Made by a program: the position numbers and the translations under genes
NCBI GenBank assembly: GCA_035583355.1
Contig: DATEZQ010000003.1
Location: 129,844-193,843, forward strand
Length of the DNA stretch: 64,000 nt
Direction of reading: 5' to 3'
Origin: Minisyncoccota bacterium
Lineage (GTDB): Bacteria; Patescibacteriota; Minisyncoccia; Phycocordibacterales; UBA6899
The notes under the pieces: generated by a model
Seen by the model: the letters and a program-made list of their open reading frames with translations, nothing else
Told to the model about the DNA's origin: nothing
Databases searched by the model: none
Shown: piece by piece, positions 1-64,000 of the stretch
Position numbering within the stretch: the first letter of the stretch is position 1
How the letters are laid out: the number at the start of each line of letters is the position of its first letter

Positions 1-185
1 TGTCTATAAAAATTCCCACACGCTGGCTACAATGTTTGATAACAGTCATACAAATAGTTACAAATGAACATTATGAATACAGGAATATTTTATCACGCAA
101 TGTTTCCTCATTGCAGCTTTATCTGAGTGCATTTATGTGGGGAAAAATGACAGTATATGTAAGCTACTTTTATGTGTGTTTGAAA

Positions 186-215
186 TAAAAAAATTACTCG
201 CGCGGGGCGAGCAAT
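186..215 (-). terminator. rho-independent terminator downstream of rpsO
   Basis: Hairpin ctcgcgcggggcgag, followed on the minus strand by a U-run. Confidence 0.6.
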
Positions 216-224
216 TCTTTTTAA

Positions 225-485
225 TTATAGACCAATCTGCTTCAACACGGTGTTGTATACAGCCTCGTTCTTCTTCTTAAGATACTTAAGGTGTGTACGG
301 CGGTCTGCAACCATCTTAAGAAGACCACGACGTGAGTGGTTGTCCTTCTTATTCTCCTTGAGGTGTGCAGCGAGCTCATTGATGCGCTGGCTGAGGATGG
401 TCACCTGAACTTCTGGTGATCCAGTATCTGTTGCGTGGCGCTGGCTCTTCGTGATGATGACCTGCTTCTTCTTTGCGGTTAACAT
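225..485 (-). CDS. rpsO: 30S ribosomal protein S15
   Basis: 86 aa starting MLTAKKKQVIITKSQRHATDTGSPEVQV...LKENKKDNHSRRGLLKMV..., typical of S15. The ATG is at 483-485 on the minus strand. Confidence 0.9.
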   Translation of the reverse strand: MLTAKKKQVIITKSQRHATDTGSPEVQVTILSQRINELAAHLKENKKDNHSRRGLLKMVADRRTHLKYLKKKNEAVYNTVLKQIGL

Positions 486-595
486 GGGAAGGAGTATAGC
501 ATAAAAATTCAGAATATGCAAGCCCGTGGCTGTAGTTATAGTTATTTGACCCTCCCCTCTCTTGGAGTAGCGGGTGGGGGTACACTGCGCACCTA

Positions 596-626
596 AAACA
601 AAGAATCACCACGAGGGGTGATTCTT
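596..626 (-). terminator. terminator hairpin
   Basis: aagaatcacc-acgag-gggtgattctt, followed by a U-rich tract on the minus strand. Confidence 0.5.
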
Positions 627-629
627 GTG

Positions 630-845
630 CTATGTTCCTGGCGCCTTTTCATTCAAAAATTGCTCGAGGAGGTGGTCTCTTGGAGAATCTGCGGGTAGGA
701 ATTCGATTCCCTCCCCCATTTCTGCAAGTTCCTTGTTGATGTCATCGATAGTGACCGGAACACGATGGGTATCAGGATTGAATTTCCCTAGTCCGTGTAT
801 GACGATGTGATCAGGAACTTTTACTTTTTGTACCTGTGGTGGCAT
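630..845 (-). CDS. hypothetical protein (71 aa)
   Basis: ORF in the same frame as the upstream 98-aa ORF. The two are separated only by TAA plus one codon, which indicates translational coupling. I recognise no family. Confidence 0.4.
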   Translation of the reverse strand: MPPQVQKVKVPDHIVIHGLGKFNPDTHRVPVTIDDINKELAEMGEGIEFLPADSPRDHLLEQFLNEKAPGT

Positions 846-848
846 AAA

Positions 849-1145
849 TTATTCCATTGGCATATCACGCAGATAGTCATCGAGTGGAATGTTCCACTTA
901 CCGAAAAAAATGTCTGCAGAATGGGGATCGAGTTCATGGGGGAGGTCATTCGTAAAGCCTGCCAGTGCCTCAAAGTCTGCATCAAGTGTACCCTCGGTTG
1001 CAGTAAAAGCATCAGCCTCTATCGCGCTGCGCATCTCCTTTGCATCAGCAGTCTCTTCTGTGCAGGCCCCAGCATCTGCTGCGCCCACTTCACCATTGAA
1101 TTTCTCCATCATCTTGAGCATATTATAGCACGATTTGAAATCCAT
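849..1145 (-). CDS. hypothetical acidic protein (98 aa)
   Basis: ORF with acidic composition. It sits upstream of rpsO on the same strand. Confidence 0.4.
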   Translation of the reverse strand: MDFKSCYNMLKMMEKFNGEVGAADAGACTEETADAKEMRSAIEADAFTATEGTLDADFEALAGFTNDLPHELDPHSADIFFGKWNIPLDDYLRDMPME

Positions 1146-1186
1146 TTCGAAATTTATCCCCCAAAGAAGTTTGCTATAATGTGTAT

Positions 1187-2125
1187 ATGCAAATTACTGA
1201 CTGGATGCGACGATTCCTGGAATATACCGAAATAGAGCGTGGCCGCAGTCTGAATACGGTGCGCAATTATGAGCACTATCTCTCTACATTCATTGAGCAG
1301 TCGGGTGTAAAGACTCCTGAAGATATTACGAGTGAAAAGGTACGTGAGTTTCGTATGTGGCTTAATCGTAAGATGGTTGGCGTTGGGAAACGAGGTGTCG
1401 CAGCGACGCCGATGAAACGACGCACGCAGAACTATTACTTAATTGCATTGCGTGCAATGCTCAAGTATTTGGTGCGACAGGGCGTGCAAAGTCTCCCTCC
1501 AGAACAAATTGAATTAGCAAAAGTGCCACAAAGGCAGCTTGATCTTATTGGTCAAAATGATCTCAATAATCTTCTTGATGCCCCCGAAGGAGATAGTCTT
1601 GCTGCGCTACGCGATAAAGCAATTCTTGAAATGCTCTTTTCGACAGGGCTTCGTGTTTCTGAGCTCGTTGGGCTCGATAGGGATATTGATATGTCGCAAG
1701 AACATTTCTCGGTGCGCGGAAAGGGAGAGAAGGTACGCATCGTATTCATTTCTGATGACGCGCGTGATAGCGTAAGGGACTATCTTGCGAAAAGGACAGA
1801 TGTTGATCCTGCGATGTTTATTGCTATCGGACGTGGTGGGGAAAAGTCTTTGAGTAAGAAAGAAGGGTCATTGCGCATGTCTGCGCGTTCGATCGAGCGT
1901 ACCGTAAAGCAGTACGCGATTAAGTCAGGCATCACGAAGAAAGTCACGCCACACGTGTTGCGTCACTCCTTTGCTACAGACTTGCTGGAAAACGGAGCGG
2001 ACATTCGTTCCGTGCAGGCGCTTCTCGGACATTCGAGCATCACAACGACGCAGATCTATACACACGTGACCGATAGAGGTCTTCAGGAAATTCATAAACA
2101 ATTTCACGGGAAGCGAAGAAAATAA
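1187..2125 (+). CDS. tyrosine recombinase, XerC/XerD family
   Basis: C-terminal catalytic region HVLRHSFATDLLENGADIRSVQALLGHSSITTTQIYTHV. TATAAT at 1175-1180 lies 6 nt upstream of ATG 1187, a leaderless arrangement. The ORF track starts at GTG 1181. Confidence 0.85.
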   Translation: MQITDWMRRFLEYTEIERGRSLNTVRNYEHYLSTFIEQSGVKTPEDITSEKVREFRMWLNRKMVGVGKRGVAATPMKRRTQNYYLIALRAMLKYLVRQGVQSLPPEQIELAKVPQRQLDLIGQNDLNNLLDAPEGDSLAALRDKAILEMLFSTGLRVSELVGLDRDIDMSQEHFSVRGKGEKVRIVFISDDARDSVRDYLAKRTDVDPAMFIAIGRGGEKSLSKKEGSLRMSARSIERTVKQYAIKSGITKKVTPHVLRHSFATDLLENGADIRSVQALLGHSSITTTQIYTHVTDRGLQEIHKQFHGKRRK

Positions 2126-2288
2126 AACAGATTGTGAAACATCCGCGCCAGGGCGCGGATGTTTCATTACACCTTAACTGTGAAACATAAAAGAGTGCTT
2201 AGTGGACGAAATGGGCGATATGAGTTATCGCGTATATTTCACTTCATCCTACATTCCATATTTGTGAAACTCTTGCTATCATTATTTC

Positions 2289-3074
2289 ATGAAACTTATT
2301 TCGTGGAACGTGAACGGATTGCGCGCATCCATCAAGAAAGGATTTCTTGAATGGTTACACGCACAAGACGCTGATATTGTGGGCTTACAAGAGATTAAAG
2401 CAGAAGAGTCACAGCTCCCTGAAGAAGTGCTCAGACCTCATGGAGCAAAAGGACAATGGCATGCATACTTCTCTCCTTCACGAACAAAGAAGGGGTATTC
2501 CGGCGTAGCTATGTTCTGCAAGGAGGTCCCCGATCGTGTCGACTATGGTATGGGTATTCCTCGCTTCGATGATGAAGGACGTTACATTGCTGTACACTTT
2601 AAGGACATCGTCATTATTAATTGCTACTTCCCAAATGGTGGTGGTGGCCCCGATCGTTTGTCCTATAAGTATGACTTTTATGATGCATTTCTTTTGCATA
2701 TTAATGCACACAGATCTGAGGGAAAGAAGATTATATTCATGGGTGACGTGAATACTGCACATAATGAAATCGACCTCGCACGGCCAAAGGCGAATGAACA
2801 GAACACGGGATTTCTTCCTGACGAACGTGCGTGGATAGACAATGTTGTAAATTCAGGATATGTAGACACATTTCGCCACCTCCACCCAGTCCTCACTGAT
2901 GCATATAGTTATTGGGATATGAAAACTGCAGCACGTGAGCGCAATGTTGGTTGGCGCATCGACTATTTCTTTATCAGCAATGACTTACTCCGCAGGCTTG
3001 TGGGTGCAGGAATCAGTAGTGAAGTCTACGGCTCCGATCACTGCCCTATTTGGGTTGAGCTGAAAGATAAATAA
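2289..3074 (+). CDS. xth: exodeoxyribonuclease III (AP endonuclease, ExoIII/APE1 family)
   Basis: MKLISWNVNGLRA...LQE...GDVNTAHNEIDL...SDHCPIW motifs. Confidence 0.9.
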   Translation: MKLISWNVNGLRASIKKGFLEWLHAQDADIVGLQEIKAEESQLPEEVLRPHGAKGQWHAYFSPSRTKKGYSGVAMFCKEVPDRVDYGMGIPRFDDEGRYIAVHFKDIVIINCYFPNGGGGPDRLSYKYDFYDAFLLHINAHRSEGKKIIFMGDVNTAHNEIDLARPKANEQNTGFLPDERAWIDNVVNSGYVDTFRHLHPVLTDAYSYWDMKTAARERNVGWRIDYFFISNDLLRRLVGAGISSEVYGSDHCPIWVELKDK

Positions 3075-3101
3075 AACACCAACACGCTGTGTTGGTTTTT
3101 T
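3075..3101 (+). terminator. rho-independent terminator of xth
   Basis: aacaccaacacgctgtgttggttttt hairpin plus T-run. A second hairpin lies at 3114-3144. Confidence 0.7.
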
Positions 3102-3156
3102 GTATAAAAATAGACCGCCACGACACCCGAAGGTGTGTGGCGGTAGACGATAGGTA

Positions 3157-3888
3157 CTAGCGGATTCCCTGACGGGCTTCCAGTGCGATGAGCGCAGCGT
3201 ATTCCTCGAGAGAGGAAAGGTTGCGACTGCCGAGCGCGAAGGCGATCTCCATCGAGAGGCTATCGCGCTTCTTTTTCAGATCGGCGGTGATGGTGCGCTC
3301 ACCTTGCGGGTCGGCCTCGATGCTCTCATCCAAGAGATGCATCATGTGACTGATTGCGAGGACTCCCGCTTCCTGATGCTGTGGGATCATCTTGATGCCG
3401 TTGTGCTCGCCCCGAAGGACGTTCGCGACCGGGATCCAGATGGGCGCACGCATTTCGGAAGCCTCGAGTCGCGTGGCGCAGGGCTGCGCGGAACTCTTGA
3501 GGAGTCCCACGAAGTATCCCTTGATCTTGCGATCGGGGCCGACGTGGTGCGTCAGGTTGATGCGCTCGAGGAGAGCGAAGCAGCCGTCCTTGCCCTCTTG
3601 AGTGTCATAGCCGGTCTCGGCCATGAACTCGCGACGAGCGACGCGTTCGAGGGTGAGTGCGTCCGCCTCCTCGGTGGTGATGGTCGCCGACTTGGTGACG
3701 ACATCGACATCTTCGCAGCAACCGCCGAAGAACTTCATGCGGGACTGCTCCTCAGGCCTCTGGGGAATGCGCTCACCGCCGAGGAGGCAGGTCAGGTCTT
3801 CGTTGAAGCACTGGGTGAATGCGGCGCCGATCCGAGGATGGCTATTCGCATACAGGCGGTCTTTGTTCAACTGCTGGGGGTGGACCAC
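3157..3888 (-). CDS. hypothetical protein in a GC-rich patch
   Basis: 243-aa ORF. Local GC is about 60 percent against about 45 percent background. It contains FFGGCCED and shows no recognised family. The opposite-strand ORF 3304-3924 was judged spurious. Confidence 0.5.
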   Translation of the reverse strand: MVHPQQLNKDRLYANSHPRIGAAFTQCFNEDLTCLLGGERIPQRPEEQSRMKFFGGCCEDVDVVTKSATITTEEADALTLERVARREFMAETGYDTQEGKDGCFALLERINLTHHVGPDRKIKGYFVGLLKSSAQPCATRLEASEMRAPIWIPVANVLRGEHNGIKMIPQHQEAGVLAISHMMHLLDESIEADPQGERTITADLKKKRDSLSMEIAFALGSRNLSSLEEYAALIALEARQGIR

Positions 3889-4039
3889 GGGGGCCTCCTT
3901 GTAAGAAAGAACTCAGTCAGGTGACTGGTGCTCATATAATAGCATAGATTATCATATTTGTCTAGGCGTTGCTATGACAAAAAATGTGTGGTAGTTTCAT
4001 TGCAGTTATGGCAATATTGCCAATGTTCAGGAGGAAAAC

Positions 4040-4696
4040 ATGTTCACTCTTCTGCGTAGATTTTTCTATTCGAGCGCTCTCCTCGGCCTTCTTATTGGCC
4101 TCCCCCTCACCGCCCAAGAACACCGCTTGCACGCCGGTGTCTCCCTTTCCTGGGCGATTCCCTCCGGTGCGTTCGGTGGCAGTGACGGGTCTCGTGATTC
4201 GTACTACGATTACGGCCGCAGTCGTGTTCCTGGTTTCGCATCGACGGTGGGAGGCAGCGTCTTCATTGGCGTTCCTCTTGCCGAGCGCGTAGTGATTCGG
4301 CCGAATGCGAGCTATTTCCGCTTCCGTGGCGACGAGGGAGATCACTTCGGCTATCGTGCTACGCCGATGTCTCTCGAGATGTCGAGTGTCGGTTGCGATA
4401 TCCAGATCTTTTTCAGTCAGTCATGGAGGCAGTCACGCGGATATGTCCTCTTGGGTGTCGCTTACGATTCTGAGAAGCTTGCCATTGGCGGTAGGGCCTA
4501 TACAGACAGTGCGCCTGATCAGTACAAGGTCAAACGCAGTGCGGCGAATATCGCCTTTGGAAGGGTTTCGCGGATGGAAGGCGTCGGGGTATTCTACGAG
4601 GTAGGCTTCCATCGGACGCTTTCTGACGACATGCCTGCGGGGCTAGAGATGCCAGGCTCTGATTTCTGGAAGCTCGGCATTGGCGTTACGTTCTAA
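4040..4696 (+). CDS. putative 8-stranded outer-membrane beta-barrel protein (OmpA/OmpW-like fold)
   Basis: AGGAGG RBS. N-terminal signal peptide MFTLLRRFFYSSALLGLLIGLPLTAQE. Eight amphipathic beta-strand segments with alternating hydrophobic residues. Ends in the typical C-terminal ...GIGVTF (Phe). GC-rich. Confidence 0.55.
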   Translation: MFTLLRRFFYSSALLGLLIGLPLTAQEHRLHAGVSLSWAIPSGAFGGSDGSRDSYYDYGRSRVPGFASTVGGSVFIGVPLAERVVIRPNASYFRFRGDEGDHFGYRATPMSLEMSSVGCDIQIFFSQSWRQSRGYVLLGVAYDSEKLAIGGRAYTDSAPDQYKVKRSAANIAFGRVSRMEGVGVFYEVGFHRTLSDDMPAGLEMPGSDFWKLGIGVTF

Positions 4697-4700
4697 AATC

Positions 4701-4724
4701 AACCACCCTTCGGGGTGGTTTTTC
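4701..4724 (+). terminator. rho-independent terminator
   Basis: aaccaccc-ttcg-gggtggtt plus tttt. Confidence 0.7.
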
Positions 4725-5078
4725 TTGCGAGTGGTTGTGGTGTGTGTTAGATATAGAGCAGATTGTGAGTGGGAGGAAAACTTGCGAGAAGCAATAGCAA
4801 TTTTCGTAAATATATTTTGTTTTTGCTACTGTACAGCGCTTGCTTGTGGTAGTTTCGATTACTCGATTCCGAGAATCGATACACGCGGTTCTGCGCTTTC
4901 GCTACACCTTGGGCAATTTTGTTTGCATTCGAGTTCGACTCGCACATTTTCTTCTGGGTTAGTTTTTCGCGAAAGCACATCATTCGTGAATACTCCTCCC
5001 AAGCAGTATGACTTTACTTTTAAGTGCAGTGGTAATCACGCTAGTGCCCAAGCGCATGTGCACCCTTGTGTGTGTATC

Positions 5079-5411
5079 ATGTCTAAGAAATTTCGCATCA
5101 CTTTTGCACACGATTCCTTTGCCTATTTTCCGTCATCGCGAAAGCACTTCGGCACTTATGTCATTGCAGGTGCTCGTGCAGAGTCCTTTCTTCACAATGC
5201 GCAATTTCGGACTGCTCAAATTTCGCTCACCGCAGATTTTCCCTTCACATTGAATGCGGTGAATGTTGGTATGGGGCACAGCATCAGTGTGAAACATAAT
5301 AAATATTTTGGGGAAGTTGCTGTGTTGCGAATGGCGGTGCGCGATGTACTCCTTGGGGAGAGCATCGAACATGTGCACGGTGTACGATTTTCTTTCGGAA
5401 TAATATTTTAG
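5079..5411 (+). CDS. hypothetical small protein, weak call
   Basis: ATG at 5079 inside the long ORF 4680-5411. The N-terminal two thirds of that ORF look non-protein-like (Cys-rich, low complexity). The C-terminal part has alternating hydrophobic residues and ends in ...FGIIF. No RBS. Confidence 0.2.
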   Translation: MSKKFRITFAHDSFAYFPSSRKHFGTYVIAGARAESFLHNAQFRTAQISLTADFPFTLNAVNVGMGHSISVKHNKYFGEVAVLRMAVRDVLLGESIEHVHGVRFSFGIIF

Positions 5412-5446
5412 CCGTCCTGTGAGGCGGCTTTTCTCTAATTAAAAAA

Positions 5447-5468
5447 CGAGGGGGCTTCCCCTCGTTTT
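5447..5468. terminator. bidirectional terminator hairpin
   Basis: A-run, then cgagggggcttcccctcg, then T-run. Confidence 0.6.
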
Positions 5469-5478
5469 GGATTCGCAA

Positions 5479-6030
5479 TTATTTGTAGCGCAAAGAGATG
5501 TAACGATCGAACCAAATTGCAGATACCTTTGTATCGGGCTCTGCATTTTTATATTCGATTGCCGCTTCGCTGAAGTCGGTGCAGGCCTCTGCTCGGAGCA
5601 ATGCATCTTTCTCCTGCAGTTCAGTAAGGCGACGATGCCAAATCGTTGAGGTGGGGTCAGTCTTCTCGGTCGACTTCCAGCCGCTCACGGCGACATCAAT
5701 GTTTTCGCATGCGAGGATTTCGTCCCGCAAGGACGGATTCGTAAGATCGAGGTAACGATTTGCCCAGATGTATTCGGTTTTGGTATCACGCTCTGCATTA
5801 TCCCAGCGCTCCTTTGCTACCTGCCGACTCCGACAGGCGTCAGCGCGTAGGAGTACTTGTTCAAGTGTTATTTTCTCTTTGCAGGCCTTCCATATTTCGA
5901 TTTCCGCAGGGTGAACTGCTTTTTCGAGAAACTGCATTGCGATCACTAGTGCGGTGCAGCGATCGGCTCGCGCCTGGATGATCACACGTGTGCTTTCGGG
6001 TATGGTATACATGAGTGCTCCTTTGTGCAA
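5479..6030 (-). CDS. hypothetical protein with internal repeats of about 45 aa
   Basis: 183 aa. Repeated segments LLRADACRSRQVAKERWDNAERDTKTEYIWANRYLDL and LLRAEACTDFSEAAIEYKNAEPDTKVSAIWFDRYISL. Confidence 0.5.
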   Translation of the reverse strand: MHKGALMYTIPESTRVIIQARADRCTALVIAMQFLEKAVHPAEIEIWKACKEKITLEQVLLRADACRSRQVAKERWDNAERDTKTEYIWANRYLDLTNPSLRDEILACENIDVAVSGWKSTEKTDPTSTIWHRRLTELQEKDALLRAEACTDFSEAAIEYKNAEPDTKVSAIWFDRYISLRYK

Positions 6031-6160
6031 CTGTGAATATTATACTATGTATTACATGGTTAGTCTAGTAACTATAATGTTATATATTAACGATGAGGAC
6101 TGGATATAATTTGAGCAGAGCAAAATAAAAATACACATAATATGTGTATTTTTATTTTGC

Positions 6161-7669
6161 TTATTTCACACGGTATTTGTTGCGAATTTCCTTCACTTCT
6201 TTTTCTTCCTCACTTGCGCGAGTACGCTTCCCTTCTTCGCCTTTCGCAAGAAGTACCTCTTGAGGAAGCATCGCGAATTCTTTTGCGGTTCGCTCGAGCC
6301 ATTCGGTTGTATTGCGCTCGGGGTCCTCAAGCACCTCATCAAAGAGTGCATTGAGGATGGCACCAATGCGCGGACCTGCAGGTTCATCGATGGTCTCCAT
6401 GATTTTTGCACCATCAATCTTTAGCATCTTCACTGATACTGGCGCGCGCATCGCTTCTTCAATCATCGAGTGATATTTGCGCAAGCGATACGGTGTCTCC
6501 ATTGGACGTCCAGTTCCTATACGATCACATGCGCGCACATTCATAAGGTCCCAGACTAATTCAGGTCCGACATTCGCAACAATGCGACGCACTGCGGAGA
6601 GTGTGATCGTCTCTATATCAGAGAAGAACATGTGATAGCGCACGAGTTGTGTGGACTTGAAAATGATTTCGCGAGAATATCGAAGGCGCTCAAGAATTTT
6701 CTTCGCCATCTTTGCGCCGATTACTTCATGTCCATAGAATGTCCACGTCTTTTTCTCCTCTGACCACCTGCGTGATGCAGGTTTGCCAACATCATGAAGT
6801 AATGATCCGAGTCGAACATGAAGTGGCCAAGAGCGATCGGCTGCATGTTGAAGGGCTCGAAGATTGTGCTCCCATACGTCATAGATGTGGATTCCCTTCT
6901 GTTCGCACCCTAGCCCCTCGATAAGCTCAGGGCAAACATAGGTGAGTAAACCCACACGATGGAGGACAAGAATGCCTTCCATTGGTTTCGCACTCATGAG
7001 CATTTTTGAAAATTCGTCACGCACACGTTCCATGGCTATCTTCTCGACAAGCGGAGCGTGAGAAATTACTGCTTCAAGAGTTTTCTCCTCGATAGTGAAA
7101 TCAAGTTGTGCGACGAAACGCACCGCACGCATGACGCGAAGTGCATCCTCAGTGAAACGCAAGTGTGGATCACCCACAGCGCGGATGGTGCGCTTTTTGA
7201 TATCGCTTACTCCGTCGTAAGGATCGATGAGCTCATCACGGACGACATTATATGCGATAGCGTTCATAGTAAAGTCGCGACGCTGCAGATCCTCATAAAG
7301 GCTCTTTGAAAATTGCACGCTGTCAGGGCGGCGAAAATCGCTATATGTAGATTCTGTTCGATAGGGTGTTATCTCAACAATGCGCAACGTTGCACGTTCG
7401 GTATCATTCTCTGGGATTGTTTCATTTACTACTCCGACAGTGCCAAAATCATTCTCATAGAATGTATGGGGAAAAAGTTCGATAATCTCAGCAGGCGTGG
7501 CATTCGTGGTAAAGTCCCAATCTTTCGGAGTCTTTCCCTCGAGGAGATCTCGGGTGCAACCACCGACGAGATAAGCTTCGTAGCCTGCGGATTCAAGAGT
7601 GGAAGCAACGGATGAGATTTCGGGTGGGATATTTAGTAGGGGCATAGTTGTGTGTTGCACGTTAAACAA
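6161..7669 (-). CDS. cca: CCA-adding tRNA nucleotidyltransferase / poly(A) polymerase family with HD domain
   Basis: Class II nucleotidyltransferase N-terminus LVGGCTRDLL and a later HDVGK HD motif. Consistent with tRNA genes here lacking an encoded CCA. Confidence 0.8.
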   Translation of the reverse strand: MFNVQHTTMPLLNIPPEISSVASTLESAGYEAYLVGGCTRDLLEGKTPKDWDFTTNATPAEIIELFPHTFYENDFGTVGVVNETIPENDTERATLRIVEITPYRTESTYSDFRRPDSVQFSKSLYEDLQRRDFTMNAIAYNVVRDELIDPYDGVSDIKKRTIRAVGDPHLRFTEDALRVMRAVRFVAQLDFTIEEKTLEAVISHAPLVEKIAMERVRDEFSKMLMSAKPMEGILVLHRVGLLTYVCPELIEGLGCEQKGIHIYDVWEHNLRALQHAADRSWPLHVRLGSLLHDVGKPASRRWSEEKKTWTFYGHEVIGAKMAKKILERLRYSREIIFKSTQLVRYHMFFSDIETITLSAVRRIVANVGPELVWDLMNVRACDRIGTGRPMETPYRLRKYHSMIEEAMRAPVSVKMLKIDGAKIMETIDEPAGPRIGAILNALFDEVLEDPERNTTEWLERTAKEFAMLPQEVLLAKGEEGKRTRASEEEKEVKEIRNKYRVK

Positions 7670-7678
7670 GAAAAAAGC

Positions 7679-7714
7679 GTTTCACGTGGAACTAGTCTAA
7701 TTATATAGACTAGT
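7679..7714. promoter_or_regulatory. palindromic operator-like sites in the cca promoter
   Basis: GTTTCACGTGGAAC at 7679-7692. A perfect 9-6-9 inverted repeat ACTAGTCTA-attata-TAGACTAGT at 7691-7714 lies immediately upstream of the cca start, which is on the minus strand. Confidence 0.4.
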
Positions 7715-7821
7715 GATTAATTTGGTAGGTATCAAGATGCCAGAACTCGCCCCTTCGTCACATCCATATTTCATTTCGCTGTGCTCATGAAATATGGTGT
7801 GCGAGTAGGGCCAGGGCTCGG

Positions 7822-7964
7822 TTGCCCAGGACTCGACACCACTCACAAAGTAATTTAGGAGCAAAGCACCTAAATTACTAAGTGGTGGTCGTCACGGCTC
7901 GGCGACCCTGCGCTGCGCTTCGCGCGAGCGAGGGTGCCCGCCTCCGCCTTTCGAGTCCGGCGGG
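7822..7964. repeat. tRNA-3'-end-mimic element D, downstream of tRNA-Arg
   Basis: Degenerate direct copy of the tRNA-Arg 3' end at 7822-7840 (ttgcccaggactcgacacc). GC-rich hairpin core. Inverted copy of the tRNA 3' end at 7950-7964 (ttcgagtccggcggg). A terminator hairpin at 7981-8007 separates it from the tRNA. Confidence 0.6.
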
Positions 7965-8014
7965 ATCTCGAAAAATTGCGGCGAATAATGCTTCGCATTA
8001 TTCTTGCATTTTTG

Positions 8015-8086
8015 TGCCCCCGCCAGGACTCGAACCTGGGATAACGGTTTCGAAGACCGTTGTGATATCCACTTCACTACAAGGGC
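8015..8086 (-). tRNA. tRNA-Arg (anticodon UCG)
   Basis: Manual cloverleaf: acceptor GCCCUUG/CGGGGGC, anticodon arm ACGGU-CUUCGAA-ACCGU, T-arm CCAGG-UUCGAGU-CCUGG, discriminator A. No encoded CCA. Confidence 0.8.
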
Positions 8087-8238
8087 ATTAATTGTTTAAA
8101 ATACTCTAACCTGGGAAAAGCAAGGCGCTCCGCGCACCAGGCTTGCTTGCCCGATAAGGAGCCGCCACCGCGGCACTGATCAACTCACGCCTTCGCTCTG
8201 CTCAGTCGCTCACGGGTAACGGATTTCTTGACTGTCCC

Positions 8239-8284
8239 GATATCCGCTTCACAACAAGGGCATTAATTGTTTTTTCGAATACTC
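8239..8284. repeat. partial copy of the tRNA-Arg 5' half plus its upstream flank
   Basis: gatatccgcttcacaacaagggcattaattgttttttcgaatactc is about 85 percent identical to 8064-8106, which is the tRNA 5' part plus flank. Confidence 0.65.
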
Positions 8285-8405
8285 AAATTCTTGAAAACTT
8301 GACTGCAAAAACTATGCTCAAAAACGAGCGTAGACACAATATACGTTAAAATGGCTCACTTGCCAAATATTTTAAAATCGGTTAATATACCTCTACAACA
8401 AAAGG

Positions 8406-8476
8406 CGCGGGTATGGTTTAGTGGTAGAATGCGTCCTTGCCAAGGACGAGACGGGAGTTCGATTCTCCCTACCCGC
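8406..8476 (+). tRNA. tRNA-Gly (anticodon GCC)
   Basis: GCGGGUA acceptor, anticodon arm CGUCC-UUGCCAA-GGACG, T-arm GGGAG-UUCGAUU-CUCCC, discriminator A. No CCA. Confidence 0.85.
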
Positions 8477-8484
8477 ACAGCACA

Positions 8485-8707
8485 GAAAAAACAGAGCAAA
8501 GCTCTGTTTTTTCTTTTGTGCTTGCGGGTAGGGAGAATCGAACGGAGAGGGGTCGGGAGAGGAAGCCTCTCCCGTCTAGGAGAGCAGGAGTTTCTTGTTT
8601 CACAAGAAACCCCGTCGAGAACCGTGGGTTCTCGAAGAACTTTGCCGTGCGGGCCCCTTTAGGGTGCGCGAGCAAAGTTCGTGAGATCTCTCCCCTCCCT
8701 ACCCAGG
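8485..8707. repeat. tRNA-3'-end-mimic element A, downstream of tRNA-Gly(GCC)
   Basis: Terminator hairpin at 8491-8505 with flanking A and T runs. Perfect 20/20 inverted copy of the tRNA 3' end at 8523-8542. Hairpins cgagaaccgtgggttctcg and gtgcgggcccctttagggtgcgc. Degenerate direct copy of the tRNA 3' end at 8677-8707. The core is about 75 percent identical to element B in the opposite orientation. Confidence 0.7.
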
Positions 8708-8750
8708 CAAAGCCTGGCTAGGGAGTCCCTGATGTTCCTGGGTTTGTTCA

Positions 8751-9353
8751 GTTGTCCTTTATCCCCACTCTCCACAGCCTTATACACAGACAAAGTGTGG
8801 AAAAACTCACTCAGCTCGTATCCTTCAATGAATTTTTGTTGCTATTGAGCCACTTCACAAAGGACACTGTGGACAACCCTGTGGATAGCGGGGATAACTA
8901 TCATGCAAATGTGGAGTTCGATAGAAGTTTTCCCTAATTTCCGGAAATTTGGCTGTTCCCACCATTACTCAATTGTCTGCCCCCTGCCTCCTCCGATTTG
9001 GCCCATGTCTCTTTGATTTGCCATAGCTCCTTGATCTTATGTGCCTATACACATCATATGCCTAGGTGGTGGGGAAAACTCTGTGGATAGTGGGGATAAA
9101 GGACAAATTAGGGTATTTCCTCACGGAATTGCGATTCCTGGGGCTTTATGCTACAGTAGCGCACCTCTGAGTTCTCAGACAATGTGTGGAAAAATGGAGC
9201 AGCATCCTCGCTATTCCATAGAAATCTTATATTTTAGCCGATATTTTGCCTGTATCTGGGGATAACCCTGTGGATAGTGGGGATAAAGGACATTGATTAT
9301 CTTTGAATTCCTCAATGCACAGTCTTTGCTATTGATATACATAGTTATCCACA
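8751..9353. other. candidate chromosomal replication origin (DnaA-box cluster plus AT-rich region)
   Basis: Four copies, one inverted, of a 26-bp repeat of the form ctgtggatagYggggataaaggacaa at 8751-8779, 8877-8900, 9081-9106 and 9258-9295. TGTGGATAG is 8/9 of the DnaA box TGTGGATAA. Extra TGTGGAAAA boxes. A perfect TTATCCACA at 9345-9353 followed by aatataatttatatttaaaa. Confidence 0.5.
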
Positions 9354-9391
9354 TAATGAATATAATTTATATTTAAAACCGCGAAATACAT

Positions 9392-10445
9392 GTTTCACGG
9401 GAAACAAATTGATATATAATGGGTATATGGATCACAGGATGAGTAATACCGAGGTTGGCACTATGGGTGAAACACTTGCAGTCCGCTATCTCAAATCAAA
9501 GGGATTCTCCATTCTCGCGAAAAACTTTAATATCCCTGGTGTTGGCGAGATCGACATTATCGCTCACTGTGACGGCACTTTTCATTTTGTCGAGGTGAAA
9601 TCCTCATATTCCTTCTCGCTAAACAGTGAATATCACTCTTCTCGTAACTTTGATGATGCGAAAAAGCAACGTATTGCACGAGTTATGCGGAAATACTGTG
9701 ATTTGTATAAGATCGATAGCCCTCGAACTGTAAGCCTCTGCGTTATTTCCTTTTCACGTGAAACATATGATGCTCGCGTATTTTTTGACCCTTTTGTACT
9801 GGTTGACACTATTTGATTTCACGTGAAACGTTGGGACTTGGTTTCATACGAGTGTAATAATATATATTAATTTGGTATTCGAGCTCTGTATTTTCAGCCG
9901 GATTATTGCGCCTGCACGTTTCCCTACTGAAATAGACATTGCTCACCAGGAATCGCTGCAAAATCTGTATGTGGGTCATTACGTAACATGCCATACCCCT
10001 TCCGCTGTGTACTTGAGTATTCTGCATATAATCCAGTTTTCACGTGAAACAAATTGGATATGTGATATCCATAAACAGCCAGACGTTCATGTTCCAGCAA
10101 TGTGTTACGTAGGAACATTATGGTTTCATGTGGAACATGTGATTCTTGGTATTTTGTATTTGATCACTAAGAATGTGTAATAATTACAATTCATGAATAC
10201 CTATTCAGAAGCATATTGTAGCAAATGACCGTTGCGAAGTGTTCAGTACTGTTTCACGTGGAACAGGACATGTCGATCAATGCAATAGCTAAGCTGACCG
10301 TGATCATTGGTCTATGTAGTGCTATGGCTGCTCAGGTATGCATGGATTCTTATATGGCAATTGATATTCTGAATATTTTCTGGAGAACTGCGTGGTTGCA
10401 GAAAGTGATATTGCTGCAAGTTGGTCATTATGTTTCGCGTGAAAC
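9392..10445. repeat. array of 7 copies of the 14-bp palindrome GTTTCACGTGRAAC
   Basis: Copies at 9392-9405, 9751-9764, 9815-9829, 10036-10050, 10123-10136, 10251-10264 and 10432-10445. 9817-10620 is AT-rich with no convincing ORF. Confidence 0.7.
9409..9816 (+). CDS. YraN/UPF0102-family endonuclease-like protein
   Basis: GETLAVRYLKSKGFSILAKNFNIPGVGEIDIIAH...FVEVK. The true start is probably at an internal Met (9439 or 9463). Confidence 0.7.
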   Translation: MIYNGYMDHRMSNTEVGTMGETLAVRYLKSKGFSILAKNFNIPGVGEIDIIAHCDGTFHFVEVKSSYSFSLNSEYHSSRNFDDAKKQRIARVMRKYCDLYKIDSPRTVSLCVISFSRETYDARVFFDPFVLVDTI

Positions 10446-10624
10446 AGAAAATAGGCAATATTCATATGCATTGTTGAGTTACTACGTAACCATTGTAAAC
10501 ATAATTATTATTGTCTGAAAATATTCTTTGTACTATATTTTTCATTATCATTTTATAATAGGCGTAAGCAATAAAGTCTTATGTCCTTTATTTCCACTGC
10601 TGAAATTTTTGTGGTATAATGTAA

Positions 10625-10969
10625 GTGTCTTATAGGGAACTTGTTCCAATTATGTCACATCATCCATTACTCATTGTCAAGGCACGTCATGTAGTTCGCC
10701 ATTCGCATCTTAGTGATGAGGATAAGCAGCTCATGTTTGAGCGCATTCCATATCTTGATCTTGGAATGCTCGCTCTTTTCATTGAGTCTGCTGAAGAGAA
10801 TCCATTTGCACTTGATGCAATTGTGAGTAGTATGAAAAAGAAGCTTGATGCTCGAGGTAATCTCCACCGTTTACATGAGATCCTCGAGAATGAAGAAAAG
10901 GAAATCGCTGACGAGGAAGGAGATGAGACACTTCCGGGTGTTGAATTGAATAATAGCGCAGCAATCTAG
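10625..10969 (+). CDS. hypothetical protein
   Basis: ORF preceded by TGTGGTATAAT, an extended -10. Probable start at MSHHPLL. No family recognised. Confidence 0.4.
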   Translation: MSYRELVPIMSHHPLLIVKARHVVRHSHLSDEDKQLMFERIPYLDLGMLALFIESAEENPFALDAIVSSMKKKLDARGNLHRLHEILENEEKEIADEEGDETLPGVELNNSAAI

Positions 10970-10980
10970 CGAATATCTAT

Positions 10981-12000
10981 ATGAAAGAGCATTTAAACAA
11001 TCCAGAAGAGGAAATGTTTGCAGCATATGGTGAAGACCTTGGCGAGGCTCCACAAGGGGAGTCTGTTGAGGCTGAGCAGCAGTCTGCGGGAGAGGTCCTT
11101 GAGGATTCTCCTATTTCTGACGCTGATCGATATGCAGAGCAGGTGCTCGCGGGCCATTCTCCCGAAGAGAGGGCTGCTGTGGAGAGTATAGTTTCCTCTA
11201 TTGAGAACGTGTACGCAAAGGTAAGTTCTGATGACGTCTTGACCCGAGAAAAAGCTACGGAGGCTTTGCTGGGAACTGCGTTTGCAGCTGCACCAACCAC
11301 AGCCATGGGGCATGAGCAGGAACCATTGTGGAAGAAGGTTCTTACAGGGGCTTCACGGGGTGCCCACGGTGCAGTGAAGGCTCTGGCACTTACTGCAACT
11401 CTTGCAGCTCCTGCTGCAGCACAGGATTACAAGCATCCTAGCCCTGAGATTACTAAAAAAGTTGATTATATATTTGGATCGAGCATTATGGAGCGATTTG
11501 GTGATAGGCGTGGTCACTATAAGAAAGCCTATACAAATCTTGAGGTGCGAAAGAAATTTCTCATCCAGCAGCTTCATGATTTAACTGATGCTCGTCCAAG
11601 AAATACTGCAGAGGAGACTCATATTTTGCGTGTTGAGGCTGATCGTGATGCGAAGCTCGCAGCCCTCCGTGTCGAGCGTACGCTTGAAACTATGTCATTT
11701 GAGAGTCTGCATTCAAATAATCCTGTAGATAAGGCACAGTATGAGGCGAATATTGCCTCGATTGCTGCAAGAGAGGCTAGGGCAATAGAGGAGTGTGAGG
11801 CACAGCTGCTTGCAGAGCATCGTAAGGCGGTTCCAGTAAAGGAGGTTGAAGACTTGCGAAGAGAAATCATTCGAATTGAGAAGAGTGAGGATGAGATTGT
11901 CCAAAGATTCCTCGCGACCCGAAATAACTCGTATAGTTACGGCTCAAGCTGGGGGTTTGGTGGTGGAAGAAACTGGACGCAGTGGGATGGGTATAAATAA
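10981..12000 (+). CDS. hypothetical acidic, coiled-coil-rich protein
   Basis: 339-aa ORF, no family recognised. The ORFs overlapping it on the opposite strand were judged spurious. Confidence 0.5.
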   Translation: MKEHLNNPEEEMFAAYGEDLGEAPQGESVEAEQQSAGEVLEDSPISDADRYAEQVLAGHSPEERAAVESIVSSIENVYAKVSSDDVLTREKATEALLGTAFAAAPTTAMGHEQEPLWKKVLTGASRGAHGAVKALALTATLAAPAAAQDYKHPSPEITKKVDYIFGSSIMERFGDRRGHYKKAYTNLEVRKKFLIQQLHDLTDARPRNTAEETHILRVEADRDAKLAALRVERTLETMSFESLHSNNPVDKAQYEANIASIAAREARAIEECEAQLLAEHRKAVPVKEVEDLRREIIRIEKSEDEIVQRFLATRNNSYSYGSSWGFGGGRNWTQWDGYK

Positions 12001-12020
12001 AAGAGCACAAGTGCTCTTTT
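12001..12020. terminator. bidirectional terminator
   Basis: aagagcacaagtgctctt hairpin plus T-run. Confidence 0.6.
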
Positions 12021-12360
12021 ATTTTTTTTCGACTTCGTCAACATACTCGAGGAAGAGTCTTTCGTCGAACCCTCCACGTTTTTCGCGTTTACTAATTTTC
12101 TTTGCAGAAAGCTCCTCTTTGTCGATCTGGTGGGCAAGGATGATTGCGTCGACAAGCTCAAGTAAGTCTGAGAGTTCGCCGATGATATCTTCTTTGCTTT
12201 TTGCCTCAAGGAGTTCCATTGCCTCCTCAATAACTTTTTGTTTAAGCGCGAGTGCAAATTGTTCATCATTCAGAATCGAGATCTTTGGTGTAGCATTGTC
12301 TGCCGTAATGATTTCGGGAATTCGATCTCGGATAAGTTTGTTGTAGGTGATGCGGGGCAT
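12019..12360 (-). CDS. MazG-like / phosphoribosyl-ATP pyrophosphohydrolase-like NTP pyrophosphatase
   Basis: Start MPRITYNKLIRDRIPEII..., about 113 aa. The upstream part of the ORF overlaps element B and is not coding. Confidence 0.55.
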   Translation of the reverse strand: MPRITYNKLIRDRIPEIITADNATPKISILNDEQFALALKQKVIEEAMELLEAKSKEDIIGELSDLLELVDAIILAHQIDKEELSAKKISKREKRGGFDERLFLEYVDEVEKK

Positions 12361-12435
12361 GAGTATAGTGTAGCATATGGAGAAGGAGAAGAGGAGAAGA
12401 GGGGAGCAAGCGTTGCTTGCGAAGAATACGAGAAG

Positions 12436-12714
12436 CGCACCCTTTGGGTGCGGCCGGGGAATCGAACAAACTTTTCTCGCGCACTCCAGAGGAGCCTCGC
12501 GCGGAAAAGTTAAGACCGGGCAATCGAACAATCACTTGTTCGCGCACCCCGGAGGGGCCCCGCACGACAAGTGATTTCGAGAACCCACGGTTCTCGACGC
12601 TCGAGGACTCGCTGCTCTCCTACGCAAGAGAGGTACCCTCTCTTGGCATCTCTCCGTTCGAATCCCGGCGCCCCTAATAAAAAAGAAAAACTCCCTGAGG
12701 AGTTTTTCTTTTTT
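12436..12714. repeat. tRNA-3'-end-mimic element B, downstream of tRNA-Pro
   Basis: Direct degenerate copy at 12450-12467 (gcggccggggaatcgaac). Core hairpins gagaacccacggttctc and gcaccccggaggggccccgc. Perfect 19/19 inverted copy of the tRNA-Pro 3' end at 12656-12674. Terminator hairpin aaactccctgaggagttt at 12679-12714. Confidence 0.7.
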
Positions 12715-12718
12715 ATTG

Positions 12719-12791
12719 TCGGGGCGCCGGGATTCGAACCCGGAGTCATCCGCTCCCAAAGCGGACATGTTAGCCGTTACACCACGCCCCG
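12719..12791 (-). tRNA. tRNA-Pro (anticodon UGG)
   Basis: CGGGGCG acceptor, anticodon arm UCCGC-UUUGGGA-GCGGA, T-arm CCGGG-UUCGAAU-CCCGG, discriminator A. No CCA. Confidence 0.8.
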
Positions 12792-12859
12792 ATATTTCTC
12801 TTTTATACACTTCGGTCATGACAGTCATCCGCTCGCATAAACTGATATGCGGCCATTAT

Positions 12860-12876
12860 GCCACGCCCCGATGTCT
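12860..12876. repeat. short partial copy of the tRNA-Pro 5' end plus flank
   Basis: gccacgccccgatgtct resembles accacgccccgatatttct at the tRNA 5' end (12781-12799). Confidence 0.4.
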
Positions 12877-13000
12877 TTGTGGGCTCAAGCTCACGTTGTT
12901 GCATATTATCATAGTTTCTAAAAAACGCTAGTCCTATTTATTGCACAATAAATTCCTCAGCATGCTTGTGTGCTTTTCAAAATGCAGTACCATTATTAGT

Positions 13001-13456
13001 ATGAAATTGAATTTTCGCATGAGTGTATGGAGCCTCTTGTTGCTCGCTGCGTTCTTCCTCGCTGCACACCCTGAGCTCTTAGAATTCAAGTTCACTCCAC
13101 GTAGATATAATGTACTTCATGCTGTTGTTCGTGAAGGAGTTGCGAATGATCAATCATGGGCAATTACTCGAATTGCATTCTCTCCTGAAAAGATTCCGTT
13201 TGTAAAAATCCAAAACAGAAATCGTTCATTGCGCGCTTTCTTCTATAATGATGCGCTTTACGTTGAGCAGCACGAGCCGAGAGAAGTGTTTTTGATTTCG
13301 GGAAATTTCTGGACTGAACCAGATATAAAAAATATTCATTTTACAGATACGATGACACTTTTTGTTCGTGGTGTTACTGCGCAGTATGGAGTCCAAGTTC
13401 CGATTGTGCTGCGCATTCATCTTGATACTGGTGTTATCGAAATGATTCAGTCATAG
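13001..13456 (+). CDS. hypothetical secreted protein
   Basis: Signal-peptide-like N-terminus MKLNFRMSVWSLLLLAAFFLAAHP. Confidence 0.5.
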   Translation: MKLNFRMSVWSLLLLAAFFLAAHPELLEFKFTPRRYNVLHAVVREGVANDQSWAITRIAFSPEKIPFVKIQNRNRSLRAFFYNDALYVEQHEPREVFLISGNFWTEPDIKNIHFTDTMTLFVRGVTAQYGVQVPIVLRIHLDTGVIEMIQS

Positions 13457-13460
13457 CACT

Positions 13461-14102
13461 ATGTCCAAATTTGCTACACAAGAATTACGAAAAAAATATG
13501 CGGGGCAGACGCTTCTGAAACTCAAGAAGCTTTTTCCGAATGCGCGCATGTTTTTGAATTACGAAACACCATTTGAGTTACTTGTTGCGGTGATGCTTTC
13601 TGCGCAGTGTACAGATAAAAAAGTGAATGAAGTTACACCAGCTCTATTTGAAAAATACAAAACAGTTGATGACTATGCGAGAGCATCCATTAAGGATCTC
13701 GAGCGACTTGTATACCAAACAGGGTTTTATCATGCCAAGGCAAAGCATATCAAAGAGGCGGCCAAGGTCGTGCGTGATGAGTTCAAGGGACAGCTCCCTC
13801 GCACAATGAAAGACATGTTGCGGATTCCTGGAGTGGGGAGAAAGACTGCGAACGTGGTGCTTGGAAATATATATGGAGTAAGCGAGGGGATTGCTGTTGA
13901 TACGCATGTGCGTCGACTGTCGTATGTACTCGGTTTTTCAAAGGAAAAAGCAATTCCTGCAATCGAGCGGGATCTTATGAGGCTCTTTCCTCGAAAGGAG
14001 TGGTTTCGCCTTACCTATTATCTTATAGAGTATGGGAGACTGTATTGTCCCGCAAAAAAGCATGACCATAGTATGTGCCCACTTGGCCATATCGATGGAT
14101 AA
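13461..14102 (+). CDS. nth: endonuclease III (HhH-GPD DNA glycosylase)
   Basis: LLVAVMLSAQCTDKKVN...IPGVGRKTANVVL...VDTHVRRL, plus a C-terminal Cys cluster. Confidence 0.85.
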   Translation: MSKFATQELRKKYAGQTLLKLKKLFPNARMFLNYETPFELLVAVMLSAQCTDKKVNEVTPALFEKYKTVDDYARASIKDLERLVYQTGFYHAKAKHIKEAAKVVRDEFKGQLPRTMKDMLRIPGVGRKTANVVLGNIYGVSEGIAVDTHVRRLSYVLGFSKEKAIPAIERDLMRLFPRKEWFRLTYYLIEYGRLYCPAKKHDHSMCPLGHIDG

Positions 14103-14383
14103 GCATTGCTTGAACTCCACCTTGCAGTTAATTTGCATTTGCAAATAAGTATCGTTAAACAGTTTCGCTCCTGTGCCGCTTGTGTAACATGTTAATTTAA
14201 CTATCGAATTGCTACATATTGTGCCGTGTAACACATGTAATTACGTAGCAGAGAGTGAAAAGTGCACTTTTGTGTGCTGTGAAACACCTTTCTGAGGTTA
14301 GGGTGCATTTGAGCCATGTTTCACATTACGCAGAAGAATTTCCCTTACACGCATAATAAAAACGCGACATAGTCGCGTTTTGT

Positions 14384-14824
14384 TCACTTAGCATATTCAG
14401 GTGACATGGTCGATGGACGAGGGGTAATCATGTCGCCCTTACGGTCTAGGATTGATTTGAAGATTTCAGTAATAGTGAAACCAAGATGTACGACAAGCAC
14501 AATGATGAGCTGAGATTCTGGGTGTGTGTAGATGTAATTCAGCTGTGCGCAGTGCGGGCAGCGCAAGGAGCAGGTTTGGGGTTCGGAGGGGTGCCATCGC
14601 CCTCTTGTCGAAGTTGGAAGGGGGCCACTGTAGAAGTGGTCTTGGACGAAGTCTGCAGAGCCCAGTGTGAAACATTGGGAGCACTGCACGCAGTGCACGG
14701 TGCACTCCTTTGCGATAGCAAGTTTTTGGGAATGAAGATTCGACCTCATCTCCTGAGGCGTGTCACCTGATGCGGTGGTAATCCTTAGAATGCGATTGAG
14801 TGTATCGGTCACGAGAGACTCCAA
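14384..14824 (-). CDS. hypothetical Cys-rich protein, possible zinc ribbon
   Basis: CVQCSQC and CPHC motifs. Start uncertain. Confidence 0.3.
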   Translation of the reverse strand: MESLVTDTLNRILRITTASGDTPQEMRSNLHSQKLAIAKECTVHCVQCSQCFTLGSADFVQDHFYSGPLPTSTRGRWHPSEPQTCSLRCPHCAQLNYIYTHPESQLIIVLVVHLGFTITEIFKSILDRKGDMITPRPSTMSPEYAK

Positions 14825-14966
14825 AAAGGTTCCGCAGTAAAACTAGCACAGTAGGAGGCTCAGTCAAGGATGTAAGTGAGACAATCTGCTCCATTGCAAA
14901 ATTCGAAATTTTTGCTAGTATGACACTACATTCATGAAGTGAGTGCAGAGGTAAAACTAAGAACCT

Positions 14967-15002
14967 AAGGTTCTGTATCAAATAATATGCGGGTGTAGTT
15001 TA
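14967..15002. repeat. exact 36-bp copy of the tRNA-Gly(UCC) 5' end plus upstream flank
   Basis: aaggttctgtatcaaataatatgcgggtgtagttta is identical to 15133-15168. Confidence 0.8.
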
Positions 15003-15154
15003 CCCCAGAAAGGAAGTGCGTAGCAATTCCTTGAGTTGCTGTGAATCGCGGAGGCGATTCCTTAGGGGGCAAGAACGCCTGGTTCGCGGAGCGACGTTCT
15101 TAATCGTAAAACTTCTTGTGGTTTGAGAATCAAAGGTTCTGTATCAAATAATAT

Positions 15155-15225
15155 GCGGGTGTAGTTTAGTGGTAAAACTCCTGCCTTCCAAGCAGGTGTC
15201 GGGGGTTCGATTCCCCCTGCCCGCA
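15155..15225 (+). tRNA. tRNA-Gly (anticodon UCC)
   Basis: GCGGGUG acceptor, anticodon arm CCUGC-CUUCCAA-GCAGG, T-arm GGGGG-UUCGAUU-CCCCC, discriminator A. No CCA. Confidence 0.85.
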
Positions 15226-15232
15226 CAACAAA

Positions 15233-15460
15233 CAAAAAAGAAGCGAAAGCTTCTTTTTTGTTTTTGTTGTGACGGGCAGGGGGAATCGAAAGACGGAGCC
15301 GGGCACCGTCACCCGGCGCAGATTTTATCCGAGCTTCGCTCGTGATAAATCCAGCCGCGTGCACGGTCGGCGAGTCGGGGTCGCGAGCACTTAGTCGCAG
15401 CGAGCTTTGCGAAGCGAGACTTAGTGACTTGAGACCGATTCCCCAAATCCGATTTCGTGT
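15233..15460. repeat. tRNA-3'-end-mimic element C, downstream of tRNA-Gly(UCC)
   Basis: Terminator gaagc-gaaa-gcttc with A and T runs. Perfect 18/18 inverted copy of the tRNA 3' end at 15273-15290. GC-rich hairpins (ccgggcaccgtcacccgg ...). Degenerate direct copy near 15444-15456. Confidence 0.6.
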
Positions 15461-15483
15461 GCGAAGTACTCCATGAAACTCAA

Positions 15484-15594
15484 GCACGCAGTGTTTTAGT
15501 TTCCCTATGCATCGCAACGGGAAACATAAAGTGTTTTTAGTTTCCTCCTGCATTACATCGAAAGCACGCAGTGTTTAGTTTCATCTGCATCGTG
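15484..15594. repeat. three tandem repeats of about 35-40 bp upstream of the tfoX-like gene
   Basis: gcacgcagtgttttagtttccctatgcatcg, aaagtgtttttagtttcctcctgcattacatcg and gcacgcagtgtttagtttcatctgcatcgtg. Confidence 0.6.
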
Positions 15595-15645
15595 TAGAAT
15601 TTCTATTTCCTTCCTCAACTCTATTTCCCGTGCAATAATAAATAC

Positions 15646-15972
15646 ATGTCCACCCAACGCTCTACCGCTGACTACCTCCTCCAGCTTCTCGGCTCCGACC
15701 ATTTTGCAATCCGTGCTATGTTCGGCGAGTACGCATTGTATTGCGATAGTAAAGTCGTCGCACTCATCTGTGATGATCTTCTCTTTGTAAAGATTCTACC
15801 AGCAAGTATTAGACTTGAATCTCTTTGCGAAAAAGGGGAGCCATACCCTGGCGCGCGATTACACTATCTTGTAGAAGAGTCACAATGGAAATCCATAGAT
15901 GACCTACGAGATATTCTGATCGATGTTGCCGCCACACTTCCTGCTAAGAAGCCGAAGACGAAAAAGGAATAA
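15646..15972 (+). CDS. TfoX N-terminal domain protein (Sxy/TfoX-like competence regulator)
   Basis: MFGEYALYCDSKVVALICDDLLFVKI...ESQW aligns with Sxy LFGSYSLTVDDTVFAMVSDGELYLRA...ESLW. Confidence 0.65.
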   Translation: MSTQRSTADYLLQLLGSDHFAIRAMFGEYALYCDSKVVALICDDLLFVKILPASIRLESLCEKGEPYPGARLHYLVEESQWKSIDDLRDILIDVAATLPAKKPKTKKE

Positions 15973-16026
15973 GCGAAGAAGACAAAAACAGCGTAACGCT
16001 GTTTTTCATTTTATATTTCGAATACT

Positions 16027-16216
16027 CAAAACAAAAAACACCCGAAGGTGTTTTCTGCTGTATGTTTTCTAACCTGCAGTTAATCGCATACTAATGTCCT
16101 TGTGCGCCTTCTTTGTGTGGAAGGAACGGAGCTTCTTTGCGCGTAAGCACGTCGCACAAAACAAAAAACACCCGAAGGTGTTTTCTGCTGTATGTTTTCT
16201 AACCTGCAGTTAATTA
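16027..16216. repeat. 130-bp tandem duplication carrying the hup terminator and a decayed hup 3' fragment
   Basis: Identical 58-bp copies at 16027-16085 and 16157-16214, each with the terminator aaaaaacacccgaaggtgtttt. The intervening 16086-16156 resembles the hup 3' coding end (gtccttgtgcgccttc... against gtccttgagtgccttcgc...). Confidence 0.7.
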
Positions 16217-16486
16217 CTTAACTGCGTCCTTGAGTGCCTTCGCTGCGCGGAACTTCGGAACCTTCATTGCAGCGACCTTGATGGTCTCACCGGTACGTGG
16301 ATTACGTGCGGTGCGTGCTGCGCGAGTGTTCACTGAAAAGATGCCGAGGCCTGCGATCGAAACTTCACCCTCCTTCTTAAGGCCGTTGGTGATGGTCTCG
16401 ATTACAGTCTCAACAGCCTGCTCAGCAGAAACCTTGGTGCCACCAAGTTTCTCGTGGACTGCTTCGACGATTGACTGCTTGTTCAT
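16214..16486 (-). CDS. hup: DNA-binding protein HU
   Basis: MNKQSIVEAVHEKLGG...GLGIFSVNTRAARTARNPRTGETIKV. Confidence 0.9.
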   Translation of the reverse strand: MNKQSIVEAVHEKLGGTKVSAEQAVETVIETITNGLKKEGEVSIAGLGIFSVNTRAARTARNPRTGETIKVAAMKVPKFRAAKALKDAVK

Positions 16487-16750
16487 ATTTTTGGGAGCAG
16501 TATGCTACTAATTGGTGCGATGGCGCACCGTATGCAACACTACTCATCACGAATAATGCTGCATACGATGTACCACCACTCCAGCGGAGGCGACCCTCCT
16601 AACTTCATTGTACCAACTAGATTAATCCGCGCAACAGAGCCATATAATTGGAATACAAAAATTGTGGAAAACAATGGCTTAACCACAATGACTATATAAA
16701 AAATACGGCTTAGTATAGCCGTATTTTTTATATAGTAGAGAGGTACTTGA

Positions 16751-18283
16751 CTAGTGTGCAAATTCAACGCATCGTGTTTCCCTGATAATGCACACTTTTA
16801 TCTCCCCAGGATATTTCAATTCCTGTTCAATATCATGTGCAATCTCACGCGCGAGCTGTAATGCGTGATAATCATCAATACTATCTGGTCGCACGAAGAC
16901 GCGAACCTCACGACCGGCAGAAAGTGCATATGCTTTCTCGACGCCTTCCTTGCTTGTTGCAATACGCTCAAGGTCTTCCAGCTTCTTGATATACTGCTCA
17001 ACTGACTCACGACGGGCACCAGGGCGTCCACCGGAGATGGTATCTGCAGTTTGTACGATAATAGACTCAAGTGTTTCGTAGGGGTACTCCTCGTGGTGTG
17101 CCTGCATTGCGAGGATAATACGCTCATCGACATTGAATTTCTTCAAGATACGGCGACCAATCTCAACGTGCGTTCCTTGCACTTCGTGATCGACAGCCTT
17201 ACCTATATCGTGAAGGAGGGCACCAGCTTTTGCAATCGATACATCGGCACCAAGCTCAACTGCAAGATAGCCTGCAATATGTGCCATTTCAACAGAATGT
17301 TGGAGGACGTTCTGTCCATAGCTTGTACGGAAATAGAGACGACCAATAATGGAAATGAGGCGAGGGTCGATATTGAGCAGTCCACACTCTGCGGCTGCCT
17401 GCTCACCTTTAACCTTCATGATGTGGTTAAGGTCCGCCTTTGCTTTCTCCACAAGTTCCTCGATTTTTGCGGGCTGAATGCGACCATCGAGAATAAGGTT
17501 CTCGAGCGCAATGCGAGCAATCTGACGACGAACCGGGTCAAATGCAGAGATTGTGATGATTCCAGGAGCTTCATCGACAAGGAGCTCAACTCCCGCAATG
17601 CGCTCAAAAGTACGAATATTGCGGCCTTCTTTGCCGATGATCTTACCCTTGATGTCTTCACTTGGAATGGTGACGTGGGTAGTCATTACTTCTCCTGCGT
17701 TTGAAGATGCAATACGTTGAATTGATGTAGCAAGGATGTCTTTCGCTCGACGCTCTAAGCGCTCAAATGAATCTCTCTCAAGTTTTATAGTACGTGCTTG
17801 CAAGTCGTCCGTGGCCTGCTTCTCTACTTTCGCAATGAGTTGATTGCGAGCATCTTCAACAGAGAGTCCACTGACACGCTCAAGTGCATTCTCGACTTCC
17901 TCACGCTGCGCAATGAGATGTTCTTTGATCGTGCGCAATTCAGCAGCTTGATTCTCAATCTTCTTGCGGTCATCCTCAAGTTTTTGTTCTCGATTTGCAA
18001 AAGCTGTTTCCTTTTGATAGAGATGTTCCTCGCTCTTTTGGAGCTTTTCAGTATGCATGCGCTCGGTATCACGCAGGCTTTCTGCATGCTTTTCAGCTTG
18101 CGCGGTGGCTTCTGCTATGATCTTGCGTGATTCTTTTTGGGCTTCGAGGCGGATTTTTTCTGCGTCGAGGCTTGCCGTGCTGTTCCTGCGAATAGCGAGA
18201 ACGAAGTGGAGAAGGTATCCTGCGATAAGTCCCAAAAATCCACTTGCGGCGGTGGTTGCAATGATGTTTCTGAGTTGATCCAT
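16751..18283 (-). CDS. rny: ribonuclease Y
   Basis: N-terminal TM helix and coiled coil, KH domain (IIGKEGRNIRTFE), HD domain (LLHDIGKA). 510 aa. Confidence 0.9.
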   Translation of the reverse strand: MDQLRNIIATTAASGFLGLIAGYLLHFVLAIRRNSTASLDAEKIRLEAQKESRKIIAEATAQAEKHAESLRDTERMHTEKLQKSEEHLYQKETAFANREQKLEDDRKKIENQAAELRTIKEHLIAQREEVENALERVSGLSVEDARNQLIAKVEKQATDDLQARTIKLERDSFERLERRAKDILATSIQRIASSNAGEVMTTHVTIPSEDIKGKIIGKEGRNIRTFERIAGVELLVDEAPGIITISAFDPVRRQIARIALENLILDGRIQPAKIEELVEKAKADLNHIMKVKGEQAAAECGLLNIDPRLISIIGRLYFRTSYGQNVLQHSVEMAHIAGYLAVELGADVSIAKAGALLHDIGKAVDHEVQGTHVEIGRRILKKFNVDERIILAMQAHHEEYPYETLESIIVQTADTISGGRPGARRESVEQYIKKLEDLERIATSKEGVEKAYALSAGREVRVFVRPDSIDDYHALQLAREIAHDIEQELKYPGEIKVCIIRETRCVEFAH

Positions 18284-18557
18284 GGTCTAAAGCGACCTGT
18301 GGTTGGGGCTGAGCACGATAATAAAGGTTTCAGCCTTTACGCTGTCGACAAAATAGCGCTGCAAAAGTTTTTTGCAAAGAAAAGTTCAAAAATACGTTTT
18401 TTAGGTTTGCATCTGTCTTCTGCCACATAGGTCGGTCACTGCTGTACAGTGGTATAGTAATTGTAGCACCGGCCTAAATAAATGGCAAAAAACAGGGGAT
18501 TGCGGGAGCCTTTTCGTGTGCTAGGATGACCACAGAAACAGAAAAAGGAGCTCTTTT

Positions 18558-19688
18558 ATGGGGAATGTCGACTTAATCGCCATTGATGGTGGACCTTGTG
18601 GGGGAAAGACCACAGGAATCGTGCATCTTTCCGATGCACTTATTACTGCAGGCATGCTCCCGCTTGTGGTGCCTGAGGCTGCGACCCTGCTTATTCGTGG
18701 GGGAGCTCCTCCTTGGCAGCTTGCGCGCAGGAGTTTTCAGGAAAGCGTGAACAGAATGCAGTTTGCTCACGAAGAAGTGTGGCGGAATGCCGCCGCTGAG
18801 CTCTCCGAGAAATTCCAGAAGCGCGCAGTGGTGCTCTGTGATCGCGGGCTTCCAAGCTCAATTGCGTATATCGACGGAGATCACCCCGTTGCAGAGTTCG
18901 AAGAGATTGTGAAGCCTTTTGGTTTTCCTTCTGCGGAATCGGTTTTCGCAAGGTATACCGGCGTGCTTCATTTCGTTACGGCCGCAGATGGTGCCGAGGA
19001 ATACTACACTCTGGAGAACAATGCAGCACGTACGGAGACTCCTGAAGAGGCCCGTGCGCTTGATCTCCGTACGAAGTCTGCGTGGCTCGCACATCCACAC
19101 CTCTGTGAGATTGCGAATCGCATGCCTGACGGTACCGCAGTCGGTTTCGATGAGAAGATGCGACGAGCGACTGCTTCACTCTTTCACATGCTCGGCATCC
19201 CTGTGCCTGTGGAAATTGAGGACAAGTTCCTGCTTCGCTCATTCGTGCCTGAGCTCTTGCCGGTTCCTTATGAGAAGGTGTACATTACGCAGACCTACCT
19301 CACCTCCGACAACAAGGCGGTGACTGAGCGTGTGCGCAAACGCGTTTGGCGTGATGGTGTGTCCTATATTCACACAGCCAAAGAACCCGCTCGAGGAGGT
19401 GGACGAATTGAACGCGAGCGATTTATCTCTCATCACGAATACTGCACGCTGCTTGGTCGCCGTGACTCTCGGCGTCGTACGCTTGAAAAGATCAGGCATT
19501 GTTTCTTGTGGTCTGCGCAATACTTCGAAGTTGATGTATTCACAAATCTTCCCCGTCCGCTTATTCTTTGCGAAAGGGAAAAGACGACGATTAGTGAAAC
19601 GACTGTTCTCCCGCCTTTCCTCGACGTCGTCCGAGACGTGACGAATGAGCGTGAGTACTCAAATAGTTCGATCGCCTTGGTAATTTGA
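18558..19688 (+). CDS. P-loop NTPase (kinase-like) fused to a C-terminal CYTH domain
   Basis: Walker A IAIDGGPCGGKTT at the N-terminus. C-terminal VEIEDKFLL ... RIERERF ... FEVDVF resembles the CYTH (triphosphate tunnel) signature EIERKFL. Confidence 0.55.
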   Translation: MGNVDLIAIDGGPCGGKTTGIVHLSDALITAGMLPLVVPEAATLLIRGGAPPWQLARRSFQESVNRMQFAHEEVWRNAAAELSEKFQKRAVVLCDRGLPSSIAYIDGDHPVAEFEEIVKPFGFPSAESVFARYTGVLHFVTAADGAEEYYTLENNAARTETPEEARALDLRTKSAWLAHPHLCEIANRMPDGTAVGFDEKMRRATASLFHMLGIPVPVEIEDKFLLRSFVPELLPVPYEKVYITQTYLTSDNKAVTERVRKRVWRDGVSYIHTAKEPARGGGRIERERFISHHEYCTLLGRRDSRRRTLEKIRHCFLWSAQYFEVDVFTNLPRPLILCEREKTTISETTVLPPFLDVVRDVTNEREYSNSSIALVI

Positions 19689-19692
19689 AGAT

Positions 19693-19716
19693 ACCGCCCT
19701 ACGGGGCGGTTTTTTG
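19693..19716 (+). terminator. rho-independent terminator
   Basis: accgccctacggggcggt plus tttttt. Confidence 0.7.
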
Positions 19717-19816
19717 TATTATTAATTTTGAGCATGTAAAAAGAACGCCGCATCGGAATGCGGACCAGGCATTCTTGCCAGTAGCAGTGTGGCCTCCGCA
19801 ACGCACATCAACTCAA

Positions 19817-19848
19817 TAAAAAAGCTACTCAAGAGAGTAGCTTTTTTA
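19817..19848 (-). terminator. clpP terminator
   Basis: A-run, then agctactc-aaga-gagtagct, then T-run. Confidence 0.65.
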
Positions 19849-19874
19849 TTTTTCTGGTAGCGCGACGACCGCGA

Positions 19875-20465
19875 TTAGCGGATTTTCTGTTTTACTACCT
19901 CGTCTACAAGTCCGTACTTTTTAGCTTCGTCCGCGAGCATGTAATAATCGCGATCGGAATCCTTTTCAAGTTGCTCTTGTGTCTTGCCAGTATTCTTTGC
20001 GAGGATCTTGTTGAGGTTGTCCTTTGTGCGGAGAATGTGGCGTGCAGTGATTGCGATATCTGATGCCTGTCCTTCTGCTCCACCCATGACCTGATGGATC
20101 ATGACTTCAGCATTTGGAAGACAGTAACGCTTGCCCTTTGTTCCTGAAGAAAGGAGGACTGCGGCTGCAGATGCTGCGATACCGATACAGATCGTCGCAA
20201 CATCAGGCTTGATGTGGTTCATCGTATCGTAGATTGCCATTGCAGCAGTCACTGATCCACCTGGGGAGTTGATATAGAGCTTGATTTCCTTCTTCGGATC
20301 TTCTGCTTCCAAGAAGAGTAATTGTGCAACGATGAGGTTCGCCATCATATCGTCGATGGGTCCCTGCAAGAAAACGATGCGCTCCTTCAAAAGGCGTGAA
20401 TAAATATCAAAGGCGCGCTCGCCCATGTTTGTCTTTTCGATAACGGTTGGTACTAGGTATGACAT
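19875..20465 (-). CDS. clpP: ATP-dependent Clp protease proteolytic subunit
   Basis: [19 protein letters not shown]...[16 protein letters not shown]...MIHQVMGG. Confidence 0.95.
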
Positions 20466-20608
20466 ATACGCAATTATTACTTTTCAGGACGTAATGTCAA
20501 GTAATTACATAAAATATCGAGTCATATCCGTTGGCGCAGCATTTTGACGTTATGCATCGAACATGATAGTACTAAGTCAGTTTCTTTATTCTTTTACAGG
20601 AGGCCCCT

Positions 20609-21199
20609 GTGGCTAGACCAAGCAAGAAGGAAGGTGTCATTTCGCAATTCGGTGCCCCCGATGATTTCAAAGACCTCGGACCGGGTGCTTTCTCGGAGAA
20701 GAAATTCACCGAAATTCAGAATCTTCGAAGGACGGTGCGTATTCCGGCTGATTATGTCTCAGCTACTCAGATTTCTCGCCATCCAGCGAAGGGTGCGATC
20801 GGTACGGACAATTACATCGACCCCCTTGTGCTCAAGGCTGCCGCCGTGGTGCCAACCGACGAATTGGTGCCGGGCGCGAAGTATGATGTGCGCTTCTACG
20901 CAATCGGCGGAAAACTCTCTTCGACTGAAGGACTCAGATTCCTTCGCGAGCAACGCTCACTCCAAATCGGAGTGCCCGGGCTTTCAATCATTTACGACTT
21001 ACTCAAGGGGAATCTGCCTTGTGATCGTTGGGTGGTCGCACTCGACGACCGTGGACACCTCTTCAAGGATGAGTTCGGGAGCTATCGTGTCCCTATGATC
21101 AAGCAACCCATTGCTGCATCCTCCGCGTTTTTGCTCGGACATTTCGCAAATCCTTGGCAAAACAGACAGGTGCTCATTTCGGTTGTGCGCATTGGATGA
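20609..21199 (+). CDS. hypothetical protein
   Basis: 196-aa ORF followed by the terminator aaaaccaccccaaggggtggttttt at 21205-21229. Confidence 0.5.
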   Translation: MARPSKKEGVISQFGAPDDFKDLGPGAFSEKKFTEIQNLRRTVRIPADYVSATQISRHPAKGAIGTDNYIDPLVLKAAAVVPTDELVPGAKYDVRFYAIGGKLSSTEGLRFLREQRSLQIGVPGLSIIYDLLKGNLPCDRWVVALDDRGHLFKDEFGSYRVPMIKQPIAASSAFLLGHFANPWQNRQVLISVVRIG

Positions 21200-21245
21200 T
21201 TTCAAAACCACCCCAAGGGGTGGTTTTTACAAACATTCAAACCAC

Positions 21246-22310
21246 TTAAGTGGTTTGAATGTTTTTTGACGCGTATGTTTCGCAGATTTTATTCACGAGT
21301 CCTGGGCCAGAGAATATCATTCCCGAAATTAGTTGCACGAGATCTGCACCTGCAGCAAACTTTTCCATTGCATCTCCTGGACTCAGAATTCCACCTACTC
21401 CGAAAATAGTGAACCGCTTCCCATAAGTTTCGCGTGTAAGGCGAATGAGTGTAGTGCTACGCTCCCTGCATGGTTTCCCAGAAAGTCCACCACGGTATGC
21501 GGTAGGGCAGTCTTCTTTGAAATCAACCTCACCATACTCCTTGTTGAGATTCCCTATAACAACTCCGTGGACATTGAACTTATCTGCAACTTTTAAGAGT
21601 GCATTGAATTGCTCCCACTCAAGATTGATCGGCATCTTTAAGTATATGGGTTTTTGGGAGGGGGTGCTCATGATGACCGTGAGCAATTGCGTGAGGAGTT
21701 GGGGTTCCGTAAAAGTCTCGCCGCCAAAAGCATTCGGACAAGAAATATTGATCGTATAGTAATCTCCAATATTCGCTGCATTGAGTTTTCGGAATGATGC
21801 TGCAAAGTCTTCGATACTTGCCTCGGTCGACTTGTTGGCATCACTATTGTTCGTGCGCGCGATGGAGATACCGAGTACGAAGTTTTTTTCTCTATTGGTG
21901 TGAGAAAGTTTTTCAATGAGTGCGTCGACACCTTTATTGCGTAGCCCTTTGAATACCACAATGCTTTGGTTTCTTGGCATGCGTATCATTCGCGGCTTCG
22001 GATTGCCTTCACAATAATGTGCAGTAATTGAACCTATTTCTTCTCCCCCGAAAGAAAGAGAGGGGAGAATGCGCGTGAGACTGCCGTTGGTATCGAAACC
22101 AGCAGAGAGTAATACTGGTGTACGATAATGAATTCCATCAATAGTCTTGCTGATGTCGGGGCCTCTATAGCCGTAGATTCTCGCAAAAAGTTTGCGCGTG
22201 AAATAGAACCTCCCTGAAAATTCTCCGATCCACATAAAGATTGCATGAGCAGTATCGGGATTCATTGCGAATAGAAGCGGCTTCAAGAGGTGGCGGTAAA
22301 GTGTGTCCAT
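21246..22310 (-). CDS. pyrD: dihydroorotate dehydrogenase
   Basis: N-terminal LLKPLLFAMNPDTAH, central NISCPN and FGVGGI motifs. Confidence 0.8.
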   Translation of the reverse strand: MDTLYRHLLKPLLFAMNPDTAHAIFMWIGEFSGRFYFTRKLFARIYGYRGPDISKTIDGIHYRTPVLLSAGFDTNGSLTRILPSLSFGGEEIGSITAHYCEGNPKPRMIRMPRNQSIVVFKGLRNKGVDALIEKLSHTNREKNFVLGISIARTNNSDANKSTEASIEDFAASFRKLNAANIGDYYTINISCPNAFGGETFTEPQLLTQLLTVIMSTPSQKPIYLKMPINLEWEQFNALLKVADKFNVHGVVIGNLNKEYGEVDFKEDCPTAYRGGLSGKPCRERSTTLIRLTRETYGKRFTIFGVGGILSPGDAMEKFAAGADLVQLISGMIFSGPGLVNKICETYASKNIQTT

Positions 22311-22381
22311 AGCGTTCGTGTATTATAGACGATAAATGAAATTTTCCAAATAACAAAACCCGCCGAAGCGGGTTGTTGTTA

Positions 22382-23422
22382 TTATTTCTGATTCTCGAGG
22401 AAGGTAAAGACCTTTTCGTTCTCAAGGATCATACGGACGAAGCCCTCAATGCGCTCTTTTTGTGCGTTAGGATAACGCGCAGAAAGTGCAGCGACTTCAC
22501 GTTCCATATCCTCTGCGGATGGCTCGAGCTTTTCCTCCTCGGCGATCTTTGCGGCAATGATCTGTGTCTTTGCACGAGCAATTGCATCATCACGCCATTC
22601 CTTGTGCATGTCCTCGCGTGTCTTTCCGACCTGTGCAAGATACTTTGGAAGTTCCATGCCCATGCGTGCAATGTCTGCACTGAACTCCTCTTCCATACGT
22701 GCGAGTTCCTGCTCGATGAGGATCTCCGGAAGCTCCATAGTCGTTTCCTTTACGAGCTCCTGCATGATCGCTACGCGTACTTTGTCACGTGCCTGTCGAG
22801 TCTTCTCAGCAAGAATATTCTCTTTGAGCTTCTCCTCGAACTCCGCGACATTCTCGAATGCGCCAAGTGTCTTGACCCACTCATCATTCAGTTCTGGGAG
22901 TGGAAGTGTTTCGTCGTACTCCTTACCTTCTTTTTGTGCATCGCTCTTGGCACGGAGGCGCTTTAGCTCATCAATGGTCTTTTGGACCTCATCTGTGGTA
23001 ACAGTAACTTCTTCTTTTGTTGTAGCAATCTTCTTCGCTATTGCTTTGTACTCAGGGAGCACAAACTTTGGGAAGATAGCGGTTGTAATTGTGAAACCAA
23101 GTGGAGAACCGATTGCAAGTTTCGTAACTTTAACATCAGGGCGACCAATCACATCAAGCTTGTTGCTGATGACGATGGTTGGATACGCGCGGCCAATCGC
23201 TACTTCTGCCATCTCCTCAAGGATTGCTCCTTCTCCGATACGTGCAAGCAAGATCGATTCTGGAACCATGCCTTTTCGGAATCCAGGGAGATCCGCATGT
23301 TCTTGGAGGTGCTTGATAGCCTGTGGTCGTGCTGCAGCAAATTCATCTGCAGTGATTTCAGCAGTAATTTCGATGCGAGATCCCTCGAGATCCTTCATCG
23401 TTATATTGTAGTTCTTTTCCAT
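22382..23422 (-). CDS. tig: trigger factor
   Basis: PPIase-like domain GFRKGMVPESIL and a C-terminal chaperone-like domain. The start is ambiguous: the ORF extends to 23467 and Met 23422 is used here. Confidence 0.8.
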   Translation of the reverse strand: MEKNYNITMKDLEGSRIEITAEITADEFAAARPQAIKHLQEHADLPGFRKGMVPESILLARIGEGAILEEMAEVAIGRAYPTIVISNKLDVIGRPDVKVTKLAIGSPLGFTITTAIFPKFVLPEYKAIAKKIATTKEEVTVTTDEVQKTIDELKRLRAKSDAQKEGKEYDETLPLPELNDEWVKTLGAFENVAEFEEKLKENILAEKTRQARDKVRVAIMQELVKETTMELPEILIEQELARMEEEFSADIARMGMELPKYLAQVGKTREDMHKEWRDDAIARAKTQIIAAKIAEEEKLEPSAEDMEREVAALSARYPNAQKERIEGFVRMILENEKVFTFLENQK

Positions 23423-23570
23423 AAGTACGCCGATGTTAACATGAAATTGATATTTTGGAAATGCCATGATGACCCTTGTTGTTCCTGCAATTATATATTT
23501 GGTTATAACGAAAAATCAGCACCCCTGGCGCTGATTTTCGTGTATGTTTAAGAACGGTGAGCCTCAATAT

Positions 23571-23885
23571 TTAGATGTCCTTGAGATCATCAAGTGTCTT
23601 GAGGTTTGCATCCATGCTACTGAGGCTTTCCTCGACCGCAGGAAGATCCGCGGTGTTTGCGAGCGGTACTTCTACCATAGCTGGCTCAGTGCTTGTTGAT
23701 TCAGTTGCCTGAGGAGGAAGTGTTGTGGCAGGCGTACTCTTGCTGGTATCACTAATATACCAAATTACTCCTGCTGCAATAATGATGAGTGCAATGACTC
23801 CGAAAAGCATTGGCTTGTTCTTGAATGATGCGCTGACTGCTGCTTCGCCCTTAAATGGGTTTTCTCCATGTGGTGTTTGTTCCAT
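23571..23885 (-). CDS. small membrane-anchored hypothetical protein
   Basis: One TM helix LFGVIALIIIAAGVIWYI. Confidence 0.45.
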   Translation of the reverse strand: MEQTPHGENPFKGEAAVSASFKNKPMLFGVIALIIIAAGVIWYISDTSKSTPATTLPPQATESTSTEPAMVEVPLANTADLPAVEESLSSMDANLKTLDDLKDI

Positions 23886-23910
23886 GATAGTGCTTTAAAG
23901 TACGAGTAAT

Positions 23911-24450
23911 TTATGGCTTTGGTGTTGCAGCAGGTTGAGGGGTAGGTGTTGCAGGGCGTGATACCTTCACTGCCTTGAGTTTCTGGATTGCGTCAACAAT
24001 GATCGTGCGACATGCACGCATATCATTTGTGGTCTTCGTGACTCCATCGCGTATTGCCTGTGTATTTGTCTTGTCAGTAAGACTGCGTGTCTTTAGAATA
24101 TCCTGAAGATTTGCAATGTCCTGCTTCACTTCATCGAGCTTTGCTTTCGCTGAAGCAATGTCGACATCAGCCTTTGTGACATCTCCGCCCTTGTCTTTGA
24201 ATTTAACTGACTGCTCCGCAACCTTATTGATCGCAACAGAGAGAAGCTCTTGATGGCGAGTAAGTGCGTTGATGACATTGCTGACGCGATCTTTGATAAT
24301 CTTCTCGGGAAGAGCTTTAGTGACTGCAGGTGTAGCTACTGCGGGACGTGGCTTTACTGGAGCCGTGCCCGCGGTCTGAGCACCCGCGAATACTGGGACA
24401 CTTATAGCGATAAGTGTCAGTGCTGTGGTGATGTGCTTGTTCATAATCAA
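23911..24450 (-). CDS. secreted coiled-coil hypothetical protein
   Basis: Signal peptide MNKHITTALTLIAISVPVFAGAQT. Confidence 0.5.
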   Translation of the reverse strand: MIMNKHITTALTLIAISVPVFAGAQTAGTAPVKPRPAVATPAVTKALPEKIIKDRVSNVINALTRHQELLSVAINKVAEQSVKFKDKGGDVTKADVDIASAKAKLDEVKQDIANLQDILKTRSLTDKTNTQAIRDGVTKTTNDMRACRTIIVDAIQKLKAVKVSRPATPTPQPAATPKP

Positions 24451-24692
24451 TATGTTCTAAGTAATGTCCATATTATACATCATCTTTGGGTAACATTTTA
24501 GTATTTGTGGACAATAGGGGGACATGATTGATTCTTTACTGGTGCTCGATTGAGCTCACTTGCATTTTATCTCTTACTTGCTATAGTGATATGGTAAGCG
24601 AGCTACTGTAAAGTATCTCGCAGCTTCTTTTCTAGGGCCTCTCTTGGCTCAGAAAAAAGCGTTAGCAATACAATTGAATAACAATTAAATAT

Positions 24693-26051
24693 ATGTTGGA
24701 CATAAAGACAATGAAGCTCGCAATCGAGCAGCTTGAGGAGGAGAAGGGTTTGCCAAAAGGTAAGCTCATTGATGCTATTGAAGCATCGCTTGCCGCAGCC
24801 TACAAAAAGGATTTTGGTAAGAAGGGACAGATCGTTCGTGCTGTCCTTGATGAGGATTCAGGTGCGGTGGAATATTCTCAGGTGAAGATCGTTGTCGATG
24901 ATACTATGGTACGTCAGGTGGAAGAGGGTGAGGAACTCGGGGATGAGATTTCGCTTCCTGTCATTCCTTCAGCTGGTGCCATTGTTGTTCCACAGGGTGA
25001 GGAGGATGAGAACGGGGAGCCTATTGACCTTCGTGTTCGTTTCAATCCTGAGCACCATATTATGATTGAAGATGCACGCCTCTTTAAGCGCGGGGCTGCA
25101 CTTGGCGAGGAGATTATTTTCCCACTTGAAATGAAGGATGATTTCGGACGCATCGCAGCGCAGACTGCAAAGCAGGTCATCATTCAGAAGATTCGTGAGG
25201 CAGAGCGTGGCGCCATTCTCGAGGAGTTCTCTTCACGAGGTGACGAAGTCATCACAGGAACGATTCAGCGTATTGAGCGTGGTAATATTTTCGTCGACCT
25301 TGGTCGTGCGACTGCTATTCTTGCTCATGATGATCAGATTCCTGGAGAGCGTGTCCGTATTGGGGACCGTATCCGTGCGTATCTCTATTCTGTGGAGGAG
25401 ACTCCACGAGGTGTGTCGTTGCGTCTCTCTCGCGCACACCCATCTTTTGTAAAAGCATTGTTTGCACTCGAAGCACCAGAAATCGCAAATGGCGTAGTGG
25501 AGATCAAGAGCATCGCTCGTGAGCCAGGATCACGTACGAAGATCGCCGTGACCACCACAGACGAACATATTGATCCTATCGGTACCTGCGTCGGACAGCG
25601 TGGAACGCGCGTTTCGACCATCATTAATGAACTTGGTGGTGAGAAGATCGATATCATCCAGTGGTCGCCAAATGCAGAGGATTTCATCGCGGAATCTCTT
25701 TCACCAGCTCGTGTTGGTGAAGTTGTCATCGACGAAGATGCAAAGCATGCACGCGTGCAGGTAGCAGCCGATCAGCTCTCACTTGCTATCGGTAAGAGCG
25801 GACAGAATGTTCGTCTTGCCGCCCGTCTTACGGGATATCGTATCGATATCAATTCACGTGAGGCAGAAGCAGTCCTCGCAGAGGAGAGCGCTCCGATGCA
25901 TGCGGAAACCGCAGTAAATCCCGAGGAAGAGGTTGCAGAGTTCATTGCCTCTGATGACAATGCACAAGCAGTCGATCCTGAAGTATCTGCTGTAGAGGAG
26001 CGTGTTGATGACCGTTCTGTTGCAGAAGAGAACGTCAACGACGAAGCGTAA
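24693..26051 (+). CDS. nusA: transcription termination/antitermination factor NusA
   Basis: S1 and KH domains, acidic C-terminus. Confidence 0.9.
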   Translation: MLDIKTMKLAIEQLEEEKGLPKGKLIDAIEASLAAAYKKDFGKKGQIVRAVLDEDSGAVEYSQVKIVVDDTMVRQVEEGEELGDEISLPVIPSAGAIVVPQGEEDENGEPIDLRVRFNPEHHIMIEDARLFKRGAALGEEIIFPLEMKDDFGRIAAQTAKQVIIQKIREAERGAILEEFSSRGDEVITGTIQRIERGNIFVDLGRATAILAHDDQIPGERVRIGDRIRAYLYSVEETPRGVSLRLSRAHPSFVKALFALEAPEIANGVVEIKSIAREPGSRTKIAVTTTDEHIDPIGTCVGQRGTRVSTIINELGGEKIDIIQWSPNAEDFIAESLSPARVGEVVIDEDAKHARVQVAADQLSLAIGKSGQNVRLAARLTGYRIDINSREAEAVLAEESAPMHAETAVNPEEEVAEFIASDDNAQAVDPEVSAVEERVDDRSVAEENVNDEA

Positions 26052-26148
26052 TTACAAAAGAATGAGAAAGACGAGAGGAGTAAGGAGAAATGCAAGAGCA
26101 TGTTCTGCTTACTCTTTCTCATCTCCGGAAAAATAATAAACTAAAACT

Positions 26149-26679
26149 ATGCCTTTAAATCTATGGCATGATGTGCCTCGCGGAACAACGCAGGCACTGA
26201 ATGCAATCATTGAGATCCCTATGGGCTCACGCGTGAAGTATGAGCTCGATAAGAAGACGGGAATAATCAAATATGACCGTGTGCTCTATTCACCTATGCA
26301 CTATCCTGCTAACTATGGTTTTGTGCCACAGACCTTGTGGGATGATGGTGATCCGCTTGATGTACTCGTGCTGGGAGCCGAAGAGCTTGTGCCTGGCTGT
26401 CTTATAGAAGTGCGTCCAATTGGCGTACTCGACATGGTTGATGGCGGTGACGGCGATGCGAAAATCTTGGCGGTGCCTTGCAATGATCCACGCTGGAATA
26501 ATACGAACGATATCTCGAATGTCGAAGCACATATCCTTGAGGAAATCAAACACTTCTTCAAAGTGTATAAGACACTCCAGAACAAGGAAGTTTTTGTTGG
26601 CGAGTGGCGTGACCGCGTCGAGGCTGACAAGGATATTGAAAAGTCTTTCGTTTTGTATGACGAAATGATGCATAAGTAG
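26149..26679 (+). CDS. ppa: inorganic pyrophosphatase
   Basis: IEIPMGSRVKYELDKKTG...DGDPLDVLVL. Confidence 0.9.
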   Translation: MPLNLWHDVPRGTTQALNAIIEIPMGSRVKYELDKKTGIIKYDRVLYSPMHYPANYGFVPQTLWDDGDPLDVLVLGAEELVPGCLIEVRPIGVLDMVDGGDGDAKILAVPCNDPRWNNTNDISNVEAHILEEIKHFFKVYKTLQNKEVFVGEWRDRVEADKDIEKSFVLYDEMMHK

Positions 26680-26755
26680 GACCGTATAACAACTCTCTTC
26701 TTGAGGGTTGTTATTTTTTATTACGAATGTTGTGCTGTGCTATAATATGTTTACT

Positions 26756-28510
26756 ATGCTCGCCGAGGAGATCAAATTGAAGAAATTTATTATCGATTCC
26801 GGTGTCATTTCACGCGCGGATATTCTTGCTGCAGAAAAGGAAGCAGAAAATAGCAGCAGCACGCTCGCGGAAACACTTGTAAAGCAAGGGAAGGTTACGG
26901 CAGATGACATGCGTCGCATGCAGGCTTATGTGCTTGGTATTCCTTATGTCGACCTTCGTGGACAAAAGATCGAAGCTGAGGTGCTCGCATTGGTTCCAGA
27001 ACCAATAGCGCGTAGACACAATATCGTTGCATTTCGACGCTCCGAACAGGGTCTCGAGGTTGCAATGCTCGACATCAATGACCTTGAAGCGATAGACTTT
27101 GTGCGCAAGAAGGTGGGTATTCGCATACTTACGAGACTCACGGACCGGGAGTCGATGAAATCAGTGCTTCTGCAGTATCAAAAGTCTCTTAAGGCGGAGT
27201 TTGGGGATATCATCCAACAGGAAGCAAAGGCGATGAAGGTGATTCGAGGTGAGTCAGGAGATGAGGCCGCGTCTGAAATGGACCTCAAGAAGCTTGCAGA
27301 AGATCTACCAGTGGTGCGTATCGTTGATACACTACTTAATCATGCAATCTTGCAGGGTGCGTCTGATATTCATATTGAGCCAATGGAGAACCAGCTCTTG
27401 GTGCGTTATCGTATTGATGGTATTTTGCATGACGCCATGGTGCTCCCAAAGGACACCGCTCCTGGCATTACCGCACGCGTTAAAGTGCTCTCGAACCTGA
27501 AGCTCGATGAGAAGCGTTTGCCGCAAGATGGACGCTTTAAGATCCAGCTTGATGCAGAAAAAGTTTCCTTCCGTGTATCGACATTGCCGACGCACTTTGG
27601 AGAGAAGACCGTCATGCGCCTCCTCCGTGAGTCATCAGGTGGATACACCCTTGAGGCCTTAGGCTTCCACGGTTATTCACTTGAGACATTGCATCAGGCA
27701 ACGAAACAGCATATTGGACTTATTCTTGTCACAGGTCCTACTGGTTCTGGTAAGACAACGACACTCTATACAATGGTCGACATCTTGAATACTCCTGATG
27801 TAAACATTTCTACCGTTGAGGATCCTATTGAGTATCAGATGCCACGTATTAATCAGACACAGATTAGGCAAGATATTGGTCTCACGTTCGCCGCCGGTTT
27901 GCGCTCACTCTTGCGCCAAGATCCTGACGTGATTATGGTTGGAGAAATTCGTGATGGTGAAACTGCATCGCTTGCTATTAATGCTGCACTCACTGGACAT
28001 CTCGTGCTTTCGACACTCCATACGAACTCTGCTGCAGGTGCGATTCCACGCTTCATCGATATGGGTGCTGAGCCATTCCTTATCGTTTCAACGGTGAATG
28101 TTGTTGTTGGACAGCGTCTTGTGCGCAGGCTCACTGCAGCGAAAGAGAAATATAATATGACCCCCGAGGAACTGCGCAATTTGTCTCGAGGAGTCAATAT
28201 GGATCGTTTGCTTGAAGCGCTCATCGAGGAAAAGATTGTGCCAAAGGACACAACTTGGGAGACGATGCCATTCTACAAGCCAAAGCCTGGTGCTGATAGT
28301 GAAGACGGCTATAAGGGCCGTATTGGTATCCATGAGGTGCTCAAAATGTCTACGATGCTTCGCGAGCTCGCACTGAAGAATGCTCCAGCCGAGCAGATCG
28401 AGACGCAGGCACGTAAGGAAGGAATGTTTACGATGCTCGAGGATGGTATATTTAAAGCGGTGATGGGTCTGACAACCATAGAGGAAGTGTATCGTGTTGT
28501 GAATGAATAA
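26756..28510 (+). CDS. pilB: type IV pilus assembly ATPase PilB/GspE family
   Basis: Walker A GPTGSGKTT, GEIRD, an Asp box and the tetracysteine-less C-terminus of a PilB-like protein. TATAAT at 26741-26746 suggests a leaderless start at 26756. The ORF track starts at 26708. Confidence 0.85.
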   Translation: MLAEEIKLKKFIIDSGVISRADILAAEKEAENSSSTLAETLVKQGKVTADDMRRMQAYVLGIPYVDLRGQKIEAEVLALVPEPIARRHNIVAFRRSEQGLEVAMLDINDLEAIDFVRKKVGIRILTRLTDRESMKSVLLQYQKSLKAEFGDIIQQEAKAMKVIRGESGDEAASEMDLKKLAEDLPVVRIVDTLLNHAILQGASDIHIEPMENQLLVRYRIDGILHDAMVLPKDTAPGITARVKVLSNLKLDEKRLPQDGRFKIQLDAEKVSFRVSTLPTHFGEKTVMRLLRESSGGYTLEALGFHGYSLETLHQATKQHIGLILVTGPTGSGKTTTLYTMVDILNTPDVNISTVEDPIEYQMPRINQTQIRQDIGLTFAAGLRSLLRQDPDVIMVGEIRDGETASLAINAALTGHLVLSTLHTNSAAGAIPRFIDMGAEPFLIVSTVNVVVGQRLVRRLTAAKEKYNMTPEELRNLSRGVNMDRLLEALIEEKIVPKDTTWETMPFYKPKPGADSEDGYKGRIGIHEVLKMSTMLRELALKNAPAEQIETQARKEGMFTMLEDGIFKAVMGLTTIEEVYRVVNE

Positions 28511-28511
28511 A

Positions 28512-28531
28512 AAACATAGCTTTGCTATGTT
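28512..28531 (+). terminator. pilB terminator
   Basis: aacatagc-tttg-ctatgtt plus T-run. Confidence 0.65.
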
Positions 28532-28566
28532 TTTTATTTTCACATCACGAGACACTCCTCAAGTTC

Positions 28567-28680
28567 GCGGCACTGGCCTTTTTGCCGGGGGCTGCCTCAC
28601 GCTTCGCCTTCGCCGTACCACTGTACGTCGTCAGGCTCCAGCGAGGCAGCCGCCGACAAAAATGCTCAGTGTTTCATAGT
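28567..28680 (+). promoter_or_regulatory. conserved structured intergenic element, copy 1 (upstream of pilC)
   Basis: About 75 percent identical to 62033-62145. Outer stem GGCUGCCUC/GAGGCAGCC and inner hairpin CGUAC-cacu-GUACG. Copy 2 shows compensatory changes in both stems. Conserved 3' tail aaaaatgctcagtgtttcat. Confidence 0.55.
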
Positions 28681-28745
28681 TTGGGAGATGCAATGCACTG
28701 CGACTTTGTCGCAGAGGAAATACAATTCATGGTATTATTAAGACA

Positions 28746-29966
28746 ATGACGAAGTTCCAGTACAAGGCACAATTGATTGCGACAGCAGGAGAGGTTGGTG
28801 GAGTTGCTGAAGCGAAGGACAAGTTTGAGCTCGCCCATAAGCTCAAAGATGAGGGCAAGCTGCTTATTTCTGCTACTCCAGTCACTGGCTTCCATTTCAA
28901 TATGGATGCAATCAATGCACACCTCACGCGTGTGGACTTGCGAGACAAGATTCTACTTGCGAATAATCTCGCGACAATGATTCAGGCAGGACTTCCTCTT
29001 TCTCGTGCGCTCGGTATCATCTTGAAGCAAACGACAAATCCAAAGTTGAAGCAGGTGCTCGCAAGTCTCGTCGATAGTATCAACAAAGGAATGACGCTTT
29101 CTGATGCACTGAATAAGTTCCCAGATATCTTCCCTGATGTGTTTATTTCTATGGTGCGTGCAGGTGAAGAGTCAGGTGGGCTTGTGGAGGCATTACAAGT
29201 AGTAGGTGGGCAGATGGAAAAGACCTATACCCTTACGAAGAAGGTGAAGGGTGCAATGATGTATCCGATGGTGGTCACGACAGTTATGATTGCGGTGGGT
29301 GTCCTCATGATGATCTATGTTGTTCCGGGCCTCGCGCAGACATTTGCCGAAGCGAACGTCGCACTCCCTACACTGACAAAAATATTCATTGTTACCGCAG
29401 ACTTCTTGAAAAATGACAGTATCGTTGCTGCGATTTCTCTTGTCGTACTTATTGTTGGAGTAGTGCTTTTCAAGCGTACAAAGGTGGGAAACCGCACATT
29501 CGCATTTGTCGCACTTAAGGTGCCCGTATTCGGTATTTTAGTGAAGCAGTACAATACCGCTCTTGTGACACGTACGCTGTCATCACTTATTTCCTCGGGA
29601 GTAGATATTGTGCGTGCAATTGATATCACGCGAGATGTCTCGAGCAATGTCTTCTATCGTGAAACACTTGATGCAGCAAAAGAAGACGTTCAGAAGGGTG
29701 TACCACTCTCTCAGTCATTTGTGAAGAATGCACAGATTTACCCACTCATGGTTGGTGATATGATGGAAGTGGGCGAGGAGACAGGACAGCTCTCGCAGAT
29801 GCTCAAGAAGATTGCTACGTACTATGAGCAGGAAGTCGAGCAAGCAACGAGCGATATGAGTAAACTCTTTGAGCCTATTCTTATGGTTATGATTGGTACG
29901 TTCGTTGGACTCTTTGCAATGGCAATGATTAGTCCGATGTACTCGATTATGTCGACCATTAATTAA
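28746..29966 (+). CDS. pilC: type IV pilus inner-membrane platform protein PilC/GspF family
   Basis: Two GspF repeats, polytopic membrane protein, 406 aa. Confidence 0.85.
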   Translation: MTKFQYKAQLIATAGEVGGVAEAKDKFELAHKLKDEGKLLISATPVTGFHFNMDAINAHLTRVDLRDKILLANNLATMIQAGLPLSRALGIILKQTTNPKLKQVLASLVDSINKGMTLSDALNKFPDIFPDVFISMVRAGEESGGLVEALQVVGGQMEKTYTLTKKVKGAMMYPMVVTTVMIAVGVLMMIYVVPGLAQTFAEANVALPTLTKIFIVTADFLKNDSIVAAISLVVLIVGVVLFKRTKVGNRTFAFVALKVPVFGILVKQYNTALVTRTLSSLISSGVDIVRAIDITRDVSSNVFYRETLDAAKEDVQKGVPLSQSFVKNAQIYPLMVGDMMEVGEETGQLSQMLKKIATYYEQEVEQATSDMSKLFEPILMVMIGTFVGLFAMAMISPMYSIMSTIN

Positions 29967-29969
29967 AAT

Positions 29970-30000
29970 AAATACACATCCGCAATGCGGATGTGTATTT
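29970..30000. terminator. bidirectional terminator
   Basis: aaatacacatccgcaatgcggatgtgtattt. Confidence 0.7.
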
Positions 30001-30002
30001 AT

Positions 30003-30167
30003 TTACCTTGTGGTTACGATGAACTGTGGTGAGGTATCCACTCCGTTCTGGAGTTTAGCCTTCTCGGTGCGGAAGTAGAAGGTATATGCAACAAGGGGAA
30101 TTGCAGAAAGAACGATAAGGAGTGTTCCGACACTTGTGCTTATCTTGGTGGTACGTAATATTTCCAT
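30003..30167 (-). CDS. possible small membrane protein (54 aa), absent from the ORF track
   Basis: Hand translation gives MEILRTTKISTSVGTLLIVLSAIPLVAYTFYFRTEKAKLQNGVDTSPQFIVTTR, with one TM helix. No clear RBS. Confidence 0.25.
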   Translation of the reverse strand: MEILRTTKISTSVGTLLIVLSAIPLVAYTFYFRTEKAKLQNGVDTSPQFIVTTR

Positions 30168-30338
30168 TACTCAAGAATATCATTTGCCCACGGTTTGCAA
30201 ACTTGCGCAAATGGCTTAGATATTGGTCTTTTTTTATACAGACAATGCAGTGATTGCAAGTGCAATTACATATTAGTAATCAATCAATGTGTCTGTCCAG
30301 GAGAAGTATGGCATAAGTAAATGGTATAATACCCCTAT

Positions 30339-31100
30339 ATGAAATATATAGTGGGAAACTGGAAGATGTATCCTCGCAGCCTCGCTGAGGCAAAAGAGAT
30401 CGTAGCTGAAGTAAAAGCTATTGCGCGCAAGGCCGTTATGAAGAAAGTCCAGCCAGTCATTTGTCCTCCTTCTGTATTTCTTGCGGGGCTTATGGGAAGT
30501 GGAAGTAGTTTGCAGTTTGGTGGACAGAATGCCGCCGCAATTGGGGAGGGACCATTTACCGGTGAGGTCTCTCCTGTGCAACTTGCCTCCCTTGGGGCAA
30601 AATATGTGATCTTGGGCCACTCGGAGCGAAGAGCGCTCGGTGAGTCTGATGCGGATGTGGCTGCAAAGGCCATTGCTGCCGTTAAGGCCGGACTTATGGT
30701 CATTCTCTGTGTCGGAGAAAAAGAGCGTGATCATGACGGGCATTATTTCGTAGAGGTAGCGAATCAGCTCCGCGGATCACTTGCGAATTTCCCAGAGTCA
30801 AAGTCTGTACAGCTCATGATCGCATATGAACCAATTTGGGCAATTGGAGTAAATGCAACACATCCTGCTACTCCAAGAGATCATCAAGAAATGAGTATGC
30901 TCTTGCGACGCACACTTGCGGAGCTCTTCGGCAAGCAGAAGGGATTTCATATTCCACTACTCTACGGAGGTTCAGTGGATGCAAAGAATGCTCAGAGTTT
31001 TCTTGATATTGGTGCTGATGGTCTTCTTGTTGGTCGCACGAGTCTGCGCGCAAAAGATTTTGCTTTGATTATTCATAATGCCGTCCAAAACAATGCATAA
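30339..31100 (+). CDS. tpiA: triosephosphate isomerase
   Basis: MKYIVGNWKM ... GHSERR ... YEPIWAIG ... YGGSV. TATAAT at 30325-30330 lies 8 nt upstream of the ATG. Confidence 0.9.
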   Translation: MKYIVGNWKMYPRSLAEAKEIVAEVKAIARKAVMKKVQPVICPPSVFLAGLMGSGSSLQFGGQNAAAIGEGPFTGEVSPVQLASLGAKYVILGHSERRALGESDADVAAKAIAAVKAGLMVILCVGEKERDHDGHYFVEVANQLRGSLANFPESKSVQLMIAYEPIWAIGVNATHPATPRDHQEMSMLLRRTLAELFGKQKGFHIPLLYGGSVDAKNAQSFLDIGADGLLVGRTSLRAKDFALIIHNAVQNNA

Positions 31101-32241
31101 GGGATTCCCGCTCATGACTGCGCACGCTGACCTCTTCAAAGGTAAACGCGTGCTCCTACGTCTTGACCTCAACGTACCGCTCGCACTTAATACTATTCGT
31201 AGTGATTTTCGAATTCGAGCGTCTCTTCCAACGTTAAATTTCTTACGCACGCACGGTGCTCGCGTTATCATATTGAGTCATATTGGAAAAGGTGATCCCA
31301 AAGACTCCTTGCGACCTATTGCGGAGTATCTTTCGCGTATGATGCCGCTCTTGTTCCTTGATCGATTTGATACTGAAGCAAACAAGAGGGTTGTCGATGC
31401 AATGAATGATGGCGATGTGGTCATGCTTGAGAACTTACGACTCCATGCGGGCGAGAAAGATAATTCACCAGAATTTGCGGCAGAGCTTGCAGCACTTGGT
31501 GATTATTACGTCAATGATGGATTTGCGGTTTCACATCGAGCGCATGCCTCGATTGTTGGTGTTCCTGCGTTGCTGCCCTCATTCGCGGGTATGCGTTTTG
31601 CGGAAGAGGCTGCGGAGCTCTCTCGTGTGTTTGACCCACAGCATCCATTTCTCTTTATTATGGGAGGAACGAAAGTTGCAACCAAGCTTCCACTTTTGCA
31701 GAAGTTGAGTAAGCTCGCTGATCATATTTTTGTTGGAGGAGTAGTTGCAAACGATTTCTTGAAGGCTAAGGGATATAATGTCGGATGTTCAATTTGTGAC
31801 ACTGATATGGGAGAGGAGCTACTCGCGATAAGTCATGATCCGAAGCTCATTACGCCAATGGATGTTGTAGTGAAGGGTGGTGGTGGTAACCGTACTGCAC
31901 TTGTAGATGATATTCTCGATGGAGAAATGGTAGCGGATATTGGACGGGAAACCGTTACTGCGCTTGAGCAGGTGCTTGGGGAATCGAAGCTCGTTGTCTG
32001 GAACGGCCCTCTCGGTTTCTACGAAGAAGGTTATACCGATGGTAGTCGTGAGCTCCTTGAGCGCATCCTTGGAAGTAACGCATATGCAATACTTGGAGGG
32101 GGAGATACTGTTGCGCTTGTTGAGTCAATGGGGAGTATCGAGCGATTCGGTTTTGTTTCCACCGGTGGTGGCGCAATGCTTGAATATCTTGCGAATGAAA
32201 CACTTCCAGGACTTGATGCGCTCCGTGGGCTTCCTGCATAA
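31078..32241 (+). CDS. pgk: phosphoglycerate kinase
   Basis: KGKRVLLRLDLNVPL ... MGGTKVATKL ... WNGPLG. Overlaps the tpiA 3' end by about 23 nt. Confidence 0.9.
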   Translation: MPSKTMHKGFPLMTAHADLFKGKRVLLRLDLNVPLALNTIRSDFRIRASLPTLNFLRTHGARVIILSHIGKGDPKDSLRPIAEYLSRMMPLLFLDRFDTEANKRVVDAMNDGDVVMLENLRLHAGEKDNSPEFAAELAALGDYYVNDGFAVSHRAHASIVGVPALLPSFAGMRFAEEAAELSRVFDPQHPFLFIMGGTKVATKLPLLQKLSKLADHIFVGGVVANDFLKAKGYNVGCSICDTDMGEELLAISHDPKLITPMDVVVKGGGGNRTALVDDILDGEMVADIGRETVTALEQVLGESKLVVWNGPLGFYEEGYTDGSRELLERILGSNAYAILGGGDTVALVESMGSIERFGFVSTGGGAMLEYLANETLPGLDALRGLPA

Positions 32242-32284
32242 TAAAAGACGCCAAAAGGCGTTTTTTGTTATACAATACTGCTAT

Positions 32285-33943
32285 ATGACGAGCGAACAGC
32301 TGGCAAAAGAATTACAGACACTTATAAAAGGTGATGTTGTGTTTGATGATCAAACACTCGATCGCATGAGTCACGATATGAGTATTTTCGAGATGCGACC
32401 GAAGATTATAGTCTACCCAAAGGACGAGACTGATGTTTCGATTGTTGTGCGATTTGTAAAGATGAAGAAGGCAACAGGCGAAGATATATCTATTACCGCA
32501 CGAGCAGCGGGGAGTGACATGTCTGGCGGAGTGCTTTCTACTGGAGTTGTCCTGGTGTACACAAAGTACATGAATCAACTCAAGGAAGTAGGAGTCGACT
32601 TTGCCATTGTTGAACCGGGAATGTTCTATCGCGACTTTGATGCAGAGACAAAAAAGCATGATGGACTTATTCTGCCGAGTTTCCCCGCTTCTCGAGAGAT
32701 TTGCGCATTAGGGGGGATGATAAATAATAATTCTGGCGGTGAGCTCAATCTGCGTTATGGTAAAACGGATCGTTACGTCCATGCGCTCTCAGTGACCCTT
32801 TCAGACGGATCGTCCGCAGAGTTCAAGAAGATCACACTCGATGAGCTCGAGCAGAAGAAAACTGGAAATGGATTTGAAGCACAGATCTATCGAGACATGC
32901 ATCGAATGCTCAAGGAGCACAAGCAAGAGATAGAAAATAGCACTCCGACAGTTACGAAGAATTCTGCAGGGTATGCATTGTGGGATGTGCTCGATGAGGA
33001 GAGGGGGACATTTGATCTTGCGCGTCTCTTGGTTGGAGCACAGGGTACCCTCGCACTTGTGAATGAAGCAAAGGTTGGACTTGTGAAACCAAAACCACGT
33101 CGCGCTATGATGGTCGCATTCGTTCATAGTCTCAAGGATGTTCCAGAAGTCATGCATCGTATACTTCCACTCTCTCCTGAGTCATGTGAGTCTTATGATG
33201 AGAATACACTCAAGCTGGCACTTCGATTCTTCCCCGAATTGTTCAAACAGCTTGGATTCATGAACATGCTCAAACTTGGTTTCTCATTCATTCCAGAACT
33301 CCTCATGTTCGTGCGTGGTGGAGCACCTGATCTTATTATTATGGTCGAGTTTGCAGAAGATACTGATGAGGAGGCGCTCCGAAAGGCACGAGCTGCAGCG
33401 TGGTCACTTCGTGATCTTAATGCAAAGACTGAGGTTATCAATACCGCGCTTGGTGCAAAGAAATTCTGGACCATTAGACGTGAGAGTTTTGCGCTCTTGC
33501 GCAAGAACCCAAAGGGGCTCAAAGCCGCGCCATTCATTGATGATTTCGTTGTTCACGTCGATGATCTTCCACACTTCCTTCCCGAACTCATTACACTGCT
33601 TTCTCCATACAAATTGACCTTTACAATTGCTGGTCATGTTGGAGATGGGAACTTCCACATCATCCCGCTTATGAATCTCGCTGACCCAAAGTCACATGAT
33701 ATCATCATAGAACTTTCGCAGAAGGTATACGCACTCGTTCATCAATATCATGGTTCAATTACCGGTGAGCACAATGATGGCATCATTCGTACACCATACT
33801 TGCCAATGATGTTCACTCCTGCCATGCTCGAGCTCTTCGCACAGACTAAGCATATCTTTGACCCTCAGAACATCTTGAACCCCGGCAAAAAAGTCGGCGG
33901 CACGATCGCAGACATCAAGAAGTACATGATGTCGCACAAATAA
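32285..33943 (+). CDS. FAD-linked oxidase (GlcD/D-lactate dehydrogenase-like, FAD_binding_4)
   Basis: FAD-binding domain RAAGSDMSGG ... C-terminal oxidase domain. The start is at Met 32285 inside the longer ORF that begins at 31940. Confidence 0.8.
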   Translation: MTSEQLAKELQTLIKGDVVFDDQTLDRMSHDMSIFEMRPKIIVYPKDETDVSIVVRFVKMKKATGEDISITARAAGSDMSGGVLSTGVVLVYTKYMNQLKEVGVDFAIVEPGMFYRDFDAETKKHDGLILPSFPASREICALGGMINNNSGGELNLRYGKTDRYVHALSVTLSDGSSAEFKKITLDELEQKKTGNGFEAQIYRDMHRMLKEHKQEIENSTPTVTKNSAGYALWDVLDEERGTFDLARLLVGAQGTLALVNEAKVGLVKPKPRRAMMVAFVHSLKDVPEVMHRILPLSPESCESYDENTLKLALRFFPELFKQLGFMNMLKLGFSFIPELLMFVRGGAPDLIIMVEFAEDTDEEALRKARAAAWSLRDLNAKTEVINTALGAKKFWTIRRESFALLRKNPKGLKAAPFIDDFVVHVDDLPHFLPELITLLSPYKLTFTIAGHVGDGNFHIIPLMNLADPKSHDIIIELSQKVYALVHQYHGSITGEHNDGIIRTPYLPMMFTPAMLELFAQTKHIFDPQNILNPGKKVGGTIADIKKYMMSHK

Positions 33944-33945
33944 AA

Positions 33946-33969
33946 CAAAAACCGCTTTCGCGGTTTTTG
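33946..33969 (+). terminator. rho-independent terminator
   Basis: aaaaaccgc-tttc-gcggttttt. Confidence 0.7.
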
Positions 33970-34117
33970 TTTTTCTAAATATGATGCTAAATCATTTAGT
34001 ATTGGAATTCGGATGAAGATTGTCTTGCTGGAGGCGAATGAACTCTAGGGAGATGGGCCCGTCGCCCATCGACTGAGTCATTTGCCGAAGCAAGGCAATA
34101 TTCGCCGAATTACGATA

Positions 34118-36490
34118 CTAAATCTCGCAGACGCCTGAAGAGCATGCTAGCTCCTTCGATCCCTGTGTCTCATCAACCCTTTCGTAGGAAACAATCTTTG
34201 AGAAGTCGATGTGCTCCCACTTCTTTGAAAGCTCTTCAAACTGGGCCTTTGTAATCTCCTCGTATGGAGCAAGTTGGTAGACATGCTCACTACGTGGAAG
34301 GAATGAAAGTCCGCCAACGATATCCCAGTTCTCGTAGACCCATGTTGCGACCTTAAGCCACTCGTCTTCGCCGATAGAAACTGTAACTGATGGATTGTGC
34401 TCAGTGTAGTGCTGCTTCACAATCTTCCAGTGTTCGAGCTGGTCAATTGCAGAGAGATCATCCTTGAAAGTTGATCCTCCAGGAGCCTTGACGGGGAAGT
34501 CGATGACATAAGTGGCTGCATTTTCAACATTCTGTCCAACCTCTGGGTTGTATGGAACTCCTTGGTCGCGGAGCATACGGAAGAGACTGTCGGTTGCAGA
34601 GATGCGGATGCGGCGAATGTAATATGGAGCGTGTCGAGGGTGCATTCCTGATGATGCATCGACAAGCTGGGAGACGGTACCTGATGGTTTCACGCAGGTG
34701 ACTGCAGTAGAAGCGTTGATGCCAATACGCTTTGCGTAGATCTTGTTGGTCTCAATTGCTGCATCGCGGAGTTCAGCGAGAAGCTCAGCGTCGTGCATTG
34801 GATCTGGATTATCCCACTGGCCAGTGAGCGATACGCCGAGAAGGCGCTCTTCCTCACAGTTCTTTTTCCATTCCTTCGAGAGGTACTTGAAGTTCGTGAG
34901 TGACGACTGGTAGGTACCAAGCATTGCAGCGAGACGGACCTTGCGAAGAAGTGACTCCTTCGTATCGTCAGCACGAACGACAACTTCAGAAAGGTTGCAG
35001 AACTGCTTCGAACGGAGGATGATCTCTCCACATGGGTTCACACCACATGTATCGATATAACCACTGAAGTTCTTTGCGCGACGTGCAGGAAGCTGCTTCA
35101 TGAGTGAGCCGCGGTTGAAGATTCCTCGTTCACCTGAGCCTGACTTCATAAGCGCCGTCCATTCGTCGACAAACTCGGTGATGGTTGGCTTCTGCATGTA
35201 TGCTGCAGAGTTGTTTGCGATCATACGCTGTGGCTCGTTCAAATAGAACTGACCACTCTTTGCATTACGCATGTCGTGATCTTCGAGCTCAGAGAGCGAG
35301 ATGAGTGCACTACGACGAACACCGCCAGAAACGACTACTTCACCAATCTTACAAATGATATCGTGGACATCAATATTTGAAAGACGCTTGCCTTGCCTGC
35401 GCATAATCTTCTCTCGAGAGAAGTTGATGAGTGAGCGCAACGGCTCTGGGCCTGATGACTTGCCGCCCATCGTCATCAGGCGTGCACCTGCGGGACGAAG
35501 CTGTGAATAATCGAACTGCACATCTTCACCCTCGTACCATGTCTTGAGACCAAGAACGAGTGCCTCTGCCCATCCTTCCTTTGAATCACCGACGACGTGA
35601 ATAGTTGGCTTCTTGCCCGTCTGCTTCTTGATCTGAGGAAGTTGCTGGACGGTCTGGCTCTCCACTGAAAATCCCACACCAGTACCACACATAGAGAGAT
35701 ACATGATTTCACCGAAGTCACCAAGTTTTGTTGGGGCAATGAATGAACAGTTGTATCCAGTGACATTTGTCTTGCGTGCTGCAGGACCTGCGCTCCACAT
35801 GAGGCGCATTGAAGGCATGACTTCATGCGCAAGGATAGCCTCGCGAAGTTCTGCATACTCCTTGTCCTTAATTTTCCCATCGAGATTCTCGCGCATGAAC
35901 GCCATATAGCGATCAACGGTTTCGATCCAAGTTTCGCGACGCCCCTCCTCCTCAATCCAACGTGAGTAAGAGCGATAGTAGACGAATTCTGCAAGCGCAT
36001 TGCGGAAGTACTTCTTGCTTTCAACGGCAAGTTCGCGTACACGTGACGGTACAATGCCCGTTGTTTCACGAATTTTCTTGTGCTCTTCGCGGTACAAGAT
36101 ATAAGCTTTCGCCGTACGTGCATAGCCGCAGAGGATGAGTTCAGTCTCTACTGCATCCTGGATGTCCTCGACGTCGATGATATATCCCTTCTTGCGTGAC
36201 TTCTGCATTTTTGTGAGTGAGGTCACGATGCGGTTCGCTACTTTCTGTGCGTCAGTGACGTCTCCCTCGCTTGTTGCGATCATTGCACGCTCAATCGCGC
36301 TAATGATGCGTGTCTTGTCGAACGGAACGATGACATTATCGCGCTTGCGAATACTGTCGAGTCCTCCCGCTTTCGAAGAAGTTTTTGCTGGTGTGTTCTT
36401 CATGGTGTGTAAAAGCCTGCGCCACTCATTGGACAGGCCGCTATTAAAAATGCAGGAATGTCTCTCCTCGCGGCGCAAGTTTTGCCGCAA
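34118..36490 (-). CDS. ribonucleotide reductase catalytic subunit with N-terminal ATP-cone; class II (NrdJ-like) suspected
   Basis: ATP-cone (VIVPFDKTRIISAIERAM), active-site NPCGEI, C-terminal Cys pair CSSGVC. No nrdB in the window, so the class is an inference. Confidence 0.8.
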   Translation of the reverse strand: MRQNLRREERHSCIFNSGLSNEWRRLLHTMKNTPAKTSSKAGGLDSIRKRDNVIVPFDKTRIISAIERAMIATSEGDVTDAQKVANRIVTSLTKMQKSRKKGYIIDVEDIQDAVETELILCGYARTAKAYILYREEHKKIRETTGIVPSRVRELAVESKKYFRNALAEFVYYRSYSRWIEEEGRRETWIETVDRYMAFMRENLDGKIKDKEYAELREAILAHEVMPSMRLMWSAGPAARKTNVTGYNCSFIAPTKLGDFGEIMYLSMCGTGVGFSVESQTVQQLPQIKKQTGKKPTIHVVGDSKEGWAEALVLGLKTWYEGEDVQFDYSQLRPAGARLMTMGGKSSGPEPLRSLINFSREKIMRRQGKRLSNIDVHDIICKIGEVVVSGGVRRSALISLSELEDHDMRNAKSGQFYLNEPQRMIANNSAAYMQKPTITEFVDEWTALMKSGSGERGIFNRGSLMKQLPARRAKNFSGYIDTCGVNPCGEIILRSKQFCNLSEVVVRADDTKESLLRKVRLAAMLGTYQSSLTNFKYLSKEWKKNCEEERLLGVSLTGQWDNPDPMHDAELLAELRDAAIETNKIYAKRIGINASTAVTCVKPSGTVSQLVDASSGMHPRHAPYYIRRIRISATDSLFRMLRDQGVPYNPEVGQNVENAATYVIDFPVKAPGGSTFKDDLSAIDQLEHWKIVKQHYTEHNPSVTVSIGEDEWLKVATWVYENWDIVGGLSFLPRSEHVYQLAPYEEITKAQFEELSKKWEHIDFSKIVSYERVDETQGSKELACSSGVCEI

Positions 36491-36627
36491 GGAGAAACAT
36501 CAATGCCTCCCAATTGTACACTACGAGCTCTCCTCGCCATGTGGATAGTAATACGGCCCTATATATAGATAAAATCGATATATTAGGTCATAATATTTGC
36601 CTCACCGCAAGTAGCAGAAAGTAACTA

Positions 36628-36654
36628 AAATACCACCTGAGTGTGGTGGTATTT
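36628..36654 (-). terminator. rsmE terminator
   Basis: aaataccacc-tgag-tgtggtggtattt. Confidence 0.6.
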
Positions 36655-36677
36655 GTGGGCTCTATACACTAAATATT

Positions 36678-37376
36678 TCAGGAAAGTGCCGTGGCAAGTG
36701 CGAGTGTTGCAATCGCTGCCGTCTCCGCACGCAAGATAAACGTGGGGAGTTGCAAGACTCGACCCGCAGACTGCAGTGCGTCTATCTCATGCTCTGTCCA
36801 GCCACCTTCGGGGCCGATAAATAGCGCGAGGCTTTTGTGTGCGAAAGCGTGTGCATCAAACGTGCTTCCTGTTGGGTCAAAGCCGATGATTGCTGTTGTT
36901 CCAGTGAGTCTGGTGAGTGCAGCGTCAAAGGAAAGTGGTGCTTCTACGATAGGGACGTCAACACGACCACATTGCTCAGATGCTTCTATGGTGATTCGTG
37001 CAGCACGTTCCAAATTTAATCCCTTCTTCTCGCTGCGCTCACTAATGACGGGAATAATATGTGTGACCCCAAGCTCCACTGCCTTTTGGAGGATTAAATC
37101 AAAGTTGTCTTTTTTGATGAGCGCTGCACAGAGTGTGAGCTGGCGTGTTGCTTTTCTGCCTTGTGCCTGACTCAAAATAGAAAGTGTTGCTGATTTGCGG
37201 TCAATTACATCGAGTACACAAGTGAATTCTGTTCCCGCGGTGTTAAATAGAATTACTTGATCCTCATGTTTCATTCGAAAAACATTTCGCCATTGGTGGA
37301 GCAAATCTGTATTATCAATAATTATTTTTCCATGTGTTGGAAAAAGGTCACCTATATAGAATCGATGAAGTCGCAT
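36678..37376 (-). CDS. rsmE: 16S rRNA (uracil1498-N3)-methyltransferase RsmE family
   Basis: RsmE/DUF558 fold with a PUA-like N-terminus and C-terminal GPEGG. Confidence 0.75.
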   Translation of the reverse strand: MRLHRFYIGDLFPTHGKIIIDNTDLLHQWRNVFRMKHEDQVILFNTAGTEFTCVLDVIDRKSATLSILSQAQGRKATRQLTLCAALIKKDNFDLILQKAVELGVTHIIPVISERSEKKGLNLERAARITIEASEQCGRVDVPIVEAPLSFDAALTRLTGTTAIIGFDPTGSTFDAHAFAHKSLALFIGPEGGWTEHEIDALQSAGRVLQLPTFILRAETAAIATLALATALS

Positions 37377-37386
37377 ATGTGTTTAC

Positions 37387-37800
37387 TTAGAGTTCCTTGC
37401 GAATAGCAATACCTGCTTCGGCAATGCTTTCTTTGCTGATGTCTTTCTTTTGCCAGTGCTCATGCCCATCGCCTTCAAAGCGAGGCATGATATGCACGTG
37501 AGTATGAAAGATCACTTGACCGGCAGCTGATCCATTGTTGATGCCAATGTTTATGCCATCTGCATCGACCGCGCGTTGAATAACGGGTGCAAGCATACGC
37601 ACCGTCTCCATGACTGCAGCAAGTTCTTCTTTGCGTATGGTCATAATGTTCTCTGCGTGTCGTTTTGGGATGACAAGAGTGTGCCCTCGATTGATTGGAT
37701 TGATGTCGAGGAATGCAAAAGTTTGGTCATCCTCATATATCTTTTCAGAAGGGATGTTACCATTGGCAATTTTGCAAAAAAGACAGTCTTCGGGAGTCAT
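37387..37800 (-). CDS. HIT family hydrolase
   Basis: Histidine triad HTHVHIMP. Confidence 0.8.
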   Translation of the reverse strand: MTPEDCLFCKIANGNIPSEKIYEDDQTFAFLDINPINRGHTLVIPKRHAENIMTIRKEELAAVMETVRMLAPVIQRAVDADGINIGINNGSAAGQVIFHTHVHIMPRFEGDGHEHWQKKDISKESIAEAGIAIRKEL

Positions 37801-37841
37801 ATATATAGAGTCATTAGGATTATGCTACAATTATAGTCTAT

Positions 37842-38507
37842 ATGATACTGAAAACAAACTTACATCTACACGCGAATGATGACCCAGAGGACAATTTGGA
37901 GTTTTCATTCATTGCGGCGCTTGATGAAGCAAAACGACTCGGTATCGGATGCGTTGCCCTCACGTGCCATAACGCGTATATCGATAAGCCCGAATATCAT
38001 GCAGCGGCCAAAGAACGAGGTATTCTCTATATTCCTGGAATTGAACTTTCAGTGGAGCGTAAACACGTGGTCATACTTAATGCAGATAAAAGTGTCGAGA
38101 AGATTGCGTCTTTTGTACAACTTGCACGGTATAAAGCAGAGCATCCAGAGTGCTTTATTCTTGCACCACATCCATACTTTAAGACCGTGTTTTGCCTCGG
38201 AGATAAACTCGAGCAACATAAGGAGATTTTTGATGCCATCGAATGCTCTTGGTTTTACAGTAAGCACTTTGATATGAACAAGGAGGCTGCCGCCTTCGCG
38301 AAGGAGAATAATCTTCCTTATGTAGCAACGTCTGATCTTCATGAGTTGCGTTTCATGGATACGAGCTATGCAAACGTCGAAGTTGATCAAGTGAGTATTC
38401 CCGCTGTTTTTGCAGCACTCCGTGCAGGGAAATTCACAAATACAACATCACCACGCAAGCTGTTTCGTGAGCTCATTCCTAATTTTATATATCTCGTACT
38501 TCTCTAA
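37842..38507 (+). CDS. PHP-domain phosphoesterase
   Basis: LHLHANDD ... CHN ... PHP-family motifs. Confidence 0.6.
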   Translation: MILKTNLHLHANDDPEDNLEFSFIAALDEAKRLGIGCVALTCHNAYIDKPEYHAAAKERGILYIPGIELSVERKHVVILNADKSVEKIASFVQLARYKAEHPECFILAPHPYFKTVFCLGDKLEQHKEIFDAIECSWFYSKHFDMNKEAAAFAKENNLPYVATSDLHELRFMDTSYANVEVDQVSIPAVFAALRAGKFTNTTSPRKLFRELIPNFIYLVLL

Positions 38508-38566
38508 TAGGATTTATTGTGTTGTAGCCCCCCTCTGGGGGCTTTCTGTGTGCTAAGATATGCCAC

Positions 38567-40228
38567 ATGCATCCATTGACTGAGCAGCTCTTGCGTAATA
38601 GGGGGATTATCGGCCCTGCCGAACAACAGGCATTTTTGAATCCTGACTATACACGTGATGTGCGTGATCCTTTTGGCATTCTCAATATGGAAAAAGCAGT
38701 TGATCGCATTCTTTCGGGAATGCGTGCGGGTGAGGATATTGTCATCTTTGGAGATTACGACTGTGATGGTATTCCTGGTTCAGTCATTCTCCATGATCTC
38801 TTTGTAAAGATTGGTTACGATAATTTCCGTAATTACATTCCACATCGACATAATGAAGGTTATGGGTTATCAGTTGCGGCAGTGGAGAAATTCATCAAGG
38901 AAGGTGTGCAGCTTATCATTACGGTCGACTGTGGTATTACTGATGTCGCCGCAGTCGAAGTCGCAAATGCTGCAGGAATAACGGTCATCATCACTGACCA
39001 CCATTTGCCTGGGCCGGTACTTCCTCCCGCTTTCGCAATTCTCAATTCAAAGCAAGAAGGGGATACCTATCATGACAATATGTTGTGTGGGGCAGGTGTG
39101 GCATTCAAGTTGTCTCAAGCAATGCTCAAGAAAGGCGGATTTGCGGATATTCCCGATGGTTGGGAAAAGTGGCTTCTTGATATGGCGGGCATTTCGACGA
39201 TTGCGGACATGGTGCCACTTGTGAAAGAGAATCGCGCGCTTGCATACTTCGGACTGAAGGTGCTTAAGCGTTCTGCGCGTCCAGGTCTTAAGGCATTGCT
39301 TGCGACCGCGAAAGTGGATCAGCGTTTTCTTACTGAGGAAGATGTGGGATTTACAATCGCGCCTCGCATCAATGCAGCATCGCGCATGGCAGAGCCTATC
39401 GCCGCATTTCATATGCTTGCAGCAGACGATGAGGCGAAGGCGATCGCACATGCAAAGGCACTTGAAGATCTCAATAATTCTCGCAAGCTCGCAACGAAGA
39501 AGATGGCCGAGGAGGCACACCGTATAGTTTCAGAACTTAAAAAGATACCAGAGGTACTCGTTGTCGGAAAGATTGGATGGTCAGTTGGTGTGGCAGGCAT
39601 CGTTGCGGCACAACTCGTGGAGCGCTACCAAAAGCCCGCATTCGTATGGTGTCAGGATGGTGATGAGATCAAAGGGTCCTGCCGCTCTGATGGTTCGATT
39701 AGCGTCGTTGAGCTGATGCATGCGGTTCCTGGAGAAGTGTTCATTGCGCGGGGTGGCCATGCACAAGCGGGTGGCTTCAGTGTTCATCCTGATCATATTA
39801 ATGATTTTGCAAAAGCATTGAATAAGGCACACAAAGGGGTTACTAAGAATATTTCGCCTGATAGTCTCTATGAAACAGACGGACATTTGCAGCTTGCTGA
39901 TGTTTCGAGGGAGACCTATAACGCCATCACGGCACTCGCTCCATTTGGCGAAGGGAATCCAAAGCCGATATTCGCTTTCGAAGGAGTGCGTGTTGCTGAT
40001 GTGCAGATGTTCGGCAAAACAAAAGAACACCTGAAGGTGGTGCTCAGCGATGAATTGGGTCGCTCTGCGGAGGCAATTGCTTGGTATAAAACTCCAGCGA
40101 GCTATCCGCATGCACATCTAGTGAAAGGTGGAAGTGTGACGATGATCGCACATGTTGAGGAGTCACGATTCCTTGGCAAGGTACAGTTACGATTACGCAT
40201 TATTGATATTCTCCCGGCACGTATATAA
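38567..40228 (+). CDS. recJ: single-stranded-DNA-specific exonuclease RecJ
   Basis: DHH (GDYDCDGI, ITDHH) and DHHA1 domains. Confidence 0.85.
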   Translation: MHPLTEQLLRNRGIIGPAEQQAFLNPDYTRDVRDPFGILNMEKAVDRILSGMRAGEDIVIFGDYDCDGIPGSVILHDLFVKIGYDNFRNYIPHRHNEGYGLSVAAVEKFIKEGVQLIITVDCGITDVAAVEVANAAGITVIITDHHLPGPVLPPAFAILNSKQEGDTYHDNMLCGAGVAFKLSQAMLKKGGFADIPDGWEKWLLDMAGISTIADMVPLVKENRALAYFGLKVLKRSARPGLKALLATAKVDQRFLTEEDVGFTIAPRINAASRMAEPIAAFHMLAADDEAKAIAHAKALEDLNNSRKLATKKMAEEAHRIVSELKKIPEVLVVGKIGWSVGVAGIVAAQLVERYQKPAFVWCQDGDEIKGSCRSDGSISVVELMHAVPGEVFIARGGHAQAGGFSVHPDHINDFAKALNKAHKGVTKNISPDSLYETDGHLQLADVSRETYNAITALAPFGEGNPKPIFAFEGVRVADVQMFGKTKEHLKVVLSDELGRSAEAIAWYKTPASYPHAHLVKGGSVTMIAHVEESRFLGKVQLRLRIIDILPARI

Positions 40229-40250
40229 AAAGAGGCATATGCCTCTTTTT
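40227..40250. terminator. bidirectional terminator between recJ and rnhA
   Basis: aaaagaggcatatgcctctttt. Confidence 0.7.
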
Positions 40251-40980
40251 ATATTTTGACTCCCCATGTCTGGAGGATTTCCTTCTCCTCACTCGGTGAC
40301 ATTGCTTTTTTGTATTTCACGCCCGATTTACCCTTTACACGATCTTCACATTCTGCCCATGTTTTGTGGCGTTTTGCTTTGCCATCAACAAGTGAGAGGT
40401 ATGAATATGCTGGGCCGGTACGCTTTTTCGTACTGCTCTTCTTTGATGCGGCTTCTGGGTCAATACCGATGTTGAGTACATCGACTGCATAGTCCGCAAG
40501 TGATCCATTGAAAAGTTCCGGTTCCTCTTTGCGTGCAAATGCAGTTGCGATGCTGTCGCAACGCTCATTGCCTGCAACTCCCACGTGTCCAGGGACGTAT
40601 TGGAAATGGATGACTCCGTGCTTCTTGTGGTCACTAATGCGCTGATCTATTTCCTCAAACAACTCCCGGTGCAGGGCAGGCGTCTTCGTGCTCGTCATCC
40701 AATTATTTTTCTTCCAACCGTGGATCCATTTAGTGACTGCATTGATGACATATTGTGAATCGGTACAGCAGAGGATGTCACCTTTTTCTCCCCCGATACG
40801 CCTTAGCCCCTCGAGGAGTGCCATAATCTCCATACGATTATTTGTTGTGTGTTTTTCTGCACCTCCAAGTTCAATGACAACTTTTTTCGAGAGAATCACA
40901 ACAGTACCCCATCCTCCAGGGCCAGGATTCCCGAGTGCGGCGCCGTCGGAAAATATGATATGGGTGTACTTCGTAAGCAT
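40249..40980 (-). CDS. rnhA: ribonuclease HI with C-terminal hybrid-binding (HBD / Cauli_VI-like) domain
   Basis: RNase H core SDGAALGNPGPGGWG...TNNRMEIMA...TDSQYV. The C-terminal AYSYLSLVDGKAKRHKTWAECEDRVKGKSGVKYKKAMSPSEE resembles an RNase H1 HBD. Confidence 0.8.
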   Translation of the reverse strand: MLTKYTHIIFSDGAALGNPGPGGWGTVVILSKKVVIELGGAEKHTTNNRMEIMALLEGLRRIGGEKGDILCCTDSQYVINAVTKWIHGWKKNNWMTSTKTPALHRELFEEIDQRISDHKKHGVIHFQYVPGHVGVAGNERCDSIATAFARKEEPELFNGSLADYAVDVLNIGIDPEAASKKSSTKKRTGPAYSYLSLVDGKAKRHKTWAECEDRVKGKSGVKYKKAMSPSEEKEILQTWGVKI

Positions 40981-41029
40981 GCATTGAGTATACCATAGAC
41001 CATGCTCCGGCCCTTTTCTGCTCTCGTCT

Positions 41030-42733
41030 GTGGATATGTTGGGGATACTACTCTATTACGCTGCTAGTATCATGGAGTATACTCAACTGATGCCTCGCAT
41101 CCGTGACTACTTACTGCCTTCTCTCTTTGCATTCGCGTGTGGCGCAATTATTGGCGTATACACGAATTATGCACTTATGTTTGGATTGATTATCGGAACA
41201 AGTGTGCTTATTGTGCTACCACGGATATTCAAAGGTAATTACCCGCTTACGCGCATTCTATTTATTGCATTGTTTGTATTTGTGCTTGGAGTGTTTAGGG
41301 GAGCAGCACTCCACGATCAATTTGATTGTTCTCTGCTCTGCGCAAAGGTAAATACGCTCGTTAGCGTGGTGGGTGTCGTAGATAGAGAGCCAGAGTTTCG
41401 TGATGGGTCAGAGCGTTTTGTGGTCCGACTTACAGAAGCAAATGACATACGTGTACAGGCGAACATACAGCATGCTCCAAGTCTTTCTTACGGCACAGAG
41501 GTACGCCTTACAGGAATACTTCGCGAACCCGAAGATTTTGAAGGTATAACCGGGGCCTTGTTCCGATATAAAGACTTTTTACATGCACGGGGCATTATGT
41601 ATGTAATGAATAATGCACGCGTGGAAAGTTTAAGATACGATCAAGGGAATTCTGTTATTGGACTCCTGCTTTCCTTCAAGCAAAAGATAAAAGAAATTTG
41701 TGATCGGTTGCCTTCCCCCGAAAGTGGATTGTTGATGGGAATGATCTTTGGAGGAAAAAATGGACTCCCGGCAAACATACAAGATGATTTTCGTATTGCA
41801 GGAATCATTCATATTGTAGTGCTCTCCGGAGAAAATCTCACGATCATTGCGTTGCTTGTTATGTGGGTCATTCGAAAGTTTCTTGGATTCTACACGGGTA
41901 TCATGGTGTCGGCGTTTGTTATATCCCTCTATGCAATTATTGGAGGAATGGAGCCCGCAACAATGCGTGCGTTAGTGATTGTGCTACTGGTATTCGTTGC
42001 GACACTTTTGCGCAGAGAGGTAAGTCTCCCGCGAATACTTTTTATTGGTGCGATGCTCCTCATTGTGTACAATCCGTTATTGCTTTTTGATGACCCGAGT
42101 TTCCAGCTTTCCGTGCTCGCAATGCTCGGGCTTATATTCATTGGACCGATCATTGAGCGCAGTTTGCTTACTCGTGGTATCCCGCTCCTGTTTACGAGTT
42201 ATCTCGCGCCAATTTTTGCAGCGCAATTGGGGGTGTTGCCGTATATCATGTATACGAGTCAGTCATTTGCTTCGTATGCATTTCTTGCGAATGCGCTCGT
42301 CCTGTTCATTATCGGTTTTCTCTCAATTGGCGGAATGGTAGTCGTTGCTATTGGATGGGTGCTACCGTCGTTGCTTTCGATTATTGCGTTTCCTGTGGTA
42401 ATCGCACTCAGTGCAGTACTTCATATTGCTCATGGTATCGCGCAATTGCCCTATGCAGCATTACCTCTACATATTTCAGGATGGTTCACCGCCACGGTTT
42501 ATCTGTTTGTCAGCGTATGGATATTCAGAAGGTATCACGATGGAACACTTACTCCACTTGCGCTCTTTACACTCAAGGAAGAGGTAAAACAGATTGCGAA
42601 AAGAAAAATCCCTTGGGCACCTCCAATTCCAGATGTGCAAGGGATTCAGTTTAATCATCTTGATTTTGTTTTTGTGGCGGAGCAGCGGAAGGAGAAAGTC
42701 GATACGGAGCGAACCATTTGCTGGGATGATTGA
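41030..42733 (+). CDS. comEC: DNA internalization competence protein ComEC/Rec2, membrane channel part without MBL domain
   Basis: DUF4131-like N-terminus, a competence domain and polytopic TM helices. 567 aa, with no C-terminal metallo-beta-lactamase domain. Confidence 0.75.
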   Translation: MDMLGILLYYAASIMEYTQLMPRIRDYLLPSLFAFACGAIIGVYTNYALMFGLIIGTSVLIVLPRIFKGNYPLTRILFIALFVFVLGVFRGAALHDQFDCSLLCAKVNTLVSVVGVVDREPEFRDGSERFVVRLTEANDIRVQANIQHAPSLSYGTEVRLTGILREPEDFEGITGALFRYKDFLHARGIMYVMNNARVESLRYDQGNSVIGLLLSFKQKIKEICDRLPSPESGLLMGMIFGGKNGLPANIQDDFRIAGIIHIVVLSGENLTIIALLVMWVIRKFLGFYTGIMVSAFVISLYAIIGGMEPATMRALVIVLLVFVATLLRREVSLPRILFIGAMLLIVYNPLLLFDDPSFQLSVLAMLGLIFIGPIIERSLLTRGIPLLFTSYLAPIFAAQLGVLPYIMYTSQSFASYAFLANALVLFIIGFLSIGGMVVVAIGWVLPSLLSIIAFPVVIALSAVLHIAHGIAQLPYAALPLHISGWFTATVYLFVSVWIFRRYHDGTLTPLALFTLKEEVKQIAKRKIPWAPPIPDVQGIQFNHLDFVFVAEQRKEKVDTERTICWDD

Positions 42734-42735
42734 TA

Positions 42736-43302
42736 TTATTTTTCTTCGGTATTTTTGTAACTTCTCCAAAGGAAAAAGACAACGAGGATGGAGATGACTG
42801 CGAGTGCTCCAGAGTATGGCTTCCAGACGTCGGTATTCTTGCCGAAGAACATGCCGATCTCGATAAAGATAAAAGCCCAGACAGTAGAAGCGAGGAACAT
42901 CAGCGCTGCATAGGGGATACGAGGTGCTTTGCCGATACCGCCGAATATCGGAACAAAGACCTTGAGGGTAGGGAGCATTTTTGCGATAAAGAGGAATCCC
43001 AGCCCTTTCTTTGCGAAAAAGCGCTCCGTTTTTGCAACATGATGGGGTTTCATTGGAAGGAATTTCAGTGCAGCATTCATGCCGTGTTCACGCGCGAATT
43101 CATAAAGCGCAATATTGCCGATCGTGTTACCAATCGCACCTGCAACGATAGCAGTAGGGAGGGCAAGTGTGCCTACTCCAACGAAGTAGCCTACAATGAT
43201 ATAGAGGACCTGACTTGAGGGGAAAGAGAAAATTCCATTCGAAAACATAAGAATGAAGATACCCATATAGGAAAGTCCCGAGATGATCTGTTCGAGTGCC
43301 AT
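42736..43302 (-). CDS. DedA/SNARE-associated family membrane protein
   Basis: DedA-like topology and motifs. Confidence 0.75.
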   Translation of the reverse strand: MALEQIISGLSYMGIFILMFSNGIFSFPSSQVLYIIVGYFVGVGTLALPTAIVAGAIGNTIGNIALYEFAREHGMNAALKFLPMKPHHVAKTERFFAKKGLGFLFIAKMLPTLKVFVPIFGGIGKAPRIPYAALMFLASTVWAFIFIEIGMFFGKNTDVWKPYSGALAVISILVVFFLWRSYKNTEEK

Positions 43303-43361
43303 CGTTAAATTGTAGCACAGGACTCAATTTTGTGCCTACGTAAGTAGATGTTGCGAAAGAG

Positions 43362-46300
43362 GTGGTAAATTTGGTTAATGGACATAAGGGAAGGCACGTG
43401 TCAACTCAGGCCTTCTGCCTGATTATGGAATATAATAGGCATATGCTATTGCTCCCAAAGTTCGAAGAGGATTATCAGCGCTTAACCTCGCTTCAGAAGG
43501 AGGTGGTGGACACCGTTGATGGACCACTTATGGTCGTTGCGGGGCCAGGTACCGGAAAGACACAGGTGCTTGGACTTCGTGTCGCAAATATTTTGAAAAC
43601 GCGGGACGTTTCCCCAAACAATATTCTCTGCCTGACCTTCACTGATGCAGGTGCAGTGAATATGCGCGAACGCCTCGAGCGCTTCATCGGTGCTGATGCA
43701 TATCGTGTCGGAATTTATACGTTCCATGCATTTTGTAATGCAACGATTGGAAGGCATCCAGAATATTTTTACAATGCAGCGACCTATGCTGCTGCTGATG
43801 ATATTGCGCGCGCAGAAATCGTTGAACAGCTTTTCGTAAAGTTGCCACATCGACATCCGCTTGCAAGCTATCATCCCGATGAGGGATTCGTCTATCGTCG
43901 TGACGTGATGGAGCGCATTAAGCACATCAAATCAGCGGGCTTCACGCCGGACGAATATATTCGAGAAGTGGAAGCGTATGCAAAAGAGATGCCAAAAGCA
44001 AGCAAGGTGCTTGCCTCGTGGCCAGATCGTCTTGCGATCAAATCGCTCGCTCCTATCGAACAGATTCTTGGCGAACTCCTCGCAATCGGAACAAGTTATA
44101 GCCTCTTCCTCGCAAAGACACTTTCTGTCGCTTATGAGGAAGCTCGAGATTTAGGAAAGACGGGGCCGCTTGGAGATTGGAAAAAGAAATTCACCGAGAA
44201 GGGAGATGATGAGGTGGTAGTCCTCAAAGATCTCGGCCGCATCGAGAAGATGCGTGCGGTTGCAGCGATGTACAAAGACTATGAGGATGCACTTCATGAG
44301 CGTGCGCTCTATGATTATGATGACATGATCATCGATGTCCGATGCGCACTTGAGGAGAATAGTACGTTGCGTAATGTGCTTGAAGAACAATATCAATATA
44401 TCCTTGTCGATGAGTTCCAGGACACCAATGAAGCGCAGATGAAATTGGTCGTCGCACTCTCTTCGAATCCTGTACATGAGGGCAGGCCGAATGTGATGGT
44501 GGTGGGCGACGACGATCAGGCTATCTTCAAGTTTCAGGGAGCTGAGCTTTCGAACATTCTCAATTTCGAGCGCATGTACAAGGATGTACAGACGATCGTG
44601 CTTGATAAGAACTTCCGCTCACACAAAGATATTCTTGATGCAGCACGTAAGGTGGTGCTTCAGGGTTCGTATCGTCTCGAAACGGTAAAGAAGATATCGA
44701 AGGAGCTTGTGCAGGGGAACAAGGATTTGAAGACCGGGAACGTGACGTATAAGCAATATGGCTCAGATATTGAAGAATTTGCCGCTGTCGCCGCAGCAAT
44801 TGCTGCACAAATCGCAAGGGGCGAGGATCCAAAGGAGATTGCAGTTATTGCGCACAAGCATGCGCAGCTTCAGGATTTTCTTCCGTACCTTGAGCGCGAG
44901 GGTGTGCCGTATTCGTATATACGTCGCGCGAGCGTCTTCGATGAGCCGCATATTCACGAATTGATTACCGTTTGTGATTATCTCGCATCACTGTCGGGAG
45001 AGGGAGTGCGCAAAGATGAACTCCTTCCGCAAATTCTCACACTCCCCACATTTGGTTTGTCACGCACGATGCTCTTTCGCATTGCAGTGCGTGCGAAGGA
45101 CGAGCGCAAGAGCTGGTCTGAAGTCATTGGGGAAATGGAGGATGCGCCGATCCAAAATGCATTTGCATTACTTGCAAAGCTTGGTGGTAGCGCCGAGAGC
45201 ATGCCGCTTGAACATTTGCTCGACGAGTATATGCGTGAGTCGGGATTCCGTACGCACTACTTTGGGAAGGATGCACTCAAGGAGAAGCCTGCACAGTATG
45301 TCGCCTTCCTCGCATCGCTGAAGACATTCATCGAAGCACTGCGCGGTTGGCGTGAGGGTGAACCACTCTTTGCGCGCGACGTTGCACCATTCGTGGCGCT
45401 CCACAAAGAGCAGGGCATTGGCCTCGTGAGTACTTCACCATTTGTCAAAGGTGGACGAGCGGTACAGGTCATGTCCGCACACAAGAGTAAGGGACTTGAG
45501 TTTGGTAGCGTATTTATTATCGGAGCGCATGAGTCCGTATGGGCAAAGGGTGGGCGAGCGAATAAGGCTCCGGTGCCTGCACCACTTGTGCCACGCATCT
45601 CTCCAGCAGGAGAGGACGAAGATGATTTCATTCGTATACTCTATGTTGCACTTACGCGTGCAAAACACACACTCTCGGTGACGGGACATAATAAGCTAGT
45701 GAAGTATCTCGGCGAGATCAGTGATGTTCCCGAGGAAGATGCAAAACTCGATATCGACTCCGAAGAAGGAGCGCGAGCTATTCTCGCGCATGAACAAGTG
45801 CTTTCTTTGACTGCAGCCCCGTATGTCGAGGATGAGTTAGCGGTGCTTAAAGAAGCGCTCAGTGATTATCGTCTGTCAGTGACCCATCTCAATAATTTCC
45901 TTGATGTGACTGCTAATGGTCCCGCATATTTTCTTGAGCAAAACCTGTTGCACTTCCCGCAACCGATGAGTGTGGCAAGTACATTTGGTTCGGCTATTGA
46001 TACTGCGCTCACCGAGCTCGTGCGCTATCCGAAATATAATGCGGGGGAGTCTGCGCCACTTGAGCGACTTATTGCGGTGTTTAAACGTGAACTCGCAAAA
46101 GGGCGACTACCTCAGGATGAGGCACGTAAGCAAATTCGCCGCGGAGAAGAAGTGCTTGCCGCATATGTTGGAGCAAAGAAGGGGTATTTCCAAATCGAGG
46201 ATGAAGCGCAAGTGGACTTCCGTAATGAAGGTGTGGTGATCGAAGGCGCTCCACTTTCCGGAAAGATCGACCTTTTGCGCCAGGAAGCAGGGGAATTCCA

Positions 46301-46670
46301 TGTTGTCGACTTCAAAACGGGGAAGGAGAGCGAGCGCTGGGATGGCCCGGGCATGGATCAGCACGAGAAGATAAAATTGCATAAATATAAGCAGCAACTT
46401 ATGTTCTATCAGTTGCTCCTTAATAAGAGTGCGCGTCATGCGATTCCAGTGGCGTCGCTTGCGCTTGAATTCGTCGAGAGCGCAGTTGATGGGCCTGTCG
46501 TCAGTTTGAGTTTCAAGCCAGCTGATGAAGACCTTGAGCGACTTTCACATTTGATTGGTATCGTCTATAAGAAGATTATGGCACTTGATTTCCCTGATGT
46601 TACGCACTATGAACAGAGCGTAAGGGGTATTAATGCTTTCGAGGAAGATCTCCTTAGTGGAAAAATCTAA
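43362..46670 (+). CDS. UvrD/PcrA-like helicase fused to a C-terminal PD-(D/E)XK nuclease (AddA-like)
   Basis: Walker A AGPGTGKT, motif II DEFQDTN, VVDFKTGKE nuclease motif. An alternative start lies near 43425. Confidence 0.8.
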   Translation: MVNLVNGHKGRHVSTQAFCLIMEYNRHMLLLPKFEEDYQRLTSLQKEVVDTVDGPLMVVAGPGTGKTQVLGLRVANILKTRDVSPNNILCLTFTDAGAVNMRERLERFIGADAYRVGIYTFHAFCNATIGRHPEYFYNAATYAAADDIARAEIVEQLFVKLPHRHPLASYHPDEGFVYRRDVMERIKHIKSAGFTPDEYIREVEAYAKEMPKASKVLASWPDRLAIKSLAPIEQILGELLAIGTSYSLFLAKTLSVAYEEARDLGKTGPLGDWKKKFTEKGDDEVVVLKDLGRIEKMRAVAAMYKDYEDALHERALYDYDDMIIDVRCALEENSTLRNVLEEQYQYILVDEFQDTNEAQMKLVVALSSNPVHEGRPNVMVVGDDDQAIFKFQGAELSNILNFERMYKDVQTIVLDKNFRSHKDILDAARKVVLQGSYRLETVKKISKELVQGNKDLKTGNVTYKQYGSDIEEFAAVAAAIAAQIARGEDPKEIAVIAHKHAQLQDFLPYLEREGVPYSYIRRASVFDEPHIHELITVCDYLASLSGEGVRKDELLPQILTLPTFGLSRTMLFRIAVRAKDERKSWSEVIGEMEDAPIQNAFALLAKLGGSAESMPLEHLLDEYMRESGFRTHYFGKDALKEKPAQYVAFLASLKTFIEALRGWREGEPLFARDVAPFVALHKEQGIGLVSTSPFVKGGRAVQVMSAHKSKGLEFGSVFIIGAHESVWAKGGRANKAPVPAPLVPRISPAGEDEDDFIRILYVALTRAKHTLSVTGHNKLVKYLGEISDVPEEDAKLDIDSEEGARAILAHEQVLSLTAAPYVEDELAVLKEALSDYRLSVTHLNNFLDVTANGPAYFLEQNLLHFPQPMSVASTFGSAIDTALTELVRYPKYNAGESAPLERLIAVFKRELAKGRLPQDEARKQIRRGEEVLAAYVGAKKGYFQIEDEAQVDFRNEGVVIEGAPLSGKIDLLRQEAGEFHVVDFKTGKESERWDGPGMDQHEKIKLHKYKQQLMFYQLLLNKSARHAIPVASLALEFVESAVDGPVVSLSFKPADEDLERLSHLIGIVYKKIMALDFPDVTHYEQSVRGINAFEEDLLSGKI

Positions 46671-46675
46671 TTCAA

Positions 46676-46703
46676 AACCCACCAGTATCTGCTGGTGGGT
46701 TTT
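46676..46703 (+). terminator. rho-independent terminator
   Basis: aaacccaccag-tatct-gctggtgggttt plus T. Confidence 0.7.
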
Positions 46704-46748
46704 ATTGTCCCCTTAGGAGTGGGCAGCTTGTGGTGTACAATAGAGGTA

Positions 46749-48545
46749 ATGAACTTTCGTGCGCAACAAAAAGGTTTTACGCTTATTGAGACAGTGGTCT
46801 CCGTTGCGATTTTTGCTTTTGTTGCCATCGGACTCTATATGTCTTACGCAGAAGTGCTCAAGGTCGTGCACCGCGCGCAATTGCGCAGCGCGACGACCGC
46901 ACTCGCAACTGAGCAATTCGAAATCGTTCGTAATCTCCCTTATAACCTCGTTGGCCTTAAGAACGGAATACCGGCAGGAGTGTTGCTGCCTACGCAAACT
47001 CTTGTGCGCAGTACTCGAACCTTTAATGTCTCCACGATGGTGCGCAATATTGACCTTCCATTCGATGCTGTTGCTCCGTCAGATACAAATCCTGCAGACA
47101 ACAAATTAGTTGAACTTGATATTGTGTGCACCTCTTGTACTGATTACTTACCGATGTCGTTCACTGCGCAGGTGGGTCCAAAAGACCTTGAGGCATCATC
47201 GACGCTCGGTTCACTCTTTGTGCGTACTATCGATGCGGCAGGAAATCCTGTTCCGGGCGCAACGGTACATGTCGTGCTCGCTTCCTCGACAGCACCGATT
47301 GATTATACTGATGTCACTGGAGCAAATGGCATGTTGCAGCTCGTGGGTGTAATCCCTGCAATCAATGCATATCAAGTGTCGGCAACCAAAGCTGGCTATT
47401 CTCTTGACCAAACCTATTCACCAAATGGTCCAACAACAACGCAGCCTGTGCTTCCGCACGCAACGATTGCTCCAGGGACGGTGACGCAACTCACATTTGC
47501 TATCGACCTTCTCGCACAGCTCAACGTGACCAGTGTTACTCCAGCATGTACTCGTATTCCGAATGTACCATTCACGCTGACCAGCAATAAGCTCATTGGT
47601 ACCGAACCCGTGTATAAATATCAGAAGACGAACTCTACCGACGGTAGCGGGGCACTCACACTCCCTTCGATGGAGTGGGATAGTTATACAGTCGAGGCAT
47701 CGAAGACAGGCTATGACCTTGCGGGCGTAAGTCCACTTTCACCATTCAATCTTCTTCCCGGGGCATCTCAGAATTTGCAACTTGTATTGGTGCCTCAAAC
47801 AGGAGATCCAAATGACAATACACTATTAGTGACGGTCATTGACGGGGTGACGGGACTGCCGCTTTCGGGAGCAGACGTGTTGATTGAGAAGGGTGGCGAA
47901 ACGACACAAAATCTCACAACTGGTCGCGGATTCCTCAATCAGTCTGATTGGTCGGGTGGCTCGGGACAAGAAATGTTTGTCGACCGCACTGCATATGCAT
48001 CAGATGATGGAAATGTAGACGTCAGTGGTACCGCTGGATCGGTGAAGCTCAAGAAGAGTGGCGGAAACTATGCTGCAAGTGGATCTCTGGAGTCATCGAT
48101 CTTTAGCGTTGATACTGCGACGAACTTCTACCAGCTTCGTTTCTCGCAAACGGTACAGCCTGCAGGAACAGAGGCAAAGTTCCAGCTCGCAACTGCGAAT
48201 GCGACGAGTGGCCCTTGGGTGTTTATTGGGCCAAATGGTACAACGACTTCGTATTACACTGCAACGACAACAGATATCAGTGCGGTGTCATCAGGAAAAC
48301 AATTCTTCAAATATAAACTCTATCTTACGACGACCGATTCTGCGAAGACTCCTGTCGTCGATGACGTATCGTTCACGTTTTCATCTGACTGTGTGTCTTC
48401 AGGACAGACCTATGCACAAGGACTCCATAACGGTACCTGGTCAGTCACCGTATCAAAAGATGGCTATGCGACTGAGCAACAGAACGTCGTCATGACGACG
48501 AGTAAGCCGTGGGGTACTGCAGCCTTTCAACTTGATCCGAATTAA
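46749..48545 (+). CDS. large prepilin-type N-terminal cleavage/methylation domain protein (pseudopilin-like)
   Basis: N-terminus MNFRAQQKGFTLIETVVSVAIF, followed by Ig-like/carboxypeptidase-regulatory-like beta-rich repeats. Confidence 0.65.
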   Translation: MNFRAQQKGFTLIETVVSVAIFAFVAIGLYMSYAEVLKVVHRAQLRSATTALATEQFEIVRNLPYNLVGLKNGIPAGVLLPTQTLVRSTRTFNVSTMVRNIDLPFDAVAPSDTNPADNKLVELDIVCTSCTDYLPMSFTAQVGPKDLEASSTLGSLFVRTIDAAGNPVPGATVHVVLASSTAPIDYTDVTGANGMLQLVGVIPAINAYQVSATKAGYSLDQTYSPNGPTTTQPVLPHATIAPGTVTQLTFAIDLLAQLNVTSVTPACTRIPNVPFTLTSNKLIGTEPVYKYQKTNSTDGSGALTLPSMEWDSYTVEASKTGYDLAGVSPLSPFNLLPGASQNLQLVLVPQTGDPNDNTLLVTVIDGVTGLPLSGADVLIEKGGETTQNLTTGRGFLNQSDWSGGSGQEMFVDRTAYASDDGNVDVSGTAGSVKLKKSGGNYAASGSLESSIFSVDTATNFYQLRFSQTVQPAGTEAKFQLATANATSGPWVFIGPNGTTTSYYTATTTDISAVSSGKQFFKYKLYLTTTDSAKTPVVDDVSFTFSSDCVSSGQTYAQGLHNGTWSVTVSKDGYATEQQNVVMTTSKPWGTAAFQLDPN

Positions 48546-48618
48546 CAAACACTATCTTGCAGATAGTGTTTGTTTTCGTTTCATGGTCGTGTACAATGAA
48601 GTAGTAATGAACGTTGGC

Positions 48619-49242
48619 ATGAAACAATCGAAGGTGTCATACAATGCCGGTGTCACAATCATCGAGCTTGTTGTCGTGCTTTTCATTCTTGGGCTTCTCT
48701 CTGCAGGAGTAATTGCCTTTCAGCGAAATATATTCAGCACTTCTCGAGTATTGCAAACGAGTCTCCGTAGTGAATCCCAAACGCATAGCGTGTTTCGTGC
48801 CTTTACTGCGGAGGTGCGTAGTGCACTTCCTGCATGGAATGGAGCTTCTATCATCGAGAGTGCGGCGACCTCAACGCTGATATTCTACACAACGATTGAT
48901 GCTGATAAATATACAGAGCGCGTGCGTTATCAACTTGTAGGCACGCAACTCGTGAAAGGAATAACGAAATTCAACATTGCAACGGGGGCATATGATCTCC
49001 CCGAGACTACAACGACAATAGTTTCTGGCATCAATGCGGCACCATTTGGAAAGATCTTTTCTTATTATGACAAGAATTATGATGGATCGAGTAGTTCCAC
49101 CCCGCTTGCTGCCCCAGTTGATATCGCGCGCGTGCGACTCGTTCGGTTTGATCTTCCGCTTGCTGCGCTCGGTACTACTGCATCCTCCACACGAGTTAAT
49201 TCGATTCAAGTAACGTTCCGCAATCTCAAAGATAACTACTAA
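48619..49242 (+). CDS. prepilin-type pseudopilin
   Basis: MKQSKVSYNAGVTIIELVVVLFILGLL. Confidence 0.65.
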   Translation: MKQSKVSYNAGVTIIELVVVLFILGLLSAGVIAFQRNIFSTSRVLQTSLRSESQTHSVFRAFTAEVRSALPAWNGASIIESAATSTLIFYTTIDADKYTERVRYQLVGTQLVKGITKFNIATGAYDLPETTTTIVSGINAAPFGKIFSYYDKNYDGSSSSTPLAAPVDIARVRLVRFDLPLAALGTTASSTRVNSIQVTFRNLKDNY

Positions 49243-49243
49243 T

Positions 49244-50692
49244 ATGTACCGTTCCCTGCGCAATCAAAAAGGAGCAATGCTCATTCAGGTCATCGCATTT
49301 CTTGCGATAGGGGTTTTGATGCTTTCGGGAATCATGGGCTGGGGGCTCGCATCGGTGAAATTGGCCAAGCATGGTCAATATAGAGAGCAGGCACTTCAGG
49401 CTGCCGAAGCAGGAATCGACTATTATCGCTGGCATCTTGCGCATGATGCGACGGATTTTTACGACGGACAAGGTGCGACGAGTACTGGTCCGTATATACA
49501 TGACTTCCTCGATAAGGATGGTGTGCGCATTGGACAGTTCGAGCTTACTATCACTCCGCCACCGCCAGGATCTTCAATTGTTACAATCAAGTCAAAGGGT
49601 GTTGTTGATGCTGAGGCGTCGGCAGCACGTACAATCGTGGAGCGAGTTGCGAAGCCATCATATGCGAAATATGCATTCGTCACGAACGCGACAAGCACCT
49701 ATTACGGTGCAGGCGATGACATTTATGGAGAGCTCTATTCAAATGGTGTGTTGCGTTTCAATTCACCCGCCAAAGCGCACAGTCTTGTCTCAAGTATGAT
49801 TGGGAGTACGACAGATCCATATTATGGAAAGGTGTGGGGAGCGTCGTGTACCGGTGATCCTACTCCTCCGACAATGTATACAAATGCATCATGCCCCTCA
49901 ATCTTTCTTGCGGGACGCACAATCAATGCACCGCAGATAAGTTTCAATAATCTCGCTCTCGATCTTTCTTCATTGCGTACAAAAGCAATCGCCAATGGTA
50001 ATTATTATGCAGACTCGGGCGCCAAGGGATATGTAATGGTCCTCAAGACTAATGACACCTATGACCTCTATCGTGTGAACACGGTGCGCTCAACTCCCGG
50101 GGGCTGTTCCAACACATATAGTGAAACAGGTTGGGGAATATGGAGTGTAAATACACGGACGCTTATTGGGAACTATCCATTTCCTGCTGATGGAATCATA
50201 TTCATTACTGATGACTTGTGGCTTGAAGGGCAAATCGATGGTGCACACATCACTGTTGCCGCGGGAAGGAATGCGGGTGGCGGAGCACTGAAGCCAAATG
50301 CAAATATCATCATCAATAATAATCTGCTCTATACGAATAAAGACGGAAGTGATGCAATTGGAGTAATAGCTGAAAATAGTTTTATCGTCGGCCTCTACTC
50401 TGCGGATAATCTTGAGATTGATGCGGCGATTATTGCAGAGAAGGGTGCAACGAGGAGAAATTACTATAGCTCAAACTGTAGTGCGACATATTACAAGCGC
50501 ACCTCGCTTAAGATCTTTGGTATGATGGTGTCGAATCAGCAGGGATACTTTGTGTGGACCTCGGGTGGTTTCGTAAATTCTGGATATGCAGCACAGCCAG
50601 TTCAGTATGATGGGAATCTACTTTACTCCCCACCGCCTTCCTTCCCCCTTACGACCGATCAATATCAGATTATCAGTTGGGATGAAATATAA
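49244..50692 (+). CDS. PilX-like minor pilin / pilus-associated protein
   Basis: N-terminus NQKGAMLIQVIAFLAIGVLML, a hydrophobic pilin-like helix, then a large beta-rich domain. Confidence 0.55.
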   Translation: MYRSLRNQKGAMLIQVIAFLAIGVLMLSGIMGWGLASVKLAKHGQYREQALQAAEAGIDYYRWHLAHDATDFYDGQGATSTGPYIHDFLDKDGVRIGQFELTITPPPPGSSIVTIKSKGVVDAEASAARTIVERVAKPSYAKYAFVTNATSTYYGAGDDIYGELYSNGVLRFNSPAKAHSLVSSMIGSTTDPYYGKVWGASCTGDPTPPTMYTNASCPSIFLAGRTINAPQISFNNLALDLSSLRTKAIANGNYYADSGAKGYVMVLKTNDTYDLYRVNTVRSTPGGCSNTYSETGWGIWSVNTRTLIGNYPFPADGIIFITDDLWLEGQIDGAHITVAAGRNAGGGALKPNANIIINNNLLYTNKDGSDAIGVIAENSFIVGLYSADNLEIDAAIIAEKGATRRNYYSSNCSATYYKRTSLKIFGMMVSNQQGYFVWTSGGFVNSGYAAQPVQYDGNLLYSPPPSFPLTTDQYQIISWDEI

Positions 50693-50715
50693 AACCAGCA
50701 GTTGCTGGTTTTTGT
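50693..50715 (+). terminator. rho-independent terminator
   Basis: aaccagca-gt-tgctggtt plus T-run. Confidence 0.7.
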
Positions 50716-50789
50716 TTTTTTGACAAAAGCACCGAGCGTGCTAACTTGCATTGAGAACATGTTCGATAACACTCATCTTGGAGTGAGCC

Positions 50790-51350
50790 ATGACTCATGA
50801 GCCAAAGTTTGAAAGAGCAATTGGTTGGCTGAAAGATCAAATTGCACGTAAGGACTTTGCAGCAGCGCTCCAGACATTTATGCAGACAGGGTATTTGCCC
50901 GCGAAAGCTGTGCGCAGATTTGTGAACGAGGCGCCCGTTACATTGGCTACGTCGCTCCTTCATAATTTCAAGCTCCACTGCATGACCGGACTCACAAAGG
51001 AGAACGTGTTTGATCGGTCTTTGAATATTTCCTCCTATCTTTCCGCATGTGCAGTGCAGAGCATCATTGGGTACTTCAGAGAGAAGCAGCACTTGCTCTC
51101 GGTCATTCAGAGTTTTGGAATTCCAGTGCCGCTCGTACTTGTGCAAACGATGCGTGAAATCGAGCAGGGGATAAAGCGAAGTACTCCACACGGCAAATTT
51201 CTTGCGTCGGGTTTCGTAAGAGTATATTTCGATGCTCAGTTCTCGAAGTATACGCACCCCGAACTTGATTTCCGGCTCGTTGTACGTACACATAAGAACG
51301 AAATAAGGAAGCTGAAGCAAGATGTTTCAGAAGGTTGCACAATGAAGTGA
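50790..51350 (+). CDS. hypothetical protein
   Basis: Preferred over the overlapping Cys/His-rich minus-strand ORF 50673-51320. Followed by the terminator agggccgtcatggccct plus T8 at 51364-51390. Confidence 0.45.
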   Translation: MTHEPKFERAIGWLKDQIARKDFAAALQTFMQTGYLPAKAVRRFVNEAPVTLATSLLHNFKLHCMTGLTKENVFDRSLNISSYLSACAVQSIIGYFREKQHLLSVIQSFGIPVPLVLVQTMREIEQGIKRSTPHGKFLASGFVRVYFDAQFSKYTHPELDFRLVVRTHKNEIRKLKQDVSEGCTMK

Positions 51351-51412
51351 TTCGATTAGCGATAGGGCCGTCATGGCCCTATTTTTTTTACCACCACCTC
51401 AAAAGTGAATTA

Positions 51413-51441
51413 TTGACAAAAGTGGTATTTTGTGCTATATT
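51413..51441 (+). promoter_or_regulatory. sigma70-like promoter
   Basis: TTGACA, 17 nt, TATATT. Downstream SD aaggaga and ATG 51484. Confidence 0.55.
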
Positions 51442-51483
51442 ATCAATGTTCATTCTCAATCAACTCACTTTCAAGGAGACCTC

Positions 51484-51987
51484 ATGGTCACTTCCGTTTC
51501 GCCTGAAATCAAGAAAGAGGAAAAGCCCGCGCTGAGCACCATTGCGCTGCGACAGGATACCATCCGCCTCGCGCTGACGGTGCGCACTGCGCCGAAGTCG
51601 CTCTGGTCGATGCCCGTCACTGGCGGCCACAGTGAGCCTGACCCTGTTCCATCTGGACAGAAGATTGTGAGGCGAGTGACCGACGTTTGTGTCGGCACGG
51701 ATATTCTCCGCACGCATCGGCTTCTCTTCGTCGACCGCAAGGATGTTTCCTACAACGGAAAGCGCCGAGACAAGTTCATCTTTGTCATGGTGCCCGCTGG
51801 GGAGCTTGAGGGTGAATCTCTGGATTCCCCGTTCTTGCCGGCGGCCTTTGTCGCACTGTCCGAACATTTCGTTCACGAAGCTTTCAATGAGGCCATCGTG
51901 TACGACAATGGTGAGTCTGGACTGTGTATCGAATTTCGCGGTGAGGCTCATCGCCGGAACGCGCACAAGTCCTTTGTCATCGCTTAG
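51484..51987 (+). CDS. hypothetical protein, GC-rich
   Basis: SD plus ATG. Local GC about 58 percent. The terminator tgggcccccatcttgggggccca plus T-run lies at 52004-52032. The opposite-strand ORF was judged spurious. Confidence 0.5.
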   Translation: MVTSVSPEIKKEEKPALSTIALRQDTIRLALTVRTAPKSLWSMPVTGGHSEPDPVPSGQKIVRRVTDVCVGTDILRTHRLLFVDRKDVSYNGKRRDKFIFVMVPAGELEGESLDSPFLPAAFVALSEHFVHEAFNEAIVYDNGESGLCIEFRGEAHRRNAHKSFVIA

Positions 51988-52101
51988 TCGATGATCTATC
52001 CTTTGGGCCCCCATCTTGGGGGCCCACTTTTTTACCCTTGCGCCACGTTAGAATATGTTTTATGGTATTTACAATTTTGCAATATGTGGTATAATTATTA
52101 C

Positions 52102-52482
52102 ATGACTGAACAACATCCAAACATACAAAACGAAGCAGAAGTGCTTCCTGAGGGAGTAACTCCCCATGTAGAGGACGAAATTGTTTTGAATGCAGATGAC
52201 TACAAAGAGAGCTTGAATCAGTACGCTGCAAAGCTGAATGCACATATTAGCGAGGAAGAGGCACTTTCAAAGAAAATGGAAGACGTCCTTTCGAAGATTG
52301 GAGAGGCAATCGATGCACAGCCGAAAGGAAATCGCCTTTCGGAGGAGGAGCTTAGTGCGGGCATTGCGGAATTTCAGAAAACGAAACTCGAATGGGATCG
52401 TATGAGCCCAGAGGAGCAGCAGGCTGCTATTGCCGCAGGGAAACATGAACCCGTTCTCGGTGAATTCATTAAGACTGCATAA
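52102..52482 (+). CDS. hypothetical acidic protein
   Basis: TATAAT at 52090-52095 lies 6 nt upstream of ATG 52102 (leaderless). The terminator aaacacacaagc-aat-gcttgtgtgttt lies at 52488-52515. Confidence 0.5.
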   Translation: MTEQHPNIQNEAEVLPEGVTPHVEDEIVLNADDYKESLNQYAAKLNAHISEEEALSKKMEDVLSKIGEAIDAQPKGNRLSEEELSAGIAEFQKTKLEWDRMSPEEQQAAIAAGKHEPVLGEFIKTA

Positions 52483-52501
52483 TACATAAAACACACAAGC
52501 A

Positions 52502-53431
52502 ATGCTTGTGTGTTTTATTGTGCCATACAATGACTGCTATAATTCAGTAATGCAGGCAATAGTCGACGTCATAAAGAAGTATCCGCATCGAGCGATCGCG
52601 TGCGTTTCAATCATGTTCTTTGTTTGCGTCTTCTATTTCACGCCTCTACGGACTCCTGCAGTAATGAAGATCACTTTTCTTGATGTCGGGCAAGGTGATG
52701 CGGTGCTGGTCACTGGACCAAATGGAAATCGTCTACTTTATGATGCGGGCCCGCCTACAGGAGCCGTGCTTTATGCACTTGATAAAGAACTCTCGTATTT
52801 TGATCGACGTATCGCATTTATGGTTTCCTCACACCCGGATGTAGATCACATCGGTGGCTTCGGTGCGGTGCTTTCACGCTATACCCCACTGCTCTATCTC
52901 GATGGACATACACATACAAGTAGTGCCGATTTTGCAGGCCTTGAGGAGATGCTGGGGGCAAAGCGTATCGAACGTCGTACGCTGACGCGTGGTGCACGAC
53001 TATCACTCGGGAGTGGTGTTGTGGTCGATGTACTTAACCCAGTACAGGATGCGCGCAAGGAGAGCCTTTCAACAAATGATGCTTCTGTTGTTCTGCGCAT
53101 TCAATATGGATCATCAACAGTACTTTTAACTGGCGACCTGGAGTTAGGCGAGGAGTCGAGACTCGTTGATGCTTATGGTGGAGCATTGCACACAACGGTA
53201 CTCAAAGCAGGACATCATGGTTCGAAATCTTCTTCAAGCGAAAAATTTCTTCAAGCAGTGCAACCAGATTATGTAGTCATTTCTGCGGGAAAGAATAATC
53301 GTTATGGTCATCCAAGTCCTGCAGCACTGGATCGCATGGGGAGGACTAGGGCACAAATTCTTGAGACGAGTCAGCTTGGGAGCATTCATTTTTCTTGCTC
53401 TCCAGAGGCATGTGTGTATTTGCGAAAGTAA
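52502..53431 (+). CDS. ComEC-type metallo-beta-lactamase domain protein (stand-alone MBL part of ComEC)
   Basis: N-terminal TM segment, then ITFLDVGQGDAVLV ... SHPDVDHIGG ... LKAGHHGSKSSSS. The start is uncertain. Confidence 0.7.
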   Translation: MLVCFIVPYNDCYNSVMQAIVDVIKKYPHRAIACVSIMFFVCVFYFTPLRTPAVMKITFLDVGQGDAVLVTGPNGNRLLYDAGPPTGAVLYALDKELSYFDRRIAFMVSSHPDVDHIGGFGAVLSRYTPLLYLDGHTHTSSADFAGLEEMLGAKRIERRTLTRGARLSLGSGVVVDVLNPVQDARKESLSTNDASVVLRIQYGSSTVLLTGDLELGEESRLVDAYGGALHTTVLKAGHHGSKSSSSEKFLQAVQPDYVVISAGKNNRYGHPSPAALDRMGRTRAQILETSQLGSIHFSCSPEACVYLRK

Positions 53432-53433
53432 AA

Positions 53434-53453
53434 AGGGACCCCGAGGGGTCCCT
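53434..53453. terminator. bidirectional terminator
   Basis: agggaccccgaggggtccct. Confidence 0.65.
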
Positions 53454-53458
53454 GAATG

Positions 53459-54856
53459 TTATTTTTGAAGAAGGTACTTCATGACATCTTCGACGCCATA
53501 GGTGCCATCTTCACTAGAAATCAATTTGCGAACGAAGGATACGTCATCGCCGAGTGTAATGACTGAGGGTGCATCTGCGCTTGCCTTTGTCGTATTCGAC
53601 AAGAGGCCATTGCAGAGACATTCGGCACCAACAGTGTCCGCTTCCTTGCCACCCTTGCGCACGTAGTTGTCGATTGGTTCAGCAGGGCAGCGGAATCCGA
53701 TCTTTCCTGAATCGTCCACATAGGGACGTAGGAGGAGTCCTTGATCGCAGAGGCGCTTGCGCCCTGCGAGGACTGCTCGGTCGGCTATCGTTCCTTCGAG
53801 ATCGACCACCTTGAAGGGGAAGCCGGTCGGAGAAAGATTGAGATCAGTGCGCGTACGTGCTTCACCGCGATAAATTCTTCGCAGTAATTCGCGTCGCAGG
53901 TCGTCACGTAATCCCGAGTCTCGAGAGAGTGCAAAGATCGAGCCGACTTGAATTCCTGACGCGCCGTTCTCGAGTGCCCACGCAAGACCTTCCGGGGACG
54001 CGAGTCCTCCGCCGATCCAGAAGGGGATTCCGAATTCGCGCATCTTCGCGAGATTAGCGAAATCTTTCTCACCATAGATCGGTTCTCCTTCTTCATCGAG
54101 GACGATGCTGCCTCGCGGGGGAGCATTGTGTCCACCTGCGGAAGGCCGTTCGATGACGAAGGCTTGGATCGATCCATTGCTCTTCTTCATCAGGTACGAT
54201 GCTGCTGCATCGGTGGTGATGATCGGGATGAAGTCGGGACGCTTGAGCCCCGCGAGTGAAGTGCCAAAGAATTTCTTGACATCGAACTCAGAGAGGTAAG
54301 AACCACCACTATCGAGCGAAATGTTGTAGGAGGGATTTCCTCCTGCAGCGATCACGTCGAGCATGCCGGGCACCTTATTGGGGAGCCCTGCGCCCATCGT
54401 TACTGCATCAACGCCCGCGAGCATTGCACCGACGATGTTGTAGGTGTGTTGGAGCTGGACCTTCTCGAGGTAGTTGATGGTGATGGGCTGATTGTGTCCC
54501 TCTTTGGCGAGCCAGACGAATGCGAAGTTCGCGCAGACCGTGAGCGCAATGAGTTTGTCACTCGGGCGCTCGAGGAACTGCTGCAGTAGTGTGAATCGTT
54601 GTCCTGGCTGCAGGCCGCCGTCGATGTAGTAGCGATTGATAATCTCTTCAGCAATCGCAGGGAAGGGGAAGTGGCTGAGGGCTCGACGGATGTGCCCACC
54701 AGGATCTCCGAGCTGGAGCGTGCGGACCATGATGCGGTCTGCCATGACGCCCGAAACGGTACCGAGGCCACCGTGCTGTGCAACTTTATTTGCGAGTCCA
54801 AACGTCGAGATATCAACGCCCATTCCGCCTCCGCGGACTTCATGATGATTATCCAT
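53459..54856 (-). CDS. nitronate monooxygenase (NMO/2-nitropropane dioxygenase, FabK-like) family protein
   Basis: TIM-barrel FMN-binding motifs. 465 aa, unusually long. The gene is relatively GC-rich. Confidence 0.7.
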   Translation of the reverse strand: MDNHHEVRGGGMGVDISTFGLANKVAQHGGLGTVSGVMADRIMVRTLQLGDPGGHIRRALSHFPFPAIAEEIINRYYIDGGLQPGQRFTLLQQFLERPSDKLIALTVCANFAFVWLAKEGHNQPITINYLEKVQLQHTYNIVGAMLAGVDAVTMGAGLPNKVPGMLDVIAAGGNPSYNISLDSGGSYLSEFDVKKFFGTSLAGLKRPDFIPIITTDAAASYLMKKSNGSIQAFVIERPSAGGHNAPPRGSIVLDEEGEPIYGEKDFANLAKMREFGIPFWIGGGLASPEGLAWALENGASGIQVGSIFALSRDSGLRDDLRRELLRRIYRGEARTRTDLNLSPTGFPFKVVDLEGTIADRAVLAGRKRLCDQGLLLRPYVDDSGKIGFRCPAEPIDNYVRKGGKEADTVGAECLCNGLLSNTTKASADAPSVITLGDDVSFVRKLISSEDGTYGVEDVMKYLLQK

Positions 54857-54976
54857 GTTCGCCTCCTATAGGCAAAGAACTGCACGAAGTCTGTTTTGTA
54901 GTGCGCTGTGAGAAGCATACAACAACTACACCATAAATCAAATGTTTGTTACTAAAAAACCCTGCAGGAGGGTAGT

Positions 54977-55588
54977 TTAGATTCCGCGCAGAATGATGTT
55001 ATGCAAGAAGTCGATAACAGGAGCAATATAGCTGGAGAGGAAGAAGACGAAGAGGAGCAAGATGATTACGCCCTGGTGCTCCATGAAGTAGACGAACTTC
55101 GCATAGCGCGCGGAGAGGAATGAGGTAAATACTTTGAATCCGTCGAGCGGCGGAATTGGAACGAGATTGAAAACCATGAGCGCAAGATTGATGTCGACGA
55201 TAGCGATCAGCATGCTTTGCATAGAACCACTGATATATGGCGCTGCCATGCGCGTGATGAATCCAAAGATGATTGCGATAAGGAAATTTGTAGCAGGCCC
55301 TGCAGCGGCAACGAGTGCTTCGCCCCAGCGCTGGTTCCTCAGGTTGTATGGATTATAAGGGACCGGCTTTGCCCATCCGAATGGGACCTTAAAGAGAAGG
55401 ATCGAGAAGAGGGGGACAACAAAAGAGCCGATGGGGTCAAAGTGTTTTGCGGGATTCAATGTGAGTCTTCCAGAGAGGCGAGCGGTAGGGTCCCCAAGAG
55501 AAAGTGCCATGTAGCCGTGTGCGACTTCATGGGCGATGACCGAGAGGATAAGTATTCCAAGTCCAGCGATAGCGAGTTCAGGTGTCAT
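54977..55588 (-). CDS. site-2 protease (peptidase M50) family zinc metalloprotease
   Basis: HEVAHGY zinc motif, membrane-embedded. The start is taken at Met 55588 rather than the ORF maximum 55717. Confidence 0.6.
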   Translation of the reverse strand: MTPELAIAGLGILILSVIAHEVAHGYMALSLGDPTARLSGRLTLNPAKHFDPIGSFVVPLFSILLFKVPFGWAKPVPYNPYNLRNQRWGEALVAAAGPATNFLIAIIFGFITRMAAPYISGSMQSMLIAIVDINLALMVFNLVPIPPLDGFKVFTSFLSARYAKFVYFMEHQGVIILLLFVFFLSSYIAPVIDFLHNIILRGI

Positions 55589-55639
55589 GGAGGTATTGTA
55601 GCAGAAGAAGGAGGAGGGGAGAAGAAGCAAAAAATACAA

Positions 55640-55745
55640 GGGAATAAGGGGATAAGGGGATAAGGATGGAAGAAATTCGGTTATTTCTACTTTGGTCTGT
55701 TTTGTATTTAACCTCATTCCCTCATTCCCTTATACCCTTATTCCC
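55640..55745. repeat. long imperfect inverted repeat upstream of the M50 protease gene
   Basis: Left arm gggaataaggggataaggggataagg at 55640-55665. Right arm cctcattccctcattcccttatacccttattccc at 55712-55745. About 22 of 26 positions pair, with a 46-bp spacer. Confidence 0.7.
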
Positions 55746-55834
55746 TGCATTGAGCATTTTCTCCATTAACGCCTTGCCTTTTTCGTACTTATGTGATAAT
55801 CTGCCAAGTACTTAACGCAATTAATCTTATACGT

Positions 55835-56053
55835 ATGGCATCAACGAATATCTGCGTGCTTTGTGCGAAGGGAACCCGCGTCGCAGGGGGTTACTCAAAT
55901 CGCGTCCGCGCAACAAAATTCAATCCAACGGGGAACGTCCGCAAGTACCCAAATCTTCAGTGGGCAACTCTTCCCGAGACGATCGGTGGTGGCCGCATTA
56001 AGATCTGCACACGCTGTCTCAAGGGCAACAAGCACATTGAGCTCGCAAAGTAA
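55835..56053 (+). CDS. rpmB: 50S ribosomal protein L28
   Basis: CVLCAKGTRVAGGYSNRVRATKFNPTGNVRKYPNLQ...ICTRCLK. The terminator aaacaccc-tat-gggtgttt plus T follows at 56053-56080. Confidence 0.7.
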   Translation: MASTNICVLCAKGTRVAGGYSNRVRATKFNPTGNVRKYPNLQWATLPETIGGGRIKICTRCLKGNKHIELAK

Positions 56054-56162
56054 AACACCCTATGGGTGTTTTACTTTTTTAGGACATATAATTCCATATA
56101 TTGACAACTATAAGAATTAGTTGTATTATATATACATTACCCTTTGGGGTATTTGATAAGGA

Positions 56163-56411
56163 GTGCAGATGCACACCGTAGTTACGCCATCCCTTCTTCC
56201 CATCCTCCTAGTGTTCGCTTTCGTCTTCGCGATGTGGGCCGTTTACTGGGGCTTGTTCTATCTTGTTGGGCTCCTCATTCCCTGCTACCGCTGGAACGGA
56301 GTTTTCAACAATCGCTGGGAGCTCAAGGTGCTCTCGCTCGGCCTTGGGGTATTCGCGTCCTTGGGGACACTCGTGGTCCTTGCGGTGTACTATGGCCCGC
56401 GCTCGTGCTGA
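56163..56411 (+). CDS. small membrane protein, hypothetical
   Basis: SD taaggag plus ATG. Two TM helices. Confidence 0.5.
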   Translation: MQMHTVVTPSLLPILLVFAFVFAMWAVYWGLFYLVGLLIPCYRWNGVFNNRWELKVLSLGLGVFASLGTLVVLAVYYGPRSC

Positions 56412-56470
56412 TCAGTTCTTCTTCCTCAGGGAGGCAATGTGCCTCCCTGTTTTTCTATAAAACAAACGCC

Positions 56471-57910
56471 TCAAGCGAGGTGTTTGTTTGTTATGCGTTG
56501 ATTGTTTATTAAATTGATGATGAATGGAATGATGCCGAGGAAGAGTCCACCGAAGCCTATTGCTATCGTGGTCTTATCAAGTGTATTAATGCTATAGAGT
56601 GACACAGAGACAAGAAAGAGTGCAGAGATGAGTGGCCACAGTATCTTCAGGAGCAAGTCGCGTACATTCCAAAGCGACTTTCGATAGTGCCAAGCACATG
56701 CGAAGCCCGTCATACTATAATAGAAGGCAACTTGAAGGACGGTTGCGTTAATCGCCGCCTTCACGACATATGCTGCGGAGTGTGAATGCACCGAGAAGAT
56801 GAAGAGTGCGGTGCTGACGCTCCATATGATAAGAATCGCGAGCCATGGGCTATTCCACTTTGCGTAGATTTTTTGATAACGTTTGTGCAGCGCACCTGCT
56901 CTACTCATAGAGAAGAGTGTCTTTATGAATTGGAGGATCGATGCTTCAATCGCACCGATGCTCGAGAGAAGTATTGTCACGACGGCAATAGTGCCGAGAG
57001 GCTTTGGAAAAAGCATATTCGCGACGTCGAAGACAACATTTGTACCTGATGCAGCGATCTGTTCTGGCGAGAGGGTGGAGTAGATAGCCATCATCGAGAG
57101 CATGGTAAGCGCAGCGACGACAATCATGACTGCCGAGACACTTTTCGTAATCCCATTGTTTGCAGTTGATGTTTCCTCTCCTACGTTCATTGCAACATCC
57201 CAGCCCCAGAAGAAGAAGAGGGCAATAAGCGTGCTCGAGACAAATGATTCTCTAGTGAACGAAGAAATGAGAAAAGGAAATTCAGGAAGTGTTCCACTTT
57301 TGAACACAAAAAGGTGATAGGCCGCAGCAATGATGATCGACAGCATGGTGACCAGACTCAGGCTTGTAACGAAGGTCTCAATCTTACTTGCAAAGCGAAG
57401 TCCGCGAAGGACGATGAAATTTATAAGTGAAAGAATAGCAACGCCGAGGATGGTGATGAGTGTTTTGTTCTCTGCAAATGCAGGGTTGATGACGCTGAGT
57501 ATCCCGGTTGCAGCGGGAGGCGCTGCAGAAACAAGATAGATGACCGAGGCGACGAGTACGGCCCACCCCGAGAGAAAGCCAAGTGCCTTACCGAAGATCT
57601 CAGTGACCCAAGTAAACGATGCTCCATCATCAACCTTCAGTTTGTTGAGGTGAATGAAGGACAGCGTAATTCCGAAGATCATAAGACCCGAATAGAGTAT
57701 GCTCGCTGGCGCAAGATTCCCTGCCGTAGAGAGTAGTGCTGCTGCAGCAGCGGCGATGCTGAGTGCAGGAGAAGTTCCTCCGATTCCGAGAAATATTGAG
57801 TCGATTGTGGCGATCTTTCTTTCCTGTGTTTCTTGTGTATGCATAACAGTGTTTCCATTATATCGTATTTTTGTGTATCTACTTTGAAATATCGATGATG
57901 GCAGTTCCAT
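56471..57910 (-). CDS. APC-family amino acid permease
   Basis: About 12 TM helices with APC superfamily topology. An alternative start lies at Met 57844. Confidence 0.8.
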   Translation of the reverse strand: MELPSSIFQSRYTKIRYNGNTVMHTQETQERKIATIDSIFLGIGGTSPALSIAAAAAALLSTAGNLAPASILYSGLMIFGITLSFIHLNKLKVDDGASFTWVTEIFGKALGFLSGWAVLVASVIYLVSAAPPAATGILSVINPAFAENKTLITILGVAILSLINFIVLRGLRFASKIETFVTSLSLVTMLSIIIAAAYHLFVFKSGTLPEFPFLISSFTRESFVSSTLIALFFFWGWDVAMNVGEETSTANNGITKSVSAVMIVVAALTMLSMMAIYSTLSPEQIAASGTNVVFDVANMLFPKPLGTIAVVTILLSSIGAIEASILQFIKTLFSMSRAGALHKRYQKIYAKWNSPWLAILIIWSVSTALFIFSVHSHSAAYVVKAAINATVLQVAFYYSMTGFACAWHYRKSLWNVRDLLLKILWPLISALFLVSVSLYSINTLDKTTIAIGFGGLFLGIIPFIINLINNQRITNKHLA

Positions 57911-57956
57911 AGAGGGAGGCGTGCGTGCAGTGTGACAATACTATATAATATATAGT

Positions 57957-60836
57957 ATGCAGTTGAATCACAGCGCAGCTATTTTGGTGCTCCTGAGTAT
58001 GCTTGCCTTCGTTGCACATGCAGAAAATTCCACGAGGCCGGTGGAGCTTTCTGGTGTGGCAACAACAAGTAATGCAGTAATCGATCAGACCGCTCCAGGA
58101 CCGGTTTTCCTTGATTGGAGTATGTCGGGTGCTGACAGTATATTTGAATTTTATATGCCATGGGGAATCAATGGTATCCGTGCAGAACTTTTACAGAACG
58201 ATGAAGTTATTGCAACAACATCGTTGCTTGCGCGGACGCCTTTTGTGCAGCGAGCGGAGTTTAACCTGAAAAAACCCGGTGATGGAGTGTACGCATATCG
58301 AGTTAATCTCTGTTCGGGTGAAGCGACGAGTACAGGTTGCACTACAAGTCACATGGTATCAGTCAGTGTGCGTAAGGGGGAAGCTATCCTCGAGTCAGCA
58401 TTACCCGAGGATGAGCAGTCGATAGAGCGGTTGCAAGAACTCAAAGATGTAGAGCTCGATCGTACTGCTGCGCGCATGGAGGCTGAGATGGTGCGCATGC
58501 GAGGTCTTGTGCCGAGCGGTAATCAGCAACAGCTTAGCCTAGAGATGCATGCAGAGCGAAATATTGAGCGAATAAGACGTCTGATTACATCGGATGTTCG
58601 GCGTGTGCTCTTTGCACCGGCCAATACGATTTCACGCTCAGCGTTTTTTGAGGCAGCACAGAAATTTCCCGCATTTTGCAATGAGTCAAATGGTCGAGAA
58701 TCACTTGATACTGCTTGTGCTCGTGAACTTTCTGCAATCATTGCCTTTATTACGTATTACACAGGTTCGGATACTTCCAGTAGTAGGTCAGGCATGCAAT
58801 ATCCAAGAGGGGCAGTTTCATTTCTTGGGAACGATGCATCAAGATTCATGCAAATAATTCCTGGCAAGGAGGAAACCCTAGAAGGGCGTATCAAAGAGCA
58901 TCCCGACGATGCATTGCTCGCGCTTTTTTGGTGGTATATGACACCGCAGAGTCCTGAACCCGATCCGCATAGCGCGCTTCTTGGTATATGGCAACCGAAT
59001 GCTATTGATAAGACGAGGAACATTGCTCCTGGTTTTGGAGCAGCGATAAATATTGCTACGCACGGCAGGAGCTGTCACGGTGGAGATGTATTACCACAAG
59101 GGTATGTATTGCGCACATTATATAAGGGATTCCTTAGCGTATTTAATGTTCGTGACGAGTACACTGATCTCTGTGAAGAACAGTCGGCGTTTGGGATTGG
59201 GGGGTCTGCATTTCTACCACAATACTGGGAACCGGGGCGAGATGGCGGATACTGTACGCTCGACTTTAGAGAAAATAAATATTTTTTGCAGAATCCTATG
59301 AGTTTTAGTCTCTGCAGCTCTACCTCGCGCGGGGTCGCCACAACAACACATCCAATGTTGCAAGAAAGTTTTGCTGCTGCGGCACATTTATTGAATGTCA
59401 TGATGGATCGAATCGGCCCGGGAGAAGGTTTGCATGCAAAAAGTAGTATGCCAGACATGCGCACGCAACTTAGTGCAACAATCGTGGGGACATATCCCTA
59501 CTGGAGGGCATACGATGGAGATACTCAACCCGAGCAGCTCCCACTTACAAAGCTCAATACGCTATTTTTTGAAATCGCATCTCCTGGGCAAGAAGGTGAG
59601 CTCTTGCTGCATGATGAGAGACTTATGAACAATGAAGTCTTTGCAGGAGACTGCTATCGCGAGGACTGTGCGCGAGGACTACTCCATCAATTCGCACTTA
59701 TACATGAGCGTTATCCGAAATTGAATATCATAATGAGTATTGGTGGATGGGATGGATCTGCTCATTTCGCGAAATTAAGTGACACAAAGAAGCGCAATAG
59801 ATTTGTCACCGAAGTGCATACTTTGCTTGCACAGCACCCTGAGATCAGGGGCGTAGATATCAACTGGATGTACCCAAGTAATCTACCCGGTAATGATTTG
59901 ATAAATCCTGGAGGAGACAGGGAGACGATGAGACAAATCATGATTGCGCTTCGTGATATGGAAAATAGATTATATGAAGATGATGGGGTGGTGCGAAAAC
60001 TCTATCTCGGGGTTGGTGCAGGTGCGGATAATATTAATGCAGCTGGTCTCGGCGAGGTTGCCTCGCTTGTTGATGGTGTGCATCTTGCTACTTATGATCT
60101 CCACGGACCATGGGAAAAGGAAACGGGCCATGGGGCGCAGCTCTTCGCGACGAATATTGGTACCGATGTACTTAGTGTTGCATCTGTGGTGACACTCGCA
60201 CGCAAGGCAGGGGTGCCTGCAAAGAAGATATTGATTGGAATTCCCTATTACGGAAGGATGTGGAGCGGAGTAGAACCTGGCTCGAATCCACTACTCCCCG
60301 GATTTGGAACTCCAACGAATGCGACAAGTAGCGCAACGCTTATCGATTACCGAACAATTGCAACGCATGTTCTTGGGAAAGGGCAATATCAATTTTATGA
60401 GGATGCGCTGCGTGGAGCAGTGTATCTTTACGACGGAGATCGATTTATTTCGTATGACGCGCCTGAGATGATTGAAAAGAAAATGCAATATGCATGGCAA
60501 GATGGTTTTGGGGGAGTACTTCTTGCGGATATTATGGGAGATGATGGGACACTTCAGGATAAAGTGCTTAGCGTGGTTGCAGCTCAATCTGAAAAGAAGA
60601 CATGTAGGCTTTCAAGAAAGCCAGATCGAAACCTTGCCGCAAATAGTCGAGGTGCTGATGTCTTTGCGCTGCAGACATTCCTCGCATGTCTTGGGAATAT
60701 TCCTGAACACATCGATATCAATGGAAATTACGGAGCCGCAACAGAAGCAGGGGTTAAGTTATTCCAGAAAGCCGAAGGATTGGAAGTCACTGGTGTTGTC
60801 GGCAAGGAAACAAGGGAGCGCCTTAGCAAATTCTGA
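57957..60836 (+). CDS. secreted GH18 chitinase-like (catalytic motif degenerate) protein with C-terminal peptidoglycan-binding domain
   Basis: Signal peptide. GH18 SIGGW motif (LNIIMSIGGWDGS). The catalytic DxxDxDxE is replaced by RGVDINWMYP. C-terminal PG_binding_1-like segment ADVFALQTFLACLG...TGVVGKETRERL. Confidence 0.75.
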   Translation: MQLNHSAAILVLLSMLAFVAHAENSTRPVELSGVATTSNAVIDQTAPGPVFLDWSMSGADSIFEFYMPWGINGIRAELLQNDEVIATTSLLARTPFVQRAEFNLKKPGDGVYAYRVNLCSGEATSTGCTTSHMVSVSVRKGEAILESALPEDEQSIERLQELKDVELDRTAARMEAEMVRMRGLVPSGNQQQLSLEMHAERNIERIRRLITSDVRRVLFAPANTISRSAFFEAAQKFPAFCNESNGRESLDTACARELSAIIAFITYYTGSDTSSSRSGMQYPRGAVSFLGNDASRFMQIIPGKEETLEGRIKEHPDDALLALFWWYMTPQSPEPDPHSALLGIWQPNAIDKTRNIAPGFGAAINIATHGRSCHGGDVLPQGYVLRTLYKGFLSVFNVRDEYTDLCEEQSAFGIGGSAFLPQYWEPGRDGGYCTLDFRENKYFLQNPMSFSLCSSTSRGVATTTHPMLQESFAAAAHLLNVMMDRIGPGEGLHAKSSMPDMRTQLSATIVGTYPYWRAYDGDTQPEQLPLTKLNTLFFEIASPGQEGELLLHDERLMNNEVFAGDCYREDCARGLLHQFALIHERYPKLNIIMSIGGWDGSAHFAKLSDTKKRNRFVTEVHTLLAQHPEIRGVDINWMYPSNLPGNDLINPGGDRETMRQIMIALRDMENRLYEDDGVVRKLYLGVGAGADNINAAGLGEVASLVDGVHLATYDLHGPWEKETGHGAQLFATNIGTDVLSVASVVTLARKAGVPAKKILIGIPYYGRMWSGVEPGSNPLLPGFGTPTNATSSATLIDYRTIATHVLGKGQYQFYEDALRGAVYLYDGDRFISYDAPEMIEKKMQYAWQDGFGGVLLADIMGDDGTLQDKVLSVVAAQSEKKTCRLSRKPDRNLAANSRGADVFALQTFLACLGNIPEHIDINGNYGAATEAGVKLFQKAEGLEVTGVVGKETRERLSKF

Positions 60837-61025
60837 TCGGAACCACCCACTGGGGTGGTTTTCTTGATACCTTGCAAAAATGCCAAAATATAGTATAGTT
60901 CCAGGACCTGATCGATTTACTGCACCGCATTACTATGTGGATGCACAGGTGAAGAAAGAAGGTGTAAGTAGTGGGGAAATCCTGCTACTGAATAAATTAC
61001 TTCAATTAATTCAATAATCTGGCTC

Positions 61026-61442
61026 ATGCCAACACTCAACCAATTGAAGCGTAAGGCCCGCAAGGCGCCTGTGCGCAAGTCAAAGACAGTGGCACTCGGT
61101 CGTGGATTCAATGCAATCCAGAACCGTCCAAATGTCTACGCATCACCTTTCAAGCGTGGTGTATGTACAAAGGTTTCTACAAAGACCCCACGTAAGCCTA
61201 ACTCTGCTATCCGAAAGATCGCACGTGTTCGCCTTACCAACGGTATGGAAATCACTGCCTATATCCCAGGTATGGGACATAAGCTCCAGGAGCACTCAGT
61301 CGTCGTCGTTCGCGGTGGTCGCGTGAAGGACCTCGGTCTTCGCTATACGATCGTTCGCGGTCGTCTCGATGCAGCAGGTGTCGAGAAGCGTAAGCAGGGT
61401 CGCTCACTTTACGGTGCTAAGCGCCCTAAGGCAGCTAAGTAA
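61026..61442 (+). CDS. rpsL: 30S ribosomal protein S12
   Basis: [13 protein letters not shown] ... PNSAIRK ... [18 protein letters not shown]. Confidence 0.95.
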
Positions 61443-61472
61443 TTATTGGTCCATTCCTAAGAAAATAATATT

Positions 61473-61943
61473 ATGCGTCGACCAGTAAAGAATCGTAATA
61501 TCCGCCAGGCGGACTTCAAGTACAACTCACTTGATATCTCACAGCTCGTAAACTACGTCATGTGGGATGGTAAGAAGACAATCGCAGAGGCAGTCGTTTA
61601 TGACTGTATGGATGAGATTGCAAAGAAGACAAAGGTGGAGAATCCATCTGAAGTCCTCAAGGCAGCTATCCAGAACGCAGGTCCTTTGATCGAAATCCGT
61701 TCACGTCGTGTCGGTGGTGCAAACTACCAGGTTCCACGTGAGGTTCGTGACGAGCGTCGCCGTTTCCTCGCTCTCCGTTGGATCATCGGTGCAGCTCGTG
61801 CAAAGAAGGGTGTCAAAATGGCAACCAAGCTTGCAGATGAGATCATCGCAGCATCAAAGAATGAAGGTGAGGCTATTAAGAAGCGCGACAACGTGCACAA
61901 GATGGCCGAAGCAAATAAGGCGTTCGCGCACTTTGCTTGGTAA
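61473..61943 (+). CDS. rpsG: 30S ribosomal protein S7
   Basis: Typical S7, 156 aa. Confidence 0.95.
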   Translation: MRRPVKNRNIRQADFKYNSLDISQLVNYVMWDGKKTIAEAVVYDCMDEIAKKTKVENPSEVLKAAIQNAGPLIEIRSRRVGGANYQVPREVRDERRRFLALRWIIGAARAKKGVKMATKLADEIIAASKNEGEAIKKRDNVHKMAEANKAFAHFAW

Positions 61944-61946
61944 TAA

Positions 61947-61978
61947 AAATGAACCCCTACTCGGGGTTCATTTTTATT
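61947..61978 (+). terminator. rpsG terminator
   Basis: aatgaacccc-tact-cggggttcatt plus tttt. Confidence 0.75.
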
Positions 61979-62032
61979 ACCAAGAGCGCGAACGCCTTAT
62001 TTGCTCCGCCCATCTTCGTCGTGACCATATTT

Positions 62033-62145
62033 ACGGCACTGGTCTTTTTCGCGTGATCGTCTGCTTTTCGCTTTCGCGGTACCATTGTACCGCTTCAAGC
62101 TCCAAAGCTAGACGCTGACGCGAAAAATACTCAGTGTTTCATGTT
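62033..62145 (+). promoter_or_regulatory. conserved structured intergenic element, copy 2 (upstream of the pilin-RCC1 gene)
   Basis: Homologous to 28567-28680. Outer stem CGCGUGAUCGUC/GACGCUGACGCG and inner hairpin GGUAC-cauu-GUACC, with tail aaaaatactcagtgtttcat. Confidence 0.55.
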
Positions 62146-62252
62146 GTTGGTTGTGTGGCTTCGAAATCTGGGCGGTTTCATAATATAGACCTTGCGTCTC
62201 AGTAAAAAAATCACATAAGTTTCAGTGAAGTCTACATGCTATAATTCCACTA

Positions 62253-63851
62253 ATGAATTCTCGGATCAGTCTCGGCTTCACGCTCATTGAGCTCCTTGTT
62301 GTTATTGCGATCATCGCACTGCTTTCAAGTGTTGTGTTCTCTGCTTTGACGACTGCACGCGTGAAGGCGCGTGATGCGAGTCGCATCGCAAACGCACGAC
62401 AGCTCTCGCTCGCGCTCGAACAATATGAAATGACCAATGGTACCTATGCAGTCGCAGGCGCGGGGTATCAAGGAACCGGATCGGGTTATGCCTCATATGT
62501 CGGTGGTATTGATTACACAACCTCGATCGTTTCTGCTTTGAAGTCTTCGGGGACATATTCGTCCTCAAAACTTTCCGACCCACTCTATGGTGATCAGAAC
62601 TATTTCATCGGTCGCTGTACGACAACGCTTGCATACACCTTGTATCTCAAGGTTGAACAGGACGCATTGAAGCAAGATGCTGCAGCGCTCTCTTCGGGTT
62701 GTGATGGTGCAACTGCAGTGAGCCTCGGTTTTAATTATGTCGCAGGCGGTAGTGGAGTTGGTGCATTTGGTGGCGGAATTGCGGGAGGGGGTGGAGGAGG
62801 TGCTCCATCACCAAAAATTTCAATTGGATACTCACACGCAATGGCGCTGGTCGGAGGATCACTCTATTTGTGGGGCAATGATGATAATGGAACGCTTGGG
62901 TTTAATCGCGCAGGTACAAAATCATTTCCGACGCAGATGGGGTCTTCTACCGATTGGAAGGATATTAGTGCAACGATGTTTGATTCATTTGCGATTAAAA
63001 ATAATGGAGAGCTATATGCAACTGGGTACAATAATCACGGGCAACTTGGCTTCGGCGACGTGACACAGCGCAATGTGTTTACGAAAGTCGGTGCAGATAC
63101 TTGGTCGAGCATTGTTGGTGGTCAGTACTATACACTTGGAATAAAAACCGATGGAACACTTTGGGCATGGGGGTATGGACAGTTCAACTCTCTTGGTCTT
63201 GCTACAACATCAGACATTCTCTTGCCTACTCAGGTAGGTACTGCGAATGACTGGAAGTCCATATCAGCTGGATTTTACTCTTCTGCGGGAATCAAAAATG
63301 ATGGTTCGTTGTGGACTTGGGGTTATAACGCTTATGGCCAACTTGGTCTCAATAATACGACTGCACAACCGGTGCCAGTGCGTGTGGGTAGTGATACTGA
63401 TTGGAAAAAAATAAGTATGGGATATGGCATTCTCATGGCAATCAAGAATAATGGCACGTTGTGGGCTTGTGGTGACAACACTTCGGGAAGACTTGGATTT
63501 GGCGATACTGCAATCAGGAGCGTGCTGACACAGCTTGGCACGGACACATGGAATGATATATCGGTCGGTAATGGTTTTCAGCACGGAGTAAAATCTAATG
63601 GAACGCTTTGGGCGTGGGGAGTACAGGGGTCAAGTCAGCTCGGTCTTGGAGATGCGGTAACACGCACCGTGCCGACACAGGTTGGTAGTGCAAGTGACTG
63701 GAAGTTCGTCTATGACAATTTGTATGCAAGCGTTATTGCGCAGAAAGTTGGTGATACTCTTTATTCATGGGGATACGGTGGAAATGGGGTGCTTGGTCTC
63801 GGAAATTTCTCGAACTACAATCTTCCTCAAGCGCTCACTCCTCCGTGGTGA
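62253..63851 (+). CDS. prepilin-type N-terminal domain protein fused to RCC1-repeat beta-propeller
   Basis: Prepilin motif G/FTLIELLVVIAIIALL, then repeated GQLGLG/GRLGFG RCC1 blades. TATAAT at 62240-62245 lies 7 nt upstream of the ATG. Confidence 0.75.
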   Translation: MNSRISLGFTLIELLVVIAIIALLSSVVFSALTTARVKARDASRIANARQLSLALEQYEMTNGTYAVAGAGYQGTGSGYASYVGGIDYTTSIVSALKSSGTYSSSKLSDPLYGDQNYFIGRCTTTLAYTLYLKVEQDALKQDAAALSSGCDGATAVSLGFNYVAGGSGVGAFGGGIAGGGGGGAPSPKISIGYSHAMALVGGSLYLWGNDDNGTLGFNRAGTKSFPTQMGSSTDWKDISATMFDSFAIKNNGELYATGYNNHGQLGFGDVTQRNVFTKVGADTWSSIVGGQYYTLGIKTDGTLWAWGYGQFNSLGLATTSDILLPTQVGTANDWKSISAGFYSSAGIKNDGSLWTWGYNAYGQLGLNNTTAQPVPVRVGSDTDWKKISMGYGILMAIKNNGTLWACGDNTSGRLGFGDTAIRSVLTQLGTDTWNDISVGNGFQHGVKSNGTLWAWGVQGSSQLGLGDAVTRTVPTQVGSASDWKFVYDNLYASVIAQKVGDTLYSWGYGGNGVLGLGNFSNYNLPQALTPPW

Positions 63852-63891
63852 TGAGCGTAGTACGAGCACACGTTATGCTATACTTTATATA

Positions 63892-64000
63892 TGAGTAATC
63901 CAATTACACCTATTGTTCCAGCAGAGAAGATACATATATTGCTTGCTGATGATGATGAGATGACCTTGCGCCTGTTTAGTTCATATCTTGTCGAGGCGGG
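63892..64000 (+). CDS. response regulator receiver domain protein (5' partial, runs off the window)
   Basis: MSNPITPIVPAEKIHILLADDDEMTLRLF... Confidence 0.5.

Follow-up and report, generated by a model that had tools for sequence, protein, structure and literature searches.

Outer-membrane β-barrel proteins with a C-terminal β-signal are taken as a hallmark of bacteria that possess two membranes and the BAM machinery. The small members of this class, OmpA/OprF-N, OmpX/Ail/Lom, NspA, OmpW and PagL (PF13505, clan MBB), have a Sec signal and about 190 mature residues. Their eight antiparallel strands are amphipathic and are joined by short turns at one end of the barrel and by long loops at the opposite end, the interior is polar and charged, and the C-terminal strand has alternating hydrophobic residues and ends in Phe. 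The CPR, or Patescibacteria, are viewed as single-membraned descendants of diderms. Hypervariable loci with conserved flanks and a persistently atypical GC content are exemplified by the enterobacterial O-antigen and capsule loci between galF and gnd.

Here we have analyzed a stretch of 64,000 nucleotides (the window) from a contig labelled Candidatus Paceibacterota, and hence CPR. In the slot between xth and cca it encodes a protein of 218 residues that resembles the small outer-membrane barrels in each of the features listed above (Table 1). Recurring in the islet of this slot are plus-strand genes for one or two Sec-exported eight-stranded barrels, and minus-strand genes for a divergent Nudix-fold protein and a helical-repeat protein. 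Our best explanation as a whole, which we consider somewhat better than an even bet, is that the patch is an islet native to one Paceibacterota lineage, long resident there and diverging fast, of ancient origin and with barrels that do not depend on BAM.

Table 1. Features of the xth-cca region; positions refer to the window.
Feature	Position	Strand	Basis and remarks
xerC (tyrosine recombinase gene)	1181-2125		~1 kb from GC-rich patch
xth (exonuclease III type, Exo_endo_phos)	2289-3074	+	Pfam E=1.5e-31; GC3 0.427; conserved left flank
Hairpin with T-runs on both strands	3078-3096	.	Terminator scan; terminator of xth
GC-rich hairpin CCGCCACGACACCC-GAAG-GTGTGTGGCGG, then TCTATTTTTAT on minus strand	3115-3143	-	Read by eye
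Nudix-fold cytoplasmic protein, 243 aa	3157-3888	-	AF2 and Foldseek; most GC-rich gene of window
AT-rich divergent intergenic region	3889-4039	.	GC 0.404; conserved blocks and palindrome
Exported 8-strand β-barrel, 218 aa, OmpA/OmpX/OMP_b-brl kind	4040-4696	+	AF2, Foldseek, family alignment
Intrinsic terminator of 218-aa barrel gene	4701-4720	+	8-bp stem, 5 GC pairs, T-run
Second barrel paralogue, 209 aa, highly divergent	4782-5411	+	TTG start, GGAGG at 4772-4776
Intrinsic terminator of second barrel gene	5410-5429	+	Terminator scan
Helical-repeat protein, 183 aa	5479-6030	-	Third conserved islet member; GC3 0.538
cca (CCA-adding enzyme, PolyA_pol head and HD)	6161-7669	-	Pfam; conserved right flank

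Genes and products of the islet

Both open reading frames of the first-pass annotation were found in place, each with a strong Shine-Dalgarno sequence (AAGGAGG, 5 nt ahead of GTG, for the 243-aa gene and AGGAGG, 5 nt ahead of ATG, for the 218-aa gene), and T-run hairpins were recovered at both edges, at 3078-3096 and 4701-4720. A further hairpin at 3115-3143, as judged from its sequence, is the probable terminator of the Nudix-like gene; it is absent from the list of the consensus terminator scan. The 243-aa gene is read from the minus strand and hence diverges from the 218-aa gene out of a shared spacer of 151 bp. This spacer contains conserved blocks (GTGGTAG at 3988-3994 and CAGTTATGGC), predicted promoter-like sites on the minus strand (3980-3951 and 3964-3936) and, directly 5' of the Shine-Dalgarno sequence of the barrel gene, a perfect 14-nt palindrome, TGGCAATATTGCCA, at 4009-4022. 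In an alignment of the window with loci L001, L002 and L092, three loci retain the TGGC-N6-GCCA half-sites, and the inner arm positions covary, being AA/TT in the window and G/C in L002.

The 243-aa protein had been called unassignable, yet its AF2 model (pLDDT 81.5, pTM 0.81) shows a Nudix fold with a C-terminal three-helix bundle (169-239) as an extension. A Foldseek search of the PDB returned NUDT12, YmfB, Dcp2 and ADP-ribose pyrophosphatases (best E 8.8e-6, prob 1.00), and the best 50 of 169 matches at E<=1e-3 all have the Nudix fold. The Pfam NUDIX family (PF00293) gave 13.9 bits (E=0.057), below its cut-off of 21.1. The Nudix box is degenerate, reading R86-E87-F-M-A90-E91-T-G93-Y94, and departs from the full G-x5-E-x7-R-E-U-x-E-E-x-G-U consensus: all six family members have Ala or Val in place of the first Glu of the EE pair, and some 16 inserted residues separate the G-x5-E part from RE. 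This degeneracy makes the catalytic competence of the protein uncertain. A CC(E/T) motif is conserved in the family, which counts only six members in word-indexed single-sequence and profile searches of 5.8 billion proteins; no relative from outside this clade was among these. Further members are encoded in L001 and, as a remote one, in L092 (hhalign 96.5%). An antisense frame at 3304-3924 on the plus strand, called as a gene in L001, was rejected: it has no Shine-Dalgarno sequence, and the minus-strand product is the one that folds confidently as Nudix. The frame is the codon-aligned reverse of the 243-aa gene, and it is a by-product since its stops match the sense codons TTA, CTA and TCA, which are rare at a GC3 of 0.78.

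For the gene at 4040-4696, the AF2 model, Foldseek, the amphipathic strands and the profile links support the earlier proposal of an outer-membrane-type eight-stranded barrel with a signal peptide. The predicted signal peptide spans residues 1 to about 25 (MFTLLRRFFYSSALLGLLIGLPLTA, ending in PLTA and followed by QE), in which the n-region is basic, the core is hydrophobic and a small residue precedes the cleavage site, a pattern kept in 20 of 20 family members. It coincides with a modelled helix (2-18), after which AF2, working from five sequences (pLDDT 63.6, pTM 0.60), places eight strands at 31-45, 69-81, 84-93, 114-124, 133-146, 163-179, 182-193 and 207-217. Seven of the eight have alternating hydrophobic and polar faces, and the last follows the outer-membrane protein pattern. 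The protein ends in W210-K-L-G-I-G-V-T-F218, a β-signal-like ...W-x-L-x-I-G-V-x-F motif in which W210 and F218 are invariant among 218-type proteins, so that the terminal Phe noted in the first reading holds throughout this type; in the whole family the last residue is F in 18/20, W in 1/20 and L in 1/20. Four long loops emerge on one face, and 65% of their positions are invariant, versus 46% in the strands.

Compared with the PDB by Foldseek, the top 12 matches of the 218-aa model are outer-membrane barrels, mostly small eight-stranded ones, and include OprF-N (E=1e-5), the OmpA transmembrane domain (1.2e-4), NspA, OmpW, Ail, OmpX and PagL with a probability of 1.00 each; target-normalised TM-scores to solved barrels are 0.43-0.66. 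In BFVD the top matches are outer-membrane barrels of phages. The 218-aa protein found no match in Pfam even at E<=1, thus staying below the gathering score of PF13505, and none in NCBIfam, and PDB sequence searches with four alignments (A1, A2, A3 and A4) gave chance-level matches only. HMM support for the barrel therefore comes from its relatives: Pfam OMP_b-brl matches 7 of 20 family members, with P0014 (31.3 bits) and P0021 (31.8 bits) above the gathering score of 28.7 and the CPR members P0012 (22.5 bits) and P0025 (weak) below it. A profile of nine non-CPR-type sequences (P0013-P0024) matches the 218-aa protein with E=4.9e-28, and at the level of sequence the barrel genes are thereby shown to be homologous to outer-membrane barrels of diderm bacteria. 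The family is tiny, with 15 representatives in a representative search of 1.84 billion proteins.

A second barrel gene, just beyond the range covered by the first-pass annotation and missed there, encodes 209 residues ending in ...R-F-S-F-G-I-I-F. Its frame is open from 4680 to 5411, and the start was moved to 4782, in line with the Shine-Dalgarno sequence and its spacing, since the longer frame contains the terminator at 4701-4720. BLASTP between the two barrels of the window is not significant, and their kinship rests on profiles: one built without any 209-type sequence matches the 209-aa protein (E=4e-7), and the 218-type profile matches P0019, of the orthologue family of the 209-aa protein, with E=3.9e-6 against 1.84 billion proteins. 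With its positional orthologue in L002 the 209-aa protein is linked by BLASTP (E=8e-7). The 209-type barrels are only 26-42% identical between loci. The 209-aa protein of the window, which shares just 26% identity with its positional orthologues and is rich in Cys and His, may be degenerating. The 183-aa helical-repeat protein has no family match in Pfam, PADLOC and PHROGs apart from one PHROG match at chance level (E=0.075). It is 27% identical (E=2e-16) to the 178-aa product of the gene in the same position in L092, and 177-aa genes occupy this position in L009, L011 and L094.

The moderate confidence of the barrel model, the missing Pfam match of the 218-aa protein, the very fast divergence and the state of the Cys/His-rich paralogue leave some room for barrels that are not embedded in a membrane, be they soluble proteins that are secreted or associated with the wall, or decaying relics of an old transfer without a role in the envelope; a monoderm, moreover, offers no known route of insertion. 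We regard this as unlikely, though it is the alternative that fares best. Among five orthologues 100 of 218 columns are invariant at a dN of 0.23-0.34 and saturated dS, which signifies purifying selection rather than decay, and the barrel frame, its Shine-Dalgarno sequence, the conserved upstream blocks and the terminator are intact in all loci. The two-faced strands and the C-terminal pattern are those of membrane proteins, and the best fold matches are all membrane barrels, with no lipocalin or avidin among them.

Membrane insertion and the envelope

OmpA and OmpX are small eight-stranded barrels that are able to fold into bilayers in vitro without BAM, and with this precedent BAM-independent insertion is the most economical reading, although to our knowledge no monoderm cell has been documented to assemble such a barrel without BAM. 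In the mechanism that we propose, the precursor would leave the cytoplasm through Sec and lose its signal peptide by cleavage after Ala, so that Gln or Glu is at position +1. The mature protein would then insert from the outside, without BAM, into the membrane of its own cell or that of a partner. In the lipid bilayer it would form a barrel that is closed and does not conduct, with a conserved charged network of R87, D120, D143/E145, R166, R175, E187 and H191 in its interior. The four conserved loops would probably form a binding surface facing the outside of the cell.

The conservation of the canonical signal peptide and of the β-signal-like C-terminus with its invariant Phe is difficult to account for unless the motif is recognised, and one may ask whether this Paceibacterota lineage possesses a true outer membrane, or an outer lipid layer served by a BAM-like insertase, which would make the barrels ordinary native outer-membrane proteins. 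For most of the CPR, it must be granted, the structure of the envelope is yet to be settled (PMC5220378; PMC8871954). We nevertheless find this improbable. A Pfam analysis of the open reading frames of the 64-kb window yielded no Omp85/POTRA, Lpt, Lpx, Lol, Skp/SurA or secretin domains, and the gene calls in the 6 kb upstream of the window contain no BamA, LPS or Lol genes; the two stretches together make up a fraction of the genome. Type IV pilus genes (PilB, PilC and pilins) are present in the window, without the PilQ secretin there. A tiny family confined to one clade is also unlike a core envelope component. In the literature, CPR are regarded as a monoderm clade (bioRxiv 10.1101/2021.05.31.446380), LPS genes are absent from Parcubacteria (PMC5220378), and a Gram-positive wall has been described for a cultured patescibacterium (PMC13059738). 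A search of the literature on outer-membrane proteins, porins and BamA in CPR/Patescibacteria retrieved no earlier report of such barrels.

A barrel family that a Paceibacterota clade has conserved under selection and duplicated would imply an unrecognised outer lipid layer in part of the CPR, a use of small barrels that is free of BAM, or an aim at the membrane of another cell, and each of these outcomes bears on the transition from diderm to monoderm cells and on the host attachment of ultra-small episymbionts. As a tentative proposal, in which we place less trust than in its negation, a clade of monoderm CPR episymbionts lacking BAM might have retained, duplicated and specialised such barrels, which would enter the cytoplasmic membrane of the symbiont from outside, or the membrane of the partner cell, without BAM and attach through their conserved long loops, while an unrecognised local force stands behind the GC3 excess. 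If true, this would be the first 'outer-membrane' β-barrel family to work in a monoderm-type envelope outside the mycolata, and the barrels might offer a molecular handle on the docking of CPR to their hosts. Behind the GC3 excess there might then be, for example, selection on mRNA or, at a locus prone to recombination, biased gene conversion.

Composition, synteny and origin of the islet

As evidenced by GC, GC3 and tetranucleotide values, the sharp compositional shift that had been described for 3157-4700 is borne out, and in comparison with the rest of the window the patch is atypical both in tetranucleotides (distance z=3.1 for 3001-4500) and in codon usage (GC3 z=4.0). The description as a patch of about 60% GC fits the 243-aa gene best: against 0.474 for the whole window, its GC is 0.612, while the barrel gene is a weaker anomaly at 0.563 and the spacer between them is AT-rich. 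The GC maximum of all 64 kb is found in 700-bp windows at 3151-3900 (0.61, z=4.3). The excess is mainly synonymous: GC3 is 0.783 in the 243-aa gene, which exceeds the mean of the window (0.480, SD 0.075) by 4 SD, and 0.612 (1.8 SD) in the 218-aa gene, where GC2 is also high (0.489). The second barrel gene has a native composition (GC 0.444, GC3 0.41). High expression with codon adaptation was rejected as a cause of the GC3 values, those of the genes for ribosomal proteins, ClpP, trigger factor and NusA being 0.45-0.52.

The module occupies the same xth-cca slot in at least five other Paceibacterota assemblies and in every related contig that was recovered. The independent assemblies L001, L002, L003 and L092 share the order S15-xerC-xth-[Nudix-like, minus]-[barrel, plus]-...-cca with the window, and L009 and L010 contain the tandem barrel pair together with the helical gene of the islet; the 218-type, 209-type and helical genes can each be present or absent among relatives. 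In L093, from a genome with a GC of 0.37, the order is xerC-xth-[150-aa secreted protein]-[barrel P0025]-...-cca. Here an unrelated secreted protein replaces the Nudix-like gene, which makes it uncertain whether the islet genes are functionally coupled. The variable islet is bounded by xth, whose product is 92-95% identical to the orthologues in L001-L003, and on the other side the cca product is 89-92% identical to those in L001 and L002. Identity between loci is 89-98% for the flanks overall, 63-75% for the Nudix-like protein and 57-70% for the 218-type barrel, and the barrel genes evolve several-fold faster than the flanks. In xerC, xth and cca dS is about 1.5 or saturated, with lower values (0.33-0.60) in the short S15 gene alone. 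The islet barrels have thus been kept in the xth-cca slot long enough to saturate synonymous sites, and they have been duplicated there. GC3 is 0.68-0.78 for the Nudix-like gene in five lineages, 0.60-0.68 for the barrel gene and 0.29-0.52 for the flanks, and the excess in the Nudix-like and first barrel genes is reproduced in every lineage with a GC of about 0.47-0.51. As it persists in five lineages in spite of saturated synonymous sites, it is actively maintained and not the mark of a recent transfer that has yet to ameliorate.

These data bear directly on the horizontal acquisition that the first-pass annotation had considered. A recent transfer from a diderm donor, with the high GC as a donor signature not yet ameliorated, would suit the strongly atypical GC and GC3, a barrel superfamily that is otherwise a diderm one, and the tyrosine recombinase gene xerC only 1 kb away. 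Yet it is very unlikely, given the age of the slot and the retained GC3 excess. The closest non-CPR relative of the barrel is about 25% identical, no close donor was found among 5.8 billion proteins, and the most anomalous gene, the Nudix-like one, is without relatives outside the clade in the same collection. Native composition is seen in the second barrel gene and in the barrel of a low-GC relative: the more distant Paceibacterota contig L006, whose RNase Y is 74% identical to that of the window, carries barrel P0012 at another locus with a native GC of 0.37. The xerC gene is itself conserved and syntenic (93-96% identity between loci), and no flanking direct repeats or att-like sites were found. 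Nothing in the islet points to mobility, to defence or to an origin from phages; searches of NCBIfam, PADLOC and PHROGs with its proteins lent no support to defence-island or prophage cargo, and PHROG matches did not go beyond chance. An artefact of assembly or binning, by which a piece of diderm genome would have been joined into a CPR contig, has in its favor only the sharp compositional steps at the terminator-bounded edges and can be dismissed. Six other contigs, obtained from different samples and with different assemblers, show the same junctions, a Logan assembly made from the same run (SRR5133178) is 100% identical over window positions 1-8641, and the contig of 259,514 bp carries typical CPR genes on both sides.

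An ancient transfer from a diderm, the other form of horizontal acquisition, remains plausible, and for the native islet that we favor the origin would probably be one such acquisition followed by duplication, retention from a diderm ancestor being less likely. Note that a neighbour-joining tree groups the CPR barrels in a single clade, on much longer branches, with a bootstrap of 0.535, which does not establish that there was only one acquisition. Among the non-CPR homologues, P0018 lies on a contig with complex I and AccBC, the AccC being 80-87% identical to those of Holophaga and Geothrix; judged by these sequences, its host is a member of the Holophagaceae (Acidobacteriota). No barrel homologue was present within 4 kb of accC in 80 loci, and a scan of the GTDB species genomes for the pattern of the 218-type alignment gave 37 matches, none of which encodes a relative. 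The islet provides a clean natural case of strongly atypical GC3 without recent transfer and advises caution where horizontal gene transfer or mis-binning is detected by composition in metagenome-assembled genomes.

Comparison with known systems

For all its likeness to the small outer-membrane barrels, the 218-aa protein differs from them in having neither a Pfam match nor a solved structure that matches by sequence, and its long loops are the most conserved rather than the most variable part. Its host belongs to a group held to be single-membraned and devoid of BAM and LPS. Unlike OmpA, it has no OmpA_C peptidoglycan-binding domain. The barrels P0013-P0024, from Holophagaceae and other metagenomic bacteria, are true homologues of equal length that end in Phe and share the motifs P-x-G-x-F after strand 1, G-x-Y...G-x-S-x-D and E-x-x-[FY]-H-x-T-L-[ST]-G with the window protein, but their identity with the CPR barrel is only 22-27%. 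The genomic setting differs as well. The CPR barrels reside in a variable islet beside a Nudix-like gene, whereas the Holophagaceae copy stands alone between a peptidase M14 gene and an 81-aa open reading frame, beyond which lies an ABC transporter gene.

The 243-aa protein shares with the Nudix hydrolases (MutT, ADP-ribose pyrophosphatase, NUDT12, RppH and Dcp2) the α/β/α fold, recognised with a probability of 1.00, and a helix with R-E-U-x-x-E-x-G-U that is invariant in its family. It is set apart from them by the degenerate box, the additional C-terminal three-helix bundle and a Pfam score below threshold. As a locus, the islet may be likened to the galF-gnd region in that it occupies a fixed slot between conserved flanks, its variable content diverges faster than these, and its atypical composition is long-lasting. 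It differs from that region in deviating to high instead of low GC, in measuring only 2-3 kb, and in encoding proteins rather than sugar pathways.

Barrel proteins of the outer-membrane type and their Nudix-like neighbour

The 218-aa protein has no match in Pfam or NCBIfam. Its AlphaFold2 model, built on five orthologues and of moderate confidence (pLDDT 63.6, pTM 0.60), consists of an N-terminal helix (residues 2-18) and eight strands, with a short helix within the first long loop, and hydrophobic and polar faces alternate in seven of the eight strands. Foldseek searches against the PDB returned, in order of rank, OprF (N-terminal barrel), OmpA (transmembrane domains), NspA, OmpW, Ail, OmpX and PagL, with a probability of 1.00 and E values of 1e-5 to 6e-3. 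Among predicted viral structures the top matches were phage-encoded OMP barrels with at most 15% identity. As evidenced by the predicted strands, these structural neighbours and a C-terminus (W-K-L-G-I-G-V-T-F) with an invariant terminal Phe, the eight-stranded OMP-type barrel proposed for this gene in the first-pass annotation is well founded. Among 218-type orthologues, 65% of the columns are invariant in the four long loops on one face, 46% in the strands, 15% in the signal peptide and 8% in the short turns, and the long-loop face thus looks like a functional rather than an antigenically variable surface. The second long loop contains an RGD tripeptide, invariant in 5/5 orthologues, inside a conserved F-R-G-D-x-G-D motif; it may be coincidental and would be relevant only with a eukaryote as partner organism.

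The first-pass annotation had described a single barrel and missed a second one downstream, as well as the helical-repeat gene that follows it and recurs in the locus. The ORF listed as 4680-5411 encloses the terminator of the first barrel gene; translation most likely begins at the TTG at 4782, which a GGAGG precedes at the distance found in the first gene, and yields a 209-aa product that ends in R-F-S-F-G-I-I-F. The two barrels are the result of a duplication. BLASTP gave no link between them; a family profile lacking any 209-type sequence matches the 209-aa protein with E=4e-7, and the 218-type profile finds its orthologue family, P0019, with E=3.9e-6 against the whole library of 1.84 billion proteins.

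An exhaustive profile search of these 1.84 billion representative proteins yielded only 15 family representatives, 204-233 aa in length except for the 375-aa P0020. Pfam OMP_b-brl is matched by 7 of 20 aligned members (best E=4.4e-8), and P0014 and P0021 exceed its gathering score. A profile made from nine non-CPR-type members alone retrieves the window's 218-aa protein with E=4.9e-28, and the barrels are homologous across the family. One of these nine, P0018, is encoded on a 41-kb contig (69% GC) with complex I, AccBC and RibH, whose AccC is 80-87% identical to that of Holophaga and Geothrix MAGs. True barrel homologues thus exist in Acidobacteriota, a classical diderm phylum. In a neighbour-joining tree the CPR branches are long and the CPR bipartition has a bootstrap of only 0.535.

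The 243-aa protein, previously called unassignable, is confidently predicted (pLDDT 81.5) to adopt a Nudix fold followed by three C-terminal helices, and the best 50 Foldseek matches listed all have this fold (NUDT12, YmfB, Dcp2, ADP-ribose pyrophosphatases). It carries a degenerate Nudix box (R-E-F-M-A-E-T-G-Y); in the EE pair, the first Glu is substituted in every member, and the protein stays below the Pfam NUDIX threshold. Among 5.8 billion proteins, only six members were recovered by searches with single sequences and profiles. Note that in L001, a contig carrying the same locus, the public gene call took an antisense ORF (3509-4270, plus strand) instead of the true Nudix-like gene (3536-4255, minus strand); the true protein is thus absent from the protein database, and the family appears smaller than it is.

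An authentic, syntenic locus with accelerated protein evolution and a persistent GC3 excess

Strong ribosome-binding sites precede the 243-aa gene (AAGGAGG-N5-GTG) and the 218-aa gene (AGGAGG-N5-ATG), both are bounded by terminator-like hairpins, and as the former lies on the minus strand their transcription is divergent. In the source database they are listed as hypothetical proteins VJ579_01990 and VJ579_01995, and their 259,514-bp contig belongs to a MAG named 'Candidatus Paceibacterota bacterium', Paceibacterota being another name for the phylum Minisyncoccota (CPR/Patescibacteria). The rest of the window, with type IV pilus PilB and PilC, several pilin-like proteins, ComEC, RNase Y and lower glycolysis, agrees with this label; a Pfam search of the window ORFs found no respiratory chain, LPS, Lol or Omp85 domain.

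Positions of the islet genes and of further features in the window
Feature	Position	Strand	Remarks
Nudix-like gene	3157-3888	-	243 aa
Palindrome	4009-4022		TGGCAATATTGCCA, perfect, 14 nt
First barrel gene	4040-4696	+	218 aa
RGD codons	4325-4333		R96-G97-D98
Second barrel gene	4782-5411	+	209 aa
Helical-repeat gene	5479-6030	-	183 aa
Inverted repeat	6119-6161		perfect, AT-rich, 21-nt arms 1 nt apart
Compositionally deviant stretch	8000-11000		adjoins the tRNA-Arg/tRNA-Gly genes and their repeats
tRNA-Arg(TCG)	8014-8086
Direct repeat, two copies	8039-8097, 8214-8272		59 nt, 80% identical
tRNA-Gly(GCC), final 21 nt	8457-8477		perfect inverted copy at 8523-8543
UPF0102/NERD-like nuclease gene	9409-9816
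PilB and PilC genes	26708-29966
Large pilin-like proteins	46695-50692, 62253-63851		near PilB and PilC
Second GC-rich patch	53459-54856, 51430-51987		700-bp GC up to 0.57, z=3.0
GH19/GH18 protein	57957-60836		959 aa

By looking up where homologues are encoded, we found one neighbourhood repeatedly. L001 has the order S15, two small genes, xerC, xth, Nudix-like gene (-), 218-type barrel (+) and cca; L002 has the same order plus a 209-type barrel, L003 has the Nudix-like gene beside a 209-type barrel only, and L009 and L010 carry tandem barrels and the helical gene. L092 has the order xth, a remote Nudix-like homologue (hhalign probability 96.5% against the family alignment), a barrel of 233 aa, a helical-protein homologue (E=2e-16) and MGMT. 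L093 (GCA_025355525.1, 37% GC) reads NYN, xerC, xth, an unrelated 150-aa secreted protein, barrel P0025 with a weak match to Pfam OMP_b-brl, three small genes and cca. In a further relative, L006, whose RNase Y is 74% identical to that of the window, the barrel (P0012) adjoins RNase Y and has the native GC of 37%. The barrel family is thus an established feature of this Paceibacterota lineage. A Logan assembly of SRR5133178 moreover reproduces window positions 1-8641 with zero differences, and together with the recurring neighbourhood this excludes the chimeric or mis-binned contig considered at first; the contig is authentic.

The islet proteins evolve faster than their flanks. Between the window and L001-L003, protein identity is 89-98% for the flanking S15, xerC, xth and cca, 63-75% for the Nudix-like protein, 57-70% for the 218-type and 26-42% for the 209-type barrel. 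In xerC, xth and cca dS is saturated (about 1.5 to >2, or not computable), and only the short S15 gene is lower (0.33-0.60); dN is 0.03-0.07 for these flanks, 0.19-0.32 for the Nudix-like gene and 0.23-0.34 for the barrel.

The GC-rich patch noted in the first-pass annotation is real. Against 47.4% for the whole window, GC is 61.2% in the 243-aa gene, 56.3% in the 218-aa gene and 40.4% in the 151-bp spacer between both; positions 3151-3900 hold the maximum of the entire 64 kb (0.61, z=4.3, 700-bp windows), and the tetranucleotide distance to the window average reaches z=3.1 at 3001-4500 (1.5-kb windows). With GC1 0.635, GC2 0.418 and GC3 0.783 in the 243-aa gene, and GC2 0.489 and GC3 0.612 in the 218-aa gene, compared to a mean GC3 of 0.480 (SD 0.075) for window ORFs of at least 150 aa, the anomaly lies mainly at synonymous sites and is most pronounced in the 243-aa gene. 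The 209-aa gene is native in composition (GC 0.444, GC3 0.41). Across five lineages the Nudix-like gene has a GC3 of 0.78, 0.73, 0.76, 0.76 and 0.68, the adjoining barrel 0.61, 0.60, 0.62 and 0.68, and the flank genes 0.29-0.52. As the excess is kept despite saturated synonymous turnover, a recent and still un-ameliorated import fails as an explanation, and the bias must be under continuous maintenance. High expression is an unlikely cause, the genes for a ribosomal protein, ClpP, trigger factor and NusA having a GC3 of only 0.45-0.52, and so is an overlapping antisense gene, as the antisense ORF is devoid of an SD and the minus-strand product folds confidently as a Nudix domain. The bias may instead stem from biased gene conversion, were this variable locus prone to recombination, or from selection acting on properties of the mRNA or the DNA.

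Further features of the window

The palindrome, located between a conserved GTGGTAG block and the Shine-Dalgarno sequence of the barrel gene, may act as an operator or form a hairpin in the 5' UTR. Its outer half-sites, TGGC…GCCA, are also present in L001 and L002, and the inner arm bases covary (AA/TT in the window, G/C in L002). The inverted repeat, which lies close behind the cca stop in the spacer towards the 5' end of the 183-aa gene, probably serves as the terminator of cca. The first copy of the direct repeat overlaps tRNA-Arg, and the second thus looks like a partial tRNA duplicate, as after integration at a tRNA gene. The adjoining stretch deviates more in tetranucleotide usage than any other part of the window (z up to 3.8). 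It is AT-rich, with a GC of 0.35-0.41 at 9000-10800, contains small ORFs without family matches besides the nuclease gene, and may be an integrated element. The second GC-rich patch comprises an NMO-like 465-aa gene (GC3 0.60) and an unassigned 185-aa gene (GC3 0.63). In the large pilin-like proteins, N-terminal methylation motifs are fused to further domains, a CarboxypepD_reg domain in one (616 aa) and RCC1 beta-propeller repeats in another (532 aa). In the 959-aa protein, GH19 (chitinase/lysozyme-like) and GH18 are joined to a peptidoglycan-binding domain at the C-terminus; it is a candidate for an episymbiont's wall- or host-degrading enzyme.

Placement, origin and comparison with known systems

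After export by Sec, the barrels would reside in a lipid bilayer, small and closed, and display the conserved loop surface. The alternative that they are soluble proteins or relicts seems unlikely to us. That the clade possesses an outer membrane we consider very improbable; CPR are regarded as monoderm and LPS-less (bioRxiv 10.1101/2021.05.31.446380; PMC5220378; PMC13059738). Since, in addition, no BAM component is found in the DNA read (the 64-kb window and 6 kb upstream), the exported barrels would insert without BAM, and their target would be either the cell's own membrane, reached from the outside, or that of a partner. The family probably goes back to a single ancient acquisition from a diderm by this lineage. 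The searchable literature yielded no description of OMP-type barrels in CPR. The surprise is real, resting on in silico evidence and a model of moderate confidence.

Compared to OMP_b-brl and OmpA-OmpX, the 218-aa barrel appears as a divergent, lineage-specific branch: the predicted structure and motifs are those of this class, but the curated HMM threshold is not reached, and in its host an outer membrane and BAM, which define the cellular setting of the class, are not known to exist. The 243-aa protein shares the fold of Nudix hydrolases but not their catalytic box. As a whole, the islet may be likened, by analogy, to hypervariable surface loci between conserved flanks.

Follow-up and report, generated by a model that had tools for sequence, protein, structure and literature searches.

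The stretch of DNA analysed here (hereafter the window; 64,000 nucleotides from a Minisyncoccota bacterium) carries four tRNA genes, each of which is followed by a GC-rich element (Table 1). At all four, the parts on the 3' side of the gene come in the same order. A terminator hairpin stands first, then the tRNA 3' end in inverted copy; a GC-rich, structured core follows, and a direct copy of that 3' end, now decayed, stands last. This shared layout had been described in a sequence-only reading of the window and was borne out when inverted repeats were located at each gene. The bidirectional terminator hairpin of that description is present, with T runs on both strands at tRNA-Arg, but inverted-repeat and terminator scans of the window show it to be only the apex of a longer palindrome, which reaches from the T-loop through the trailer. 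When the whole window was searched against Rfam 15 at gathering thresholds, only the four tRNAs passed; a search of positions 7700-8800 at E <= 10 returned spurious low-score matches only. The CCA-adding enzyme encoded beside the elements is of Patescibacteria (CPR) affiliation, near Paceibacteria/Yonathbacteria (best identity 62%), and the window also codes for ComEC, PilB/PilC, RecJ and an AddA-like helicase-nuclease.

Table 1. Positions of the four tRNA genes and of the parts of their downstream elements in the window (P0, palindrome of gene end, terminator and inverted copy; R1, covariance model of family 1).
Feature	Positions	Strand	Evidence
tRNA-Arg(TCG), host gene of Element D	8014-8086	(-)	ARAGORN; Rfam tRNA, 65 bits
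Element D, spacer "x": terminator-like hairpin, stem 7983-7991 / 7995-8003, T runs on both strands	7965-8013	(-)	sequence, terminator scan
Element D, inverted copy: tRNA-Arg T-loop, T-stem 3' strand and part of acceptor strand	7950-7964	(-)	sequence, family-2 left motif, alignment
Element D, family-2 core, decayed: GCGGAGGCGGGCACC module, GC hairpin, CACTTAGT...hairpin (arms 7844-7862 / 7866-7884)	7843-7949	(-)	
Element D, core tail and displaced, decayed tRNA-Arg 3' end (tRNA sense GGTGTCGAGTCCTGGGCAAC)	7821-7842	(-)	sequence, family-2 comparison
tRNA-Gly(GCC)	8407-8478	(+)	ARAGORN, Rfam
Gly-GCC element, palindrome P0: tRNA 3' end 8457-8477, terminator 8484-8497 / 8501-8514, perfect 21-nt inverted copy 8523-8543	8457-8543	(+)	inverted repeat 8457-8477 / 8523-8543, 21 nt, 100%
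Gly-GCC element, family-1 core	8549-8634	(+)	R1, 55.3 bits, E = 5e-16; covariation
Gly-GCC core parts: hairpin A 8554-8574; purine-rich linker AGGAGAGCAGG; variable hairpin C 8587-8613; hairpin B 8616-8634		(+)	
Gly-GCC element, distal part: extra hairpin module 8640-8680, T-loop-like tail GTGAGAT 8681-8687, decayed displaced tRNA-Gly 3' end 8688-8707	8636-8707	(+)	
tRNA-Pro(TGG)	12718-12791	(-)	ARAGORN, Rfam
Pro element, palindrome P0: tRNA 3' end, terminator 12676-12694 / 12699-12717, inverted copy 12656-12675	12656-12739	(-)	inverted repeat 12656-12690 / 12705-12739, 35 nt, 83%
Pro element, family-1 core	12578-12650	(-)	R1, 43 bits, E = 5e-12
Pro element, displaced/decayed end region: duplicated hairpin module, 63-nt period; two degenerate T-arm-like copies 12516-12531, 12454-12469	12440-12577	(-)	
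tRNA-Gly(UCC)	15155-15226	(+)	ARAGORN, Rfam
Gly-UCC element, palindrome P0: tRNA 3' end, terminator 15230-15244 / 15249-15263, inverted copy 15273-15290 (18 nt perfect)	15206-15290	(+)	inverted repeat 15206-15243 / 15253-15290, 38 nt, 76%; perfect 18-nt core 15273-15290
Gly-UCC element, family-2 core: AGACGGAGCCGGGCACC..., GAGTCGGGGTCGCG, CACTTAGT hairpin	15291-15430	(+)	
Gly-UCC element, family-2 tail GAGACCGAT and displaced tRNA-Gly 3'-end remnant TCCCC	15431-15444	(+)	

The element behind tRNA-Arg, Element D, has inverted and direct copies that are weaker than those of the other three window tRNAs. Its inverted copy reads TTCGAGTCC-GGCGGG against TTCGAGTCCTGGCGGG in the tRNA, with one deletion, and adjoins the core at the family-2 junction (...TCGAA followed directly by AG-GCGGAGGC). 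The segment beyond the core is the counterpart of GTGACCGAGTCC plus the tRNA end at a related locus, L008. Both copies had been noticed before, at 7950-7964 and 7822-7840; they are there, though decayed, the direct part extending over 7821-7842. Weak as they are, the Arg copies are credible because orthologous family-2 elements follow tRNA-Arg-TCG at six related loci (L002, L008, L011, L014, L032 and L033); no such element follows tRNA-Arg in L001, L003 and L005. Folding of Element D was stronger than that of shuffled sequences (z = -6.1). On this sequence comparison, Element D is read as an old, decayed family-2 copy with orthologues after tRNA-Arg in relatives and, by analogy with the better preserved copies discussed below, the 3' part of tRNA-Arg from the T-loop onward would belong to the inserted unit.

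Two controls address chance similarity. Across the window and 80 related genome pieces, an inverted copy matching the tRNA 3' end at no fewer than 15 of 18 nt was found within 300 nt downstream of 7 of 240 tRNAs and upstream of none. With a 13-mer probe (T-loop and T-stem 3' strand, at most one mismatch), a check of the kind the sequence-only reading had proposed, inverted matches lay downstream of 15/231 tRNAs in related genomes and upstream of 0/231; in the window three of the four were recovered, the decayed Arg copy being the one missed. A chance origin of the inverted copies is excluded. The proposal that an element follows every tRNA gene holds within the window (4/4), but only ∼6% of tRNAs in the related genome pieces carry the layout, which is patchy and no general property of tRNA genes.

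Core families and strand-specific structure

The elements had been taken for a single class, whereas two core families are present in the window, family 1 after tRNA-Gly-GCC and tRNA-Pro and family 2 after tRNA-Arg and tRNA-Gly-UCC. Hairpin B of the Gly-GCC and Pro elements is identical over 24 nt (within 12576-12599 in Pro). The covariance model that had been suggested could be built for family 1 (R1), and in the window it matches only at the two family-1 cores given in Table 1; across elements, covariance-model E-values ranged from 1e-12 to 1e-25. Family 2 is described by the consensus rc(T-loop)-AG-NCGGAGSC, a hairpin, GCCGAGTCGGGGTCGCG, a CACTTAG hairpin and YTGTGAC, then CGAnTCC and the tRNA end, and its motifs occur 60 nt past both tRNA-Arg and tRNA-Gly-UCC in the window. 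The two families are related.

The structure of the cores was derived from a trimmed alignment. Among 48 diverse cores, double (compensatory) changes were found in 7 of the 8 pairs of hairpin A, with 99.2% of cells paired and an equal score in none of 500 shuffles. On the gene-sense strand, G-U outnumbered A-C by 12 to 3. The covariation of the hairpin together with this excess places the structure on the gene-sense strand, as RNA or single-stranded DNA, and weakens the earlier idea of a convergent transcript ending in a mimic of the tRNA 3' half, since the conserved structure is on the tRNA-sense strand. Cores are kept across genomes in which the neighbouring proteins are 50-60% identical. 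In some cores, other small elements are nested inside hairpin A. The sequence-only reading knew of no described family with this organisation, and this stands: there was no match in Rfam, and a literature search that included sequence strings found no description of the layout.

Targets and the transferred block

Scanning with the family-1 core pattern yielded 117 metagenome contigs. Nearly half of the core matches (55/122) lie 44-112 nt downstream of a tRNA on the same strand, and more than 15 tRNA kinds are represented; a perfect direct copy of the tRNA end (14/14) follows the core in 20 of these 55 tRNA-linked elements. The identical layout occurs at other targets, namely the 3' end of rpsI (...PQWSKR-stop), rpmG (upstream of tRNA-Trp), the 5' end of a glycosyltransferase gene, and further genes, so the element is not confined to tRNA genes. 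Copies number more than 100; each is 150-300 bp in length and none has an ORF.

All but 8 of ∼73 distinct elements have the inverted copy, which spans 8-25 nt and usually stops 3-8 nt short of the core's GGGGTC. It forms a mean of 14.8 pairs with the gene end, compared to 9.9 in shuffles. The arms vary with each target, in agreement with the earlier view that they are specific to the neighbouring gene and do not belong to a MITE with fixed terminal inverted repeats. The duplicated (direct) segment ranges from 14 to >60 nt across elements. A closing stem between the inverted and the downstream direct copy is barely stronger than in shuffles (9.2 vs 8.2 pairs), and a tRNA minihelix or closing-stem function was rejected on this ground.

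Stacked or older truncated copies were found at five loci. At four of these (L093, L110, L178 and L165), older truncated cassettes lie behind displaced ends; at L005 a single tRNA is followed by a stack of two cassettes, one from each family, and its 3' end is thus present three times. At two other loci, L141 and L004, armless cores (of family 2 in L004, between tRNA-Arg and tRNA-Gly) lie directly between two tRNA genes, an arrangement that is also compatible with a processed small RNA.

The extent of the unit that moves is best seen at three rpsI loci (L093, L168 and L190). Their gene bodies are 77-84% identical, yet the next 73 nt, comprising the last codons, the terminator and the inverted copy, reach 96-97% identity, and the core 93-98%. 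Near identity sets in at CCCACAATGG within rpsI and ends at GACCACATTGG in the tail, with divergence resuming beyond; such sharp boundaries on both sides come from this one rpsI set and one tRNA-Glu pair only. A conserved block with sharp ends next to a diverged gene body implies that the gene end and the terminator travel with the element. In one case, two tRNA-Glu genes (UUC and CUC) whose flanks are unrelated harbour one and the same cassette, ∼99% identical. At protein genes, the replacement and the displaced end specify one and the same peptide but differ by codon-family switches (AGT/TCA for Ser, CGT/AGA for Arg), which indicate that the two ends derive from different lineages. The distal direct copy had been counted as a part of the element; judged from these alignments, it appears instead to be the displaced original end, and the tRNA's own 3' end and terminator appear to belong to the inserted unit. 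Block transfer, codon switches, the shared tRNA-Glu cassette and stacking together show a discrete unit, of which the functional gene end and its terminator are part, that has been repeatedly inserted and exchanged between lineages. Among the loci compared, neither an excision product nor an empty site in a near-identical genome was seen.

Origin and proposed mechanism

Beyond the demonstrated anatomy, the strand of the structure, the sharp block ends, the presence or absence at orthologous sites, the stacking and the diversity of targets, we consider it reasonably likely that the window elements are copies of two related families of non-coding mobile cassettes of Patescibacteria (CPR), ∼150-300 bp in length, which are mobilised in trans, act strand-specifically and choose their target by complementarity. 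Such a cassette lies within the terminal part of a conserved gene; in tRNA genes the site is the T-loop, and the right junction falls at position ∼59/60. Read in gene sense, it begins with a replacement gene end (the T-stem 3' strand and acceptor 3' strand, or the last codons and stop codon) and continues with an A/T-flanked terminator hairpin, an inverted repeat of that end over 10-25 nt, a conserved core made up of 3-4 hairpins, and a tail in which the 7-9 nt of the insertion point recur in degenerate form. The gene end, together with the terminator and the inverted copy, makes up the long hairpin P0, whose base adjoins the core at a fixed junction ∼6 nt past the inverted copy. Tails and insertion-point sequences compare as GTGAGAT vs GTTCGAT, GACCACAT vs CACCACAR, and CAATAGG vs CAAATGG. 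The displaced original gene end comes directly behind the tail, where it decays and is recognised as the distal direct copy. The host gene stays intact because the cassette supplies the gene end and pushes the original behind the tail.

Within the cassette, the inverted segment would pair with the first nucleotides of the cassette itself. Mobilisation would take place in trans, by an enzyme encoded elsewhere, and probably through one strand, as single-stranded DNA or RNA, and the inverted segment would select the target through base-pairing or homology. The closest working analogies are the ends of IS200/IS605, at which the stretch 5' of a hairpin base-pairs to the site of cleavage or the target, and folded single-stranded att sites. 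Spread between related genomes may be helped by natural competence and homologous recombination; the ComEC, PilB/PilC, RecJ and AddA-like proteins encoded in the window make transformation and recombination between orthologous sites plausible. A recombinase or HUH transposase had been proposed as a candidate mover, and the search for one was negative in the window: in a Pfam scan, the 28 ORFs tested contained no transposase, RT, TnpB or HUH gene, the XerC/D-like ORF at 1181-2125 being the only integrase-like one. No full-length autonomous relative was found in ∼1.9 Mb of related loci, in which lone left-end motifs were truncated stacked copies or chance matches, and viral contigs gave no matches to the element. 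Taken together, the earlier observation is confirmed and its interpretation partly supported.

Several other explanations were weighed against the trans-mobilised, complementarity-guided cassette. We hold it to be rather unlikely, if well worth considering, that the cassette is mobile and its inverted copy plays no role in targeting, having arisen as a by-product of insertion or repair that later decays. Staggered nicks could have left a long 3' overhang that folded back at the terminator palindrome and was filled in with the hairpin as primer, or the copy could have been made by quasipalindrome correction through template switching, and an origin of the inverted copy of this kind is a serious alternative. 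It would account for a palindrome that is centred on the terminator loop and reaches through the trailer (Gly-GCC and Pro in the window; L112 and L150), for an inverted copy of such variable extent, often decayed beyond the T-arm, for the equally variable length of the direct duplication, and for L191, whose two copies carry the terminator loop in reverse-complement orientation to each other. Many tRNA copies have a perfect direct copy but retain just the T-loop/T-stem part of the inverted one, so that the inverted copy may be a by-product rather than a targeting device. Against this, in most elements the distance between the end of the inverted copy and the core is fixed, and the copy lies within the block transferred horizontally. 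Its complementarity to the gene end is 90-100% even where the displaced copy has strongly diverged (L142, L187), and at least 10 nt beside the core are kept in nearly all copies.

The strand-specific, covarying structure, the strong folding, the retention of cores where neighbouring proteins are only 50-60% identical, and the armless cores directly between two tRNA genes would also suit a structured small RNA of benefit to the host, made as part of tRNA or mRNA transcripts and released by RNase III or tRNA-processing enzymes, with arms that serve as processing or stability helices and copies made by ordinary duplication. We consider this quite improbable: a terminator separates gene and core in most copies, occurrence is patchy (15/231 tRNAs in relatives), copies are decayed in the window and stacked or truncated at related loci, conservation does not extend to the closing stem, horizontal transfer involves a block with sharp ends, and hairpin A can harbour small nested elements. 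Equally doubtful to us are relics of classical integrase islands or phages at tRNA genes (CIME-like), the core being the attP arm region and the direct copies attL/attR. On this account the element supplies the tRNA 3' end and leaves the displaced end as a direct repeat from the T-loop; tandem accretion is seen, a XerC/D-like integrase is encoded in the window, and the T-loop start matches a sublocation of integrase targets that is reportedly known (Williams 2002). An integrase of single specificity would, however, hardly place one core at more than 15 tRNA kinds and several protein genes, and the account is at odds with more than 100 copies that are all 150-300 bp and lack an ORF, with the degenerate overlap copy in the tail (e.g. 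GTGAGAT vs GTTCGAT), with viral contigs devoid of matches, and with a hairpin structure that is strand-specific and covaries. Finally, short-read assemblers are able to mis-join at palindromes, and the Arg copy is weak by itself; yet with the architecture shared by 117 independent metagenome contigs, and by many MAGs that stem from separate projects, upstream controls at 0/231 and the covariance-model E-values reported above, chance similarity or assembly chimeras at the inverted repeats can be practically dismissed.

With considerable reserve, we also entertain a stronger form of the cassette reading, in which the element is programmable: a 10-25-nt target-complementary segment and a scaffold of RNA or folded single-stranded DNA would guide an enzyme acting in trans to conserved gene ends, delivering a replacement end and terminator in what would be a native, gene-preserving "knock-in" of the CPR. 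The fixed junction between target-complementary segment and conserved scaffold might then represent a new homology- or guide-directed insertion mechanism of practical interest. In either form, the cassettes would be gene-end-restoring insertion elements of an apparently undescribed layout. If this is correct, CPR bacteria, with genomes among the smallest known, carry widespread protein-less cassettes in essential genes (tRNAs and ribosomal-protein genes), which can be colonised without killing the host because the cassettes bring their own gene-end copy and terminator, an uncommon way for mobile DNA to cope with a compact genome. Many CPR tRNA genes would then have 3' ends and terminators of foreign origin, and the cassettes would provide a sequence-defined marker of horizontal exchange among CPR lineages. 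For annotation, they would account for the GC-rich "junk" and tRNA fragments near CPR tRNA genes.

Comparison with known systems

Nearest among known kinds are integrase-type elements that restore tRNA 3' ends, with their relics, and non-autonomous elements with hairpin ends, but the cassettes lack features that define each. Integrative elements at tRNA genes and CIMEs resemble the cassettes in their insertion into the tRNA 3' part, crossover at the T-loop, replacement of the 3' end, a displaced direct repeat and tandem accretion. As in those elements, the tRNA 3' end is supplied and the displaced end is kept as a direct repeat. The cassettes differ in their size (150-300 bp), in having no integrase, in an inverted gene-end copy fused to a covarying hairpin core, and in a degenerate tail overlap; furthermore, one core family serves more than 15 tRNA kinds and protein genes (rpsI, rpmG and others) rather than one target gene. 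No tyrosine or serine recombinase is found inside an element, and the XerC/D-like window ORF lies ∼6 kb away. The sequence-only reading, which spoke of tiny tRNA-targeting integrative elements with att-like duplications, came close to this comparison but did not foresee the protein-gene targets.

Tn7 and CAST elements (attTn7, tRNA genes) likewise use a safe harbour at a conserved gene 3' end without inactivating the gene. The cassettes, in contrast, are without transposon ends or tns genes and are inserted inside the gene with replacement of its end, not at a fixed distance downstream; a CAST/Tn7-like fixed-distance insertion was excluded, given a spacer of 0 to ∼60 nt between gene end and inverted copy. 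A MITE of a DDE transposon was rejected on the basis of arms that differ with the neighbouring gene and a duplicated segment of 14 to >60 nt instead of a fixed length. Group I introns and IStrons have been reported in tRNA genes of Patescibacteria (PMC13011429), and these too are selfish insertions that leave the tRNA functional. The cassettes, however, keep function by duplication and replacement of the gene end, not by splicing, have no ribozyme core (Rfam negative), and occupy the T-loop and 3' end, not the anticodon loop. A group I or group II intron or small ribozyme was discarded, no Rfam model matching a core of only ∼70-100 nt. Target-primed reverse transcription was down-weighted, with no RT found and group II introns reported absent from Patescibacteria (PMC13011429), and a retroelement primer-binding site is unlikely, as the copies are preceded by gct, tat, ttg or acc and not by tgg (the CCA complement) and protein-gene targets exist.

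With the folded single-stranded attP of CTX phage and with integron attC, the cassettes share a hairpin of paired inverted copies by which a duplex version of the target site is restored on a single strand. The cassettes differ in that their targets are many and unrelated in sequence, so no single recombinase site is mimicked, and in that no phage genome is involved. Guide RNAs (IscB omega-RNA, Cas9 sgRNA) and IS110 bridge RNAs share with the cassettes a variable target-matching segment, a fixed junction and a conserved scaffold on one strand; in the cassettes this segment measures 8-25 nt and ends shortly before the core GGGGTC in most. Unlike those systems, the cassettes are known here from DNA alone, their scaffold is ∼70-100 nt, the match is to the end of their own neighbouring gene, and no effector gene was found near the elements among the window ORFs tested.

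Finally, IS200/IS605 elements with their PATEs, and REP/REPIN sequences, are also small, GC-rich, strand-specific hairpin elements mobilised in trans, as we suppose for the cassettes. The strand-specific subterminal hairpins of PATEs have their counterpart in the cassettes (covariation; G-U 12 vs A-C 3), and no full-length tnpA/tnpB relative with shared ends was found among the window ORFs tested or in ∼1.9 Mb of related loci. As in IS200/IS605, the right end has a hairpin followed by a linker of ∼10 nt, and complementarity to the flank or target resides in a short segment on the 5' side of the first hairpin, which recalls the guide tetranucleotide of IS608. The complementary segment of the cassettes is 10-25 nt rather than 4, and the cassettes include a replacement gene end and a terminator.

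Direct copies upstream of the tRNA genes

Three of the four tRNA genes in the window (Arg, Gly-UCC and Pro) are preceded by degenerate direct copies of their own promoter and 5' part, a duplication on the side of the gene opposite to the cassettes, the small non-coding insertions that replace gene ends. At Arg and Gly-UCC the two 5' copies are separated by a GC-rich insert (8098-8213 and 15003-15125, respectively). A stretch of 55 nt, 80% identical, is shared by these two inserts and faces the same way with respect to the tRNA in both. The upstream inserts with their 5' copies look like a second kind of cassette, one replacing the promoter and 5' end. No homologue was found among the comparison loci.

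Upstream duplications and selected protein-coding genes in the window
Feature	Position	Compared with	Identity
Arg upstream region	8098-8272		
Gly-UCC upstream region	14942-15125		
Pro upstream region	12792-12872		
Arg 5'-part copy	8214-8272	8039-8097	80%
Gly-UCC 5'-part copy	14960-15002	15126-15168	95%
Pro 5'-part copy	12823-12872	12744-12793	
XerC/D-like tyrosine recombinase	1181-2125		
EEP-family endonuclease	2289-3074		
PilB-like ATPase	26708-28510		
PilC	28746-29966		
RecJ	38567-40228		
ComEC	41030-42733		
AddA-like helicase-nuclease	43362-46670		

Tandem repeats were also observed. A 40-nt unit (consensus AAGCACGCAGTGTTTTAGTTTCCTCTGCATCACAACGGA; 2.8 copies) occupies 15482-15591, just 3' of the Gly-UCC element and 5' of a 108-aa ORF; two short arrays of 8-nt repeats, AAGGGGAT (3.5 copies) and CCTCATTC (4.9 copies), lie within 55638-55751.

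Stacked cassettes, armless cores and a possible nested element

Among the related loci, L110, L178 and L168 carry an extra insertion of ~90 nt within the apical loop of hairpin A, the first hairpin of the family-1 core (the cassette type found after Gly-GCC and Pro). This insertion, which is reversed in L168 compared with L110 and L178, looks like a smaller element nested inside the cassette. Cassettes are stacked behind a single gene in L005 (about 6290-6700), family 1 followed by family 2 (the type after Arg and Gly-UCC), so that the 3' end of tRNA-Gly is present three times; in L093, L110, L178 and L165 the displaced gene end is followed by older, truncated cores.

A cassette on the minus strand of L146 (core at about 1843-1878) has arms of tRNA-Glu type and a spacer homologous to that of L125, yet no intact tRNA-Glu lies upstream, and ARAGORN found no tRNA on the whole contig. 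Armless cores, lacking inverted and direct copies as well as the terminator, are directly flanked by two tRNA genes in L141 (tRNA-Lys, core, tRNA-Leu) and L004 (tRNA-Arg, family-2 core, tRNA-Gly). Such cores would be co-transcribed with the tRNAs and then released through tRNA processing.

Recombination and competence genes

The XerC/D-like recombinase gene and the EEP-family endonuclease gene that it adjoins (1181-3074) are probably housekeeping genes without a link to the cassettes. Competence and recombination genes are found at 26708-29966 and 38567-46670; these (PilB-like, PilC, RecJ, ComEC and AddA-like) bear on the spread of cassettes by transformation.

Follow-up and report, generated by a model that had tools for sequence, protein, structure and literature searches.

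A structured repeat of Patescibacteria with a conserved core and flanks copied from the gene ends that precede it

The tRNA-Gly(GCC) locus and the elements of the window

The window, the whole stretch of DNA analyzed here, comprises 64,000 nt of the Minisyncoccota bacterium assembly GCA_035583355.1 (contig DATEZQ010000003.1, positions 129,844-193,843, forward strand) and is part of a Patescibacteria chromosome, near the replication origin. Its genes encode a CCA-adding enzyme (6161-7669), whose relatives bearing a name come from Parcubacteria or Patescibacteria, together with YraN, endonuclease III, RNase Y, NusA, trigger factor, type IV pilus proteins, ComEC, RecJ and a Xer-like recombinase (integrase, 1181-2125); apart from this integrase, the 64 kb encode no transposase, reverse transcriptase or other mobilizing enzyme. 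The ORF of the CCA-adding enzyme had no exact entry on record, probably owing to the start codon chosen for it. Rfam 15, applied to the whole window at the gathering threshold, returned only four tRNAs, and between 7800 and 13200 a search with E values up to 10 added only hairpin-type noise, such as miRNA models placed on terminator palindromes. BLAST of positions 6000-20000 against phage and plasmid collections gave a sole match, that of the tRNA-Gly(TCC) gene to tRNAs of Listeria/Bacillales.

Directly behind the tRNA-Gly(GCC) gene lies element A (Table 1), a composite in which the family core is followed by a further hairpin module and by a degenerate direct repeat of the end of the tRNA. 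The intrinsic terminator of the tRNA gene, T1, is the apex of a long palindrome (8457-8543) of which the tRNA 3' end, X1, is the 5' arm and its inverted copy, X', the 3' arm, ending 1 nt ahead of the core. A preliminary description made from the letters of the sequence had noticed this inverted copy over 20 nt; the copy is real and is perfect over 21 nt, and the strings quoted there were correct, although three of the ranges were off by one base (gcgggtagggagaatcgaac lies at 8524-8543, not 8523-8542). The core opens with the purine-rich leader GAGAGGGGU, followed by hairpin 1 (8554-8574), the linker UCUAGGAGAG, hairpin 2 (8585-8614) and hairpin 3 (8615-8635), the last with the loop region ACCGUGGGU. 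Two hairpins had been assigned to the core from the outset, and both exist: cgagaaccgtgggttctcg is at 8616-8634, and a pattern for it with up to three mismatches finds A and B alone (none expected by chance), while gcgggcccctttagggtgcgc sits at the top of the module that we call hpX, which lies outside the family core and consists of an outer stem AACUUUGC/GCAAAGUU around CGUGCG-GG-CCCC-loop-GGG-UGCGCG. The motif GTGAGAT in the degenerate direct copy, X2, is a mutated T-loop common to the tRNA-associated subfamily discussed below.

The segments of A proved to fold stably when this was checked, the 87-nt near-perfect palindrome reaching -68.4 kcal/mol as RNA (z = -14) and hpX and the local hairpin at the right end the values in Table 1. 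For a read-through RNA covering 8407-8545, folding predicts a 40-bp hairpin (-78.7 kcal/mol, z = -11.6) in which the tRNA cloverleaf is destroyed. A promoter scan gave no promoter-like site between T1 and the core, so that the core would be expressed only by read-through of T1, and neither X' nor the core is followed by a T-tract.

Table 1. Features of the tRNA-Gly(GCC) locus with element A and of the tRNA-Pro(TGG) locus with element B (positions in the window)
Feature	Positions	Strand	Remarks
Promoter-like TTGCCA-17-TAATAT before tRNA-Gly(GCC)	8360-8388		
tRNA-Gly(GCC)	8407-8478	+	ARAGORN; Rfam tRNA 70.3 bits; CCA not encoded
X1 (master copy), 3' part of tRNA-Gly(GCC), T-loop to discriminator	8457-8477	+	
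Intrinsic terminator T1	8484-8514		Symmetric: A-tract, 14-bp stem, T-tract; terminator scan, inverted repeat I25, fold
X'	8523-8543	+	Perfect 21-nt inverted copy of 8457-8477 (I7, 100% complementary)
Family-2 core in A	8545-8641	+	Covariance model R1, 68.7 bits
Extra hairpin module hpX in A	8637-8680	+	44 nt; fold -26.9 kcal/mol, z = -5; I6, I8 between A and B
X2 in A	8677-8704	+	Degenerate direct copy of the tRNA-Gly(GCC) 3' end: GTTCG..TGAGAT..CTCCCTACCC
Local hairpin CTCCCUAcCCAGGC-AAA-GCCUGGcUAGGGAG	8695-8725	+	Fold -23.1 kcal/mol; X2 followed by its own inverted copy; without T-tract
Element B, behind tRNA-Pro(TGG)	12436-12717	-	R1 56 bits, E = 3e-15; I4, I12; alignment A1
B end hairpin	12437-12451	-	
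B X2b	12452-12467	-	Degenerate direct copy of the tRNA-Pro T-arm
B hpX, second copy	12469-12511	-	
B X2a	12516-12529	-	Degenerate direct copy of the tRNA-Pro T-arm
B hpX, first copy	12530-12576	-	
B family-2 core	12571-12654	-	
B X'	12656-12674	-	19-nt inverted copy of the tRNA-Pro end
B terminator	12676-12717	-	
tRNA-Pro(TGG)	12718-12791	-	

Element B, behind tRNA-Pro(TGG) on the minus strand, had been proposed as a homolog of A in the opposite orientation. Alignment of A(+) with B(-) bears this out, with a mean column identity of 73% and compensated changes in a stem (GGGAGAGG/CCTCTCCC vs AAGAGAGG/CCTCTCTT). A covariance model, R1, that had been built without B found it as well (Table 1), and in a scan of the window only A and B were accepted; a weak match at 52315-52385 was dropped, as it lies inside a coding region. 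At the start of each of the two elements stands an inverted copy of the 3' end of the tRNA next to it. The other two tRNAs of the window, tRNA-Arg(TCG) and tRNA-Gly(TCC), have inverted and direct copies of their own 3' ends around a different conserved core, which we call family 1; with family 2 behind tRNA-Gly(GCC) and tRNA-Pro(TGG), all four tRNAs of the window thus carry such an element.

A family of structured cores behind tRNA and protein genes

A two-block pattern taken from the core of A and B matched at least 120 metagenome contigs, and A and B are copies of an interspersed structured repeat of Patescibacteria (Paceibacteria/Parcubacteria). We aligned 83 distinct cores from the metagenome matches listed (alignment A3, 87 positions). 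The family-2 unit that emerges from these 83 copies is about 87 nt long and consists of three hairpins joined by conserved purine-rich linkers, in the consensus order GGAARGGGGUC, hairpin 1, GUGGAGGAAGGCAG, hairpin 2 and CGUYGGAAAACCGUGGGUUUCCRAGGAG, the last stretch being hairpin 3. Element A has the three hairpins in this fixed order with the linkers GGAARGGGGUC, GUGGAGGAAGGCAG and ACCGUGGGU, and so does B. Across the 83 cores, 93.7% of the cells of the three helices are paired, vs 83.4% in shuffles, and 216 cells are changed on both sides of a helix, vs 77; none of 500 shuffles reached either value, and controls in which the helices were slid gave 34-61% paired cells, every one far below the observed figure. 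The whole insert is shorter than 250 nt and has no ORF. Hairpin 2, the variable one, has lengths that fall into the three classes modulo 3 in 33, 24 and 26 of the 83 copies and thus prefers no frame; this even spread, together with the covarying stems and the fact that they cross the tRNA gene and its terminator, marks the ORFs predicted at 8351-8662, 8437-8721 and 8469-8675 as the artefacts that they had been taken for.

Structure also tells the strands apart, and the core always has the orientation of the gene upstream. On the strand of the upstream gene the helices contain 52 G-U pairs vs 9 A-C mismatches, which places the structure on that strand (plus for A, minus for B), although the asymmetry fits single-stranded DNA as well as RNA. 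This finding argues against a convergent antisense gene, that is, an opposite-strand RNA with the tRNA-like 3' end GTTCGATTCTCCCTACCCGCA that would meet the tRNA gene at a common bidirectional terminator. Convergent genes are usually separated by terminators as symmetric as T1, with its A-tract and its T-tract, and the opposite strand folds equally well (-102.2 kcal/mol, z = -8), but it is the RNA from that strand that would carry the mismatches, and no minus-strand promoter-like site occurs from 8725 to 9000; we regard such a gene as scarcely credible.

Several known or simple structures were considered for the core. Rfam gave no match to the self-cleaving ribozymes (HDV-like, hatchet, twister, pistol, hammerhead), and inspection of alignment A3 by eye revealed no nested pseudoknot. 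Likewise by eye, an HDV-like double pseudoknot was dropped because GGGGUC has no complement, a K-turn in hairpin 2 because the 3-nt bulge is absent even though tandem G.A pairs are present, a CCGUGG-CCGUGG pseudoknot because the linker varies without compensation and the loop is fixed by the search pattern, and a small ORF after the GGAGG linker because its frame is not kept; a CsrA-type GGA sponge and a G-quadruplex were also weighed and not retained. Among viral contigs the family-2 pattern had no match, and the family-1 pattern had 35 chance matches in high-GC phage genomes, none of them with the family-1 5' motif.

The preliminary description had implied that the element is specific to tRNAs, and this did not hold. 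Within 250 nt downstream of a same-strand tRNA gene we find 54 of the 121 matches listed, spread over 29 anticodon types; another 57 do not lie behind a same-strand tRNA, and 10 are too near a contig end. In a trimmed context set of 78 copies from the matches listed, 43 follow a same-strand tRNA, 16 the stop codon of a protein gene and 7 stand at a gene start on the other strand, with 7 unclear and 5 too near a contig end. Recognizable by the C-terminal peptides that they encode, rpsI (...PQWSKR*, five copies) and rplL (...KVTLK*, two copies) are among the 16 protein targets, beside others; ribosomal-protein genes are, as a rule, highly expressed. The link to tRNAs is therefore incidental, the same core and the same flank logic occurring behind protein genes.

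Inverted and direct copies of the host gene end

Flanks were compared in 79-80 family-2 copies among the matches listed. Of 79 copies, 53 have a 30-nt 5' flank that is complementary to upstream sequence (median score 11, vs 5.9 for shuffles), and 48 have a 3' flank that repeats upstream sequence directly. A hairpin whose 3' arm consists of the 22 nt preceding the core is present in 73 of 80 copies, with a median span of 79 nt and a folding energy of -46 kcal/mol, vs -24.7 kcal/mol for shuffles; the end of the upstream gene provides its 5' arm, the terminator of that gene its apex and X' its 3' arm, and only about 1-2 nt (about 1.5 nt) separate its foot from the start of the core. The direct repeat, X2, measures 14-88 nt, and its start lies a median of 7 nt from the 5' foot of the hairpin. 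Element A, with its X1, X' and X2, shows this layout. The core is conserved and the arms are copied from the end of the host gene: the palindrome arms differ between copies of the family, and the flanking repeats are derived from the target and are different at every site.

Complementarity between the 5' and the 3' flank, on the other hand, stays at chance level, with 6 of 79 copies reaching a score of 10 (median 6, vs 5.0 for shuffles), and this bears on the helix that had been thought to close element A into one domain. The ten nucleotides GGGTAGGGAG (8526-8535) are indeed complementary to CTCCCTACCC (8695-8704), but 8695-8704 also pairs locally with 8716-8725, and in the closest relative, contig L002, the right arm, CTCCCTACCC, has been replaced by an unrelated perfect 14-bp hairpin; the closing helix is thus not conserved. 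An interpretation of the element as a non-coding RNA that mimics a tRNA, with an acceptor/T minihelix of X' and X2 closing the core and with processing by RNase P, RNase Z and CCA addition, depends on the same pairing. X' does correspond to the 5' strands of the acceptor and T stems, 10-11 bp with X2 are possible in the window and in its relative L005, the gene of the CCA-adding enzyme is nearby, and some X2 copies (L015, L018) end in CCA where the tRNA gene lacks it. The chance-level complementarity of X' and X2 nevertheless largely refutes the idea, L002 has lost the helix, protein genes, which offer no minihelix, are followed by the same core, and two T-loop mutations shared by X2 copies (GTGAGAT) weaken its pairing with X'; we consider a tRNA mimic improbable.

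The tRNA-associated subfamily carries T-loop-like sequence at both ends of its insert, an anti-T-loop GAATCGAAC at the 5' end and, at the 3' end, GTGAGAT, a T-loop with two shared changes that is often followed by a 9-nt mini-hairpin. Contig L178 has a perfect 63-nt direct repeat, from the 3' strand of the T-stem to the end of the terminator, around the insert TTAATCGT-GACAGATTCGAAC-TG-core-AATATGTGAGAT; there, as in L133, the direct repeat matches better than the inverted arm does, so that X' may either be copied at insertion or be carried in. Gene conversion, rather than youth, could account for the identity of such perfect direct repeats. Direct repeats that span the T-loop to the end of the tRNA, with a 19/19 match behind tRNA-Arg in L005, are those of the classical T-loop att class, and the partial 5' tRNA copies upstream of three tRNAs of the window (D5, D6, D14) and convergent tRNA pairs with a common terminator, as in L013, recall decayed tandem or inverted tRNA duplications. 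We nonetheless hold it highly improbable that the loci are only integrase scars (attL/attR) at tRNA genes or remnants of such duplications and contain no element as such. Each attP-type element recognizes a single target, whereas the insert of 100-200 nt has a covarying core common to 29 tRNA types (among the matches listed) and to protein genes, and site-specific recombination leaves the inverted arm unexplained.

Among the five contigs with a copy behind rpsI, and between the two with a copy behind rplL, X' reproduces the synonymous differences of the coding end base for base. The rplL gene has no other terminator; X' and the last ~30 coding nt together form its hairpin, which covaries fully between two orthologs. 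Two contigs, L002 and L005, have the same four tRNAs in synteny and CCA-adding enzymes 88% and 74% identical to that of the window; both have an ortholog of A, in which X' is conserved at 22/22 (L002) and 21/22 (L005) positions despite a diverged T1, and their family-2 orthologs score 46-80 bits with R1. In L005, X2 is far better preserved (GATATCTCCCTACCCCCAC), and no element B lies behind its tRNA-Pro.

The contact of the core with the hairpin foot, and rpsI and rplL as the recognized protein targets beside many tRNAs, can also be read as the work of a cis-acting RNA module of the host, in which X' would make a stable 3' hairpin, the core would aid termination, cleavage or decay of read-through RNA, and the spread would reflect selection for service to highly expressed genes. 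In favor of such a module we count the rplL hairpin, which is the only terminator of its gene, and the fact that X' has stayed perfect in the window, L002 and L005 in spite of the divergence of T1. Against it stand the lack of a T-tract after X' or the core and three traits that it leaves unexplained, namely the direct repeat, the tandem and nested copies and the copies at gene starts on the other strand. Moreover, the window and L002 have perfect but unrelated hairpins at one and the same position, which suggests that hairpin arms undergo templated correction; such correction, rather than selection, could keep X' identical to the tRNA. A purely host-serving module appears to us possible, though unlikely.

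Turnover of the elements is evident from the relatives. The tRNA-Gly(TCC) gene is followed by family 1 in the window, L002 and L005 and by family 2 in L008, L010 and L022; tandem copies occur in L005 (behind tRNA-Gly-TCC) and nested copies in L010, L094 and L095. In 80 loci from other Paceibacteria species, 46 of 251 tRNAs have an inverted or direct copy of their own 3' end downstream that passes the score threshold, two of the direct matches falling in a neighboring tRNA gene, and there are at least three kinds of core among the Paceibacteria loci. R1 found six family-2 copies in 1.23 Mb of related loci, all behind tRNAs, which is a low copy number for a mobile element. A search for an allele of the same species with an empty site found none, and the exact insertion junctions are accordingly not defined.

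Interpretation and comparison with known systems

The best reading of these data, and in our view probably the right one, is that of a non-autonomous mobile structured element with target-derived flanks; the lack of a mobilizing enzyme in the window, apart from the Xer-like integrase, and the low copy number speak against it. Such an element would spread by insertion or by a copy-choice process that doubles the stretch of target between the insertion point and the terminator end and that provides or creates the inverted arm X'. The order S, inverted S, core, S could be the product of two template switches at the terminator hairpin, or it might result from staggered nicks at the feet of an extruded hairpin. 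Since the ends of the insert in the tRNA-associated subfamily resemble T-loop sequence, we propose that the element may be able to home to any tRNA gene. Fold-back copying was dropped as the sole source of X', the palindrome being broken by a 9-nt bulge in L091 and by an 8-nt deletion in L133.

The order of segments is familiar from DUP-TRP/INV-DUP rearrangements and quasi-palindrome template switching, in which two switches at a hairpin yield S, inverted S, S, and the perfect but unrelated hairpin arms of close relatives fit the templated correction of palindromes. Those events, however, are sporadic errors without cargo, and here a conserved core stands at the second junction in at least 120 contigs. 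Among mobile elements, REP/BIME and RAYT-mobilized REPIN sequences are likewise short, non-coding, interspersed hairpin repeats located close behind the 3' ends of genes, frequently serve as terminators or as stabilizers of 3' ends, and are non-autonomous, with the enzyme encoded elsewhere in the genome. The arms of REPs are their own conserved sequence, in contrast to the elements described here, in which the arms are copies of the host gene end and the core is conserved, and REPs have no long direct target repeat; the 64-kb window contains no RAYT or IS200-like gene. Palindrome-targeting insertion sequences (IS1397/ISKpn1, IS110-type) insert in connection with host hairpins and thereby acquire host-derived inverted-repeat flanks, but they are autonomous and insert in the loop of the palindrome with a 2-4-bp duplication, whereas the family-2 core lies at the foot of the hairpin and its duplication measures 14-88 nt. 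A MITE, which is expected to have terminal inverted repeats of its own and a short duplication of fixed length, was rejected on account of the target-derived flanks and of this variable length.

Class C (IIC) group II introns recall the elements described here in several ways: they insert right behind terminator or attC hairpins, are oriented like the upstream gene and contain a stretch that is complementary to the 5' exon. These introns nevertheless measure at least 600 nt, have six domains and usually encode a reverse transcriptase, and group II introns make no target duplication; a class C intron (domains I-VI, catalytic domain V, GUGYG/AY ends) was ruled out by the core of ~87 nt, with three simple hairpins and no Rfam match. 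Group II introns have moreover been reported to be absent from Patescibacteria (PMC13011429), and the nearest paper that we found concerns group I introns in the anticodon loops of Patescibacteria tRNAs (PMC13011429). Integrative elements at tRNA 3' ends (T-loop att class) also leave the upstream tRNA intact and are flanked by a direct repeat from the T-loop to the 3' end, but they are kilobases long, encode an integrase and use one tRNA, and they possess neither an inverted copy nor a common structured core. Each of the nearest known kinds shares one trait with the present family and appears to differ from it in a defining feature, and the unusual trait of the family is that its hairpin arms are taken from the target, whereas the cargo that lies between is conserved. 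The family is large, is absent from Rfam, and is not described in the literature that we searched.

If the mobile element also acts at the RNA level, its placement suggests how. On read-through of the terminator, X' would lock the 3' end of the gene in a duplex of 30-40 bp just before the core, and with this duplex directly ahead of the core, the most likely RNA role, speculative as it is, would lie in forming 3' ends, or in keeping read-through transcripts insulated or disposing of them. A cis-acting role in 3'-end formation or in dealing with read-through RNA would also suit the fixed place of the core next to the hairpin foot, the way in which X' covaries with coding sequence, and the repeated use of tRNA and ribosomal-protein genes as targets. 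The two aspects could be combined in a mobile RNA module that takes a gene-specific terminal hairpin from the host 3' end and so constitutes a self-propagating 3'-end-formation cassette of highly expressed genes in the genome-reduced Patescibacteria, spreading by hairpin-templated copy-choice. Its core would then act at its own 5' edge, for example as a motif that cleaves itself or recruits an RNase, or as a terminator independent of a U-tract. We offer this combination tentatively and think it doubtful as a whole; its copy-choice mechanism would be without a described counterpart.

Patescibacteria make up a large share of bacterial diversity, the hosts of this repeat being tiny groundwater bacteria, and to our knowledge almost nothing is known of their non-coding RNA or mobile DNA. 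Since the insertion history of each locus can be read from the order S, inverted S, core, S, the mechanism is testable, with template switching at terminator hairpins, structure-specific nicking and guide-like T-loop pairing as the candidates. The elements also mark gene ends that depart from the usual terminator layout of a hairpin plus T-tract and, as a practical matter, they create spurious ORFs and pseudo-tRNA fragments in annotations.

Other core types behind tRNA genes

Family 1, whose core differs from the three-hairpin family-2 core of elements A and B, is represented in the window behind tRNA-Arg(TCG) and tRNA-Gly(TCC) (see table) and follows the consensus GAATCGAAAG-N-CGGAG[hairpin]GAG-N'-CGGGGTCGCG[hairpin]TGTGAC|CGATTC. 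The positions N and N' covary across 23 distinct copies (CG in 10, AT in 6, GC in 5, other combinations in 2), and all 13 matches to a strict regular expression in 1.3 Mb sit 23-272 nt downstream of a tRNA on the same strand. Just 3' of the family-1 element of tRNA-Gly(TCC), at 15470-15600, AGCACGCAGTGTTTTAGTTTCC... occurs in three imperfect copies spaced about 40-60 nt apart. A third core type was seen at four loci of related Paceibacteria (L006, L021, L044 and L048), behind tRNA-Gly, tRNA-Pro and tRNA-Arg; its end, ...GTACTG-NNNNN-TGTAA-NNNNN, abuts the repeated T-loop and T-stem.

Features at tRNA genes in the window
Feature	Position	Strand	Association
Family-1 element	7826-7964	-	tRNA-Arg(TCG)
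Family-1 element	15271-15444	+	tRNA-Gly(TCC)
hpX	8637-8680	+	element A
hpX	12530-12576	-	element B
hpX	12469-12511	-	element B
Partial 5' copy of tRNA-Arg	8214-8272		upstream of real gene
Partial 5' copy of tRNA-Pro	12852-12872		upstream of real gene
Partial 5' copy of tRNA-Gly(TCC)	14960-15002		upstream of real gene

An extra hairpin module and origin-like sequence

An additional hairpin of 40-47 nt, hpX, is inserted in elements A and B after the family-2 core and ahead of the direct copies of the tRNA end; in it, CGYGCG-RGG-NNCC-loop-GGNN-UGCGCG is enclosed by a variable outer stem. Each hpX copy in element B is followed by a fresh GTTCGATTSCCCGG, and hpX may constitute a further family of small elements. 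The interval that separates element B from the start of the next gene holds a purine-only run, ggagaaggagaagaggagaagagggga, at 12375-12410.

Element A adjoins an origin-like region (7653-10446) that contains 10 parS-like sites (up to 3 mismatches to TGTTTCACGTGAAACA), with 0.37 expected in the whole window, as well as 12 DnaA-box-like sites at 8759-9353 (up to 1 mismatch to TTATCCACA). Element A itself contains one of the 10 parS-like sites, in its hairpin 2, a placement that is probably coincidental.

Duplicated 5' sides and the CCA end

Partial 5' copies precede the genes for tRNA-Arg, tRNA-Pro and tRNA-Gly(TCC), and the 5' sides of these tRNAs have therefore been duplicated too. The tRNA-Gly(TCC) copy also takes in ~25 nt of upstream sequence, and behind it comes a GC-rich, hairpin-forming insert of ~120 nt (15003-15125).

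None of the four tRNA genes in the window encodes CCA, and the gene for the CCA-adding enzyme (6161-7669, minus strand) adjoins the tRNA cluster, a synteny kept in the related loci L002, L004 and L005 and in many of the 80 other species. At two further loci, L015 and L018, the downstream direct copy of the tRNA-Gly(GCC) end reads ...GCACCA, including CCA, and the genes themselves are followed by other bases; these CCA-bearing copies represent either the older gene end or a sequence copied from mature tRNA.

Follow-up and report, generated by a model that had tools for sequence, protein, structure and literature searches.

The window, by which we mean the whole 64,000-nucleotide stretch of DNA that was analyzed, has a gene content typical of CPR bacteria, and its source is an uncultured member of the Paceibacteria whose nearest genomes are Candidatus Paceibacterota/Parcubacteria MAGs. 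The locus of interest lies in the gap between the divergently transcribed genes for a CCA-adding enzyme and a UPF0102/YraN-family protein, and its surroundings contain the following features.

1181-2125: tyrosine recombinase gene, a conserved chromosomal neighbour in relatives
6161-7669, minus strand: CCA-adding enzyme gene, left neighbour of the array
8014-8086, minus strand: tRNA-Arg (TCG), left of the array
8407-8478, plus strand: tRNA-Gly (GCC), directly before the triple-box module in relatives
8484-8514, plus strand: perfect 14-bp hairpin with a T run, terminator-like, after tRNA-Gly
8519-8745, no strand: GC-rich block with five perfect hairpins, 92% conserved in the relative L171
9427-9816, plus strand: UPF0102/YraN-family gene (yraN), conserved right-hand neighbour of the array

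The GC-rich block opens with a 21-nt inverted copy of the 3' end of tRNA-Gly (8523-8543). A search of the whole window against Rfam at the gathering threshold returned only four tRNAs, and a search of positions 8300-9500 and 7650-8420 at an E-value threshold returned only tRNAs and chance matches. The stretch that follows yraN, up to about 10446, has only short uncharacterised ORFs. A preliminary description of this DNA had placed the array between a tRNA locus and a YraN-family gene, in agreement with the tRNA-Arg and tRNA-Gly genes on its left and the UPF0102/YraN gene on its right.

When the 64-kb window was scanned for TGTGGATAA with at most one mismatch, 25 matches were found, 12 of which fall inside positions 8759-9353; shuffling gave 13.8 chance DnaA boxes per whole window at the same stringency, or about 0.13 per 600 bp. 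Adding three boxes with two mismatches that lie within modules brings the array to 15 boxes, which are laid out between 8752 and 9353 as four 36-nt triple-box modules and three single boxes.

8752-8788, minus strand: triple-box module, inverted, with boxes at 8759-8767, 8768-8776 and 8780-8788
8787-8805, plus strand: CAGACAAAGTGTGGAAAAA, holding the single DnaA box TGTGGAAAA at 8796-8804
8868-8903, plus strand: triple-box module, direct copy 1, with TGTGGACAA, TGTGGATAG and CGGGGATAA
9070-9105, plus strand: triple-box module, direct copy 2, with TGGGGAAAA, TGTGGATAG and TGGGGATAA, then AGGACA
9176-9194, plus strand: CAGACAATGTGTGGAAAAA, holding the single DnaA box TGTGGAAAA at 9185-9193
9257-9292, plus strand: triple-box module, direct copy 3, with TGGGGATAA, TGTGGATAG and TGGGGATAA, then AGGACA
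9345-9353, plus strand: perfect DnaA box TTATCCACA
About 9353-9379 (taken as 9354-9379), no strand: AT-rich stretch abutting the perfect box, best 25-mers 96% A+T

Each module consists of three successive DnaA-box-like 9-mers followed by AGGACA, 36 nt in total, with the consensus order TGGGGAWAA, a 3-nt spacer, TGTGGATAG, YGGGGATAA and AGGACA, and the boxes within each module all run head-to-tail, 9-12 bp apart. The direct modules are spaced 202 and 187 nt from start to start, and both TGTGGAAAA single boxes sit within the repeated CAGACAAWGTGTGGAAAAA (copies at 8787 and 9176). The entire array is 100% identical in an independent Logan contig (L085). It is clear from these results that the spaced DnaA boxes are real and that the pattern is stronger than first described. 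The four copies of a repeat, one of them inverted, are present in the reported number and orientation, but the unit is 36 nt long and not 26 bp, and the coordinates shift slightly; the reported spacing of about 190 bp holds roughly. The extra boxes that had been put at 8795 and 9185 are there (the first of them one position further on), as are the perfect box and the AT-rich stretch after it. ORFs 8752-8937 and 9041-9265, already judged spurious, show no coding conservation, and relatives match only their box segments, on both strands.

The gene order RNase Y...yraN, gap, CCA enzyme-xth-xer is common to about 40 related Paceibacteria genomes, and in nearly all of these a triple-box module, usually in single copy, lies 100-250 bp upstream of yraN and keeps to the yraN side even where the gap is long. 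The composite from the relatives reads TGTGGATAA, CYN, TGTGnnTAn, TGTkkATAA and ArGACA, often with an inverted partner. This conserved triple box went unmentioned in the preliminary description. The module is expanded in the subclade of the window, with four modules and 12 boxes in L171 (CCA-adding enzyme 88% identical) and 8 boxes each in L174 (74% identical) and L175 (70% identical). Module identity between the window and L171 is 81-85%, against 36-41% in the intervening spacers, so that selection is acting on the boxes.

The tyrosine recombinase gene, the tRNA genes and the inverted copy of a tRNA 3' end beside the array could all be taken as marks of a plasmid or another mobile element that has integrated, with the repeats as its iterons. 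However, the recombinase and an exonuclease III-like gene are part of the conserved chromosomal surroundings in 26-39 related genomes, a rep gene is lacking, and the repeats are DnaA boxes in modules that lie about 190 bp apart and do not abut. Since the gene order is conserved in about 40 genomes, we regard the “integrase” at 1181-2125 as a chromosomal neighbour and not as the sign of a mobile element. A mobile-element origin was rejected on the conserved synteny and on the absence of similarity to any plasmid or phage record, and we give the iteron reading next to no credence.

The constant placement of the conserved module, close upstream of yraN and on the yraN side of the gap, would also suit boxes that serve mainly as transcriptional operators, through which DnaA controls yraN and/or the tRNA genes without any role in replication control. 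Against this, 15 boxes over 600 bp, reaching up to 650 bp from the promoter, far exceed what an operator needs, and the boxes are kept while the fast-evolving YraN protein diverges (50% identity where the CCA-adding enzyme shows 88%). The tight interleaving with parS sites described below moreover suggests a chromosome-level role. An operator role can coexist with the explanation that we prefer below, but that it should be the main function of the boxes strikes us as quite improbable.

The parS sites were recognized from a 14-16 bp palindrome, GTTTCACGTGAAAC, which occurs in ten copies in the window. The chromosomal parS consensus, which is bound by ParB, is TGTTNCACGTGAAACA (PMC7022226). In the 64 kb, scanned with up to three mismatches, all ten parS-like sites lie within 7653-10446 on both sides of the array, against 0.33-0.37 sites per window expected by chance, and three of the ten have a single mismatch.

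7653-7668 (2 mismatches) and 7678-7693 (3 mismatches to TGTTTCACGTGAAACA), no strand: two parS-like palindromes at the start of the CCA-adding enzyme gene
8596-8611, no strand: parS-like palindrome inside the GC-rich hairpin block
9391-9406, no strand: parS TGTTTCACGGGAAACA with 1 mismatch, immediately preceding the yraN promoter region
9750-10446, no strand: six parS-like sites that run from the 3' end of yraN onward, with starts at 9750, 9815, 10036, 10122, 10250 and 10431

The preliminary description does not mention these ten sites. The relatives show the same clustering, as all 89 of the 89 parS-like sites in the 20-kb loci of about 40 genomes lie between -2 and +3 kb of the yraN start. 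Since ten sites of the parS consensus surround the array, the locus is most likely the partition centromere of the chromosome, with putative ParB sites, as well as an array of DnaA boxes; and the triple-box module embedded in parS sites appears to be a locus conserved throughout the class Paceibacteria. Sites of this kind are characteristically found in the origin-proximal fifth of bacterial chromosomes, and the palindromes seen here resemble the known chromosomal clusters in being 16-bp sequences that match the consensus, in being clustered and in their predicted proximity to the origin (PMC7022226). They differ from those clusters in their unusually high density (10 sites in 2.8 kb, some within coding sequence), in being interleaved with DnaA boxes and in not being adjacent to parAB. 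The larger ORFs of the window that were scanned gave no match to a ParB domain.

The preliminary description took the region for a candidate oriC or, alternatively, a datA/DARS-like locus. As an origin, the array would be the functional oriC of the genome, lying apart from dnaA as oriC does in E. coli, with 9354-9379 as the unwinding element. It shares with the origin module of DnaA boxes, DnaA-trio and AT-rich unwinding DNA the dense boxes of the same orientation at roughly helical-turn spacing, and in the genome of the window a perfect box abutting AT-rich DNA (PMC8287927). One bp beyond TTATCCACA at 9345-9353 follows AAT GAA TAT AAT, within the 96% A+T stretch. These are four NAN trinucleotides, and the BUS rule requires at least three NAN no more than 16 bp beyond a DnaA box (PMC8287927); in AT-rich DNA the rule is very permissive, too much so to be decisive here. 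The AT-rich 26-mer is, however, absent in L171, the closest relative with the gap assembled, where the best 25-mer reaches at most 76% A+T. Further points in favor of an origin are the parS sites, which usually lie near origins, and the gene orientation, which diverges at the array in an origin-like manner, the minus strand carrying about 62% of the coding bases to the left and the plus strand 68% to the right.

The GC skew had to be analyzed with some care. In the window alone the raw skew is ambiguous, and across the relatives 18 of 24 loci look origin-like and 13 of 22 have their cumulative minimum within the gap. Because the divergently transcribed yraN and CCA-adding enzyme genes account for part of this raw signal, we measured the skew at third codon positions (GC3 skew) on the plus strand, split by gene orientation, and a Logan contig of the same population served to extend the window leftward to -19.7 kb. 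Over the resulting 84 kb (-19.7 to +64 kb) nearly every gene, in either orientation, has a positive GC3 skew, with pooled values of +0.16 for minus-strand genes left of the array and, right of it, +0.12 for plus-strand and +0.20 for minus-strand genes. There is no inflection at the array in the window plus its extension, and no switch at the homologous site in L090, L171 or L174. The leading strand is usually G-rich, and by this rule forks would enter the array from the CCA side and leave it in the direction of yraN. Leftward forks starting from the array are disfavored by the uniform skew between the array and its left flank. Nor were dnaA or dnaN found from -19.7 to +64 kb when searched for with Paceibacteria sequences, in keeping with the earlier remark that no dnaA gene lies nearby.

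Other relatives give a different picture. In 13 of 23 of them the GC3 skew on one side of the homologous gap is opposite in sign to that on the other. The switch is clear in the more distant relatives L032, L024, L036 and L039, in none of which dnaA or dnaN was found within 10 kb of the gap. When all yraN loci are taken together, the yraN side is consistent in its skew polarity and the CCA side is mixed.

A scan with Paceibacteria DnaA gave 80 dnaA loci, in which a pair of boxes precedes dnaA by about 70 bp and the spacer between dnaA and dnaN holds one to five boxes; jag and yidC are the canonical neighbours, and no parS sites occur among the loci scanned. The GC3 skew turns from negative to positive at dnaA/dnaN in 21 of the 26 loci with enough flank, in both gene orientations. 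The dnaN gene of the subclade of the window was found by a homology search with DnaN of L175, the 70% relative. One match, P0243, lies in a locus (L176) with the order T4SS genes-jag-yidC-rpmH-rnpA-yidD-dnaA, a 435-bp spacer and dnaN. Here the GC3 skew is between -0.14 and -0.29 in every gene through dnaA and +0.18 in dnaN and the next gene, and the spacer contains TTATCCACA, TGTTGATAA, weaker boxes and AT-rich runs. DnaN P0243 and the CCA-adding enzyme on the array contig of L171 (P0123) have the same figure for their longest contig, 108,931 bp, although P0243 is also carried on other contigs, and the DnaN match P0247 lists 61,356 bp, equal to the size of the L174 contig. The matching sizes of 108,931 bp suggest that the dnaA-dnaN origin of L176 lies on the same contig as the L171 array, outside the 10 kb on either side of the array. 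We take the dnaA-dnaN spacer to be the probable firing origin of the lineage to which the window belongs.

Taken up to this point, the results speak against an origin at the array on the grounds that the preliminary description had named for its refutation, as far as the available sequence reaches: the plus-strand GC3 skew has the same positive sign on its two sides over the 84 kb, no dnaA lies from -19.7 to +64 kb, and the subclade has its dnaA-dnaN elsewhere, with boxes of its own, an AT-rich spacer and a sharp skew switch. Compared with the known origin module, the array is not at a GC-skew switch, has no conserved unwinding element and belongs to a lineage with a separate canonical dnaA-dnaN origin (PMC8287927). 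We consider it unlikely that the array is the functional oriC of this genome.

As to where dnaA would be located in the genome of the window, its position was estimated from the 88%-identity relative, the matching contig sizes and the skew polarity, the last of which places the origin on the CCA-enzyme side of the array. The sizes used for the distance were those of NCBI contigs of 49.5 and 49.8 kb, the 47.3 kb of an ENA contig that lie beyond the CCA-adding enzyme gene, and a Logan contig of 55.9 kb whose end falls at window position 8641. If the genomes are colinear, the origin would lie approximately 28-47 kb from the array. This distance varies among relatives. The yraN/CCA gap and dnaA-dnaN are 5-7 kb apart in four GTDB relatives and in L092, and L175 has a dnaN, without dnaA, immediately beyond xer and preceded by five boxes. 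Most simply, the block of yraN, parS sites and DnaA boxes would have been near the origin ancestrally, with rearrangements changing how far it lies from the firing origin.

A two-locus pattern is seen when the skew data are combined, with the switch at the yraN gap in L032, L024, L036 and L039 and, in the subclade of the window and the 21 of 26 loci mentioned above, at dnaA-dnaN. It could mean that the origin domain of Paceibacteria holds two DnaA-box loci as alternatives, the spacer between dnaA and dnaN and the parS-embedded triple-box module, and that lineages fire from either; the array described here would then represent an origin that is no longer used or lies dormant, and that is retained to couple DnaA and ParB. 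We regard this as a doubtful proposition, on a par with that of an active oriC at the array.

The explanation that we prefer, and hold to be fairly probable, is that the array is an origin-proximal DnaA-binding array embedded in a parS centromere, comparable to datA and the Bacillus DnaA-box clusters, and not oriC. Of the two possibilities in the preliminary description, oriC or a datA/DARS-like locus, the evidence fits the second, as a non-origin cluster of DnaA boxes. E. coli datA and six clusters of DnaA boxes in B. subtilis are reportedly such non-origin clusters, and they are thought to titrate or inactivate DnaA once they have been replicated. Taking at least four to five consensus-like boxes in at most 1 kb outside oriC as the mark of a non-origin DnaA-box cluster, the array belongs among them. 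It resembles datA and the B. subtilis clusters in having several high-affinity boxes within at most 1 kb outside oriC, and datA also in adjoining tRNA-Gly genes. It differs from both in having more boxes (15), repeated triple-box modules with a conserved AGGACA tail, an embedding in a parS cluster and one syntenic site across the whole class. E. coli DARS1 and DARS2, which are said to reactivate DnaA, are likewise built around three DnaA boxes set close together away from oriC, but this core reportedly needs one box in the opposite orientation, whereas all three boxes of the modules described here point the same way.

A second parallel is the centromere of Caulobacter crescentus, where DnaA sites are said to lie within the parS region, 8 kb from the origin. 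Common to the two loci are DnaA sites in a parS region apart from the origin and a proposed coupling of initiation and segregation. Caulobacter has a few weak sites, in contrast to the 15-box array described here, and the distance to the origin is probably larger in our case, as estimated above.

How an origin-proximal DnaA-binding array of this kind might work can be outlined as follows. Each module would nucleate a short DnaA oligomer. Because of its closeness to the origin the array would be duplicated early in the cell cycle, and the duplicated array could then soak up or process free DnaA after initiation, in the manner of datA and the Bacillus DnaA-box clusters. Alternatively, or in addition, the array may put DnaA next to the ParB-parS complex and in this way couple initiation with segregation of the origin, as at the Caulobacter centromere. 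The binding of DnaA and of ParB to the locus, like its role in titration or coupling, is a prediction made from sequence.

Our literature search found no paper on a specific oriC or parS locus in the ultra-small CPR bacteria or in Paceibacteria, on an array such as this one or on a mapped Paceibacteria origin, and on CPR origins nothing beyond a location “near dnaA”. The present analysis identifies two loci, the probable dnaA-dnaN origin of one Paceibacteria lineage and a separate locus in which DnaA boxes and putative ParB sites are interleaved. Origin finders based on box density would probably choose the wrong site in these genomes. Since the skew switch coincides with the site of the array in some more distant relatives, the use of origins may differ between lineages. 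The interleaved locus is a concrete candidate for an element that would couple the initiation of replication to chromosome partition in a minimal genome.

Immediately to the left of the DnaA-box array and its triple-box modules lies the following element:

8519-8745: GC-rich block with five perfect hairpins (stems of 9-12 bp, loops of 3 nt)

At its start the block carries, in inverted form, 21 nt of the tRNA-Gly 3' end (8523-8543 versus 8457-8477). Folding gave z-scores of -6.1 (plus strand) and -7.2 (minus strand). In the relative whose CCA-adding enzyme is 88% identical (L171), conservation of the block is 92%, compared with 36-41% for the adjoining spacers. A search of Rfam gave no family match to the block, which could be a structured RNA of a new type or a DNA element.

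More GC-rich blocks are found between the CCA gene and tRNA-Gly, at approximately 7730-8010 and 8090-8270, and alignment showed that these are also kept in L171. The part at approximately 8200-8270 resembles the 5' half of a tRNA, similar to tRNA-Arg. Across the interval that holds these blocks, the sole call by ARAGORN and Rfam was a tRNA-Arg at 8014-8086. The blocks may be tRNA genes carrying large insertions.

On the other side of the array, the window and L171 share just 50% identity in the YraN protein (gene at 9427-9816), against 88% for the neighbouring CCA enzyme; either yraN changes at an unusually high rate, or this locus is a hot spot. The approximately 800 bp past yraN (9816-10650) contain only short, uncharacterised ORFs. 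No other stretch of the window is as low in GC (0.39). It includes five parS-like sites, and at 10583-10598 part of a module tail, TGTCCTTTATTTCCAC.

In the 70%-identity relative L175 (9450-15374), dnaN follows straight after xer and dnaA is absent there; the DNA upstream of dnaN carries five DnaA boxes, and the interval between the CCA gene and xth holds ten closely packed parS-like sites (11398-12183). In the more distant relatives L032, L024, L036 and L039, the switch in GC skew at third codon positions (GC3 skew) falls at the yraN-CCA gap, which holds a single triple-box module, and in L032 gene orientation also switches completely at this gap. Neither dnaA nor dnaN was found within 10 kb of the gap in these four, where the origin may be located at the triple-box module.

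At the Paceibacteria dnaA loci (L091-L170, e.g. L101 1-9100) and the dnaA-dnaN locus of the window's own subclade (L176 1-5764), the approximately 9 kb 5' of dnaA are mostly taken up by a cluster of T4SS genes; 83% of the coding bases lie on the dnaA strand. According to the GC3 skew, forks leaving a dnaA-dnaN origin run against the genes of this upstream cluster, which places a long head-on gene cluster immediately beside the origin.

Several independent short-read assemblies are interrupted at the array or just beside it: contig L083 ends at window position 8641, L085 starts at 8648, and L172 and L173 both begin upstream of the CCA gene, 0.5-1 kb away from it. The array locus will often be split or absent in MAGs.
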